Shown: one piece after another, positions 1 through 32,000 of the stretch | Position numbering within the stretch: the stretch's first letter is position 1 | Layout of the letters: every line of letters starts with the position of its first letter | Made by a program: the position numbers and the translations under genes | The notes under the pieces: model-generated | Seen by the model: only the letters and a program-made list of their open reading frames with translations | Database searches by the model: none | What the model was told of the DNA's origin: nothing | Source: Crocosphaera subtropica ATCC 51142 | Lineage (GTDB): Bacteria > Cyanobacteriota > Cyanobacteriia > Cyanobacteriales > Microcystaceae | Direction: 5' to 3' | Assembly: GCF_000017845.1 (NCBI RefSeq) | Contig: NC_010546.1 | Location: forward strand, 1,380,001-1,412,000 | Length of the DNA: 32,000 bases

Positions 1-663
1 AAAATTAGTTTCTCCAATAAATTCTTTTGCATATTGAATCCATAAATCTAAGGGGGTAAGATGTGGATTTTCAACCATCATAAAGTCTTTATAATAAAAA
101 TCTCTATAGTTAGTATCATTTTTGTCCTTAAAAGCAGACCATCTTTTCATAGGAGCCAGTGTATAATCACTTTCTATTTGGGTCGCTTTAATCCTACTTG
201 CTATAGTATTATAGGGATCTCTTAAGATTAGAATATCAATATTTTTTTGAGCTTTGCCTAAATAAATTAGACGCATCAAATTATAGTAAGGATTGCTTAA
301 TGAAGATAACTCTATATCTTCATAGCTATGGATTACTATATCTTTAAAATAATTCTGCTCTAAAACCTTTCGCAATTTCTTAAAAAATCTCGTATTTCTT
401 CCTTGTCTGAATTGCCTTAATCCTGGCTTTAAATCATTTAAAAAAATAGTATCTTTTGGAACTTGGCCTAAGAGCCAATTGATAATAGCATGATTACCAC
501 TACGCCTCATTCCAATAATCCTTATACTTTTGCCAATCACAGGTGATTGATTATAGTTTTTTAGAAATACTTGAAGCTGTTCAAAGTCAGTAAAAATATC
601 TTTTTTCTTAGTCCTATAAAAATTAAGAATAGTCCCTAAATCATTGTTTTGAATAAAATTCAT
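1..663 (-). CDS. Sulfotransferase-family protein, C-terminally truncated by the window edge
   Basis: Minus-strand frame is open from ATG at 663-661 to position 1. It is absent from the ORF track because it is incomplete, so I translated it by hand: MNFIQNNDLGTILNFYRTKKKDIF...IIGMRRSGNHAIINWLLG...ILILRDPYNTIASR... 'GMRRSGNHA' resembles the 5'-PSB loop of PAPS sulfotransferases and 'RDPYNTIAS' the 3'-PB motif. Very AT-rich. Confidence 0.5.
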   Translation of the reverse strand, partial: MNFIQNNDLGTILNFYRTKKKDIFTDFEQLQVFLKNYNQSPVIGKSIRIIGMRRSGNHAIINWLLGQVPKDTIFLNDLKPGLRQFRQGRNTRFFKKLRKVLEQNYFKDIVIHSYEDIELSSLSNPYYNLMRLIYLGKAQKNIDILILRDPYNTIASRIKATQIESDYTLAPMKRWSAFKDKNDTNYRDFYYKDFMMVENPHLTPLDLWIQYAKEFIGETNF

Positions 664-876
664 GATATATTATAATTAGTTTCAGTAAAATAGTTTAGTT
701 ACTTATTAAGTTTAATTCTTATACAAATCCTAGATGCTAAACTAAAAATCAATCACCAGTCACTCTAATCTTAATGTTTCATGTTATGATAACACACTCT
801 ACAATTGTCTGAGCAATAATAATTTTTTAAGTTTTCATTTCTCTATTATTAATCGTTAATTGTCCCTTTTCTTAAC

Positions 877-1578
877 ATGACTAACAAACCTGTTGCAGTT
901 GTTCTTTTATCAGGTGGCTTAGACTCTGCTACCTCAGCAGCGATCGCCATTGACCAAGGTTATGAAGTGATCGCCCTTTCCTTACGCTATGGACAACGAC
1001 ACCAAAGAGAGTTAGATGCTGCAAAAATAATCGCTCAAACCCTCAATATCACTCAACATTACACGATCGATGTCAATATTGCTCAATGGGGAGGTTCCTC
1101 TTTAACCGATACTTCTTTATCTTTACCCCAAAGCGGTGTTGATGCCACCATTATCCCCTCTACCTATGTTCCTGGCAGAAACACAGTTTTTATCGCCCTA
1201 GCCCTCTCCTTAGCTGAAGCAAAGGGCGCACAAGCTATTTATTTAGGCATCAACGCTGTCGATTATTCTGGCTATCCCGATTGTCGCCCTGATTATCTAC
1301 AGGCTTATCAAACCTTGGCAAATCTTTCTTCTAAAGCAGGGCTTGTAGGAAAAGCTCCTCAACTGCTCGCCCCCTTGATCACAAAAACAAAAGTAGATAT
1401 CATAAAAGATGCTATTAAATTAGGGGTTCCCATAACTAAAACTTGGTCATGCTATCAAGGAGAGCAAGAACCCTGTGGCTTATGCGACTCTTGTCGTATC
1501 CGAGATCAGGCTTTAATTGAAGCCGGATACCCTGAGTTAGCCACCCCTAAAGGTAGAGAATTTAAAGACTTGTCTTGA
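877..1578 (+). CDS. queC: 7-cyano-7-deazaguanine synthase QueC
   Basis: N-terminal PP-loop '[12 protein letters not shown]'. C-terminal zinc-binding Cys cluster '[19 protein letters not shown]'. Length of 233 aa is typical of QueC. Confidence 0.93.
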
Positions 1579-1879
1579 AGTTAAAAGACAACAAAAATAT
1601 TCAATAATTATAAACTAAGCTTCAAATTAGAGTGAACTAGGTTTAGGAATTTGAATACTGAGAAAATTACTCTGAGGCATCATTTCTTCAACAATGATAG
1701 CTAGAATAATTAATTAATAATAAAAACCTTGCAGAAACGCTTATGATTATTCATAGTTTAATCACCCTTATTTAATACAGTTTTATCTATTAAAAACACC
1801 ATTATTTGATATTGGTACACCATTCAAGATACAATGAAGCTTATGTTAACTCTATATTGATTTATATGGAATAAGTATT

Positions 1880-2470
1880 ATGTCTCACGCCACAGATATA
1901 AAAACCTTAGCTCGTTGGATGTGTTCTGATTTCAGTAATCAAGAACAAGCCTTTGAAAATCCTCCTTTTTATGCTCATATTCGTGTTTGTATTCGTCCTT
2001 TACCTCTAAGCAATTTTCCCGAACCCAGTTTATTTTTAGAACAAGCTTATGATTATGCGTTAAATCAACCTTATCGAATACGGGTATTAAAATTAAATAT
2101 TGTCGAGGAAAGAATTGAATTAGAAAATTATAAACTTAAAGACAAAGAAACCTTTTTGGGAGCATCCCGTGAGCCAGAAAAATTAAAAAAGCTCACCCCT
2201 AATGACATCGAATTAATGCAGGGGTGTGATATGTTTGTTGATTGGACAGGTACTAGCTTTAAAGGAATGGTTAAACCTGGCAGAAATTGTCGTATTGTTC
2301 GTAATGGAAAAGAAACCTATTTAGACAATAGTTTTGAAATTAATGACCATCAATTAATCAGCCTTGATCGGGGTTATGATCCCATTACCAATGAATTAGT
2401 TTGGGGATCAGTTGCGGGTGCATTTCACTTTAAACCTCGTCAAAGTTTCGCTAACGAAGTTGAATTCTAA
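1880..2470 (+). CDS. cpcT: CpcT/CpeT-family phycobiliprotein bilin lyase
   Basis: N-terminus 'MSHATDIKTLARWMCSDFSNQEQAFENPPFYAHIRVCIRPLP' matches the conserved CpcT N-terminal signature. Length of 196 aa is typical. Confidence 0.85.
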   Translation: MSHATDIKTLARWMCSDFSNQEQAFENPPFYAHIRVCIRPLPLSNFPEPSLFLEQAYDYALNQPYRIRVLKLNIVEERIELENYKLKDKETFLGASREPEKLKKLTPNDIELMQGCDMFVDWTGTSFKGMVKPGRNCRIVRNGKETYLDNSFEINDHQLISLDRGYDPITNELVWGSVAGAFHFKPRQSFANEVEF

Positions 2471-2474
2471 CCCC

Positions 2475-2870
2475 TTAATTTGGGCTAAGTCTTCCTCCAT
2501 TTAACACTTGATCAATACGCACTTGATGGGGAGTTTTTTGAGGTTCACTCTCCCCTCCTATCATTTGGGTGCAAGTAGGACTACTAAAACAAGCTTGTAT
2601 ATCCTTTCCTGCTTCTTCTCTGGTGGAAACTTCAGGATCTTCAGTATTTTCTAACCCTGTTTTTTCCGTAGGGTTTGCATTAGAATTAATCGGAGTAGAA
2701 GGAACCACGTTAGTATCAGAAGACGGGGTACATAACCCAGATAAATCAATAGTATTTCCTGCTTGATCAACCCCGTAACAAGTCGGAGAAGCTTGAACCT
2801 GATGAGAAATAATCGTGACTCCCATTAAAGAAGAAAAAATCAATAAACCAGTTGTGAAAAATCCCTGCAT
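2475..2870 (-). CDS. Small secreted Cys-containing hypothetical protein
   Basis: The 131 aa ORF has a signal-peptide-like N-terminus (MQGFFTTGLLIFSSLMGVTIISHQVQA|SP), a Pro/Thr/Ser/Glu-rich middle and several Cys. It converges on cpcT with a 4 bp gap. I recognised no family. Confidence 0.45.
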   Translation of the reverse strand: MQGFFTTGLLIFSSLMGVTIISHQVQASPTCYGVDQAGNTIDLSGLCTPSSDTNVVPSTPINSNANPTEKTGLENTEDPEVSTREEAGKDIQACFSSPTCTQMIGGESEPQKTPHQVRIDQVLNGGRLSPN

Positions 2871-2966
2871 AAAATTTGCCTATCATTAAGCTCAGTATTG
2901 ACTGCGATCGTAATAGTTGATGATAATGATAGACATCGCTAAATTTACGGAAATAAGCCGTTAAAA

Positions 2967-3536
2967 TTAGTTCAACTCTTGGGAAATTTCCAATTTAGGT
3001 TGAATAACAGTAGGCACTAATTCTAAAATTTGCTCAACAATATCATCAGGGGTTTGATATTCATCAATGATAATTTGTAAATCACATTGAGCATATAAAT
3101 AACGACGTTCCTCTAATAAAGATTGTAACTTTAAACTTAAATCTGTTTGTTGTAATAAAGGCCGAGTTTTGTCTTTTTTTAAACGTTTGGTTAGAATAGG
3201 GACAGGAGCATCTAACCAAACAATTAAACCATGATGTAAATAACTCCAATTGATTGGCTTTAAAATGATTCCACCGCCGGTTGCAATGACACTTTTAGTA
3301 CAAGATGCTAATTCTGAAAGTACCTGACTTTCAAGTTCACGAAATGTCTCTTCTCCTTGGGTAGCAAAAATATCACTAATCCTTTGTTGTGTCACTCGTT
3401 CAATTAGCACATCACTATCAAAAAAACGATAATTTAAACGCTGTGCTAATTTTTGCCCTACTGTTGTTTTACCGGTTCCCATCATACCAATTAGAAACAC
3501 ATTAACCCCTTGGAGTAGCTGTTGCATAGTCATCAT
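2967..3536 (-). CDS. aroK: Shikimate kinase
   Basis: Walker A 'GMMGTGKTTVG' near the N-terminus, 'FFDSD', 'ATGGG'. Size of about 189 aa fits. Several closely spaced Met codons (MMTMQ) make the exact start uncertain by a few codons. Confidence 0.9.
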   Translation of the reverse strand: MMTMQQLLQGVNVFLIGMMGTGKTTVGQKLAQRLNYRFFDSDVLIERVTQQRISDIFATQGEETFRELESQVLSELASCTKSVIATGGGIILKPINWSYLHHGLIVWLDAPVPILTKRLKKDKTRPLLQQTDLSLKLQSLLEERRYLYAQCDLQIIIDEYQTPDDIVEQILELVPTVIQPKLEISQELN

Positions 3537-3805
3537 TAAATGTCTAAGTAAGTTGGCCGACCTAATTATAACTTCCTATATTTAATCCCTTAACTCATCT
3601 CATAACGAGTTAGGGATAAGAAGTTAGATGATGGCCAAAAAATCTCCTTGGAACTCAGGCAATGATTGTGTTAAATTTTCTAATGAGGTACTCTGCTTAC
3701 TTTAGTCTCGACTCTAGTTGAGATGCTGAAAAGAAGCAACGGCATAGTAAACTATCCATACCATTCAATTATCCATCGTTCATTCGATAGCGGATTATAG
3801 CTTCA

Positions 3806-4474
3806 ATGTTTTCTAAACAAGTCACAGATTCCAAAGTCTATCAATGGTTCAATGATCGTCTAGAAATTCAAGCCATTTCTGACGATATCACCAGTAAATA
3901 CGTCCCCCCCCACGTTAATATCTTCTACTGTCTTGGCGGAATTACCTTAGTTTGCTTTCTGGTTCAGTTTGCAACTGGGTTTGCCATGACCTTCTACTAT
4001 AAGCCAACAGTAACCGAAGCGTTCTCTTCTGTTCAGTACATCATGAACGAAGTTAACTTCGGTTGGTTGATCCGTTCTATTCATCGTTGGTCAGCCAGTA
4101 TGATGGTATTAATGATGATCCTCCATGTCTTTCGTGTGTACTTAACTGGTGGCTTTAAAAAGCCCCGTGAGTTAACCTGGATGACAGGGGTTATCTTAGC
4201 GGTGATTACCGTTTCTTTTGGGGTAACAGGATACTCTTTACCCTGGGACCAAGTGGGTTACTGGGCGGTTAAAATCGTATCTGGTGTTCCTGCTGCAATT
4301 CCCGTCGTTGGAGATCAAATGGTCGAACTTCTAAGAGGTGGCCAAAGTGTGGGACAAGCAACCTTAACCCGTTTCTACAGTCTCCATACCTTCGTTTTTC
4401 CCTGGTTAATTGCAGTATTCATGTTAGCCCACTTCTTAATGATTCGTAAACAAGGGATTTCTGGTCCTTTGTAA
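3806..4474 (+). CDS. petB: Cytochrome b6
   Basis: 222 aa. '[48 protein letters not shown]' is near-identical to cyanobacterial PetB. Followed by petD. Confidence 0.97.
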
Positions 4475-4497
4475 AGCCTATCTGAAGTAACAGACGG

Positions 4498-4550
4498 TGA
4501 TCAGTGAACAGTTAATTATGAGGAAATATTCCATAATTAATCACTGATTA
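4498..4550 (+). promoter_or_regulatory. Long intercistronic stem-loop between petB and petD
   Basis: tgatcagtga (4498-4507) and ttaattatg (4512-4520) pair with cataattaa (4532-4540) and tcactgatta (4541-4550). That gives 8+9 bp with a 4 nt bulge and an 11 nt loop. A second small hairpin, tatccg/cggata, lies at 4549-4564. Confidence 0.5.
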
Positions 4551-4607
4551 TCCGTATTCGGATAAAAACCCTGCTGATCCTCTATTTCGATAAGGAGAAA
4601 TTTGTAA

Positions 4608-5090
4608 ATGGCCATTGAAAAAAAGCCAGACCTAAGCGATCCTAAATTGCGTGCTAAGTTAGCCCAAGGAATGGGTCACAACTATTACGGTGAACCCGCT
4701 TGGCCTAACGACTTACTTTATGTGTTCCCTGTGGTTATCTTGGGAACCATTGGTTTATTGGTAGGTTTAGCGGTACTTGATCCCGCTTTAATTGGGGAAC
4801 CGGCTGATCCCTTTGCCACTCCCCTTGAAATTTTACCTGAATGGTATTTATATCCCGTTTTCCAAATTTTACGGGTTCTTCCCAACAAATTACTAGGAAT
4901 TGCCTGTCAAGGTGCTATTCCTTTGGGTTTACTATTGGTTCCTTTCATTGAAAGTGTCAACAAGTTTCAAAACCCCTTTCGTCGTCCCATTGCTACCGCA
5001 GTCTTCCTTTTCGGAACTGTTGTTACCATCTGGTTAGGTGCGGGTGCGACTTTCCCCATTGATGAGTCTTTAACTTTAGGCTTATTCTAA
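4608..5090 (+). CDS. petD: Cytochrome b6-f complex subunit IV
   Basis: 160 aa. '[43 protein letters not shown]' is the canonical PetD sequence. SD-like 'aaggaga' lies upstream of the ATG. Confidence 0.97.
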
Positions 5091-5115
5091 AACAACCTGA
5101 AACTTTAATTTTTTG

Positions 5116-5171
5116 CCTGTGATTGTTTCAACTCCTACTGAGGAAAAGAGCGATCGCAGGTATCTTTTTTT
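5116..5171 (+). terminator. Candidate petBD terminator
   Basis: cctgtgattg (5116-5125) pairs with cgatcgcagg (5151-5160), using two G-U wobbles. 25 nt loop, followed by tatcttttttta. The right arm contains a HIP1 site. Confidence 0.4.
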
Positions 5172-5205
5172 ATTTGTGGACATAAGGTTTTAGAGAGGTA
5201 ATACG

Positions 5206-5324
5206 AGATCCGCTACCAAATCCGCTTATCATCGTAGAGTAATCTTCTTTCTCCCTCTGCCTCCTCTGCTCCCTCTGCTCCCTCTGCCTTCTCAAGATGA
5301 TTGTCTACTGGCTAAAGCGGATCT
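5206..5324. repeat. Inverted-repeat-flanked element containing a 9-mer tandem repeat
   Basis: Arms agatccgct (5206-5214) and agcggatct (5316-5324), with further imperfect inner complementarity. They flank CTCCCTCTG-type nonamers x4.7 (5251-5293: ctccctctg cctcctctg ctccctctg ctccctctg ccttctc). No ORF on either strand. Confidence 0.55.
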
Positions 5325-5392
5325 AGTATAACTGCGTTGCGTAGCACGACGTAGTCGCACTCTGAACCCCTAACCCCGAACTCAGGTTAATT

Positions 5393-6739
5393 TTAGCCTC
5401 TTGCTGTACTCAAAGAGGGTAAGAAACTAACAAGAGAGGGAAAAATAATGATTAATATTAAGACTAAAAGTTGTAGCAAGATGAAAGGAATAGCACCACG
5501 ATAAATCTCTTCTGTTTTTAATTCTGGGGGTGCCACTCCCCTCAGATAAAATAGAGCGAAGCCAAAGGGAGGCGTTAGGAAAGAGGTTTGCAAATTAGCA
5601 GCTAAAATAACCCCGTACCACATCAAATCTATCCCTAATGTTTCAGCAACTGGCTTAAAAATAGGGATAACAATAAAAGCAATTTCAAAAAAGTCAATAA
5701 AAAAGCCTAAAATAAAGACAGTTAACATACTGACAGCTAAAAATCCATATTGACCCCCTGGCAATGTGGTTAAAATTTCTAACATAAAGTGATCCCCATT
5801 AACGCCTCGAAAAACTAAACTAAAAGCAGTTGAGCCAAAGAGAATAAAGATCACCATTGTGCTAATGCGTAACGTAGCATCACAAACTTGTTTTAAAGTA
5901 AGCCAATTTAATTCCTTATTAAAAGCAGCTAAAATCATGGTTCCCAATGCACCCACTGCACCAGCTTCTGTGGGGGTTGCAATGCCAAAAAAGATACTTC
6001 CTAACACCAACAAAATCAATAATAGAGGAGGAAGCATGGCTTGAGTTACTTGTTTGATTAATGCTTTCTTACTAATATTTCGTTCTTCTGGAGGCAAAGC
6101 TGGAGCAACATCTGGGCGAATTAAAGAAACAATAATAACATGAAGAGCGAAGGCACTAGCCATCATTAAACCTGGAATGATGGAGCCAATAAATAAACTA
6201 CCCACAGGAATGCCTAATTGATCCGCTAATACCACTAAAACAATACTCGGAGGAATTAATTGTCCCAACGTCCCTGATGCAACGATCGCTCCAGATGCCA
6301 ATTCTTTGTTATAACCATAGCGCAACATAATCGGCAGAGAAATTAAGCCCATGGCCACCACTGTTGCAGCAACAACTCCCGTTGTTGCTGCTAACAAAGC
6401 CCCTACAATAACCACCGCTAACGCAAGGCCACCCCGTAACCTACCGAATAAAATGCCCATTGTCAGTAATAATTTTTCGGCAATACCTGTCTTTTCCAGC
6501 ATCGATCCTAAAAAGATAAAATAGGGAATAGCTAGCAGGGTATAGTTTCCCATAATGCCGAAAATTCGACTCGGTAAAGCACTTAAAAAAACGGGATCAA
6601 ATGCCCCTAAAATTACACCAATCAGAGCAAAAATAATCGAAACGCCACCCAAAGAAAAAGCAACAGGATAACCAAAAGACAGTAGAATTAACGCCCCAAC
6701 AAACATTAAAGGGCCTAACCAATCATAGGTTAAGGTCAT
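5393..6739 (-). CDS. dctM: TRAP transporter large permease (DctM family)
   Basis: 448 aa polytopic membrane protein. Typical DctM features such as 'GIPVGSLFIGSIIPGL' and 'LTPPFGFALFYLRGVAP'. Overlaps the upstream small-permease gene by 17 nt. Confidence 0.88.
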   Translation of the reverse strand: MTLTYDWLGPLMFVGALILLSFGYPVAFSLGGVSIIFALIGVILGAFDPVFLSALPSRIFGIMGNYTLLAIPYFIFLGSMLEKTGIAEKLLLTMGILFGRLRGGLALAVVIVGALLAATTGVVAATVVAMGLISLPIMLRYGYNKELASGAIVASGTLGQLIPPSIVLVVLADQLGIPVGSLFIGSIIPGLMMASAFALHVIIVSLIRPDVAPALPPEERNISKKALIKQVTQAMLPPLLLILLVLGSIFFGIATPTEAGAVGALGTMILAAFNKELNWLTLKQVCDATLRISTMVIFILFGSTAFSLVFRGVNGDHFMLEILTTLPGGQYGFLAVSMLTVFILGFFIDFFEIAFIVIPIFKPVAETLGIDLMWYGVILAANLQTSFLTPPFGFALFYLRGVAPPELKTEEIYRGAIPFILLQLLVLILIIIFPSLVSFLPSLSTARG

Positions 6740-7277
6740 GGGGTTCCTCCTGGGGGGTTAATTGACCGGTAAATATCGCCCAATTTTTAACCGCTTCAGC
6801 TAAGCCTTGAAAAATCAGTAAGATGTAACTAACAATAATCATAGATTTAATGGGATAACGGGGAAGTCCCCCCGGATCAGAAGACATTTCTAAAATCTTC
6901 CAAGAATTGATAATATTACCCCAAGAATAATAAATTACCATTAAACAAAAAGGAATTAAAAAGATAAAAACACCAATAAAATTAGCTAAAGCTTTTCGTT
7001 TTGGCGACCAATCTTTATAGAACAGATCAACTCTAACGTGTTCATCGTGTTTAAGGGTATAAGCAGCCCCTAAAAGAAAGACGAGATCAAACAAATACCA
7101 TTGCACTTCAATTAAGGCATTAGAAGTTAAATTTTGTCCAATCAATCTGCCCAAGTATCGCCCGACAACGTTCCAAACCCCTACAAAAATCATGAGGAGA
7201 ACTAACCAATAAGTGAATCTTCCTATCCATTCGTTGATAGTATCGATAATTTTGGCAATATTTAGTAGCTTTTGCAA
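6723..7277 (-). CDS. dctQ: TRAP transporter small permease (DctQ family)
   Basis: 184 aa protein with about 4 TM segments, immediately upstream of and overlapping dctM. TTG start (7277-7275) is preceded by GAGG about 6 nt upstream. Confidence 0.75.
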   Translation of the reverse strand: MQKLLNIAKIIDTINEWIGRFTYWLVLLMIFVGVWNVVGRYLGRLIGQNLTSNALIEVQWYLFDLVFLLGAAYTLKHDEHVRVDLFYKDWSPKRKALANFIGVFIFLIPFCLMVIYYSWGNIINSWKILEMSSDPGGLPRYPIKSMIIVSYILLIFQGLAEAVKNWAIFTGQLTPQEEPHDLNL

Positions 7278-7310
7278 GGGTTGACCTCGATTTCAACTCA
7301 TGAGTATTTT

Positions 7311-7340
7311 AATATACCAGCATAAAGGAAATCGTGACAA
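7311..7340 (-). promoter_or_regulatory. Candidate promoter for dctQM
   Basis: On the minus strand: TTGTCA (7340-7335), an 18 nt spacer, then TATATT (7316-7311). Lies about 35 nt upstream of the TTG start at 7277. Confidence 0.3.
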
Positions 7341-7390
7341 GTTTATAGCATTATGATTATTTTTTTTAACAATTATCTGTCATTTTAGTC

Positions 7391-8482
7391 TCAATTGATG
7401 GAAGCCAAAGCTTCTGATAAATAGTCAGCAGTTGACTCAACTAAAGGGATTGTATTTTCATATAACATTCGAGTCGGACCAATTAATCCCACACTTCCCA
7501 CTGGAATATGTCCTTGACAATAAGTTGCAGAAATTAAACTACAGGGACGCATTGATTCTAAAGGATTTTCTGTACCTATTTTTAGGGTAACTCGTCGATT
7601 ACATAATTCAGATTCAGGAATATTTAAAATTAAAGGTAAGAGTTTATCTTGCTCTTCTTCTAGTAAATGGAGTAACATTTGAACTTGTTGTAATTGAGAA
7701 AATTCAGGTTGTCGTAAGACTTCTGAAACTCCATGAATCATCATCTGAGTAGAAATTGACGTTTTTAAATAAGTTTGTAGTTGTTTGAGTAAACTTTTCA
7801 AAAAATCGGCGTAGTTGATAAAATCTTGATCTATTTTTTCCCAATCTAAATGATTTAATTCTAATAGGGATTTTCCTTTTAATTGACTGTTTAAGAAATT
7901 AGAAAGAATATGTAATTCTTCCTCTAACCAATCTTGCTCTTCTTCGTTATCTCTCACTAAGGAAGCAGGAATGTCAACTACAATTGATTGAGTTTGGTAA
8001 CTGTCAGTAACCACCAATAACATGGCTTGTTTTGATGACACTGGGATCAGTTGAAGATGACGTAATTGATTAGGAGAGGTTTGGGGTAAAGTAATTAAAG
8101 CAATATAACCACTTAAGTTAGCTAAAATTTGCGTTGCTCTTTGTAAAGCGGTTTCAAAATTATAGGTTTTTTGTTGGAGTTGTTGGCTTAAATTTTGTTT
8201 AATTTGTTTGGCTCTTTTTTGGTTAGGAGTCATTAAATTATCGACATAAATTCGATAGCCAAAATCAGAAGGAATACGGCCGGCTGAGGTATGGGGTTGA
8301 TACAAAAAACCTGCTTTTTCTAATTTTCCTAAAGTATTACGAATGGTCGCTGAACTAACCATAAAATCGTATTCTTTCACTAAAGTTTTTGAGCCAACTG
8401 GTTCTGCTGTAGCAATATAATGTTGTACGGTTGCCCGTAAAATGTCTTGATGACGTTGATTTAATAAAGTAGTAACGTTCAT
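7391..8482 (-). CDS. hrcA: Heat-inducible transcriptional repressor HrcA
   Basis: N-terminal winged-helix signature 'LNQRHQDILRATVQHYIATAEPVGSKTLVKEY...SSATIRNTLGKLEKAGFLYQPHTSAGRIPSDFGYRIYVD'. The ORF track starts at TTG 8500. I prefer the in-frame ATG at 8482 (MNVTTLLNQRHQ...). Confidence 0.9.
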   Translation of the reverse strand: MNVTTLLNQRHQDILRATVQHYIATAEPVGSKTLVKEYDFMVSSATIRNTLGKLEKAGFLYQPHTSAGRIPSDFGYRIYVDNLMTPNQKRAKQIKQNLSQQLQQKTYNFETALQRATQILANLSGYIALITLPQTSPNQLRHLQLIPVSSKQAMLLVVTDSYQTQSIVVDIPASLVRDNEEEQDWLEEELHILSNFLNSQLKGKSLLELNHLDWEKIDQDFINYADFLKSLLKQLQTYLKTSISTQMMIHGVSEVLRQPEFSQLQQVQMLLHLLEEEQDKLLPLILNIPESELCNRRVTLKIGTENPLESMRPCSLISATYCQGHIPVGSVGLIGPTRMLYENTIPLVESTADYLSEALASIN

Positions 8483-8548
8483 AATGGGTTGAGCGGTCAA
8501 TCTAAGACTTGATAAAATGGTTGTTAATATTAAAGCAGTTTTTAGTCA

Positions 8549-8899
8549 TTAATATTGAGGAATCGTAGCATCAACTCTTGCAGCATAAGCTGCAATTCCT
8601 CCCGATATATTTTTAACATTTGTAAACCCGTTGTTAAGTAACCAAAGACACATTTGTGCCGATCGCATTCCGTGATGACAGAGGACAAAGGTTTCTTTAT
8701 GAGGATCAAAACGCTGGTCAATATCAGCAGACCATTGTTCAAACTGACTTAAAGACAGCACTTCAAACCCTTCAATATAGGCGATCGCTACTTCTTCGGG
8801 TTCTCTGACATCAATTAATTGTAACTCATGGAGGTCTTGGGCTAAGTGTTGCGCTAATTCCTCAACGCTAATGACAGGAAGAGATTGAAATTGATTCAT
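8549..8899 (-). CDS. Single-domain rhodanese-like sulfurtransferase
   Basis: 116 aa. Active-site loop 'CHHGMRS' (CxxGxR[ST]). 'LIDVREPEE' is typical of rhodanese domains. Only 66 nt (8483-8548) separate it from the preferred hrcA ATG at 8482, so the two are probably co-transcribed. Confidence 0.8.
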   Translation of the reverse strand: MNQFQSLPVISVEELAQHLAQDLHELQLIDVREPEEVAIAYIEGFEVLSLSQFEQWSADIDQRFDPHKETFVLCHHGMRSAQMCLWLLNNGFTNVKNISGGIAAYAARVDATIPQY

Positions 8900-9011
8900 T
8901 AGGGTACTTCAAATCAGTAGATTTAAGTACACATTAACAGATCCTTAAACAAATTTCTGGGGAAAATTCCTCATGCTGAATAGACAACCGATAAACAAAA
9001 ATCAAGTTTCA

Positions 9012-9248
9012 TCAAAAAATAATAAGGTCTAAAACCCTATTAATTTTTGTAATTACTTTAAAACGGCAAAAAAACGACCCAAAAGAAACCAATTCCCTAT
9101 AACTTTCGTGCAAGATGTTACTTGCCTCAGAATTTTTGGGAAATATAATACTGTAGTCTAAACCTTGGCCATATTTCAGTGCAATCTGAGAAATTATGTC
9201 TTTTGATTCTGTCACGACGTGCCTTGATGGCCATTCGAGTCTACTCAT
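9012..9248 (-). CDS. Doubtful small ORF (78 aa)
   Basis: Sole ORF in the 397 bp spacer, divergent from the 9297 gene. The N-terminal half (VVTESKDIISQIALKYGQG) is faintly LysM-like. The C-terminal half is AT-rich and low-complexity, with several rare AGG codons. It may be non-coding. Confidence 0.2.
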   Translation of the reverse strand: MSRLEWPSRHVVTESKDIISQIALKYGQGLDYSIIFPKNSEASNILHESYRELVSFGSFFCRFKVITKINRVLDLIIF

Positions 9249-9296
9249 AATGAATCCTAACTGATGCTTAATCTATGACTCCAGAGGAGAAACCCC

Positions 9297-10349
9297 ATGA
9301 ATAAAAAGACTGATACTCCTATGACATCTCTCACCTCAGACTCCCATCATGACCTTCCTTGGTGGAATCGTCCTGTGATGGGAGAAGATAGTCTTGTAGA
9401 GGACTTACTGGGAAAGTTCAGTAAGCAAGAAGTCTCAGAAAGTGCGCTATTTTTGCATAATCGGGAGATGACCGATCTTAAAGTCTTTGCTAAAACAGCC
9501 GCAGCTATTGACAATGAGAAGTTTGGGCAAGAAGAGTTTTTGATCTTTGTGAAAATGCAGTATCTACTGCGTAAGGACATCCATGAGTATCAGGGACTTT
9601 ATGAGAGTTTACAACTGCTAAAAGTGGCTATTGATGCTAAAGATTGTTTTATCTCCATTGACCAAGCCGAATTACGGTATCGTGGGACAAAGCAACAAGA
9701 ATTTTATAATTTTGTGGAAGGTTTATTATTAGATCACGAAAATAAAGCCGTGTTTCGTGAACAAGTTCAAACGAGATTGGCTGACCTTCTACCCCAAATT
9801 AAAACAGAAGAAGGAAGAACTGCCTTACAAAACTATGCTAAATATCTCGATCAATTATCCGATAATGAATTAGGGTTAAAATTGTTGTCCCTGTTCAAAG
9901 CTTATCAACTGGCTGACTATTCTATTTTGCGGGTTATTTCTGAGTTGATTCAAAGTTTAGGGAAACGGGATTTATTAGACTTTAAGGGATTAGTTTCGTT
10001 GGTGAGAGTTAATTATGGTCTGTTTGAAAAATTACGGGAAATTATTGGACTCTCTGAACGACAAAGTACCCCCGAAACCTATGGGTTAATGATTCAGTTT
10101 ATTGCTTTATCTAATCGACACGGCATTTCTCATATGAAGTTTGATGACTTAATGAAGGTGATGCAAAAATGGTATAAACCTTATCAAGCTGTCTTAGGTA
10201 TTCGTCAAGAACATCCCCCCAGTGAATATAAACAACCGAAAGAATTTAAGGAAGCCATTCCAGGGGTCGAAATTTATGAAAAGTACAAGAAATGGTTAAC
10301 CGATAAGAAAACAGGTATGGTCTTCATCGATTTTGGGGATGAAAATTAA
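9297..10349 (+). CDS. Hypothetical protein, predicted all-alpha soluble
   Basis: 350 aa ORF with a strong SD ('agaggaga') about 8 nt upstream of the ATG. Coding-like composition, no TM segment, no motif I recognise. Confidence 0.7.
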   Translation: MNKKTDTPMTSLTSDSHHDLPWWNRPVMGEDSLVEDLLGKFSKQEVSESALFLHNREMTDLKVFAKTAAAIDNEKFGQEEFLIFVKMQYLLRKDIHEYQGLYESLQLLKVAIDAKDCFISIDQAELRYRGTKQQEFYNFVEGLLLDHENKAVFREQVQTRLADLLPQIKTEEGRTALQNYAKYLDQLSDNELGLKLLSLFKAYQLADYSILRVISELIQSLGKRDLLDFKGLVSLVRVNYGLFEKLREIIGLSERQSTPETYGLMIQFIALSNRHGISHMKFDDLMKVMQKWYKPYQAVLGIRQEHPPSEYKQPKEFKEAIPGVEIYEKYKKWLTDKKTGMVFIDFGDEN

Positions 10350-10377
10350 TTTGACCTTAATATCGAACCCTAGTGAT

Positions 10378-10407
10378 TTGACATACCTGATCGTAATATT
10401 TTAAAAT
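10378..10407 (+). promoter_or_regulatory. Candidate sigma70-type promoter for rplU-rpmA
   Basis: TTGACA (10378-10383), an 18 nt spacer, then TAAAAT (10402-10407). Lies about 125 nt upstream of the rplU ATG. Confidence 0.35.
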
Positions 10408-10530
10408 TAGAGATTGTGTGTCTGATTCGATGCTCGGATCAGGTTATGACATCGCTAAAAGCACAAAGCATAATCATCGAAGGTTTAGACTTTGGGCTAC
10501 CTGTACGGCAACCAAAACAAGGACAAAATT

Positions 10531-10887
10531 ATGAGCTACGCTATTATTGAGGCAGGGGGAACCCAAATTCGGGTTGAGCCTGGCCGTTTTTATGATATTA
10601 ATCGTCTTACTGCTAACGAAGATGGTTCCTATGTCATTGATAAGGTCTTATTAATTAACAATGATGATGAAATCACCATTGGACAGCCTTATATCGAAGG
10701 GGCAACGGTAGAAGGAACGGTTCTTGAAGAACGACGGGGACGCAAGGTCATTGTTTATAAAATGCGCCCCAAAAAGAAAACTCGTAAAAAACGGGGTCAT
10801 CGTCAAGAATTAAGTCGTTTAATGATTAATTCTATTAGTCTCAATGGTTCTGTTATTGCAGAGACAACCTCAGACAGCGAAGAATAA
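10531..10887 (+). CDS. rplU: 50S ribosomal protein L21
   Basis: 'MSYAIIEAGGTQIRVEPGRFYD...KVIVYKMRPKKKTRKKRGHRQ' is canonical L21. The ORF track's TTG at 10492 adds 13 non-conserved residues. ATG at 10531 is preferred. Confidence 0.93.
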   Translation: MSYAIIEAGGTQIRVEPGRFYDINRLTANEDGSYVIDKVLLINNDDEITIGQPYIEGATVEGTVLEERRGRKVIVYKMRPKKKTRKKRGHRQELSRLMINSISLNGSVIAETTSDSEE

Positions 10888-10926
10888 TCCTACAATAGAC
10901 TTAATATTACAAAAGAGATAACGATT

Positions 10927-11190
10927 ATGGCTCACAAGAAAGGAACAGGAAGCACTAGAAACGGAAGAGACTCTCGGTCCCAGCGACTCGGAGTGAAACG
11001 CTACGGTGGACAAGTTGTTAAAGCTGGCAACATTCTTATTCGTCAACGGGGAACAAAAGTTCACCCAGGCAATAACGTAGGACGGGGTAACGATGATACC
11101 CTCTTTGCTTTAATTGATGGGATTGTTACTTTTGAGTATAAAACCAAAAGTCGCAGAAAAGTCAGCGTTTACCCTGTAGCTGCTGAATAA
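10927..11190 (+). CDS. rpmA: 50S ribosomal protein L27
   Basis: '[48 protein letters not shown]' is canonical L27. Lies directly downstream of rplU. Confidence 0.96.
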
Positions 11191-11210
11191 CTTTAATAAC
11201 TTTAATCGTA

Positions 11211-11264
11211 ACCAGAGATCAGTGAACAGTTGTCAATTAAACTGCACTGATCTCTGGTGTTTTT
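11211..11264 (+). terminator. Rho-independent terminator of rplU-rpmA
   Basis: Perfect 14 bp stem: accagagatcagtg (11211-11224) pairs with cactgatctctggt (11245-11258). 20 nt loop, followed by gttttt (11259-11264). Lies 20 nt after the rpmA stop. Confidence 0.75.
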
Positions 11265-11364
11265 AAGATGAATCAACTAATAAGTTATACTCATATCTTA
11301 CACCTTCGATTAAATTTAGCTAGTTTGCAAGCGTTCAACTATCAGCCGTCAGCTATATTTCTAT

Positions 11365-12285
11365 TTATTTTCCTTTGAGAATTTTCTTAACTCGTTGCAA
11401 TACTTTTGTTTTGATTCCTGTCTCTGTTTTAATTAATTCTCCATCGTCTGGTACAGTTTCTCCGAGGTAACGATAGTGTTTCCAAATATCCCAATAAGGA
11501 CAACCTGGTTGAATTTTAATACCTGCCCAATGTAAATAATGAAGGGTTTGATTATTGCTTGGATCAATTAATTGATAACCATTTTGTTGAAAATGACTGG
11601 TTCCTGCCCAATTACCAGGGTTTTTTTCAGGTTCGTGGGCTAGATTAAACCGTTTTTCAACATTTTTTAAAATCATATAATTAATAATTGGCTGATCGGA
11701 GGTTTTATAAGTAAAGTCAAAATAGTCTATATTTTCTGCACATTCTTCAAAGATTTGATAAATTTTTTCTTCGGACATTAATCCTTTTTTTGATGCCCAA
11801 AATCCGCCGTTAAACATATCCCTAAGTTCACTTTCAGCAAAAACTTGATCATCAATTACTTTTTGAGAAAAGACATTACGAATTCCTGCTTTATGTTGAT
11901 AATCATAACAAATAAAATCATAATCTGTAAAATAATTTAAGTCATCAACTATTTTTTTGAAAACAACAATATCTGTGTCAATATAGAGAAATTCATCAAA
12001 TTCACCGAACCAACAAGCTTGTTTCCGAAATTGATTAGGACGGGCAAAAAAGTCTTCTCCAAAAATACTTTGTAATTTAATCGATAGTCTTTCAATAAAG
12101 TCTAAATCAGGATAAACAGTGACACCAAAATCTTCATTTAGTTTCTTAGCAATGATGTGATAATTATCATCATAGGGAATGAGAACAACCGGGGTATCTT
12201 TGTCATAAAATCGAATACTTTTTAATAGGGCGATCGCTTGCTCAATAACTTTATCATTAGCAGTAATATAAATACCACGGGTCAT
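11365..12285 (-). CDS. GT-A fold (GT8-like) nucleotide-sugar transferase-like protein, paralog A
   Basis: 306 aa. DxD-type motif 'FLYIDTDIVVF'. Shares collinear motifs with the upstream gene (ND.V..Q..ALL.SI / PYDDN / YD.QHK / SKK.L.SEEK / DQ..INYM / TSHF / YRY). 11 nt gap to the upstream gene. Confidence 0.55.
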   Translation of the reverse strand: MTRGIYITANDKVIEQAIALLKSIRFYDKDTPVVLIPYDDNYHIIAKKLNEDFGVTVYPDLDFIERLSIKLQSIFGEDFFARPNQFRKQACWFGEFDEFLYIDTDIVVFKKIVDDLNYFTDYDFICYDYQHKAGIRNVFSQKVIDDQVFAESELRDMFNGGFWASKKGLMSEEKIYQIFEECAENIDYFDFTYKTSDQPIINYMILKNVEKRFNLAHEPEKNPGNWAGTSHFQQNGYQLIDPSNNQTLHYLHWAGIKIQPGCPYWDIWKHYRYLGETVPDDGELIKTETGIKTKVLQRVKKILKGK

Positions 12286-12296
12286 CAGTTTTGCCT

Positions 12297-13292
12297 CTAC
12301 TTAGTTAATCCTAATTTTTTGAGAATTTTTTGTTTTAGGTTAGGCTTTTGTTGATAATATACAGCTTTTTGGTTAAATTGAGGTAATTTTTCTAGATCAT
12401 GATAATAACGATAATACAGGAATATATCTCGATAGGGAAAATCAATGTTTTCTCCTTCACATACCTTCCTAAAAATCTGTGAGGAAATACCAATATAATG
12501 AATATAGGTTAATCGATTTCCTTTATCATAAAGAATATTATTTTTATTTTCAAAATGAGAAGAGGTGACACAACATCCTGTTTTTTGATCATTAGGTAAA
12601 CTTAAAGCGAAATTATAAATAGAACAACCATGACGCATCATCATATAATTAATAACCGTTTGATCAGGTGCCATACAGTATAATATTTCTGCTTCTCCTT
12701 TTTCTAAGTAGTTGATTAATTCGTTTCTTTTCTCTTCGGAAAATAAGTCTTTTTTTGAGCCATAAAAGCCTGAGCAAAAAATTTCTGTTTTTAATCTTTC
12801 TTCTGGAAAAACTTTCGTTAACTTATTTGACTTAACATCATAAACATGGGTTAAATCTTTATGCTGAAAATCATAAATAATGCAATCATTTGTCTCTAAT
12901 TGAGCAAAAATAAACTCTAGAGGACTCATCAAAATGCTGTCAGCATCCATGTAAACAAAGCGATCAAAAGGACCATCAAAAGCACAATAACGGCGATGGG
13001 TTCCAAACCGATGATAACCCTTGCTTCCTGCTTTTTCCCAGGTTTGACGGGCTGTTGGATGGGTATCCCAAACCGCTTTAGCAAAGCTATCCCATCGCTT
13101 TATAGAAACAGAATCATCGTACAATGTGACCTGGGGACGGGATGCAATTTCTGCTGCCAACTTTTCTGTATTATCATCATAGGGATAAATACAAACAGGC
13201 ATTTTTTTGTCATAAATTGCTTCAATACTGTTCAGTAAAGCGACAATTTGATCGAAAACGTAATCATTCCCTAACGTACAAATTCCATCCAT
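12297..13292 (-). CDS. GT-A fold (GT8-like) nucleotide-sugar transferase-like protein, paralog B
   Basis: 331 aa. DxD-type motif 'FVYMDADSILM'. Paralogous to 11365-12285 (see motifs there). 21 nt gap to the upstream GT10-like gene. Confidence 0.55.
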   Translation of the reverse strand: MDGICTLGNDYVFDQIVALLNSIEAIYDKKMPVCIYPYDDNTEKLAAEIASRPQVTLYDDSVSIKRWDSFAKAVWDTHPTARQTWEKAGSKGYHRFGTHRRYCAFDGPFDRFVYMDADSILMSPLEFIFAQLETNDCIIYDFQHKDLTHVYDVKSNKLTKVFPEERLKTEIFCSGFYGSKKDLFSEEKRNELINYLEKGEAEILYCMAPDQTVINYMMMRHGCSIYNFALSLPNDQKTGCCVTSSHFENKNNILYDKGNRLTYIHYIGISSQIFRKVCEGENIDFPYRDIFLYYRYYHDLEKLPQFNQKAVYYQQKPNLKQKILKKLGLTK

Positions 13293-13313
13293 ATTTAATA
13301 ATAGTTAAACTAT

Positions 13314-14312
13314 TCAAAATTTTGTCACAAAATCAGATAACCAATTCATTAAATTAAGTTCATGAAGAATAATTTGTCTTGCTTCTGCGATCGCCGATTT
13401 TGCTTCGTGCCAAGCATCCAAACTAGCCGTCACTTCTCTGATATATTGTAATCCTTTTTCATCAAGACTCGGTAATCTTAAAAAGCTACCTGGTGGCAAT
13501 AATTTATCGGCTGCACTTCCCCCATAATAAATGGGTAAACACCAACATAACAAAGCATCCCATAATTTTTCGCTGACATACCATTCATTATCAGCATAAT
13601 TTTCAATGGATAAATTATAATAATAAGGAGCCATACCGTGCCATTTATTCTCTAAAGTGCCTTGACTATTTGTTGACTCAGGTAAATTTCTTCCATAAAG
13701 ATCAAACTCAAAATTATTATCCCTTAATAACTGTAAAAAACCCAGACGATGGCGATGATTTTCTGTGCGATTAATTCCCGATGTTATCCAACTACATCGT
13801 TTAACTTTTTCAGGAATATTGCCCTTATCTAAAAAGTCAAACTCATGGTTAATATACCAAATTGCCGGCATATAATCAGGATTGGGTGAAAAATTGTCTG
13901 GCCCTGAAACATAGCCACAATAATGACTGGCATCGTTATAATTAGCGCAGTTTCTGTTAACAACTTCTTCTAAAGGGGGTTCTCTTAATAAATACATGAT
14001 ACGCTCTTTAGGAACACCTCTGAGTAAAGAAGGAATATTAGGAGGTGAAACTTGAGAATTTCGCCATGATTTCCACCAAGGTTGAGGAGGAGAGGGTAAG
14101 GGAAAATCAAACTGATATAATAATAAAAAATCAGGATTAGGAGCATTTGCCAACATTTGAATGTTATTCCAAACGCCAAAGGCTTGAGGGGTTTGTTTCC
14201 ATAACCAATCTCGTCTATTTTGTAATCCTGAATAACTGCTTAGCATTCCAATGGTCTTTTGACTCACACAATCATTCCTCTTATTAGGTTCAGTTATCTT
14301 ATTAAGTATCAT
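13314..14312 (-). CDS. Glycosyltransferase family 10 (alpha-1,3-fucosyltransferase)-like protein
   Basis: C-terminal 'YNLSIENYADNEWYVSEKLWDALLCWCLPIYYGG' matches the GT10 motif (compare H. pylori FucT 'CFENSQGYGYVTEKI.DAYFSHTIPIYWG'). The true start may be the internal Met (MLSSYSG). Confidence 0.6.
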   Translation of the reverse strand: MILNKITEPNKRNDCVSQKTIGMLSSYSGLQNRRDWLWKQTPQAFGVWNNIQMLANAPNPDFLLLYQFDFPLPSPPQPWWKSWRNSQVSPPNIPSLLRGVPKERIMYLLREPPLEEVVNRNCANYNDASHYCGYVSGPDNFSPNPDYMPAIWYINHEFDFLDKGNIPEKVKRCSWITSGINRTENHRHRLGFLQLLRDNNFEFDLYGRNLPESTNSQGTLENKWHGMAPYYYNLSIENYADNEWYVSEKLWDALLCWCLPIYYGGSAADKLLPPGSFLRLPSLDEKGLQYIREVTASLDAWHEAKSAIAEARQIILHELNLMNWLSDFVTKF

Positions 14313-14709
14313 ACTAAACTTTGGTCAAGGTGGGTTTGAAGACGTTAGGATTTAGAAATTAAATTTACCGTTAAGCACTCTAACTAATAACTAAAATTGA
14401 CGATGCTATTCGTTTTTCAAAATAACTGATAGACGATAACAGCGATTTTCAATTGAGTGGCAAATCTAGGAATCTAACTCCTGCGGACTGCCTCAAAGCT
14501 AAAACGTTTATAGTCTATGGAAATGAAAACTGCTATAAATTTTGTCGAAATTTTGTTAAAGCATAAATTGACCAATGGTGATTAAGATAACAGGAAGCAA
14601 CAAGAGGGCGATCGCCAGCAATAAGATTATAGAATCCGTTAACTTTCGTCATTTTTTGTGTAGTTGATCTTTGATAGAATAAATATTAATTATTAATAGT
14701 TAACTATAG

Positions 14710-16122
14710 TTGAAACACAATAGACAAACATATACTTTTGACCGACGGCAAATCATCAGGCTCATCTTTCTGTCTGGAGTGATGATGGGTTTACCCCTAG
14801 CTTGTCATCGCTCAAAGACAAATATATCAAGCAAAAACCATAAGTTTGATTGGCAACAATTTGCAGGAGAAGAGATTTTCTTGTTACTCGATGATCATCC
14901 TTGGACAGAAGGACTCAAACCTTATGTATCAGATTTTGAGGCGTTAACCCATATTAAGACCAATATCAAAATAGTCCCTGAACCTGAATACTTTAAGGTG
15001 ATGGAATCTACGATTCAAGCTGAGACAGAAGAAGTTGATGCCTTTTTTTTACCGATGGATTCCACTGCCTATCGATTGTGGCGTAAAGGTCTATTGCACT
15101 CTTTAACCCCCTTGATTAATAATCCTCAATTAACCTTGTCGGATTATAATTTTTACGATTTTCCTGAGAACTTTCGGCTAGTGGGAATGTATCCCCCAGA
15201 AAGTCCTAATAGTGAATTATTTGGGATTCCTGCTACTTTTGAAGCCTATATTCTTTTTTATAATAAGATATTAATCAATCAATATTTGAATGGTCTTGTC
15301 CCCAAAACGATGACGGAACTGGTGGACGTTGCTCTCCAACTCAAGGAAATGGGAGAGGGCAAGTTTTTTGGGGCAGTTATGCGGGGAATCCCTTCAGATA
15401 CCATCATCGATACAGTTACGGGTATTCTCCTCAACCATTGGGGATCGCAGCCTTCTCCTTTACCCCATAACATCTGGTTCGATGGAGATTGGCAAAAACC
15501 ACGCTTAAGCGACCAACGAATTAGGGAAGGATTAAGAAACTATGCCAAACTAATGCAAGCAGGACCCCCTAATATTAAAGAGATGGATTGGCCTGAGGCT
15601 ACTCGTCTCTTCCGAGAAGGAAAAGCAGCCTTTTATATTGATGCGAGTCTGTTTGGACCAGACTTTGACAACCCAGAAGTATCGGACATAGCAGGAAATG
15701 TTGGTTATACGGTTTTGCCCCCTTCAGGAAAGACAAGTATGACTGGTCATTGGCTTTGGGGATTAGGGATTGCTCAAAAGTCAAAAAATCCCCAAGCGGC
15801 CTGGTTATTTATTCAATGGGCTACCAGTCAAGCCATAGAGCGCAAAATTAGCGTGGTTACTGGTGGCGCGCCTCGATTTTCATCTTGGGTTACACCTTCA
15901 GTGTACACAGAAGCCATGAATATTGATTATGCTTTAGCAGTGCAAACGGCCATGCGTACCTCCCGTCCGACGGTTGTTCTGCATTCAAATTGGAATCAAG
16001 TGGCTAAAGCCATTGCCACCACTATTCAAGAGATTTATGATGGTGCTAAGCAGGAGGTCGCTGTAGCTAAACTGCAAACCCAGATCCAGCAAATGATGGG
16101 TGGCTTCCCAGAGGATGATTAA
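14710..16122 (+). CDS. Periplasmic solute-binding protein, ABC family-1 (sugar-type), orphan
   Basis: 470 aa. N-terminus 'FDRRQIIRLIFLSGVMMGLPLAC' looks like a Tat-type signal with a lipobox-like Cys. 'AFYIDASLFGP' and 'GHWLWGLGIAQKSKNPQAAWLFIQWATS' are typical of SBP_bac_1 proteins. The TTG start directly follows an in-frame TAG. No ABC permease or ATPase gene is nearby. Confidence 0.8.
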   Translation: MKHNRQTYTFDRRQIIRLIFLSGVMMGLPLACHRSKTNISSKNHKFDWQQFAGEEIFLLLDDHPWTEGLKPYVSDFEALTHIKTNIKIVPEPEYFKVMESTIQAETEEVDAFFLPMDSTAYRLWRKGLLHSLTPLINNPQLTLSDYNFYDFPENFRLVGMYPPESPNSELFGIPATFEAYILFYNKILINQYLNGLVPKTMTELVDVALQLKEMGEGKFFGAVMRGIPSDTIIDTVTGILLNHWGSQPSPLPHNIWFDGDWQKPRLSDQRIREGLRNYAKLMQAGPPNIKEMDWPEATRLFREGKAAFYIDASLFGPDFDNPEVSDIAGNVGYTVLPPSGKTSMTGHWLWGLGIAQKSKNPQAAWLFIQWATSQAIERKISVVTGGAPRFSSWVTPSVYTEAMNIDYALAVQTAMRTSRPTVVLHSNWNQVAKAIATTIQEIYDGAKQEVAVAKLQTQIQQMMGGFPEDD

Positions 16123-19025
16123 TGTCACATAAACTGCACTGTTTGAGAACAATTCGGGGTCAACTGATGTTAGGATTTGGGGGAATTCTACTGTTGAACT
16201 TGATCAGTGCGTTTATTATTTATGGAACCTTACAACATTTTCGTTACCGCGCTCAAGCAACAATTGATTATGCCACTCGTGTGCGAGAATTAAGTCTAGA
16301 ACTAAAAAATAATTTTTTACTGGCTCGAAAAGCTGAAGATATTTTATTAGATAACTGGCAACTCAAAAAAGTAAGTCCAGCGATTCAAAACGCCATCAAT
16401 AACCAAGAAAATTATCTAAACCAAGCTCGTCAAAACCTTTCTGCTATCCAAACCCTACAGAAACAAAACTCAGATATTGAAGCAGAACTGACCATACTTC
16501 AATCCTTATTTACTAACTATGAATCTGCGTTTCAAGGAACGGCTAAGCGAATTATTGCTCACGATGAAGGATACCAACTCCATCAACAACTGCAAATTCT
16601 CATCAACCAGTTCGTTAATGACAGAACCCTGGCAAGAAATCGGACCATTGAGAGTCTTCTGTGGACAGCGATCGCAGAACAACAGAAATATTTTCAAACT
16701 AACAAACAAGGTTCTCCTACGGATTTACGGGCTAGTCTCGACCAACTAGAAACTGCTTTAAAAGCCCATCAAAGCAAGACACCGATTCACACCTTAGCCC
16801 AGGACTATACGACGACCCTGGATACTCTTTTATTATTAGAGCAACAAGTTTTATTTAATCAGATTGTTGCAGAAAATATTAATAAGGAAATTGATCACAT
16901 TATCGAGGTGATTGGCCAAAAGAGTAAAACCCAAGCAGAGCAAGCCCGTTTAGGCTTAATACAAACCGCTAATTACACTCGTATCGGTCTATTAATCACA
17001 GTTATTACGGCATTAGCCCTGACCTTGTGGGTAAGTTTATGGCTTGGAAAAACCATTGTTCAGCCGTTAACCCAATTAACAGACGTTTCAGAACACATTG
17101 CCAAGGGGTCTTTAGAGGAAACATTGAACTTTTCGGCCAGTAATGAATTTGGCATTGTGGCCACTGCCCTCAATAAAATGCTCATTCAATTGAGAGAAAC
17201 CTTAGCAGACCTTGAAGACAGGGTGAGAGAAAGAACCCAGGCATTAGAGGCTAAAACCGAATCTCTCGAAATTACTCTTAAAAAATTGCGTTTCAGTCAA
17301 GCTAATTATCATCAACTGATTAATAATCTTCAGGCCGGGGTGATTATCTATGACCCTAGGGGTAACATGATGATGGCTAACTTAGCAGCTTCAGAATTAT
17401 TGGACATATCCTCTGAAAGTTTATCTCTCTATTCTTCTCCAGAAGCAAGGGTAACCTTCGTTGACGAGTCAGGAGCAACACTTCCCCCACAAGAGCATCC
17501 TTGCCAACAAGTTTTGACCACCCAAGTCCCATTACACAATTATGTCATGGGTATTCACCGACAACGGCCCCTAGACTCTATTTGGACGTTAGTGAATGCG
17601 TTTCCTGCTTTTGATGATCAGAACCATTTAACTCAGGTAGTGGTACTCCTTCTTGATATCACTGATCGTAAGTTAGCTGAGGAACAGTTGCGCTATCGTG
17701 CGCTCCATGACGCTTTAACAGGGTTGCCTAACCGTACCCTCCTCACAGAACGGTTAGACCATGCTATCCAACGGGTTAAACGTTACCCTGACAGTCTCTT
17801 TGCGGTGTTATTTATTGATTTAGACCGTTTCAAAGTGATTAACGATAGTTTAGGCCATTTAGTCGGTGATCAACTGCTCATATACATTGCTAATACCCTA
17901 AAACGCCATGTTCGTAGTAGTGATACGGTGGCACGACTGGGAGGGGATGAATTTGTCATTCTTCTGGAGAATTTGACCAGTCCCCATGAAGTGGTACAGG
18001 TGATTGAACGAATTGAAAAAGATATTAAAAAGCCCATTCAGTTGATGAATAAAACTCTTTTTACCTCGGCCAGTATTGGCATTGCGTTGAGCAGTCCAGA
18101 GTATGGTACTGGAGAAGATATTTTGCGGGATGCTGATAACGCTATGTATCGGGCTAAAGGTAATAATCTCACAAGTTACGAACTGTTTAATGTGGAAATG
18201 CGTCAGACAATGTTAGAAGTCTTTGAGCTTGAAACGAGTTTGCGACAAGCATTAGAACAGCAACAATTTATCTTGCATTATCAACCGATTGTTTCTGCTA
18301 CGTCTTTGGAATTATTGGGGTTTGAAGCTTTAGTGCGTTGGGTACATCCTGAAAAGGGGTTGATTTCTCCAGGAAAGTTTATTCCGTTGGCCGAAGAAAC
18401 AGGATTAATTATTCCCTTAAGTGAATGGATTTTCCAAGAAGCTTGTAGTCAGATGGCACAGTGGTGCGCTGATTTTCGGATGGCTAGTTCCCTAAAAATG
18501 AGTATTAATATTGCTGCTTATCATTTTCAATCCCCTCAATTTTTGGAAAAAATAGACCAAATTTTAACTGAAACTCAGTTACTGGGAAAGAATCTGAAAT
18601 TAGAGATAACAGAAAGTTTGCTGATTAAAAATACCGATAGATTCCTGTCTCTTGTGCCTCAGTTACAACAACGGCAAATTGAAATTAGTCTTGATGATTT
18701 TGGGACAGGTTATTCTTCTTTGAATTACTTAAAACGGTTTCCCATTAATACTCTTAAAATTGATAAATCTTTCGTTGATGGTCTTGATTATCAGAAAAAT
18801 CAAGCAGATGTTAGTATTATTGAGGCTATTATCCATATTGCTCAATCCCTAGGCATGGATGTCGTGGCTGAAGGGGTTGAAACAGATCGGCAACGTCAAC
18901 AGTTACAACAGTTGGGATGCGAAGCAATTCAAGGATATTTAATGTCTCCTCCTTTAACTTCTGAGAAGGCTAGAGAATTTATTAATCGTCAGTTATCAGT
19001 AACCAGTGATCAGTCTCATACTTAA
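16122..19025 (+). CDS. Membrane sensor protein with periplasmic helical domain, HAMP, PAS, GGDEF and EAL domains
   Basis: 967 aa. TM1 at about aa 17-36, a helical periplasmic region of about 250 aa, TM2 at about aa 285-308, then HAMP. PAS ('LQAGVIIYDPRGNMMMANLAASELLD'). Intact GGDEF (aa 607-611, nt 17940-17954) with upstream 'DALTGLPNR'. Intact EAL (aa 735-737, nt 18324-18332) plus 'DDFGTGYSSL', 'KIDKSF', 'EGVET', 'QGYL'. The ATG overlaps the SBP stop (TAATG). Confidence 0.92.
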   Translation: MSHKLHCLRTIRGQLMLGFGGILLLNLISAFIIYGTLQHFRYRAQATIDYATRVRELSLELKNNFLLARKAEDILLDNWQLKKVSPAIQNAINNQENYLNQARQNLSAIQTLQKQNSDIEAELTILQSLFTNYESAFQGTAKRIIAHDEGYQLHQQLQILINQFVNDRTLARNRTIESLLWTAIAEQQKYFQTNKQGSPTDLRASLDQLETALKAHQSKTPIHTLAQDYTTTLDTLLLLEQQVLFNQIVAENINKEIDHIIEVIGQKSKTQAEQARLGLIQTANYTRIGLLITVITALALTLWVSLWLGKTIVQPLTQLTDVSEHIAKGSLEETLNFSASNEFGIVATALNKMLIQLRETLADLEDRVRERTQALEAKTESLEITLKKLRFSQANYHQLINNLQAGVIIYDPRGNMMMANLAASELLDISSESLSLYSSPEARVTFVDESGATLPPQEHPCQQVLTTQVPLHNYVMGIHRQRPLDSIWTLVNAFPAFDDQNHLTQVVVLLLDITDRKLAEEQLRYRALHDALTGLPNRTLLTERLDHAIQRVKRYPDSLFAVLFIDLDRFKVINDSLGHLVGDQLLIYIANTLKRHVRSSDTVARLGGDEFVILLENLTSPHEVVQVIERIEKDIKKPIQLMNKTLFTSASIGIALSSPEYGTGEDILRDADNAMYRAKGNNLTSYELFNVEMRQTMLEVFELETSLRQALEQQQFILHYQPIVSATSLELLGFEALVRWVHPEKGLISPGKFIPLAEETGLIIPLSEWIFQEACSQMAQWCADFRMASSLKMSINIAAYHFQSPQFLEKIDQILTETQLLGKNLKLEITESLLIKNTDRFLSLVPQLQQRQIEISLDDFGTGYSSLNYLKRFPINTLKIDKSFVDGLDYQKNQADVSIIEAIIHIAQSLGMDVVAEGVETDRQRQQLQQLGCEAIQGYLMSPPLTSEKAREFINRQLSVTSDQSHT
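18990..19017 (+). repeat. STRR-like heptamer tandem repeat (CAGTNNN x4)
   Basis: cagttat cagtaac cagtgat cagtctc. Overlaps the last 12 codons of the GGDEF-EAL ORF (tail ...RQLSVTSDQSHT*). Confidence 0.6.
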
Positions 19026-19028
19026 ATG

Positions 19029-19129
19029 ATATGAAATCTCTTTGAATACTATACTTTATAGTAGGGGGAGCAGGGAGCAGGGGTTTGCCGTCATGATTTT
19101 AATGATGAGTCATTAAGGGGATTTCATAT
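19029..19129. repeat. Inverted-repeat-flanked G/A-rich repeat element between convergent genes
   Basis: Arms atatgaaatc (19029-19038) and gatttcatat (19120-19129) flank GGGAGCA GGGAGCA GGGG (19066-19083). It shares the GGGAGCAG core with the reverse complement of the 5251-5293 repeat. It could double as a terminator hairpin. Confidence 0.45.
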
Positions 19130-19133
19130 GAGA

Positions 19134-21329
19134 TTAATTAATCCCCAAATCAATATGTTGATCTTTAAAACTAATTACTCTTTCCCCAATTATAACTTGA
19201 GAATCTAAGTGATTATTGATAATTTTTAGGTTGGGAATCTTATTTTTTTCAACTGTCATCACCACAAAAAAGTCTCCTGTTCCTGTTGCAATAATTCTTT
19301 GATTATCTTTTTCATAGTTTAAGTTGATCGTTTCAGGAGTAATAAAAGTTCCTTTCATCGTGACATCCCGATCTCGTTTAATTAGAAAAGTATTATTTTC
19401 AATAGTGACATTTCCTTCAGTATTCATGACCCAAGTATGATTATTTTTATGATCATCAAATTGATCAACAATAGCAAATAAACCAGGAACCCCTGAAATA
19501 TTAGAGTAATCAACAGCAAAGGATCTTAACCAATCTTTAGCTTGTAAACTAACAACACCTGAACCATCTTTTTTATCTTTCAAATAAATAGTTGTCATTG
19601 TTATTGCATTAGGATTTTCTTGAATAATAATATTTTCATTTTCCGGTTTATTATTACTTTCCCCTGCGATCGCCCAATTTTCCCCTAGTCCCCAAATGCG
19701 AAAACTTCCAGCATCGGGGAATGACCAAGACTTCGTTAAATATTCTCGTTTTCCATAGATACTCGCCACAAAATCATTTTTGTCTTTCCATTGATTACGA
19801 AAAGAATAAAATCCTTTTTGTTCATCTACTAAAACGTTATCAAAAATCTGGGAAGGATGTTTAATAACTAAATGATTGGGATAATTAATAAATAAAAAAA
19901 CACCATCTAAAATATTCTTAATACCAAAACTTTGGTTTCCATTTTCTCCCCAATAATGATCAAATCCCCACATAATACCAGGCAAAAACTTAAGGGGAAC
20001 TAATCCCATTCCCATGGCAAATAATGATCCCCCTGAATAATATCGATGTCTTCCATAACTAGGAATCGGATAACTATTCTTTCTTGGAACAATTCGCATT
20101 AAATACTGAGGTAATAACCAAGCTAAATTAGAATTTTCAGTGGCAAAATTTTTTCCTTTCACATGATAGTAACCTGTAAAAAAAGGAAACAAGGTTAAGA
20201 TAAATGGTTCAGTGGTATAGTGATCCCCTTCCGTACCAAACCCCTTGTCACCCATCGCTGTTTCTAGATAGCGAATCATGTTGCGCTTAGCAATGGTTAA
20301 AAGTTGTTCAATATTGATATCTGGGGAAAAATAGCCTTCTGGTTCTTTTAAAATGGCTAATGCAGCCAATCCTGCAGCCCCTCTTGCTCTGGCATTCCAA
20401 TTACTCCAGGCTGTGGGGTTCCAACCTCTATCTGGGGTTCCTTCGATTAATAATTGTGTTTGTTGAGCCAGCCAATTAGAGACAAGAATGCGATTATTAT
20501 TCTCCCAATAAGCGTAACATAAATCATAAGCGATCGCTATTCCTGTGACCACTGGGGACAGTTCAAATAAGCGACGATAGGAGGTATTAATCGCCTTTTC
20601 TACCACTGTCCAAGCCTGAGCAGCTTGTTTGGGTTTTTCTTTAATTAAAGCGAGAAAACATTGTCCTGCTGCGTGATATCCTGCATTGGGAACATAGCCA
20701 TCATAAATAACAGGTTGATTGAGTGTTTTTTCTAATTTATTAAATATTTTTTTGCCAATTTTTGTTGTTATTTTTTGACGTAATTCTGGCACCCTTGTCT
20801 CTCGAAATAGTAACCGAGGATGTTCTTGAGGGTGAATCGGTCGATGATCTATCAAAGGTTGAGGGTATAGTGGATTGATGGTTCCAGAAACTTTTCCTTG
20901 TAATACTTTATTGTTAAATTTTCCTTGATAATTTCCGATTAAAAGATTATTATTTTTTTTAATTAATTCAATTTCATAATTAGCCTTTCCTGACAATGAT
21001 AACCAAGGGTCCCGATTGATGAGTAAATCAACGTCTAAAATCCACTGATTATGGGATTGATTGATAGTAACAGTTCCTTGATGTTCTGCTTGATTAAACT
21101 CAGGAGCAAACCCCCAAATCTCAGAAGTACAATGATTATTTTCACAAATTACATCTAGGGTAATATCTTGATAATCAATTTCGTTATTAGAGTTTCTCCA
21201 AAGGGCTTTTTCTAGAACGATGCTAACTTTTCCTGACAAAGAATGAAAGGAGAAAGTGGGGGTATAAACTCCCAACCCTACCCAATAAATTGTCATGATT
21301 ATTATGATAAATAATCGAGATTTAATCAT
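19134..21329 (-). CDS. Heparinase II/III / alginate-lyase-like (alpha/alpha toroid + beta-sandwich) protein with N-terminal signal or anchor
   Basis: 731 aa. Hydrophobic N-terminus 'LFIIIIMTIYWVGLGVY', then a beta-rich region of about 130 aa. 'HPRLLFRETRVPELRQKI', 'SNWNARARGAAGLAALAI' and 'GTEGDHYTTEP' resemble heparinase II/III-DUF4962 signatures recalled from memory. The ATG overlaps the upstream stop (ATGA). Confidence 0.55.
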   Translation of the reverse strand: MIKSRLFIIIIMTIYWVGLGVYTPTFSFHSLSGKVSIVLEKALWRNSNNEIDYQDITLDVICENNHCTSEIWGFAPEFNQAEHQGTVTINQSHNQWILDVDLLINRDPWLSLSGKANYEIELIKKNNNLLIGNYQGKFNNKVLQGKVSGTINPLYPQPLIDHRPIHPQEHPRLLFRETRVPELRQKITTKIGKKIFNKLEKTLNQPVIYDGYVPNAGYHAAGQCFLALIKEKPKQAAQAWTVVEKAINTSYRRLFELSPVVTGIAIAYDLCYAYWENNNRILVSNWLAQQTQLLIEGTPDRGWNPTAWSNWNARARGAAGLAALAILKEPEGYFSPDINIEQLLTIAKRNMIRYLETAMGDKGFGTEGDHYTTEPFILTLFPFFTGYYHVKGKNFATENSNLAWLLPQYLMRIVPRKNSYPIPSYGRHRYYSGGSLFAMGMGLVPLKFLPGIMWGFDHYWGENGNQSFGIKNILDGVFLFINYPNHLVIKHPSQIFDNVLVDEQKGFYSFRNQWKDKNDFVASIYGKREYLTKSWSFPDAGSFRIWGLGENWAIAGESNNKPENENIIIQENPNAITMTTIYLKDKKDGSGVVSLQAKDWLRSFAVDYSNISGVPGLFAIVDQFDDHKNNHTWVMNTEGNVTIENNTFLIKRDRDVTMKGTFITPETINLNYEKDNQRIIATGTGDFFVVMTVEKNKIPNLKIINNHLDSQVIIGERVISFKDQHIDLGIN

Positions 21330-23515
21330 GAAACGAAAATAAAATGATGACTGTTTAAATCTAAATTGGTTGCATTTTTTACAATACCAATTAATTCATC
21401 TTCCATGCCAGCAACTTTGAGAAAAATTCCTTGATCATTAGCTTTAAAGGGAGAAGAACCCAGATAGTAGTTATTAGCTGTGCCATGTAATTGAATTATA
21501 TCTTGAGCCATATCAAAATCAACAATTTCTGCATAATCTTGTTGTCCATAGTTATCATAAAACGATTCACTTTCATTTCCTAGAGCATAAATCTTTCCAT
21601 TGATAGTCTGAGTTTGAGAATGACTCAATCCCGTTAAAGGATCAACAGCAGATCCATTGAAGTTACCATTTCCTTCTATAGCTAAGAAATTGATATTTTC
21701 AGTCGTATGATTGGTTTCACTGTCGTTGCTAGTATCTTCTTCAACCATGATTTGAACATTGCCATTAGTGAGGTTTTTATATCTTAATCCTGAAGGATCG
21801 GGACCATCAAAAGTGGCAATATTGCCTAAGAATTTAGGAGCATTGCTGAAATGATTGCCAAAATCAATACTATGCCAGTTATGGGTAACCTTATCTCCAG
21901 TATTACCTGCTATAAACCCCTTACCATCCCAATTTCCTTGACCGGGAGAAATCGCTAACCAAGCAATAGTTTCTGAACCATGTCCAGTGAACTTAAATGC
22001 TTCTTCTTCTTCTAAAGCCACTTCAAATCCATGATTAGTGGCATTCTTTTGACGGGTTCGCACAAAGGTTGGATCATTATCGGTTTGAACTTGAGTTAAA
22101 ACCACAGGGGTATTAGTAAAGTTGTGATTGAAGTTAATCGTTTCCCAAGTTGAGGTGGTGGTTGCATCTGTTGTGACGTTGCCTACCTCGATAATTGTGC
22201 CATCAGACAGTTCCCATCGTCCCTGTTCAACCACTAAAAAACTAAACCTTTCTGTTGTATGGTAACCATTATGAGATTTACCCCTAATTAAAGTTGTCTC
22301 TTGAAGTTGCACGGTAAAGCGATCGCTTTGAATATCGGTAATTCTTATGGTCGAAGGATCTGGACCATTATAGGATAAGGGTTGAGCAAAAATAACAGGG
22401 TTAATAAAGTTATGATTCAGGGAAATGGTTTGACTTTCATGGTTTAAATTAGTAATTTGTCCAATTTCGGCAATGACAGCATTATTATCAATAGGAGTGT
22501 CTTCAACTGCGTCTTTGAGTTCAATTGATGATGTGTCGATAGCTTCTGAAGAAGCTGACATTTCTAAGATGGCGTTCCCTAATTTTTCGATGTTTAATAA
22601 TTTCCCTTCGTATTGGGGTTGATTAACAACATTGTCCCCTTGTGCAAGTAACTCTCTAATCCCCAGTTTAATAACTTCCCCTGTGGTTTCATCAATAATG
22701 CTGTTTAGGGGTAATTTGTATCCCAACTCTTGCACCGCTAACTGTTGCGCTACGGCGATCGCTCCAGTCACATGGGGAGCAGACATACTGGTTCCTGATA
22801 GGGTCGTCGTTCCTCCATTATTATTAGCTGCTGTAATACCCACCCCAGGAGCAAAAACGTCAGTTAAATCAGGATGATGTTGGGAAAAACTAGCAATTTC
22901 ACCTTTATTATTAACAGCAGAAACCGCTAAAGAATTGATACTTGCTGCTGGATAGGAAACGCCATCTTCTCCTGTATTACCCGCAGCAGAAACCACAATC
23001 ACATCATTATTAACTAACGCTTGTAACTCATCATCAATGATATTGCCAAAAAACCAGGGAGATTGATAGTTCCGTCCATTACTAAGGGACATATTCACAC
23101 TAGCAATATTATAGGTATCATGGTTATCCACCACCCATTGTAAAGCCTGTTCAATATCATAAAGATTGGCTTTATTATTATTATCAAAAACTTTGAGAGC
23201 AATAATGTTAACCCCAGGTGCTATCCCTGTATAGGTCGGATCGCTTGAAGCAGCAATGCTGGCCACATGACTTCCATGCCTATTAGGATCACTAGCATTA
23301 TTATCATCATTACTGGTAGGATCGCTAAAATTTTCTAATGGAGTAGAAGCAAAATCATAATGGTAAACAATCCGATCCGCTACATTATTCTTATCAAGAT
23401 CAGGACCAAAAAAAGGATGGTTTAAATCTATTCCCGTGTCTATAATGACGACAGCATAGCCAGATCCATCAATACGCTTGCCGTTATTATCGAAAAAAAC
23501 ATCATAATTAGTCAT
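21326..23515 (-). CDS. S8 family (subtilisin-like) serine peptidase with three tandem lectin-like repeats and a cyanobacterial C-terminal module
   Basis: Catalytic triad motifs: 'VVIIDTGID' (Asp26), 'HGSHVAS' (His80), 'AAGN' (Asn180), 'GTSMSAPHVTG' (Ser243). Three repeats of about 90 aa lie at aa ~350-615. The C-terminus is 'DIIQLHGTANNYYLGSSPF...GIFL...DELIGIVKN'. No signal peptide or propeptide. Confidence 0.88.
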   Translation of the reverse strand: MTNYDVFFDNNGKRIDGSGYAVVIIDTGIDLNHPFFGPDLDKNNVADRIVYHYDFASTPLENFSDPTSNDDNNASDPNRHGSHVASIAASSDPTYTGIAPGVNIIALKVFDNNNKANLYDIEQALQWVVDNHDTYNIASVNMSLSNGRNYQSPWFFGNIIDDELQALVNNDVIVVSAAGNTGEDGVSYPAASINSLAVSAVNNKGEIASFSQHHPDLTDVFAPGVGITAANNNGGTTTLSGTSMSAPHVTGAIAVAQQLAVQELGYKLPLNSIIDETTGEVIKLGIRELLAQGDNVVNQPQYEGKLLNIEKLGNAILEMSASSEAIDTSSIELKDAVEDTPIDNNAVIAEIGQITNLNHESQTISLNHNFINPVIFAQPLSYNGPDPSTIRITDIQSDRFTVQLQETTLIRGKSHNGYHTTERFSFLVVEQGRWELSDGTIIEVGNVTTDATTTSTWETINFNHNFTNTPVVLTQVQTDNDPTFVRTRQKNATNHGFEVALEEEEAFKFTGHGSETIAWLAISPGQGNWDGKGFIAGNTGDKVTHNWHSIDFGNHFSNAPKFLGNIATFDGPDPSGLRYKNLTNGNVQIMVEEDTSNDSETNHTTENINFLAIEGNGNFNGSAVDPLTGLSHSQTQTINGKIYALGNESESFYDNYGQQDYAEIVDFDMAQDIIQLHGTANNYYLGSSPFKANDQGIFLKVAGMEDELIGIVKNATNLDLNSHHFIFVS

Positions 23516-23830
23516 TTGATTTTTCCCACTCTTACCATTGCTGTTGACTACAAGTTCAAAAAAATTAATAAAATTAGGTTTTTAAAAATTAACGTTCTGA
23601 ACTTAAAAAAGTTCCTAAAGCCTCATTCATCTTCATCACAGGGGAATGAAATCAAACCTTCCGTGAATTTTCGTGATCTAGTCAATCAGACAATTATCAA
23701 GAAATAGAGAATAAACTATTATCAATTAAGCTTCTGATTATCAACAAAATGGATGGCCCTACTCTTAGGACGGGAAGGATGTCAAAATAAGATATAACAA
23801 TCAAATCAAGATGGTAGAAAGCAAACCATT

Positions 23831-25741
23831 ATGAATTTAAGTGATATTACTCATCCCAACCAGCTACATGGTTTATCAAATCGACAACTAGAAGATATTG
23901 CCCGTCAGATTCGAGAAAAGCATTTACAGACCATCGCTGCAAGTGGAGGACATCTAGGACCTGGGTTAGGAGTAGTAGAGTTAACCATTGCTCTTTATCA
24001 AACCCTTGATCTAGATCGAGATAAAGTCATCTGGGATGTGGGTCATCAAGCCTATCCCCATAAGATGTTAACAGGTCGTTATCATCGTTTTCATACCCTA
24101 CGGCAAAAAGACGGCATTGCTGGCTACCTAAAACGTTGTGAAAGTAATTTTGACCATTTCGGGGCCGGACACGCTTCTACAAGCATTTCTGCCGGGCTAG
24201 GGATGGCATTGGCTAGAGATGCAAAAGGAGAAGATTATAAGGTTGTCTCTATCATTGGGGATGGGGCGTTAACCGGTGGCATGGCCTTAGAAGCTATTAA
24301 CCACGCAGGACATTTACCCCATACAAATTTAATGGTGGTGCTAAACGATAATGAAATGTCCATTTCTCCCAATGTGGGGGCTATTTCTCGCTATCTCAAC
24401 AAAGTCCGTCTCAGTGATCCGGTGCAGTTTCTCTCAGACAACCTCGAAGAACAATTTAAGCATTTACCGTTCTTTGGAGAGTCTTTAACCCCAGAAATGG
24501 AACGGGTTAAGGAAGGGATGAAACGCCTAGCTATGCCTAAAGTTGGGGCGGTGATTGAAGAATTGGGCTTTAAGTATTTTGGACCTATCGACGGCCATAA
24601 CTTGGAAGAGTTAATTAGTACCTTCAAACAAGCGCACAAAGCAGGTGGTCCTGTCTTCGTTCATGTGGCCACGGTGAAAGGAAAAGGCTATGAACTCGCA
24701 GAAAAGGATCAGGTGGGCTACCATGCTCAAAGTCCCTTTAATTTAGCAACGGGTAAGGCAATTCCCTCTAATAAACCTAAACCTCCTAGCTATTCCAAAG
24801 TTTTCGCCCATACTTTGACGACCCTGGCGCAAAATGATCCTAAGATTATTGGCATCACTGCAGCGATGGCCACCGGAACCGGACTCGATAAACTTCATGC
24901 TAAACTGCCAAAACAATATATCGATGTCGGTATCGCTGAACAACACGCAGTAACGTTATCGGCCGGTTTAGCTTGTGAAGGAATGCGGCCAGTAGTGGCG
25001 ATTTACTCCACGTTCTTACAACGGGCTTATGATCAAGTGTTACATGATGTGTGTATCCAAAATCTCCCCGTCTTCTTCTGTTTAGACAGGGCTGGTATTG
25101 TCGGGGCCGATGGACCAACCCACCAAGGACTTTACGACATCGCCTATTTACGTTGTATTCCTAATCTAACGATTATGGCCCCGAAAGATGAGGCAGAATT
25201 ACAGCGCATGGTGGTAACTGGCATCAATCATACCGATGGACCGATCGCCATGCGTTATCCTCGCGGTAGTGGTGTGGGTGTTCCCTTGATGGAAGAGGGT
25301 TGGGAACCTGTCTCCATCGGTAAAGGAGAAATTCTTCGCAATGGCGATGATGTGCTTCTGGTTGGTTACGGAACCATGGTTCATCAATCTTTACAAGTGG
25401 CCGAAATTCTCAAGGAACATGGAATTGAAGCAACGGTGGTCAATGCCCGTTTCGTTAAACCGTTGGATACGGAGTTAATTGTGCCATTAGCCCAGCGTAT
25501 TGGTAAAGTCGTCACCTTAGAGGAAGGCTGTTTAATGGGTGGTTTTGGTTCGGCTGTGGCTGAAGCGTTACTGGATCATGACGTAGTGGTTCCGATTAAA
25601 CGGTTTGGGGTTCCTGATAAATTAGTGGATCACGCTAAACCGGATGAGTCAAAGGCTGATTTAGGGTTAACCAGTCCTCAAATTGCTGAGGAAATTCGAC
25701 AACTTTTCTTTAACACACCTCAACCTTCTGCGGTGAGTTAA
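23831..25741 (+). CDS. dxs: 1-deoxy-D-xylulose-5-phosphate synthase
   Basis: 636 aa. '[18 protein letters not shown]', '[16 protein letters not shown]', the TPP motif '[18 protein letters not shown]...NDN', and '[11 protein letters not shown]'. Confidence 0.96.
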
Positions 25742-25756
25742 GGTTAGATAGTATCT

Positions 25757-25784
25757 GTAGGGGGAATTCAGGAATTCTCCCTAC
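25757..25784. terminator. Hairpin between convergent dxs and GT39-like genes (possible bidirectional terminator)
   Basis: gtagggggaattc (25757-25769) pairs with gaattctccctac (25772-25784). 13 bp stem with one mismatch and a 2 nt loop. Flanked by an A-run on the plus strand (25785-25789), which is a T-run for the minus strand. Confidence 0.5.
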
Positions 25785-25792
25785 TAAAAATT

Positions 25793-27595
25793 TTAATCAC
25801 AAAGATATCTTTGATATCCATAACCATCGATATATGGATATTTTTTTGTATCAATTTCACAATTATTTAATTCAACTTCTGCATTAAAGTTGACTGTCCA
25901 AACTTCTAGGGGTTTAGCTAAATTATTAACTGCTTCTTGGAGATTTTTAGTTGATTGCGGATCATTATTTTTTGTTTGATTAATCAATAAGAAAGAAATA
26001 TCATCTAATTCATTTTGATTATTTTGTTGAAATACACCTTCTGCCTCCTTTAACTCTAATGCTATTCCCATCATTTCTCCTATTTGCACCAAACTTTTAT
26101 GGGTAGTAGCAATCAGAACAGGTTGAGATGAATGTTCTTTAATCACTGAGATAAATTGTTCGGGACGATAATATTTTTGATACCCTAAATTAACAAGAAC
26201 TGTGACGGCACCGATAAACCCCATAAACCAAACAGCATAAAAAGCTAATTGACCATTACTGTTTAATTTATCATACAATTTTCTGAGTAAAATTAGGGGA
26301 TTAATTGTTTCTTTTGCTTGCAATTGTCTATTTTCTGGTTTAATTTCATGCCATAAAATCCCTAAACTTGCTCCCACGAGAACGATAACAGCAGGAAAGT
26401 AAGTAAAACTATAACGGGCTGCACGGGTTAAGTCAACGCCGATCACATAAGTAATGATAAGAAATAAAGCAATAACTCCACTGATAAATGTCATTAAAAT
26501 TAATAGGGAAAGACGAAATTGATTGAACTGTAATCCCTTTTTAATCCCTCGAATACTATAAGGGATGAACCAAATAAAGAATAATAGTAGGAGCAAACCA
26601 GAAAGAATAACAATAGCAATAGAATCAGATTCAACTGGTAATAAAGAAATCATAGGAACCCAAACCGCTAATAATTGGAATGGGGGACTAATGGCATACA
26701 AAATATGACTCAAAGGATGAATCCAAGTGATCATATTGTTACCGTAACCTTGAGGAATTACTAAAAACATCCAAACTAACCCTGTAGTTGATGTTCCTAA
26801 AATAACGGCGAAAACACGGATTAAATTTCGTTTATTGAATTGTAAAAAATTGTGTTTAAATTTAGCGTAAATAAGAATAGCTAAAGTGATAGCTTCTGCC
26901 ATGAGGGTTAAAACAAAAAAATAATGAACCGATAACCCAAAACTATTAACCAATATCCAGGTAATAACTAACCATAAAGGAATAATTGATTGTTCATAAA
27001 GATGTCTAACGACAATAATTAAACAGAGTAAAGAAGCAATAACAAATAAAATAGCTAATGTATAGTGACGGGCTTCTTGTGCCAAAAAAATCCCAAAAGG
27101 AGAAACCGCCATTAAAGCTGCGCTAATTTGTCCCACTAAACGAGAACGAAAGGCAATTTTTCCTAAAAAATAGACCCCCGGAATGGATAAAATACCTAAA
27201 AAAGCCGGAAGCGATCGCATAACCCAAACATCTGCATATTCCCCCATATTAGGAAATAATTTAACCCACAAATGAACTAAAACAAAATACAAAGGAGGAT
27301 GATTATCTTCCTGTAACAACAAAGAAACAACATCCTTTATCCCTGCGTCCCCATTAATACGAAGCGGTTGCAAAAGGGTATCCAATGAAATAACCTGATT
27401 CAGAGGAACTGAGCGAAAATCATTTCCTAAACTAAACACCATTGTGGCAAATTCGTCAGTCCAAGGGGGTTTAGCGGCCAAATTTGTAAAGCGGAGAAGA
27501 CCACCAATAATTACCCACACACTTAATAATACCCAATCATTGACCTGGGATAACTGGTTTATCCACTGTTTAGAAGACGATTGAAGTTTTAACAC
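25793..27595 (-). CDS. GT-C fold glycosyltransferase (family 39 / ArnT-PMT-like) with C-terminal soluble domain
   Basis: 600 aa with about 11-13 TM segments. The first extracytoplasmic loop carries the acidic 'PPWTDEFAT' motif, followed by 'DNHPPLYFVLVHLW', as in ArnT/PMT-type enzymes. GTG start at 27595-27593. Confidence 0.7.
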   Translation of the reverse strand: MLKLQSSSKQWINQLSQVNDWVLLSVWVIIGGLLRFTNLAAKPPWTDEFATMVFSLGNDFRSVPLNQVISLDTLLQPLRINGDAGIKDVVSLLLQEDNHPPLYFVLVHLWVKLFPNMGEYADVWVMRSLPAFLGILSIPGVYFLGKIAFRSRLVGQISAALMAVSPFGIFLAQEARHYTLAILFVIASLLCLIIVVRHLYEQSIIPLWLVITWILVNSFGLSVHYFFVLTLMAEAITLAILIYAKFKHNFLQFNKRNLIRVFAVILGTSTTGLVWMFLVIPQGYGNNMITWIHPLSHILYAISPPFQLLAVWVPMISLLPVESDSIAIVILSGLLLLLFFIWFIPYSIRGIKKGLQFNQFRLSLLILMTFISGVIALFLIITYVIGVDLTRAARYSFTYFPAVIVLVGASLGILWHEIKPENRQLQAKETINPLILLRKLYDKLNSNGQLAFYAVWFMGFIGAVTVLVNLGYQKYYRPEQFISVIKEHSSQPVLIATTHKSLVQIGEMMGIALELKEAEGVFQQNNQNELDDISFLLINQTKNNDPQSTKNLQEAVNNLAKPLEVWTVNFNAEVELNNCEIDTKKYPYIDGYGYQRYLCD

Positions 27596-27644
27596 AGAAA
27601 ATCCTCACAACCAAACTTTAAATAAAATAACCTAAATTTAAACA

Positions 27645-29489
27645 ATGCAGCTTATAGATTGGATTATTATCTTAATTTATCTCTTTGGGACGATGGCTTT
27701 AGGCTTATTGTTGTCCCATCAAGAGACGGATACCTATGACGAAGACGATGAACCCAAAAGTTTAGTTAATAACCTCCTTGCTGGCAGAAACCTCCCTTGG
27801 TGGTTAGCCGGAACCAGTATGGCCGCTACGACTTTTTCTATCGACACTCCTTTATACATTTGTGGTGTGGTAGCCTCTAGGGGAATTGCCGGAAACTGGG
27901 AATGGTGGAGTTTTGGCATTGCCCATATTGTCCTCATTTACGTCTTTGCCGGGCTATGGAGGCGGTCGGAAATGGTCACGGACGCTGAATTAACAGAATT
28001 ACGTTACAGTGGGTCCACAGCAGCCCTTTTACGGGGAATCAAAGCCTTTTTATTCGCTGTTCCTATCAACTGTATTGGTATTGGTTACGCCATGTTAGCT
28101 ATGGTTAAGGTGGTGGATGCGTTAAATTTATGGCAAAGTTTGGGGTTTGATCCTGGAGAAGCCACTAAACTGTGGACTGTGATTGCTTTAAGTATATTTG
28201 TCCTCATTTATACAGGGGTTTCGGGACTTTGGGGTGTGGTTGTTACGGACTTTTTTCAATTTTTCTTAGGACTGTTTGGGGCGACATTGGTAGCAATTAT
28301 TGCGGTGAATGATGCAGGAGGAATACACCAATTAATCCCTGATGTTCAAGAAATCACTAATTTTGATGTTTTATCGTTTATTCCTATTAGTCATAATGGG
28401 GGTTTAAGCTTTACTTGGAATGATGCTGCTGGTATTACAGCGACTACATTTTCAGCTTATCTATTTGTGCAATGGTGGTCGTTTCGTCGTAGCGATGGCG
28501 GTGGGGAATTTGTTCAAAGGTTATTAGCGGTTAAAGGAGAAACGGAAGAAGCTGCGAAAAAAGAAGCAGAAAAAGCCACTTGGTTTTTTAACATTCTGAA
28601 CTACATTGTTAGGACTTGGCCATGGATTGTTACGGCATTAGCTGCGATGGTTTTATTACCAAATTTAGAAGATGCTGAACTGGCTTATCCTACCCTGATG
28701 TTAACTTATTTACCTTCAGTGGTTTTAGGGTTAGTGGTAGCGTCTTTAATTGCTGCTTTTATGAGTACCATTTCTACATCGATTAATTGGGGGGCTTCTT
28801 ATTTAACTAATGATTTATATCGTCGTTTTTTACGTCCCCAAGCGACTGATCAAGAGTTAACCAATGCAGTAAGATTAGCATCGGTTTTAGTGACAGTTTT
28901 AGGATCAATTGCTGCGTTTTATGCCACGGATGTTCGTACGGTATTCCGATTAGTGATTGCCATTGGAACAGGTCCAGGACTGGTTTTAATTTTACGCTGG
29001 TTTTGGTGGCGAATTAATGCAGCAGCAGAGTTATCAGCAATGGTTACAGGGTTTTTTATTGGATTAATAACCACTATTAATCCTGACATTAATAACATTT
29101 TCCCTGACTTTGGTTTCCGATTATTAGCCATTTCTGTTCTGACAGCAGTGGTATGGATAACAGTTATGTATTTAACCCCTCCTGAAGACGAAGAAACCCT
29201 CTTAAATTTTTACACAAAAGTTCGTCCTGGGGGCATCGGTTGGCAACGTCAACAATATAAAACAGGCTTACAACCAGCACAGAATTTGAAGAATGATGTC
29301 TTAAAAGTATTAGCAGCCATTTTAGTGATGTTTGGCATTATGTTCGCCATTGGTGGCTTTTTATTGCTACAATCTATTACTGGTTTTGTATCATTAACCA
29401 TTGCTGTGATTGGAGGATTTTGGTTACGGAAGTTAAATAAGAAAAAGGTTTTACCTATAGCCAGACCAGGGTTAGATGATATTTATTAA
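27645..29489 (+). CDS. Sodium:solute symporter (SSS) family transporter
   Basis: 614 aa polytopic protein. 'LAGRNLPWWLAGTSMAATTFSIDTPL' is the characteristic SSS N-terminal motif. Substrate unknown. Confidence 0.85.
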   Translation: MQLIDWIIILIYLFGTMALGLLLSHQETDTYDEDDEPKSLVNNLLAGRNLPWWLAGTSMAATTFSIDTPLYICGVVASRGIAGNWEWWSFGIAHIVLIYVFAGLWRRSEMVTDAELTELRYSGSTAALLRGIKAFLFAVPINCIGIGYAMLAMVKVVDALNLWQSLGFDPGEATKLWTVIALSIFVLIYTGVSGLWGVVVTDFFQFFLGLFGATLVAIIAVNDAGGIHQLIPDVQEITNFDVLSFIPISHNGGLSFTWNDAAGITATTFSAYLFVQWWSFRRSDGGGEFVQRLLAVKGETEEAAKKEAEKATWFFNILNYIVRTWPWIVTALAAMVLLPNLEDAELAYPTLMLTYLPSVVLGLVVASLIAAFMSTISTSINWGASYLTNDLYRRFLRPQATDQELTNAVRLASVLVTVLGSIAAFYATDVRTVFRLVIAIGTGPGLVLILRWFWWRINAAAELSAMVTGFFIGLITTINPDINNIFPDFGFRLLAISVLTAVVWITVMYLTPPEDEETLLNFYTKVRPGGIGWQRQQYKTGLQPAQNLKNDVLKVLAAILVMFGIMFAIGGFLLLQSITGFVSLTIAVIGGFWLRKLNKKKVLPIARPGLDDIY

Positions 29490-29571
29490 ATGTTAAAATG
29501 ATAATCAGGGGATAGTTTTATTTTTCCCTGACATTTAATAAACCCTTATAAATAATTTTTTTATTGATGAT

Positions 29572-30150
29572 ATGCAAACCATACAAACTCCCCAACAACT
29601 TCGTCTATGGACTGTTAAAGAATATCATTATCTCACTAAAATCGGGGTATTGCATCCAACGGAAAAATTAGAATTATTAGAAGGACAAATTGTTCGTATG
29701 GCAGCTAAAGGAACTTCTCATACAGTTGCAACAAGACGAACTGCGAAACTGTTAGAAAATTTGCTAAATAATCAAGCTGCTATTTATACGCAAGATCCCA
29801 TTACTTTAAATGATTATTCAGAACCTGAACCCGATATTATTGTGGTGATTCCTGACTCCTTAGATTATTTTGAACATCATCCAAAACCTTCAGATATTCA
29901 TTTAATTATTGAAGTTGCTGATAGTAGTTTAGAGTATGATTTAACCATCAAATCTGAAGCTTATGCTAAGTCAAATATTAAAGAGTATTGGGTATTAGAT
30001 GTTAATGAAAGACAGTTACACATTTTTCGTCAACCCACTTCAGAAGGATATAAAAATTGCTTTATCTTAACAGAAGAAGAAGAGATTAATTTATCACACT
30101 TTTCTCAGATTCGTTTATCAATTCAAGCTATGTTACCACCCAAAATCTAA
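29572..30150 (+). CDS. Uma2-family (DUF820) PD-(D/E)xK endonuclease-like protein
   Basis: 192 aa. 'WTVKEYHYLTKIGVL', 'ELLEGQIV', 'EPEPDIIVV', 'IIEVADSSLEYDLTIKSEAYAKSNIKEYWVLD' give the typical Uma2 motif order. Confidence 0.8.
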   Translation: MQTIQTPQQLRLWTVKEYHYLTKIGVLHPTEKLELLEGQIVRMAAKGTSHTVATRRTAKLLENLLNNQAAIYTQDPITLNDYSEPEPDIIVVIPDSLDYFEHHPKPSDIHLIIEVADSSLEYDLTIKSEAYAKSNIKEYWVLDVNERQLHIFRQPTSEGYKNCFILTEEEEINLSHFSQIRLSIQAMLPPKI

Positions 30151-30157
30151 AGAAAAC

Positions 30158-30799
30158 TTATGTTATTGTTTGCTTTACCCATTGTCTAAACTGTTTTAAA
30201 GCTTTTGCGCTACCTATTGTTTGGGCTATTTTTAAAGTTTCTGGGATTTTTTGAATAAGATTAAATTGTGGAAATAGATAACTTTGATCTTTGATAATAT
30301 ATCGACCACCTTGTAAAATATTAATCTCTAATCTTTGTCCATTATATCGCCATAGTTCAGGAACTCCTAACGCTTCATAATTATTAAATAAAGTACGATT
30401 AGTTATATCAATTTCAATCGCTAAATCAGGAGGTGGATCGTTATCTAAATTGATTCTTTCTTTGCCTCGAATTTTTGTACAATTATCAATGTAAAAAGAC
30501 TCATCAGGTTCACCCCCTTGATCCATTATTTGACTTTTGAAAGTTGTTGATCCGGCTGCTTCATAATCTAAGTTTAATTCATCCAGAAGAATTCTAATTA
30601 AATCCCCTATTAAAACCTTAGTATTTTCATGAATAAATAAAGGGGTCATAATTTCTAAAGTACCCTGACTATAGGATAAACGAATACTTCGATGTTCTCC
30701 TAATTCTTCTAAAATTTCCTCATAATCTTGCCATTTTAAGGCAGTTAATATTAAGCGATCGCCGGGAGGTATTTCTAATTGTTTTAAAGTCAATAACAT
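30158..30799 (-). CDS. Uma2-family endonuclease-like protein (second subtype)
   Basis: 213 aa. 'EPDESFYI', 'PPPDLAIEIDITNRT' and 'YEALGVPELWRYNGQRLEI' are typical of the second cyanobacterial Uma2 subgroup. Confidence 0.75.
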   Translation of the reverse strand: MLLTLKQLEIPPGDRLILTALKWQDYEEILEELGEHRSIRLSYSQGTLEIMTPLFIHENTKVLIGDLIRILLDELNLDYEAAGSTTFKSQIMDQGGEPDESFYIDNCTKIRGKERINLDNDPPPDLAIEIDITNRTLFNNYEALGVPELWRYNGQRLEINILQGGRYIIKDQSYLFPQFNLIQKIPETLKIAQTIGSAKALKQFRQWVKQTIT

Positions 30800-30932
30800 G
30801 ATTTTTTTATTTTATTCTAATAACCAATCAAATATATCTTTAACAGTAAGATTTATTTCTTTAGCAAAAGATGGCACAGGAAGTCTTAAATCTAGCTGAT
30901 CAAATACCGCTGTTTCATTATTGCAACTAACT

Positions 30933-32000
30933 TTAATTAAACAGTTCTTTAACAGCCATTGCCACTTGTTGCATTTGTTCTTCTGTTAATGCTAACCCAC
31001 TAGGAATATAAAACCCTCGACGGGATAATCTTTCTGACACTGGACAAGAAACGTCTTTTAATAATCCCATTTTATGGAATACCGGCTGTTCGTGCATCCC
31101 CCAGAAAAAGGGACGAGTCCCTATGCTTTTCTTCCGTAACCGTTCCATTGCTTCTGCTGCATCAAAGGGAACTTCATCTTTTAAAACCATCCCATAAACC
31201 CAATAAATATTATCTGCATAATCGGTTTTAACTAAGGGTAATTCTAATTGAGGAATATCTGATAAGAGTTCAGTATAAATTGCCCCCATTTTGCGCTTTC
31301 GTTGCACAAATTCTGGTAATCTTTCTAATTGTGCTAACCCTACCGCAGCTTGTAAGTTTGTAAAGCGAAAATTCCAGCCTAATTCTTCATGAATAAATCG
31401 TCTTTGAGGTTGAAAACAAAGGTTTCGTAAGGAGCGACATTTTTCCGCTAAACTATCATCATCGGTGACAATCATTCCTCCTTCTCCTGTGGTAACGTGC
31501 TTGTTAGGATAGAAGCTGAAGGTACTAATATCCCCAAAACCACCGCAAGGTTGACCCCTGTAAGTTTGTCCGTGCATTTCTGCTGCATCTTCGATAATTT
31601 TTAAGCCATGTTTCTTGGCAATTTCTAACACAGGTTTCATATCAACTGGTAGGCCATATATATGCACCACCATAATCGCTTTTGTCTTGGGGGTAATTTT
31701 AGCTTCTATTTGATTAACATCCATATTCCAGGTAACGGGGTCACAGTCTACTACTATTGGAATACCTCCCGCCCTGACAATAGCTGCACCACAGGATATG
31801 ATAGTAAACGTGGGTAAAATGACTTCATCCCCTGCTTGGATGTTTAAAGCAACCACAGCAGCATCTAAAGCAACAGAACCATTACAGACAGTAATGGCGT
31901 GTTTTCTACCAACGGTTTGAGCAAATTCTGCTTCAAACTTTTTCACAAAAGGCCCTTCTGAAGAAATCCACCCCGTATCAATGCATTCGTTTAAATATTT
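30933..32000 (-). CDS. DegT/DnrJ/EryC1/StrS-family PLP-dependent sugar aminotransferase, N-terminus beyond window
   Basis: 'CNGSVALDAAVVAL', 'DAAEMHG', and 'FSFYPNKHVTTGEGGMIVTDD' (catalytic Lys in 'PNKH'). The frame stays open upstream of the track's GTG (31946) to position 32000 and reads ...KYLNECIDTGWISSEGPFVKKFE, the conserved DegT N-terminal region. The gene is therefore truncated by the window. Confidence 0.88.
   Translation of the reverse strand, partial: KYLNECIDTGWISSEGPFVKKFEAEFAQTVGRKHAITVCNGSVALDAAVVALNIQAGDEVILPTFTIISCGAAIVRAGGIPIVVDCDPVTWNMDVNQIEAKITPKTKAIMVVHIYGLPVDMKPVLEIAKKHGLKIIEDAAEMHGQTYRGQPCGGFGDISTFSFYPNKHVTTGEGGMIVTDDDSLAEKCRSLRNLCFQPQRRFIHEELGWNFRFTNLQAAVGLAQLERLPEFVQRKRKMGAIYTELLSDIPQLELPLVKTDYADNIYWVYGMVLKDEVPFDAAEAMERLRKKSIGTRPFFWGMHEQPVFHKMGLLKDVSCPVSERLSRRGFYIPSGLALTEEQMQQVAMAVKELFN

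Follow-up and report, generated by a model that had tools for sequence, protein, structure and literature searches.

In Crocosphaera subtropica (Cyanothece) ATCC 51142, genes cce_1393 to cce_1400 make up a block flanked by rplU/rpmA on one side and dxs on the other. Comparison with related genomes suggests that this block is a composite, in which a free-standing sugar-sensor/c-di-GMP cassette was later inserted into an old five-gene Crocosphaera glycan cluster, and we place the probability of this reading at roughly 0.75. The window that we analyzed is a 32-kb (32,000-nt) stretch of DNA. An earlier, sequence-only reading of it was right about gene content and layout, with seven open reading frames occupying positions 11191 to 23830 and no unrelated genes between them, and had proposed that these genes form one acquired module. 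The features of the block are as follows:

11212..11264, plus strand: intrinsic terminator hairpin 3' of rpmA, CCAGAGATCAGTG...CACTGATCTCTGG and then a T run, read directly from the sequence
11365..12285, minus strand: cce_1393, GT-A glycosyltransferase (GT) of the Npun_R2821/R2822 family (NF045582, 334.6 bits; cutoff, 250)
12297..13292, minus strand: cce_1394, GT8-like GT-A glycosyltransferase of the same family, 331 amino acids (NF045582, 448.1 bits; cutoff, 250)
13314..14312, minus strand: cce_1395, GT10-like glycosyltransferase (PF00852, 42.5 bits; cutoff, 23.9; residues 167-282)
14313..14709, no strand: GT10/SBP divergent spacer, 397 bp, poorly conserved when aligned with SU3, CCY0110, and L022
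14710..16122, plus strand: cce_1397, orphan CUT1-type sugar solute-binding protein (SBP) (SBP_bac_1, 84.2 bits)
16122..19025, plus strand: cce_1398, membrane c-di-GMP enzyme (Pfam EAL, 252.8 bits; GGDEF, 165.5 bits; HAMP, 40.6 bits)
19026..19133, no strand: cassette/lyase-like convergent spacer, with a 22-nt imperfect inverted repeat (19029-19050 and 19108-19129; arms 77% complementary)
19134..21329, minus strand: cce_1399, heparinase II/alginate-lyase-fold protein (AF2 pLDDT 90.9, pTM 0.89; Foldseek)
21326..23515, minus strand: cce_1400, S8 subtilase (PF00082, 141.8 bits)
23516..23830, no strand: S8/dxs divergent spacer, the S8-dxs adjacency being kept in 6/7 relatives

In basal, cassette-less Crocosphaera, the genes run in the order S8, lyase-like, GT10, GT-A (GTb), and GT-A (GTa), contiguous and on one strand, and it is because of this arrangement that we regard the GT trio and the S8/lyase-like pair of the window as parts of one ancestral cluster. 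L016, where the neighbors are dxs and UbiD, and L014/L015, where glnA adjoins, likewise have the five genes contiguous and codirectional; in L014, the intact cluster sits at another chromosomal site, suggesting that it moved as a unit. The full block order was found in SU3, CCY0110, and L022, and the L031 contig, as far as it was visible, followed it from rpmA across the GT trio to a point within the SBP gene. The cassette lay antisense between the lyase-like gene and GT10 only in this one monophyletic subclade. The polarity of the change was read from the GT genes and from metagenome bins, on a tree of cluster genes rather than a genome-wide species tree: in an NJ tree of the concatenated GT trio with Anabaena as the outgroup, the cassette-bearing genomes were monophyletic (100/100) and nested within cassette-less lineages (91/100 and 100/100), a nesting that suggests one gain of the cassette as against at least three losses. 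Among the Crocosphaera genomes seen, the five-gene cluster was present throughout and only the 4.8-kb cassette was variable. The part of the one-module claim that tied the GT operon to the S8/lyase-like operon in evolution has therefore held, and its c-di-GMP unit appears instead to be a later insertion in one subclade.

The cassette is also found on its own. Its two genes were adjacent in all 11 of the non-Crocosphaera loci with contigs reaching far enough (L005-7, L023, L024, L026, L028-30, L035, and L036; 3/11 in named cyanobacterial genomes), where the neighboring genes varied and no GT, S8, or lyase-like homolog lay nearby. We propose that the cassette would have inserted antisense at the lyase-like/GT10 junction in the ancestor shared by ATCC 51142, CCY0110, and SU3, breaking up the old cluster so that it forms two transcription units and leaving a new, unconstrained divergent spacer. 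Elsewhere, the same junction holds an ankyrin-repeat gene (XPORK-15E and UHCC 0190) or AAA and IS605 TnpB genes (L038). Every subclade member seen (the window, SU3, CCY0110, L022, and L031) has kept the cassette at this position, which is compatible with a selected local function.

It is unlikely, in our judgment, that the GT trio and the S8/lyase-like pair are functionally unrelated neighbors, adjacent only through the close kinship of the genomes compared. Parts of the cluster do occur separately. The Anabaena cylindrica locus (L017) has an orthologous GT10-GT-A-GT-A trio in the same order (65-67% identity) flanked by GT4, GT11, and an ABC exporter, with no S8 gene, lyase-like gene, or c-di-GMP cassette; GTb is solitary in Microcystis; lyase-like homologs (≤55% identity) are solitary, in unrelated contexts, in Rippkaea and Aphanothece; and UHCC 0190 has retained S8 and the GT trio and lost the lyase-like gene. 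The S8 protein, moreover, lacks a signal peptide and resembles intracellular subtilisins. However, the five genes have stayed contiguous and codirectional even though both flanks were rearranged across lineages (UbiD, heme oxygenase, glnA, and a 7-kb insert), the L014 cluster is intact at its different site, and all five genes encode carbohydrate-related folds or domains.

The GT trio is cyanobacteria-wide and, by its sequence relationships, is ancient and vertically inherited. The central gene, cce_1394, has 1310 homologs, with 65-70% identity across distant cyanobacterial orders, and a DxD motif in which D116 and D118 are invariant. Its AF2 model (pLDDT 88.9) has a GT8-like GT-A fold, bearing out the fold named in the sequence-only reading, as the model of cce_1399 does for the lyase-like fold. 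Foldseek matched it to WbbM, LARGE1, XXYLT1, glycogenin, and LgtC, with E values of 7e-8 to 3e-5 and TM-scores of 0.45-0.5 for the GT8-like WbbM, XXYLT1, glycogenin, and LgtC. The last gene of the trio, cce_1393, is 31% identical to cce_1394 at the protein level, and the two are therefore paralogs; its product carries a DxD motif (IDTD), matches Pfam Mannosyl_trans3 (24.3 bits; cutoff, 22), and has no predicted transmembrane (TM) segment, as expected of a soluble protein. In cce_1395, the first gene, the GT10 match is confined to the C-terminal nucleotide-sugar domain, and matches to alpha-1,3-fucosyltransferase structures were weak. To judge from their folds, it is on the cytoplasmic side that the three soluble GTs presumably assemble a short glycan.

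The GT genes had been described as 25-30% GC and, with the lyase-like gene, as AT-rich enough to be compatible with horizontal acquisition. We measured 31.3%, 32.8%, and 35.5% for the GT genes and 34.2% for the lyase-like gene, and found equally AT-rich genes outside the block (aroK, 34.0%; hrcA, 33.7%; the ORF at 25793-27595, 33.7%; and two Uma2 genes, 30.7-32.5%). With the 32-kb window as the reference, the GC content was 36.7% for the whole block versus 37.5% outside it, the GC3 values of block genes overlapped those of the other genes, the tetranucleotide distance was 0.209 inside versus 0.198 outside (Mann-Whitney p = 0.35), and the codon-usage distances of block genes (0.057-0.091) were among the lowest in the window. 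The GC, codon, and tetranucleotide profiles of the block are thus like those of the rest of the window and speak against its acquisition. There was no tRNA in the window, nor were there flanking direct repeats or an integrase, and we rejected a horizontally acquired genomic island because neither these signs nor a compositional deviation was found. One acquired module was a false lead, since the AT-rich genes appear native and vertically inherited, and the only clear addition is the signaling cassette.

The GT10/SBP spacer had been read as a shared 397-bp control region. Its length among relatives ranged from 66 to 1529 bp (SU3, 66; L031, 71; CCY0110, 338; window, 397; L022, 1529), the L022 spacer carrying an IS605 TnpB gene (a 1.3-kb IS element), and conservation was limited to ~65 nt next to the SBP start (about 14645-14709), so the spacer does not behave as a shared control region. 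Within the conserved stretch, an extended -10-like sequence, TGnTAGAAT (14672-14680), is a likely candidate for the SBP promoter. The remainder holds an HIP1 site (14608-14615) and a tiny annotated ORF, cce_1396 (RPKM 0-25). At the other end of the cassette, the inverted repeat in the convergent spacer (19026..19133) may be a bidirectional terminator.

Within the cassette, cce_1397 encodes an SBP with a twin-arginine signal and a lipobox-like Cys (DRRQII...LPLAC); among its orthologs, the RR motif is kept wherever the alignment reaches the N terminus, and a Cys is kept in all. Its closest solved structures are sorbitol, trehalose/maltose, and sulfoquinovosyl-glycerol SBPs, with no polyamine SBP among its 18 structure matches. 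In Chloroflexota, homologs of the SBP gene are followed by two BPD_transp_1 permease genes, as CUT1-type pairs. No permease gene was present in the window block or among the neighbors examined at the orthologous non-Crocosphaera loci, and a CUT1 ABC sugar importer was rejected, as the two permeases adjoin only the Chloroflexota homologs. The enzyme, cce_1398, consists of a TM segment (amino acids 15-33), a periplasmic region of ~250 amino acids, a second TM segment (288-306), and HAMP, PAS, GGDEF (with an RxxD I-site), and EAL domains. Its RxxD-GGDEF, EAL, DDFGTGYSS, and EGVE motifs are kept, with single substitutions at most, in 14/14 full-length orthologs. The SBP gene lies directly 5' of the GGDEF-EAL gene in 14/14 orthologous loci with long enough contigs, and in the window, the stop of cce_1397 and the start of cce_1398 overlap by 1 nt at 16122. 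From this arrangement we infer that the two genes are cotranscribed, and we propose that the SBP is a periplasmic cosensor.

The closest precedent is a polyamine receptor. In Vibrio cholerae, the SBP gene nspS lies directly 5' of mbaA, which encodes an inner-membrane protein combining a domain in the periplasm with GGDEF and EAL domains in the cytoplasm; MbaA is bifunctional, and NspS has no transport role (PMC8079147). The cassette resembles this pair in having an SBP gene 5' of, and overlapping by 1 nt, a gene for a TM-periplasmic-TM-HAMP-...-GGDEF-EAL protein. Its SBP, however, belongs to the CUT1 carbohydrate class, unlike the PotD/NspS type of polyamine binder, and, unlike NspS, combines a Tat-type signal with a lipobox-like Cys. 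The enzymes differ as well: MbaA has SGDEF and EVL motifs, but in cce_1398 the GGDEF and EAL motifs are fully canonical, an RxxD I-site is present, and a PAS domain is added. The NspS-MbaA receptor is also present in Sinorhizobium meliloti. ChvE-VirA (ChvE being a sugar-binding SBP), LuxP-LuxQ, and TorT-TorS are similar in that a free periplasmic binding protein informs a membrane signaling protein, but the output in those systems is a histidine kinase rather than a c-di-GMP enzyme. By analogy, the most likely mode of action of the cassette is that of NspS-MbaA, but with an SBP of the sugar type. This SBP would be a lipoprotein with a Tat signal, from the CUT1 sugar-binding class, whose ABC permeases have been lost, and the GGDEF-EAL enzyme would be translationally coupled to it; once loaded with ligand, the SBP would dock on the ~250-amino-acid periplasmic domain and tip the balance of the enzyme between making and hydrolyzing c-di-GMP. 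Working in this way, the cassette would provide a carbohydrate input into c-di-GMP signaling. It is a widespread, uncharacterized two-gene unit, present in several cyanobacterial genomes, in which a CUT1 SBP has exchanged ABC permeases for a predicted bifunctional GGDEF-EAL enzyme.

On the other side of the cassette, cce_1399 is predicted to comprise an N-terminal hydrophobic signal/anchor helix followed by an (alpha/alpha) toroid set between two beta-sandwiches. The structural matches were heparinase II, the alginate lyase Atu3025, GAG lyases, and DS-epimerase, at E values of 1e-15 to 7e-19 (3e7j, 6.8e-19; 3a0o, 8.6e-19; 6hzn, 1.2e-15; Foldseek probability 1.00). The domain order, with an N-terminal beta domain, a toroid, and a C-terminal beta-sandwich, is that of heparinase II (PL21), Atu3025 (PL15), PL17, PL33, and dermatan-sulfate epimerase 1 (TM-scores 0.54-0.61). 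Unlike those enzymes, to which it is only 11-15% identical, cce_1399 has an N-terminal anchor and belongs to a cyanobacteria-specific family, with a paralog, cce_3968, in the same genome. No Pfam model, heparinase models included, matched it at E ≤ 1e-3, and NCBIfam HepB scored 21.9 bits against a cutoff of 600. Residues invariant in the family include H170, Y268, N304, N310, Y371, R427, and H428. On the strength of the modeled fold, the protein is probably a periplasm-facing uronate-polysaccharide lyase or C5-epimerase.

The neighboring S8 gene, cce_1400, overlaps cce_1399 by 4 nt. Its product has an intact D-H-S triad and a C-terminal half with an H-type lectin domain (24.8 bits against a cutoff of 24 when that half was scanned alone) and similar repeats. 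The closest solved structures are intracellular subtilisins and Tk-subtilisin, and the protein has no propeptide or TM segment; because a signal peptide is also absent, a periplasmic or surface role is uncertain. This pair is a Crocosphaera-specific addition that, judged by folds, presumably processes a uronate-containing envelope glycan or glycoprotein. AlgL and AlgG are a periplasmic lyase and epimerase encoded among alginate biosynthetic genes, and by analogy, a lyase/epimerase-fold gene adjoining glycosyltransferase genes suggests the editing of a self-made uronate polymer. Unlike alginate operons, however, the block encodes neither a polymerase nor an exporter nor a c-di-GMP receptor (no Alg8 or Alg44 equivalents). 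Together, the GT10, GT8-like GT-A, lyase/epimerase, and H-type lectin folds and domains make a carbohydrate-related role plausible. In the five-gene cluster, a combination conserved in and specific to Crocosphaera, the cyanobacteria-wide GT10/GT8-like trio is coupled with a subtilase that bears a lectin domain and with a lyase/epimerase-fold protein, and the cluster is a candidate envelope-glycan editing locus in ecologically important marine nitrogen fixers.

Pfam and NCBIfam searches found no initiating transferase, flippase/ABC exporter, polymerase, or outer-membrane export gene among the seven block proteins, which rules out a self-contained exopolysaccharide cluster (Wzx/Wzy-, ABC-, or synthase-dependent). 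Because the block lacks a flippase, polymerase, and exporter, the "surface glycan" label is itself a putative one. No Rfam family, c-di-GMP riboswitches included, matched positions 10800-24200 at E ≤ 1, and Pfam and NCBIfam searches of the block proteins detected neither PilZ nor any other known c-di-GMP-binding domain. A c-di-GMP-controlled glycan operon of the vps, pel, bcs, or alg type was rejected, the block and its leader having no recognizable c-di-GMP receptor.

ATCC 51142 is genetically and transcriptomically well studied. In published data from continuous light, one gene per unit (cce_1395, cce_1398, and cce_1399) oscillated in phase (r = 0.32-0.80), so that some coregulation of the units is possible. 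The same phase was common to rplU and cce_1390 (r = 0.62-0.97), and the oscillation is for this reason not block specific. In published RNA-seq, cluster labels differed between block genes, changes were ≤2.3-fold, and expression was low (RPKM 12-86). These expression data are neutral on coupling of the three units, neither for nor against it.

The proposal of a single horizontally acquired module now seems quite improbable. In such a module, sugar sensing would fall to the SBP, the GT operon would answer, by way of the common spacer, to c-di-GMP from the GGDEF-EAL protein, and the product would be remodeled by S8 and the lyase-like protein. The proposal draws on the contiguity of the units, with their order retained in five subclade genomes, on the in-phase oscillation, on the sugar-binding class of the SBP, and on the common control of exopolysaccharide production by c-di-GMP (PMC8846402). 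Against it stand the absence of a compositional anomaly, the apparent antiquity and vertical inheritance of the trio, basal Crocosphaera that keep the other five genes without the cassette, 11 other loci in which the cassette is free-standing, an unconserved spacer that tolerates a 1.3-kb IS element in one relative, the missing riboswitch and receptor domains, and an oscillation shared with genes outside the block. Nothing found ties cassette output specifically to the adjoining glycan genes. A self-sensing loop, in which the SBP would bind oligosaccharides freed by the lyase-fold enzyme from the cell's own uronate-rich envelope polymer and the GGDEF-EAL enzyme would turn binding into c-di-GMP feedback on glycan production, is very improbable; such a loop, if real, would amount to an NspS-MbaA counterpart that senses carbohydrate and was recruited when it inserted into the cluster it targets.

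At the edges of the composite block, the hairpin at 11212..11264 sets the block apart from the ribosomal genes at the level of transcription. The rpmA gene had been taken for an anchor, a role not borne out in relatives, where UbiD or 7 kb of other genes separates it from the GTs. On the dxs side, the S8-dxs adjacency was kept in six of the seven relatives in which it was visible (L003, L004, L012, L016, L019, and L038), with L014 the exception.

The sequence-only reading had given the gene content, strands and coordinates of the block at 11191-23830, and all of these were borne out by an ORF map and by Pfam and NCBIfam scans. Its gene identifications also proved correct, and structure models backed the GT-A and lyase-like calls. 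The block is flanked by rpmA (cce_1392) and dxs (cce_1401), as numbered in published tables, and contains the following genes.

11365-12285 (-), GT-A glycosyltransferase, here GTa, cce_1393
12297-13292 (-), GT-A glycosyltransferase, here GTb, cce_1394
13314-14312 (-), GT10 glycosyltransferase, cce_1395
within the GT10/SBP spacer, tiny ORF, cce_1396
14710-16122 (+), SBP (annotated "putative ABC transporter for sugars"), cce_1397
16122-19025 (+), GGDEF-EAL protein, cce_1398
19134-21329 (-), lyase-like protein, cce_1399
21326-23515 (-), S8 protease, cce_1400

GTa and GTb are paralogs (31% identity), and both score above the cut-off of 250 for NCBIfam family Npun_R2821/R2822 (334.6 and 448.1 bits, respectively). 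The DxD motif is invariant in GTb, the 331-aa member, and the top PDB matches of its AlphaFold model (pLDDT 88.9) are the GT8-like GT-A enzymes WbbM, LARGE1, XXYLT1, glycogenin and LgtC. An anti-phage defence system was considered and rejected, as PADLOC returned only a generic subtilase match.

It had been proposed that the GT10-GTb-GTa trio (unit 1), the SBP and GGDEF-EAL genes (unit 2, the cassette) and the S8 and lyase-like genes (unit 3) act as one module. We gathered relatives via the SBP, via lyase-like homologs and via GTb homologs, and we placed the window proteins on all of the relatives' loci by tblastn. Read on the minus strand, the window order is S8 - lyase-like - [SBP and GGDEF-EAL, antisense] - GT10 - GTb - GTa. 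The same order was found in SU3, in C. chwakensis CCY0110 and in homologous locus L022, and locus L031 follows it to the limit of its contig, from rpmA through the GT trio and into the SBP gene. In locus L016, which comes from a more distant relative (its lyase-like protein is 68% identical to that of the window), dxs is followed by S8, lyase-like, GT10, GTb and GTa, all co-stranded, and then by UbiD, with a gap of just 105-137 bp between the lyase-like and GT10 genes. The same five genes also adjoin one another in loci L014/L015 (66% identical), there next to glnA instead of dxs. Because the five genes are contiguous and in the same order in relatives that lack the cassette, units 1 and 3 represent one ancestral cluster. 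The proposal of a single module therefore held for units 1 and 3, which synteny places together, but not for unit 2, a separable later insertion without a demonstrated link to its neighbours.

Unit 2 sits at a junction that takes different insertions in different lineages. In Crocosphaera sp. XPORK-15E and UHCC 0190, an antisense ankyrin-repeat gene occupies the lyase-like/GT10 junction, and UHCC 0190 has lost the lyase-like gene as well. Relatives carry IS605 OrfB/TnpB genes at one edge or the other of the cassette site, which suggests that the junction is insertion prone: one is inside the GT10/SBP spacer of L022 (6526-7836, minus strand), and another, together with an AAA ATPase gene, is directly downstream of the lyase-like gene in L038 (12139-14391), a contig that stops short of showing whether the cassette is present.

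To polarize the insertion, we built a neighbour-joining tree of the concatenated trio with Anabaena cylindrica as the outgroup and took support from counts of bipartitions. The cassette-bearing genomes formed a single clade (100/100), with L016 as its sister (91/100); L014 branches off next (100/100), and the two genomes with the ankyrin gene come after it. A single insertion accounts for this topology, as opposed to at least three independent losses under the alternative, with the proviso that this is a gene tree drawn partly from metagenome bins.

The other end of the trio also varies. In SU3, CCY0110 and L022, rpmA and the GT trio are separated by a gene for a UbiD-family decarboxylase (L003, 5412-6920; L022, 1972-3480), which has 502 aa where the ORF was read, and a 429-aa UbiD gene adjoins GTa in L016 (15350-16639). 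Only 175 bp is present at this position in ATCC 51142 (window 11191-11364), so that UbiD has been lost or relocated there. At the rpmA/GT junction of locus L020, there is ~7 kb of trypsin-like and toxin-antitoxin-like genes.

Outside Crocosphaera, 11 cassette loci lay on long enough contigs, 3 from named genomes (Nodosilinea LEGE 06152, Leptolyngbya CCNP1308 and filamentous cyanobacterium CCT1) and 8 from metagenomes. In all 11, a GGDEF-EAL ortholog (50-54% identical) comes immediately after an SBP ortholog (60-65% identical), and none of these contigs carries a GT, S8 or lyase-like homolog. The neighbours vary and include an OmpR-Hpt regulator with a PAS kinase, an LRR-Roc-COR-TIR protein, an epimerase, an ABC exporter and ThiO-ThiG. 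A GH63/MGH1-like glycoside hydrolase gene (~930 aa) lies directly upstream of the pair and co-stranded with it in four loci (L005, 6946-9753; L007, 7002-9740; L027, 4738-7536; L030, 7198-7623), and this recurrent neighbour is a possible clue to the class of ligand, namely, alpha-glucosides or compatible solutes. Chloroflexota homologs of the SBP (47-53% identical) have two BPD_transp_1 permeases next downstream, implying that the ancestor of the SBP was an ordinary CUT1 importer protein.

The SBP gene starts with TTG, and the protein sequence of its N-terminal extension is conserved. Orthologs whose alignments reach the N terminus retain the twin arginine, and every ortholog has a Cys ~15-20 residues after it; together, these features indicate a Tat-exported lipoprotein. 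Its closest solved relatives bind sorbitol, trehalose/maltose or sulfoquinovosyl-glycerol. The GGDEF-EAL gene overlaps the SBP stop codon by 1 base and encodes a protein with the order TM, helical region of ~250 aa, TM, HAMP, PAS, GGDEF (with an RxxD I-site) and EAL. All of the usual catalytic motifs are present in the EAL domain of cce_1398, and the motifs of the cassette enzyme are kept in 14 of 14 full-length orthologs, with single substitutions at most. In the NspS-MbaA system of Vibrio cholerae, an SBP gene directly upstream accompanies a receptor with a periplasmic domain, GGDEF and EAL domains and bifunctional activity (PMC8079147). The cassette matches this architecture in its upstream SBP gene, periplasmic domain and GGDEF and EAL domains, but its SBP is of another class, for which reason it would be a functional analogue of NspS-MbaA rather than a member of the family. 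An orphan sugar-type SBP paired with a predicted bifunctional c-di-GMP enzyme, conserved in several cyanobacterial genomes and uncharacterised, is the most interesting remainder of the block. Elsewhere in the window, the TRAP transporter genes dctQ and dctM (5393-7277, minus strand) are present with no dctP solute-binding gene in the window.

The 397-bp GT10/SBP spacer (14313-14709) had been read as a shared control region, a view that comparison with relatives did not support. The spacer is 338 bp in CCY0110, 71 bp in L031, 66 bp in SU3 and 1529 bp in L022, where it includes the 436-aa IS605 OrfB/TnpB gene, and across this range of 66-1529 bp only ~65 nt at the SBP start (roughly 14645-14709) is conserved. 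This conserved part contains an extended -10-like TGnTAGAAT (14672-14680). Scans of the block for sigma-70 promoters (53 versus 45 ± 7 in shuffled sequence) and terminators (10 versus 9.6) were uninformative, since the counts equalled those of shuffled sequence. That the spacers hold a riboswitch, for c-di-GMP or another ligand, was rejected, as Rfam gave nothing at E <= 1 across 10800-24200, and Pfam and NCBIfam found no PilZ or other known c-di-GMP-binding domain in the block proteins. The cce_1396 region (14453-14652) holds ORFs of only 21-39 aa, unconserved in relatives and with an RPKM of 0-25, and cce_1396 is probably a spurious gene call. A HIP1 palindrome (GCGATCGC) lies in the same spacer at 14608-14615. 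The convergent GGDEF-EAL/lyase-like spacer is spanned in its entirety by a 22-nt imperfect inverted repeat (19029-19050/19108-19129; 77% complementary), which may be a bidirectional terminator.

Public expression data give no specific support for co-expression of the block. In an RNA-seq table, the block genes have an RPKM of 12-86 and change <=2.3-fold, the eight genes are split among three different clusters, and none was detected in the proteome (PMC4630603). At these low, flat levels, the RNA-seq correlations are erratic even within the GT operon (GTa versus GT10, r = 0.08). In a continuous-light microarray, the oscillations of cce_1395, cce_1398 and cce_1399 share a phase (r = 0.32-0.80) (PMC4431719), but the correlations of these three genes with rplU and cce_1390 are at least as high (r = 0.62-0.97). 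The latter gene (9297-10349, plus strand), for a conserved hypothetical protein of 350 aa that lacks a Pfam match, lies upstream of rplU, with which it co-oscillates (r = 0.85), and is syntenic in all close relatives. Just past dxs, cce_1402 (25793-27595, minus strand) encodes a 600-aa protein for which numerous TM segments are predicted and Pfam gives no match; its N-terminal region may loosely resemble GT-C/ArnT-like glycosyltransferases. In the microarray, cce_1402 cycles in phase with the gene for the neighbouring Na+/solute symporter (r = 0.95) and in antiphase to the genes of the block.

Composition did not set the block apart, contrary to the suggestion that the GT and lyase-like genes are markedly AT rich and that the block may have been horizontally acquired. 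The GC contents of GTa (31.3%), GTb (32.8%), GT10 (35.5%) and the lyase-like gene (34.2%) are matched outside the block by those of aroK (34.0%), hrcA (33.7%), cce_1402 (33.7%) and two Uma2 genes (30.7-32.5%), and GC3 values overlap; petB and dxs just represent the high-GC end of the window. The whole block is 36.7% GC versus 37.5% for the rest of the window, and by tetranucleotide profile it lies at a distance of 0.209 from the rest of the window, versus 0.198 outside the block (P = 0.35). Codon distance likewise lent no weight to acquisition, and we found no tRNA genes in the window and no direct repeats flanking the cassette. The Uma2-family endonuclease genes, which are convergent (29572-30150, plus strand; 30158-30799, minus strand), rank lowest in GC among the genes of the window.

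The trio is highly conserved, sharing 65-67% identity with its orthologs in Anabaena cylindrica, which lie beside genes for an ABC exporter and for enzymes of families GT4 and GT11, and it appears to carry out a core step of cytoplasmic glycan assembly. Lacking a flippase, a polymerase and an exporter, the block cannot by itself make a surface polymer. The catalytic triad of the S8 protein is intact; the protein also has an H-type lectin domain (24.8 bits; cut-off, 24) and lacks a signal peptide. Among Crocosphaera relatives (L012, L014, L016, L019 and L038), its length ranges from 715 to 1145 aa with a variable C-terminal part, and good alignment is confined to the catalytic domain (55% over 377 aa in L016), which marks the C-terminal lectin-repeat region as fast evolving. 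A role as a cyanobactin/RiPP protease was rejected because the PatA/PatG model scores just 57 bits (cut-off, 421) and neither precursor nor partner genes are present.

The lyase-like protein has no Pfam match. Its model (pLDDT 90.9; pTM 0.89) starts with a hydrophobic helix at the N terminus, followed by two beta-sandwiches with an alpha/alpha toroid between them. The structural matches of the model, all with E values of 1e-15 to 7e-19, are heparinase II, alginate lyase Atu3025, GAG lyases, PL17/PL33 lyases and dermatan-sulfate epimerase. These structural relatives all act on uronate polymers, and the protein carries an N-terminal signal/anchor; the most economical guess is that it would edit an acidic envelope polysaccharide. 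Members of the lyase-fold family are widespread among cyanobacteria (133 matches), and ATCC 51142 has a second copy, cce_3968, that is 45% identical. Distant members occur in unrelated contexts (L013, 9054-12271; L011, 10001-12220), and in Aphanothece hegewaldii the gene overlaps a UbiA prenyltransferase gene.

Follow-up and report, generated by a model that had tools for sequence, protein, structure and literature searches.

The locus considered here raises the question of what a sugar-type solute-binding protein (SBP) does when its gene overlaps that of a membrane-bound c-di-GMP enzyme. The window, i.e. the whole stretch of 32,000 nucleotides of Crocosphaera subtropica ATCC 51142 DNA that was analyzed, carries the two genes in tandem on the + strand. 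We propose, with a probability of roughly 0.65, that together they encode a two-piece periplasmic chemosensor setting c-di-GMP levels.

The upstream gene (14710..16122, + strand), obtained by ORF scan with a TTG start, encodes a CUT1/MalE-like SBP of 470 aa and is cce_1397, as assigned by position. Its product matched SBP_bac_1 (PF01547; 2e-23, 84.2 bits vs. a cutoff of 26) and SBP_bac_8 (PF13416; 5e-14, 53.1 bits vs. a cutoff of 27) in Pfam. The AlphaFold model (pLDDT 79.8, pTM 0.81) had as its top Foldseek matches the CUT1 sugar SBPs 5iai, 4rya, 1eu8, and 5yse, with E-values of 1e-20 to 1e-23 and target-normalised TM scores of 0.69-0.82, and the modeled fold is the two-lobe, MalE-like one. 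The closest solved relatives share 17-20 % identity and have sorbitol, trehalose/maltose, or sophoro-oligosaccharides as ligands. A preliminary description of this DNA had named a carbohydrate-type SBP, which agrees with the SBP_bac_1 score above the gathering value and the modeled MalE-like fold. The protein is 100 % identical to a Crocosphaera subtropica protein whose annotation begins at M25; the database annotation reads 'ABC transporter substrate-binding protein'.

Residues 1-32 (14710..14805, + strand) form a twin-arginine lipoprotein signal peptide by sequence, ending ...FDRRQIIRLIFLSGVMMGLPLA-C32, with the pattern DRRQII...LPLAC32 (twin-arginine motif, h-region, and lipobox Cys). The Tat/lipoprotein-like leader noted previously is therefore of the twin-arginine plus Cys type, and it recurs in relatives: RRx[F/L] followed by an h-region and Cys was found in all 26 evaluable sensor-coupled orthologues versus 4 of 54 ABC-coupled relatives. 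The leader consensus of the sensor-coupled clade is RRRF[ML]QL...C, and C32 is near-invariant. By leader type, the members of this clade are predicted Tat-exported lipoproteins.

The downstream gene, cce_1398 (16122..19025, + strand), was delimited by its ORF and Pfam domains and encodes a 967-aa membrane sensor and predicted bifunctional c-di-GMP enzyme, named 'hypothetical protein cce_1398' in the database. Hydropathy scanning placed TM1 at residues 15-33 (16164..16220, + strand; position kept in 20 homologues) and TM2 at residues 288-306 (16983..17039, + strand), and hydropathy and AlphaFold modeling delimited between them an all-helical, HBM-like periplasmic sensor domain (residues 34-287; 16221..16982, + strand). 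These segments and the modeled helices bear out the earlier view of a two-TM protein with a helical periplasmic domain of about 250 aa. TM2 is followed on the same strand by HAMP (residues 307-359; 17040..17198; PF00672, 3e-10), PAS (residues 395-513; 17304..17660; PF00989, 9.5e-5, barely over the gathering score), a GGDEF diguanylate cyclase domain (residues 527-681; 17700..18164; Pfam 1e-48), and an EAL phosphodiesterase domain (residues 706-944; 18237..18953; Pfam 4e-75). The GGDEF domain holds the I-site RSSD598-601 and GGDEF607-611, while the EAL domain holds EALVR735, N795, EITE828, DDFGTGYSS858, KID879, EGVE917, and QG937. Across 24 orthologues the GGDEF and I-site motifs were kept in 23 and the EAL-domain motifs in 22-23. 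Both domains thus have complete catalytic motifs, as first supposed, with no degeneracy of catalytic residues seen here or in 22-23 of the 24 orthologues, and are predicted to be competent in c-di-GMP synthesis and degradation (DGC/PDE).

The two ORFs share a single base within TAATG, the last A of the SBP stop (TAA, 16120-16122) being the first base of the 967-aa ORF's ATG (16122-16124), and this confirms the stop/start overlap originally reported. A GAGGA (16111-16115) lies 6 nt 5' of the ATG, and the junction (16111..16124, + strand) is, by its sequence, a predicted translational-coupling junction. Between 14250 and 19250, no terminator-like sites were found on the + strand and promoter-like matches did not rise above chance level.

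In order to establish how widely the arrangement is conserved, 27 GTDB cyanobacterial species-representative genomes carrying the SBP (56-80 % identity) were surveyed. A homologue of the sensor N-terminal domain starts at, or a few nt from, the SBP stop in 27/27 species, and in 25/27 the two genes share 1 or 4 nt at their junction (TAATG/TGATG or ATGA). The SBP and sensor are the only genes conserved across these loci, and the arrangement extends to Nodosilinea, Leptolyngbya iicbica, and Leptolyngbya sp. BL0902, with a different neighborhood in each. Because adjacency is universal, overlap nearly so, and other neighbors unconserved, the arrangement is far beyond chance. At two loci (L032 and L033) the SBP, periplasmic domain, HAMP, and TAATG are all retained and HisKA-HATPase replaces PAS-GGDEF-EAL; since the output there is a histidine kinase, it is the SBP and the periplasmic domain that form the conserved unit across cyanobacteria.

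The preliminary description had also noted an SBP orphaned from transport genes. No ABC permease or ATPase genes were found in the window, and none of the 27 cyanobacterial loci has a permease/ATPase homologue within 8 kb of the SBP. The window does contain a TRAP dctQM pair (5393-7277), an unrelated transporter class. Among non-cyanobacterial relatives of the SBP (41-55 % identity), two BPD_transp_1 permeases follow the gene in 53/53 loci, with a MalK-like ATPase in 26. It is thus only distant homologues, from other phyla, that adjoin ABC permeases, and SBPs of the cyanobacterial type are not normally encoded beside ABC genes. The sensor-coupled SBPs formed one bipartition in a neighbor-joining tree. 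Since the genes of all 53 non-cyanobacterial relatives belong to ordinary ABC importer operons, the cyanobacterial clade appears to derive from a transport SBP, although the trees are unrooted and only the breadth of distribution speaks to which way the partner changed.

The periplasmic domain of cce_1398 (AlphaFold pLDDT 83.6) is modeled as seven helices, and neither a Pfam model nor a PDB sequence match was found for it. Its best Foldseek fold match was the HBM domain of McpS (PDB 2yfa, 2yfb), a chemoreceptor that binds organic acids directly, with TM scores of 0.45-0.51 over ~250 columns and a probability of 0.99-1.0 but an E-value of only 0.07-0.2; no match fell below 1e-3. TorS did not rank in the Foldseek top 50 and had no detectable sequence similarity to the domain, and the Pfam HBM, TorS-sensor, and 4HB profiles did not match it. 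Among members of the domain family, weak 4HB_MCP_1 matches were obtained in 26/41 (best 1.2e-5) and TarH matches in three. The domain is accordingly described as HBM-like, a weak fold assignment drawn from the model. The family is small, comprising only 80 clusters among 1.84e9 representatives by phmmer, and HAMP was present in all 54 members scanned, with varied outputs. A motif, FLLARxxE...W (residues 65-79 of cce_1398), and Y133 are invariant in the PotD-partnered and CUT1-partnered subfamilies.

Outside the cyanobacterial clade, phmmer with the N-terminal domain retrieved no GGDEF-EAL protein, and the family is otherwise encoded behind PotD-like SBPs: where the loci of other members included enough upstream DNA, the immediately preceding gene was co-oriented and encoded a PotD/PotF-like SBP in 21/23. 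BLAST detected no similarity between the cyanobacterial SBP and these PotD-like partners. It is plausible, though somewhat less likely than not, that the HBM-like family serves specifically for the docking of free SBPs and can change partner class, and that one cyanobacterial lineage swapped a PotD-type SBP for a CUT1 SBP that had been taken over from an ABC importer and redirected to export as a Tat lipoprotein.

Because the transporter-less SBP is always encoded with the c-di-GMP enzyme/sensor, it is most likely the detachable sensor of cce_1398, and this putative co-sensor role is well supported by comparative genomics. Three other readings were weighed against it. It is unlikely that the SBP is dual-use, feeding an ABC importer whose genes lie at another genomic site while reporting its occupancy to the sensor. 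Dual-use SBPs are on record (PMC8050422), cf. GltB for GtrS and MBP for Tar, and the SBP may still serve a distant transporter because its core is near-unchanged, with only 3 clade-discriminating conserved positions between sensor-coupled and ABC-coupled SBPs and 110 identically conserved in both. However, the lack of nearby permease/ATPase homologues at every cyanobacterial locus stands against dual use, and the clade-specific Tat lipoprotein leader and strict stop/start overlap argue for a dedicated partner. Very improbable, and already disfavored, is a plain transport SBP whose adjacency is coincidental or merely co-regulated, with the sensor answering something else. The source annotation and the importer-type fold and family would suit such a protein, but adjacency and overlap are kept over 27 species in which other neighbors are unshared, the input pair is also joined to a histidine-kinase output, and members of the sensor-domain family generally go with an SBP.

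Alternatively, the helical domain could itself be the receptor, through FLLARxxE...W and Y133, with the SBP as an accessory modulator or second input and two signals integrated. Direct small-ligand binding is common in HBM and 4HB domains, the McpS-LBD was crystallised with malate or succinate, and the motif is invariant in both subfamilies. We nevertheless consider this quite unlikely, as conservation of the motif alongside two unrelated SBP classes is just as compatible with a structural role or with part of a generic docking surface, and the upstream SBP gene in 27/27 and 21/23 loci indicates that the family needs its SBP.

As ligand of the SBP, a released oligosaccharide had been put forward on the strength of the glycan-synthesis and protease/lyase genes in the window, and this candidate is not supported, given that these glycosyltransferase and protease/lyase neighbors are common only to three Crocosphaera-group loci. 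Genes near the ABC-coupled relatives encode dehydrogenases, PLP enzymes, RidA, and sometimes FrlB/FrlD-like proteins, and no glycoside hydrolase occurs among the recurrent neighbor families profiled there, which together suggest a small solute of the sugar, polyol, or amino-sugar-like kind.

In the proposed mechanism, the SBP would leave the cytoplasm by Tat and be tethered by its lipid to the periplasmic side of the cytoplasmic membrane, where it would bind a small carbohydrate-like solute and, depending on ligand state, dock on the HBM-like domain of a sensor dimer in the manner of TorT with TorS. The signal would pass through TM2, HAMP, and PAS to shift the cyclase/phosphodiesterase balance, as with NspS on MbaA, and the cyclase side may be subject to RxxD product inhibition. 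The stop/start overlap would hold SBP and sensor near 1:1; transport SBPs are made in excess. If the partner swap described above is also true, cce_1398 would be the first bifunctional c-di-GMP enzyme gated by a carbohydrate-type SBP, and cyanobacterial c-di-GMP signaling would have a chemical (non-light) input.

The pair is real and uncharacterised, a literature search having returned no paper on cce_1397/1398, in keeping with the original remark that no characterised cyanobacterial example was known, while its overall design is already known from systems of the NspS-MbaA/TorT-TorS kind. In NspS-MbaA (Vibrio cholerae; also Sinorhizobium meliloti) a free SBP adjoins a GGDEF-EAL enzyme and sets its polarity (PMC8050422, PMC8079147), and the SBP gene likewise lies beside one for a TM/periplasmic domain/TM/HAMP/GGDEF/EAL protein. 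NspS belongs to the PotD-like class (SBP_bac_8), as do the partners of the distant sensor-domain relatives found here, whereas cce_1397 encodes a 470-aa CUT1 sugar-type SBP. Further differences of cce_1398 from MbaA are its inserted PAS, its cyanobacterial host, and a partner with a Tat lipoprotein leader. The sensor domains of MbaA and LuxQ are dCache-like (PMC8050422), in the case of MbaA by published listing, whereas that of cce_1398 is modeled as an HBM-like helical bundle. The analogy to NspS-MbaA and TorT-TorS drawn at the outset thus holds as a likeness of design, reinforced by the otherwise PotD-like partners of the domain family, but, on the modeled fold, does not extend to homology of the sensor domain with those of MbaA or LuxQ.

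In ScrB-ScrC (Vibrio parahaemolyticus) an SBP controls a GGDEF-EAL enzyme switching between synthesis and degradation (PMC8050422); ScrB is SBP_bac_3 and the ScrC sensor domain dCache-like, in contrast to the CUT1 SBP and HBM-like domain here. GltB, which stimulates the membrane sensor GtrS in Pseudomonas aeruginosa (PMC8050422), is, like cce_1397, a sugar-binding protein of SBP_bac_1 type, but it lies beside its own transporter genes and is dual-use, whereas the SBP here is orphaned from transport genes, and GtrS has a histidine kinase output where c-di-GMP turnover is predicted for cce_1398. In TorT-TorS (E. coli, Vibrio parahaemolyticus) the docking site for the SBP is a bimodular helical HBM-like periplasmic domain in a dimeric membrane sensor (PMC8050422). 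TorT is Peripla_BP_1 and TorS a hybrid histidine kinase, as opposed to a CUT1 SBP and GGDEF-EAL; by analogy, this system would nonetheless offer the best available model for how the input half of the Crocosphaera pair works.

The solute-binding protein (SBP) and sensor genes of the window are each 100% identical at the protein level to a database entry of Crocosphaera subtropica ATCC 51142 (formerly Cyanothece), the sensor being listed as cce_1398, "hypothetical protein", and neither cce_1397 nor cce_1398 turned up in any paper in a literature search. The SBP gene (14710..16122, + strand), read from a TTG start, encodes 470 aa with SBP_bac_1 and SBP_bac_8 matches, and the sensor gene (16122..19025, + strand) encodes 967 aa from an ATG start. 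The TAA stop of the former and the ATG of the latter have one base in common, and GAGGA lies 6 nt 5' of that ATG. Two hydrophobic segments of the sensor (residues 15-33 and 288-306) flank approximately 250 residues, the second being followed by HAMP, PAS, GGDEF, and EAL domains. The catalytic set was complete (GGDEF motif, RSSD I-site, and all EAL-domain residues), and since the motifs were kept in 22-23 of 24 sensor orthologues, the exceptions being fragmented or frameshifted assemblies, selection acts on both the GGDEF and EAL domains. Readings of the sensor as a pseudogene or degenerate enzyme were ruled out by the intact motifs, here and in orthologues. ABC permease or ATPase genes were absent from the window, and the preliminary description was thus borne out regarding the two genes, their overlap, the domains, the intact motifs, and the lack of ABC genes. 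A promoter and terminator scan of the locus yielded nothing above chance.

In order to establish the distribution of the pair, a scan was performed with an alignment of SBP homologues using one genome per GTDB species. The resulting 80 loci split cleanly into 27 cyanobacterial (sensor-coupled) and 53 non-cyanobacterial (ABC-coupled, i.e. with the SBP in an importer operon) loci. All 27 cyanobacterial SBPs shared 56-80% identity with the window SBP, and their hosts included Crocosphaera, Nodosilinea, Leptolyngbya, Phormidium, Halomicronema, Tildeniella, Spirulina, Thainema, and others. The SBP/GGDEF-EAL adjacency and overlap, whose conservation the preliminary description had raised, recurred at the level of the sensor domain: a homologue of the sensor N-terminal domain (32-83% identical) starts at the SBP stop in 27 of 27 loci, with a TAATG/TGATG (1-nt overlap) or ATGA (4-nt overlap) junction in 25. 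The 53 non-cyanobacterial SBPs (41-55% identical), from Chloroflexota, Alpha- and Gammaproteobacteria, Hydrogenedentota, and Trueperaceae, were each followed by two BPD_transp_1 permeases, the first permease match starting approximately 50-300 nt past the SBP match. Clustering of ORFs across the 27 cyanobacterial loci identified the SBP and sensor as the only genes common to all. Independent look-ups returned the same overlapping pair in unrelated surroundings in Nodosilinea, Leptolyngbya iicbica, and Leptolyngbya sp. BL0902, a genetically tractable strain in which the pair (within CP046155.1:3139183-3152616) overlaps by 4 nt and adjoins psaA and psaB. The pair is a real, conserved, and uncharacterised two-gene sensor, a variant within SBP-dependent receptors and not a categorically new system.

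The sensor genes of three loci look interrupted or truncated, which may represent assembly errors or decay: the reading frame is broken in the MAGs L019 and L045, and in L025 (Leptolyngbya sp. FACHB-60) it reaches a stop at 234 aa, with approximately 760 nt absent.

According to the neighbor-joining tree, 26 sensor-coupled SBPs formed a single bipartition against 50 ABC-coupled SBPs. The alignment contained 110 positions with the same conserved residue in both groups and three that discriminate between them. These patterns suggest that the cyanobacterial SBPs derive from an importer component that was co-opted, and that their ligand is probably still a small solute identical or similar to that of the ABC-coupled relatives. 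One clear change is specific to the sensor-coupled clade, namely a predicted Tat lipoprotein signal: in all 26 evaluable sensor-coupled SBPs the leader combines RRx[F/L] with a hydrophobic segment and a Cys, and an RR-like motif was found in only 4 of 54 ABC-coupled relatives. In the window SBP (leader at 14710-14805) this motif is present only if translation begins at TTG 14710. The start given in the database (M25; 446 aa) cuts off the twin-arginine motif, and it is probably wrong because TTG 14710 is the sole in-frame start upstream of the motif, which is kept in all orthologues.

The preliminary description labeled the SBP carbohydrate-type, rightly so given a model with a standard MalE-like fold and closest solved relatives (17-20% identity) that bind sorbitol, trehalose/maltose, or sophoro-oligosaccharides. 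Its proposal of a released oligosaccharide as ligand is not supported, as the neighbours behind it are not conserved beyond the genus and the content of the ABC-coupled operons disagrees. Those relatives reside in whole importer operons with a MalK-like ATPase (26 loci), a glycerol-1-phosphate-dehydrogenase-like Fe-ADH_2 gene (45 loci), a short-chain dehydrogenase (32 loci), and also class-III aminotransferase or SelA-like PLP enzymes, RidA, and GntR or ROK regulators; FrlB-like and FrlD-like genes were present in a few Chloroflexota. Glycoside hydrolases were absent among the recurrent neighbour families profiled in these operons. In the Nodosilinea/Phormidium group, six loci (L016, L022, L023, L028, L029, and L031) encode a GH63/MGH1-like (mannosylglycerate-hydrolase-like) protein of 935 aa approximately 250 nt upstream of the SBP on the same strand, a weak lead that may hint at glycosyl-glycerol or glycosyl-glycerate-type solutes.

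Three glycosyltransferase-like genes lie 5' of the pair, and a 731-aa protein of no known family and an S8 subtilase are encoded 3'. The glycosyltransferase and 731-aa neighbours recur in only three of the 27 loci, all of the Crocosphaera group, and the glycan and protease genes were discarded as a pointer to the ligand since their conservation is confined to that group. The 731-aa protein and subtilase genes (19134-23515, - strand) adjoin the pair in L010-L012 alone and overlap by 4 nt; the former product has no Pfam family and a weak HepB-like NCBIfam match (3.6e-5), and the subtilase has an H-type lectin match. Elsewhere the window contains the cyanobacterial marker genes cpcT/cpeT, petB, and petD, and a GTG-initiated ORF of 600 aa (25793-27595, - strand) without a Pfam or NCBIfam match. 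No gene for a DctP binding protein adjoins the TRAP transporter genes dctQ and dctM (5393-7277, - strand), whose neighbour is hrcA (7391-8500); this is a second transporter/SBP mismatch in the window.

In two cyanobacterial loci, L032 and the Thainema locus L033, the gene for the 470-aa SBP still overlaps the sensor gene at TAATG, and the sensor has the same periplasmic domain followed by HAMP. Because their sensors end in HisKA-HATPase_c and not PAS-GGDEF-EAL, the conserved unit is the input (SBP plus periplasmic domain), with the cytoplasmic output swapped in evolution. Joint retention of both extracytoplasmic parts would be expected if they work together. An OmpR-type response regulator with an Hpt domain is encoded 3' of the sensor in seven loci. 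Downstream of the sensor, a fused ABC exporter gene (ABC_membrane and ABC_tran) on the opposite strand converges on it in eight of the 27 loci, across several genera (L014, L017, L018, L019, L021, L026, L032, and L033), and such a gene is also present in L090.

Searches with the periplasmic domain itself and with a profile of its family gave no sequence match in Pfam or the PDB. Its AlphaFold model, based on 22 homologues (pLDDT 83.6, pTM 0.71), was all-helical, with long first and last helices and five shorter ones between. Foldseek returned no strong match, the best TM-scores (0.45-0.51) being to the HBM domain of McpS, and weak 4HB_MCP_1 matches occurred in 26 of 41 family members; with modest confidence, the domain is predicted to be HBM-like. 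A TorS-like fold was not confirmed by the Foldseek comparison. Homology to the sensor domains of MbaA or LuxQ was rejected, as those are dCache-like.

A word-indexed search with the 313-aa N-terminus gave only two matches, and exhaustive phmmer across 1.84 billion representative proteins was used in its place, yielding only 80 domain-family clusters, with some members from Anaerolineales and Ardenticatenales. The 54 long clusters all contained HAMP, accompanied by GAF (38), histidine-kinase domains (22), receiver domains (14), or an MCP signalling domain (1); GGDEF-EAL output was found in two, both cyanobacterial. Loci of 26 distant members were recovered, two by contig look-up and 24 from metagenomes by a degenerate DNA pattern encoding FLLARQxExxF.xxW, all 24 verified by the family HMM. 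These members are 18-42% (median 28%) identical to the cyanobacterial clade. An SBP gene of approximately 367 aa lies directly 5' on the same strand in 21 of the 23 distant loci with enough upstream sequence, its product being PotD/PotF-like (E = 5e-42 to 4gl0 and 2e-36 to PotD 1pot), which suggests that pairing with an SBP is the norm in this domain family. In two family members, L096 and L112, a response-regulator/kinase gene takes the place of the SBP, and the sequenced DNA of these loci contains no PotD-like gene. Since CUT1-partnered (sugar-type) sensor domains formed one bipartition against the PotD-partnered domains, a single receptor-domain family appears to work with two unrelated SBP classes, the sugar-type partner belonging to the cyanobacterial clade.

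Taken together, a Tat-exported, lipid-anchored SBP would bind a small carbohydrate-like solute and dock on the HBM-like domain of a dimeric sensor; the change would be relayed by TM2, HAMP, and PAS, shifting the balance between GGDEF and EAL, and translational coupling would keep SBP and sensor near 1:1. The 110 positions shared with ABC-coupled relatives leave room for dual use, in which the SBP also serves a transporter encoded elsewhere, but the clade-specific leader and the strict overlap with the sensor gene make this unlikely. Residues F65, L66, A68, R69, E72, W79, Y133, and F137 (65-79, window 16314-16358; 133-137, window 16518-16532) are (near-)invariant across the PotD- and CUT1-partnered subfamilies and may form a docking surface, have a structural role, or contact ligand directly. 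The last option underlies a similarly unlikely alternative, in which the invariant FLLARxxE...W and Y133 motif lets the helical domain bind ligand on its own and the SBP supplies a second input; the near-universal SBP gene directly upstream indicates that the family does not dispense with the SBP. Mere co-regulation of SBP and sensor is the least likely explanation, given the joint retention of both parts under an exchanged output.

Characterised c-di-GMP inputs in cyanobacteria are mainly light, and the pair represents a candidate chemical input. Furthermore, a Pfam-less sensor-domain family nearly always encoded behind an SBP gene offers a sequence signature for predicting SBP-dependent receptors, and its use of two unrelated SBP classes, with transporter-derived relatives extant, makes co-receptor evolution from a transport protein testable. 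Indirect sensing via free SBPs is thought to be widespread with few systems identified (PMC8050422), and a census of c-di-GMP sensory inputs lists sugar input via PTS only (PMC8846402). Two SBP-stimulated GGDEF-EAL enzymes have been reviewed, MbaA with NspS (SBP_bac_8) and ScrC with ScrB (SBP_bac_3), both with dCache-like sensor domains, as have the HBM-like TorS, paired with TorT, and GtrS, whose partner GltB is a glucose binder of the SBP_bac_1 class (PMC8050422). What appears new here is a predicted docking-domain family that lacks annotation, together with an SBP whose recruitment from transport can still be traced. The window pair resembles MbaA in output and logic, TorS in sensor-domain class, and GltB in binding-protein class, but belongs by sequence to the family of none of them.

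What the first reader, a model, noticed from the sequence alone, without database searches (positions are those of the whole stretch)
19134..23515. Two-gene operon: leaderless S8 subtilase with lectin-like repeats coupled (ATGA overlap) to a heparinase II/III-like protein
The subtilase stop and the lyase-like start overlap (ATGA at 21326-21329), which implies co-translation. A serine protease with carbohydrate-binding-like repeats paired with a signal-anchored polysaccharide-lyase-like protein is an unusual combination. It points to a dedicated machine for cutting a glycoprotein or proteoglycan-like surface polymer such as sheath, S-layer glycan or EPS-associated protein. It converges on the SBP/c-di-GMP pair. 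Products released by these enzymes are plausible ligands for that sensor.
Basis: partly seen in the sequence, partly recalled or inferred. Interest (0 to 1): 0.68.

Follow-up and report, generated by a model that had tools for sequence, protein, structure and literature searches.

The report
Secreted protease coupled to lyase-like protein
A marine cyanobacterium (Crocosphaera/Cyanothece) carries a gene for a sugar-binding secreted protease fused end-to-start to a gene for a protein shaped like a polysaccharide-cutting enzyme that lacks two of that enzyme's usual catalytic residues; the pair is real but restricted to one genus, and its function is still unproven.

Summary
Two minus-strand ORFs, an S8 subtilase (21326-23515, 729 aa) and a 731-aa ORF (19134-21329), overlap by ATGA. 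The subtilase has an intact catalytic triad, no signal peptide or propeptide, three H-type-lectin-like repeats, and a C-terminal RTX-like beta-roll domain homologous to the CylK N-domain. This is the layout of a type-I-secreted exoprotease. The 731-aa protein has no Pfam hit. Its AlphaFold model (pLDDT 91) shows an N-terminal hydrophobic helix, a beta-sandwich, an alpha/alpha toroid and a second beta-sandwich. It matches PL15, PL21, PL39, PL35, PL17 and PL12 lyases at Foldseek E down to 2e-19. Compared with canonical lyases it keeps the Asn and Tyr, but Trp replaces both catalytic His positions in all 120 cyanobacterial homologues, so lyase chemistry is unproven. The pairing occurs in 12 Crocosphaera genomes only, with stop/start overlap in 10. 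More than 70 other cyanobacterial loci with the lyase-like gene, and two subtilase orthologues examined elsewhere, lack the partner. In four Crocosphaera genomes the pair is followed directly by three glycosyltransferase-like genes. The SBP/c-di-GMP pair is a lineage-specific insertion into that block, so the proposed sensor link is not supported. Verdict: a genus-specific surface-glycan cluster containing a new variant of a known fold. Interest is moderate.

The parts
21326..23515 (-). S8 subtilase, 729 aa. It comprises the catalytic domain (res 17-321; D26, H80, N180, S243), a linker (322-344), three H-type-lectin-like repeats (345-626) and an RTX-like beta-roll C-terminal domain (about 640-729, ending FIFVS). 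It has no signal peptide or propeptide.
   Evidence: triad invariant in 25 homologues; AF2 model; subtilisin fold, E 3e-19; repeats; C-terminal domain matches CylK N-domain, E 2e-14.
21621..22482 (-). Coding region for the three tandem repeats of about 90 aa (H-type-lectin-like, residues 345-626 plus flanks) of the subtilase.
   Evidence: Pairwise local alignments give z 9.6-12.7 against shuffles. Pfam H_lectin scores 26.2 bits on the isolated region. Pfam H_lectin (PF09458) is precomputed for orthologues and is strong in P0166 (E 2e-13).
21329..21601 (-). Coding region for the C-terminal domain of about 90 aa (Ca-binding beta-roll/RTX-like, putative type-I secretion and folding module).
   Evidence: Profile A5 matches CylK residues 152-239 in the PDB at E 2e-14. 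That CylK domain is described as RTX-like and resembling the C-terminal domains of secreted serralysins and lipases (PMC8916777). The domain is retained even where the lectin module is swapped (P0173, P0176).
21326..21329 (-). ATGA stop/start overlap that couples the two genes.
   Evidence: Overlapping junctions are conserved in 10 orthologous loci.
19134..21329 (-). 731-aa polysaccharide-lyase-fold protein. It comprises an N-terminal hydrophobic helix (2-18), a beta-sandwich (33-152, conserved C62/C67), an alpha/alpha toroid (177-482) and a beta-sandwich (499-730). Key sites are HPRL 170-173, N310-W311, E367/Y371 and W535.
   Evidence: pLDDT 91, pTM 0.90; Foldseek; family of 1840 representatives; active-site census.
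11365..14312 (-). Three glycosyltransferase-like genes on the same strand: one GT10-like (13314-14312) and two Npun_R2821/R2822-family genes (12297-13292 and 11365-12285). In related genomes they follow the lyase-like gene directly.
   Evidence: Pfam Glyco_transf_10 E 7e-11 and Mannosyl_trans3 E 2e-5. NCBIfam NF045582 scores 448 and 335 bits against a cut-off of 250. They lie directly downstream in L003, L006, L007 and L008 and in L082.
14710..19025 (+). SBP_bac_1 gene plus HAMP-PAS-GGDEF-EAL gene, convergent with the pair. This is a lineage-specific insertion between the lyase-like gene and the GT genes and is not part of the conserved unit.
   Evidence: domains. Present in the window, L001, L002 and L021. 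Absent in L003, L006, L007 and L008. Replaced by an Ank gene in L082. Its GC content is higher (40-43 %) than that of its neighbours.

Best explanation
The finding is the front end of a glycan-related gene block specific to the genus Crocosphaera/Cyanothece. The ancestral order is subtilase, lyase-fold protein, GT10-like gene, then two Npun_R2821/2-family transferase-like genes.

Gene 1 is a catalytically competent S8 protease. It lacks any N-terminal signal. It carries three H-type-lectin-like repeats and a C-terminal Ca-binding beta-roll (RTX-like) domain. It is most likely exported in one step by a type I secretion system, folds outside the cell, and is targeted to a carbohydrate-bearing surface or EPS by its lectin repeats.

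Gene 2 is translated by coupling to gene 1 through a stop/start overlap. It is a Sec-targeted, probably membrane-anchored or periplasmic/exported member of a large uncharacterised family with no Pfam model. The family has the toroid plus beta-sandwich fold of PL15, PL17 and PL21 lyases. The protein keeps the substrate-neutralising Asn (N310) and the catalytic Tyr (Y371), but conserved Trp residues (W311, W535) stand where canonical lyases have His. It probably binds an acidic polysaccharide in the usual cleft. It then either cleaves it by a Tyr-only (syn) elimination or acts non-lytically.

Together the two proteins most plausibly remodel or turn over a cell-surface or EPS glycoconjugate made with the adjacent transferases.

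Shown: gene structure, domains, fold, active-site substitutions, synteny. Inferred: secretion routes, substrate, joint function.
For: - Gene structure: ORFs and ATGA overlap. The overlap is conserved in 10 of 12 Crocosphaera loci, and adjacency is kept in all 12. This includes loci where the subtilase's middle module is exchanged (L082, L007) and where the flanking genes differ.
- Subtilase catalytic domain: S8 triad and oxyanion Asn are invariant, and the fold is subtilisin-like.
- Subtilase export signals: there is no upstream coding extension. The C-terminal domain is homologous to the CylK Ca-binding beta-roll at E 2e-14, and that domain resembles the RTX domains of T1SS-secreted serralysins and lipases (PMC8916777).
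- Module sharing: the same lectin-plus-CTD module, at about 70 % identity, is found on M10/matrixin, Calx-beta and beta-helix proteins. The lectin repeats also occur on an RTX-repeat protein and on CAP and cellulase fusions that lack the CTD. Related S8 domains carry HemolysinCabind repeats.
- Lectin repeats: supported.
- Lyase fold: AF2 pLDDT 91. Foldseek hits are PL15 2e-19, HepII 4e-19, then PL39, PL35, DS-epimerase, PL33, PL17 and PL12. Profile against the PDB gives HepII 6e-5 with three collinear segments.
- Active-site bridge: distant relatives read PWSNHNGIR, EGxFYK and G-CH. Their profile aligns N-H and EGxxY to PL17 8bdd (E 2e-7). All 120 cyanobacterial homologues have N-W, Y and W at those positions.
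Against: - No experiment or transcript data were available.
- The two proteins are predicted to use different export routes, so they may not meet in the same compartment.
- No T1SS ABC or MFP genes and no canonical GGxGxD repeats are present in the window or the protein.
- Both catalytic His positions are lost, so lyase activity may be absent.
- The residue equivalences rest on profile and motif alignments, not on a 3D superposition. hhalign against HepII alone was ambiguous in the middle of the protein.
- Synteny is limited to closely related genomes (64-80 % identity) and could partly reflect shared ancestry rather than selection.
- The hep-GT linkage is interrupted by insertions in several genomes.
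- The wider family sits next to housekeeping genes, with no glycan context.
Confidence: 0.5

Rival explanations
1. First reader's model. A canonical heparinase/alginate-lyase-type beta-eliminase and a protease jointly degrade a proteoglycan-like polymer, and the released products are sensed by the adjacent SBP and GGDEF-EAL pair.
For: Lyase fold. The SBP and GGDEF-EAL genes are convergent and adjacent in the window and in L001, L002 and L021.
Against: Both catalytic His positions are Trp. The protein has no Pfam Hepar_II_III or DUF4962 hit. The SBP/GGDEF pair is absent in L003, L006, L007 and L008 and is replaced by an Ank gene in L082. Its GC content differs from that of its neighbours.
Confidence: 0.1
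2. The 731-aa protein is a non-lytic derivative of a lyase. It could be a polysaccharide-binding or chaperoning protein, or an enzyme with other chemistry such as a C5-epimerase like DS-epimerase or a hydrolase. In this view the Trp residues stack on sugar rings, and the protease is only co-expressed with it.
For: Trp at both His positions is strictly conserved in 120 cyanobacterial homologues, and many relatives have Tyr or Trp there. DS-epimerase 6hzn is among the structural neighbours. The Zn-ligand positions of HepII appear to be lost (manual motif alignment).
Against: Asn310, Tyr371, Glu367 and Arg511 remain nearly universal across the family. In several PL families Tyr alone can act as both base and acid (established knowledge of PL5 and PL8 mechanisms).
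Confidence: 0.25
3. Enzyme-substrate or maturation pair. The subtilase processes the lyase-fold protein, for example by releasing it from its N-terminal anchor or removing the N-terminal beta-sandwich, or the reverse.
For: Tight translational coupling. Subtilases are often encoded beside their substrates; the weak NCBIfam similarities to mycosin and PatA-type proteases all fall below their cut-offs.
Against: The wider lyase-fold family exists without any protease neighbour. The two proteins are predicted to use different export routes. The lectin repeats point to a glycan target.
Confidence: 0.08
4. There is no functional link. A mobile secreted-protease gene was inserted upstream of a paralogue of a core cyanobacterial gene in the Crocosphaera ancestor, and the pair persists through inheritance.
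For: The pairing is found in one genus only. Other synteny (DXS) is conserved in the same genomes. The C-terminal modules of this protease family are visibly shuffled.
Against: The stop/start overlap is maintained through changes of stop codon and through module swaps. The pair stays together where both flanks have changed (L007, L082).
Confidence: 0.15

Closest known systems
PL15, PL17 and PL21 polysaccharide lyases (Atu3025 oligo-alginate lyase 3A0O; PL17 8BDD; heparinase II 3E7J)
   Same: The domain order is shared: a small N-terminal beta domain, an (alpha/alpha) toroid, then an antiparallel beta-sandwich. Also shared are the HPRL motif at the toroid entry, the AYDxCY helix, the Asn of the N-H motif and the EGxxY Tyr motif.
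   Different: Sequence identity is 11-14 %, and there is no Pfam hit to Hepar_II_III or DUF4962. Trp replaces the His of the N-H motif, and Trp also occupies the beta-sandwich His position; this second equivalence comes from motif alignment only. The HepII Zn ligands also seem to be absent. An extra 120-aa N-terminal beta-sandwich with a conserved Cys pair and a hydrophobic N-terminal helix are present.
AlgL-type accessory lyases encoded inside exopolysaccharide biosynthesis operons (comparison from general knowledge)
   Same: A toroid-fold, lyase-like, exported protein is encoded next to glycosyltransferase genes.
   Different: No polymerase or exporter genes are adjacent. The fold class is the multidomain PL15/17/21 type rather than PL5. 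Activity is unproven.
Type-I-secreted serralysin or lipase-type exoenzymes with C-terminal RTX beta-roll; CylK N-terminal domain (7RON)
   Same: There is no N-terminal signal. The catalytic domain is followed by a C-terminal Ca-binding beta-roll-like domain (E 2e-14 to CylK residues 152-239). The protein ends in a hydrophobic tail (FIFV).
   Different: The catalytic domain is S8, not M10. There are no canonical GGxGxD nonapeptide repeats (no HemolysinCabind hit). No neighbouring ABC or MFP genes were found. Three lectin repeats are inserted between the catalytic domain and the beta-roll domain.
H-type lectin domain proteins (Helix pomatia agglutinin, discoidin; Pfam PF09458)
   Same: The repeats are about 90-aa beta domains. 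Pfam H_lectin scores just above the gathering score on the isolated region and is strong in the relative P0166.
   Different: The repeats are arranged as a tandem triple within one chain and fused to a protease. Sugar-binding residues and specificity were not tested.

Membership tests
Peptidase S8 (subtilase) | Pfam Peptidase_S8 score above the gathering score | tested here: met
   141.8 bits against 21.8, E 3.7e-41, residues 17-260.
Peptidase S8 (subtilase) | Catalytic triad in Asp-His-Ser order plus the oxyanion Asn | tested here: met
   D26 (DTGID), H80 (HGSH), N180 (AAGN) and S243 (GTSMSAP) are invariant in the 25-sequence alignment. The model matches subtilisins with a target-normalised TM-score of about 0.8.
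H-type lectin domain (PF09458) | Profile match above the gathering score | tested here: inconclusive
   21.9 bits on the whole protein (below 24) and 26.2 bits on the isolated repeat region. Only the middle repeat matches directly. The other two repeats are linked to it by internal similarity (z 9.6-12.7). Orthologues carry precomputed Pfam H_lectin (PF09458) hits.
H-type lectin domain (PF09458) | GalNAc or other carbohydrate binding | not testable with these tools
   This needs a glycan array or ITC.
Polysaccharide lyases with (alpha/alpha) toroid plus beta-sandwich (PL12/15/17/21 type, 'heparinase II/III-like') | Overall fold | tested here: met
   AF2 pLDDT 91, pTM 0.90. Foldseek E 2e-19 to 3A0O, 4e-19 to 3E7J, and probability 1.0 for 48 lyase and epimerase chains.
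Polysaccharide lyases with (alpha/alpha) toroid plus beta-sandwich (PL12/15/17/21 type, 'heparinase II/III-like') | Sequence-family membership (Pfam Hepar_II_III, DUF4962, Alginate_lyase; NCBIfam HepB) | tested here: not met
   No Pfam hit at E <= 0.1. NCBIfam HepB scores 21.9 bits against a cut-off of 600. Ten distant relatives also have no Pfam hit.
Polysaccharide lyases with (alpha/alpha) toroid plus beta-sandwich (PL12/15/17/21 type, 'heparinase II/III-like') | Asn-His pair on the toroid (charge neutraliser and base) | tested here: not met
   The Asn is present (N310), but the His position is W311 in all 120 cyanobacterial homologues. Relatives with N-H align to the PL17 N-H motif.
Polysaccharide lyases with (alpha/alpha) toroid plus beta-sandwich (PL12/15/17/21 type, 'heparinase II/III-like') | Catalytic Tyr | tested here: met
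   Y371 in EGDHY is conserved in 21 of 27 sequences and in nearly all 270 family members. It aligns to the PL17 motif EGAYY through the bridge profile. The equivalence comes from profile alignment, not from 3D superposition.
Polysaccharide lyases with (alpha/alpha) toroid plus beta-sandwich (PL12/15/17/21 type, 'heparinase II/III-like') | His from the beta-sandwich domain (HepII H406) and Zn ligands | tested here: inconclusive
   Motif alignment of NHQHQDAGAFQIYYKG (HepII) with SWSFPDAGSFRIWGLG (this protein) puts W535 at the H406 position and F537 at the H408 position. About 20 relatives have His at position 535. hhalign did not reproduce this pairing.
Polysaccharide lyases with (alpha/alpha) toroid plus beta-sandwich (PL12/15/17/21 type, 'heparinase II/III-like') | Beta-elimination activity on a uronic-acid polymer | not testable with these tools
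   This needs an enzyme assay.
Type I secretion substrates (RTX-type exoproteins) | No N-terminal signal peptide, and a C-terminal beta-roll or secretion domain | tested here: met
   The ORF cannot be extended upstream. The C-terminal domain matches the CylK beta-roll domain at E 2e-14, which is described as RTX-like.
Type I secretion substrates (RTX-type exoproteins) | Canonical GGxGxD nonapeptide repeats (Pfam HemolysinCabind) | tested here: not met
   This protein has no HemolysinCabind hit. The repeats are present in S8 relatives and in P0166, which shares only the lectin repeats.
Type I secretion substrates (RTX-type exoproteins) | Cognate ABC transporter and MFP genes nearby | tested here: not met
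   None is present among the window ORFs that were scanned. They could be encoded elsewhere in the genome.
Translationally coupled operon | Stop/start overlap conserved in orthologous loci | tested here: met
   ATGA, TAATG or TGATG in 10 loci. L006 and L007 instead have spacers of 125-200 nt.
Translationally coupled operon | A single transcript | not tested
   No transcript data were available here. Promoter and terminator scans were at background level.

The most novel reading that the evidence does not exclude
The 731-aa protein represents a large, unnamed protein family: 1840 representative clusters at 50 % identity, no Pfam model, and every named member found is labelled 'hypothetical'. 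The family descends from N-H/Y/H polysaccharide lyases. In its cyanobacterial branch, both catalytic histidines have been replaced by strictly conserved tryptophans. This would create either a new lyase mechanism (Tyr-only, with Trp-clamped substrate) or a new non-lytic activity on cyanobacterial surface polysaccharide. In Crocosphaera this protein would then have been recruited, together with a lectin-targeted type-I-secreted protease and three transferases, into a dedicated system for remodelling EPS or a surface glycoprotein, relevant to aggregation and TEP formation by this marine N2 fixer.
Probability: 0.2. Interest if true: 0.7.

Novelty: new variant of a known kind. Interest (0 to 1): 0.42.

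Why it matters
Crocosphaera and Cyanothece are major marine nitrogen fixers. Their abundant acidic exopolymers drive particle aggregation and carbon export, yet no enzymes that remodel these polymers are known. The lyase-fold protein belongs to a widespread family that is conserved in cyanobacteria and has no annotation. Its active site is altered in a consistent way (His to Trp at two positions). Determining its activity would annotate well over a thousand sequence clusters and could define a new CAZy-type family or a pseudo-lyase. The pairing with a protease is genus-restricted, so it is mainly a useful handle (co-expression, knockouts) and not a general principle.

Tried and rejected
- Single-sequence searches of the 731-aa protein were essentially empty. 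Pfam gave nothing. NCBIfam gave only HepB at 22 bits. phmmer against the PDB gave E 0.28.
- hhalign of the family profile against heparinase II alone, in both global and local modes, gave an unreliable middle section and did not fix the catalytic residues. I replaced it with a census across distant relatives and a bridge profile that hit PL17.
- I looked for a conserved partner gene across 80 loci of the wider family. None was found; neighbours are lineage-specific housekeeping genes.
- I checked whether subtilase orthologues outside Crocosphaera sit near a lyase-like gene. They do not. A nearby 733-aa ORF in Hydrococcus is unrelated.
- Foldseek of the whole subtilase model returned only subtilisins and gave no information on the C-terminal modules.
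- Pfam and NCBIfam found nothing for the C-terminal 90 aa. The PDB profile search was what identified it.
- Literature searches found nothing relevant. These covered heparinase or subtilisin in Cyanothece/Crocosphaera and the locus tags Npun_R2821-2823.
- Promoter and terminator scans were at background level.
- The idea of a link to c-di-GMP sensing was rejected on synteny grounds.

Full report
**Observation.** The window carries two minus-strand ORFs. One is 729 aa (21326..23515) and the other is 731 aa (19134..21329). The plus-strand TCAT at 21326-21329 reads ATGA on the coding strand, so the start codon of the second gene overlaps the stop codon of the first. The public annotation starts the second protein at Met12 (P0001, 720 aa). 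In ten orthologous loci, however, the first Met, the M-x-K-x-R n-region and an overlapping junction (ATGA, TAATG or TGATG) are conserved, and Met12 is not. The window's own contig is 4,934,271 bp, and the closest homologues are from Crocosphaera/Cyanothece. The source is therefore almost certainly Crocosphaera subtropica (Cyanothece) ATCC 51142 or a near-identical strain.

**The protease.** Pfam gives Peptidase_S8 at E 4e-41. D26, H80, N180 and S243 are invariant in a 25-sequence alignment, and the model superposes on subtilisins. The ORF begins at the first start codon after a stop, and the catalytic Asp is at residue 26. There is therefore neither a signal peptide nor an I9 propeptide.

After a low-confidence linker, the model shows three beta domains and a final beta-rich domain. 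The three domains (residues 345-626) are tandem repeats (z 9.6-12.7 against shuffles). The isolated region passes the Pfam H_lectin gathering score (26.2 against 24 bits); the whole protein scores just below it (21.9).

A profile of the last 90 residues matches residues 152-239 of CylK at E 2e-14. This lies in the N-terminal Ca-binding beta-roll domain of CylK. Its crystallographers describe that domain as RTX-like and as resembling the C-terminal domains that drive secretion and Ca-dependent folding of serralysins and lipases (PMC8916777).

The same lectin-plus-CTD module occurs, at about 70 % identity, on matrixin/M10, Calx-beta and beta-helix proteins of Crocosphaera. The lectin repeats without the CTD occur on an RTX-repeat protein and on CAP and cellulase fusions from other taxa. 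Related S8 domains carry HemolysinCabind repeats. Where the lectin module is swapped for another repeat (P0173, P0176), the C-terminal domain is still kept. The 'leaderless' state is thus the normal layout of a type-I-secreted exoenzyme. This is an inference: the protein has no canonical GGxGxD repeats, and no ABC or MFP genes lie in the window.

**The 731-aa protein: fold.** It has no Pfam hit. The only NCBIfam match is HepB at 22 bits, far below the cut-off. A 30-sequence profile hits heparinase II in the PDB at E 6e-5, with three collinear segments, and a PL35 chondroitinase at 0.012.

The AlphaFold model is confident (pLDDT 91, pTM 0.90). It shows:
- helix 2-18;
- a beta-sandwich at 33-152;
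- an alpha/alpha toroid at 177-482;
- a beta-sandwich at 499-730.

Foldseek returns PL15 Atu3025 (2e-19), heparinase II (4e-19), PL39, PL35, exoHep, dermatan-sulfate epimerase, PL33, PL17 and PL12, all at 11-14 % identity.

**The 731-aa protein: family.** An exhaustive profile search finds 1840 representative clusters at E <= 1e-3, of which 578 are at <= 1e-30. Many are long forms with an insertion of about 200 aa. Ten distant members have no Pfam hit, and the few that carry a source name are called 'hypothetical'. This is a large unnamed family.

**The 731-aa protein: active site.** I verified the heparinase II sequence against PDB 3E80 and took a census of key columns over about 270 family members. 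All 120 cyanobacterial homologues read N310-W311, Y371 and W535. Among 150 diverse representatives, 24 read N-H at 310/311 and about 20 have His at position 535. Eleven have the full N-H/Y/H set, with the motifs PWSNHNGIR, EGxFYK and G-CH. A profile of those eleven hits a PL17 alginate lyase (8BDD, E 2e-7). It aligns N-H to the PL17 N-H and EGxFY to the PL17 EGAYY.

The window protein therefore keeps the neutralising Asn and the Tyr, but has conserved Trp at the His of the N-H motif. By motif alignment only, it also has Trp at the beta-sandwich His (HepII H406), and the Zn ligands appear to be lost. hhalign against HepII alone did not resolve these positions, and I could not superpose coordinates. 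Whether the protein is a Tyr-only lyase, a binding protein or an enzyme with other chemistry remains open.

**Synteny.** I fetched 80 genomic loci encoding relatives of the 731-aa protein. Only the Crocosphaera/Cyanothece orthologues (64-80 % identity) have the subtilase immediately upstream. Together with XPORK-15E, that makes 12 genomes. Ten have overlapping stop and start codons, and two (L006, L007) have spacers of 125-200 nt.

The pairing survives replacement of the subtilase's middle module (L082, L007) and changes in both flanks. The other 70 or so loci (40-50 % identity, including the second paralogue cce_3968 and Rippkaea PCC 8801) have lineage-specific housekeeping neighbours and no protease. 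Subtilase orthologues with the same architecture in a Nostocales MAG and in Hydrococcus have no lyase-like neighbour.

In L003, L006, L007 and L008 the lyase-like gene is followed directly, on the same strand, by a GT10-like gene. In L003 and L006, where the fetched sequence extends far enough, two Npun_R2821/R2822-family genes follow it. In the window and in L001, L002 and L021, a convergent SBP plus HAMP-PAS-GGDEF-EAL pair sits between the lyase-like gene and these GT genes. In XPORK-15E an ankyrin gene sits there instead. The SBP/GGDEF segment also has higher GC content than its neighbours. The c-di-GMP pair is therefore an insertion and not a conserved partner. The conserved unit is subtilase, lyase-fold protein and three transferase-like genes.

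**Interpretation.** The best-supported reading is a genus-specific cluster for a surface or extracellular glycoconjugate. It comprises a lectin-targeted, type-I-secreted protease, an exported lyase-fold protein with a modified cleft, and transferases. The mechanism beyond domain level is inferred.

The rivals are:
- a canonical lyase feeding the c-di-GMP sensor (weak);
- a non-lytic derivative (plausible);
- a protease-substrate pair;
- adjacency without function.

One N-H/Y/H relative lies directly after an MFS transporter and near SDR and GFO_IDH oxidoreductase genes. This hints at an ancestral role in sugar-acid catabolism, but it is a single example.

**Novelty and score.** The protease is an ordinary member of a known kind with a well-understood layout. 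The lyase-fold protein is a new variant of a known fold, in an unannotated family. The pairing is real but narrow. I found no literature on this family or gene pair. Interest is moderate at 0.42. It would rise if the Trp-for-His cleft proves to have a new activity.

Noticed in passing
window 14710-19025: The SBP_bac_1 gene and the HAMP-PAS-GGDEF-EAL gene overlap by one base (both ORFs include position 16122). They form an insertion that is present in only some Crocosphaera genomes, between the lyase-like gene and the GT genes. Their GC content is higher (40-43 %) than that of their neighbours (31-37 %).
   Followed up: partly
window 11365-14312 (minus strand): Three tandem transferase-like genes: one GT10 (fucosyltransferase-like) and two Npun_R2821/R2822-family proteins (NCBIfam NF045582). 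I found no literature on that family.
   Followed up: partly
window 21297-21329: The public gene call for the 731-aa protein appears to start at Met12 (720 aa). Conservation of the first 11 codons and of the junction in orthologues indicates that the upstream ATG is the real start.
   Followed up: yes
window 21329-21601 (subtilase residues about 640-729): This C-terminal domain is clearly homologous (E 2e-14) to part of the N-terminal Ca-binding domain of the cylindrocyclophane alkylating enzyme CylK. Pfam and NCBIfam have no model for it. It seems to be a cyanobacterial RTX-like capping or secretion module shared by many exoproteins.
   Followed up: partly
family of the 731-aa protein (P0245, P0247, P0248 and others): Many relatives are 950-1050 aa long, with an insertion of about 200 aa splitting the toroid (profile positions about 334 and 340). 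Others reach 1300-1500 aa. The nature of the insertion is unknown.
   Followed up: no
L087 4701-8247: A distant relative with the full N-H/Y/H motif set (P0283) lies 35 nt downstream of an MFS transporter gene. SDR and GFO_IDH oxidoreductase genes, and a Kelch/FGE-sulfatase-domain gene, are nearby. This looks like a sugar-acid utilisation context.
   Followed up: no
window 29572-30799: Two adjacent, oppositely oriented Uma2-family (putative restriction endonuclease-like) genes.
   Followed up: no
window 25793-27595 (minus strand): A 600-aa polytopic membrane protein with no Pfam or NCBIfam hit. By eye it resembles ArnT/PMT-type glycosyltransferases. It lies between dxs and a sodium:solute symporter gene, and it is conserved next to dxs in L021.
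   Followed up: no
window 5393-7277 (minus strand): TRAP transporter DctM and DctQ genes with overlapping ORFs. The adjacent downstream ORF that was scanned is an HrcA homologue, not a DctP binding-protein gene.
   Followed up: no
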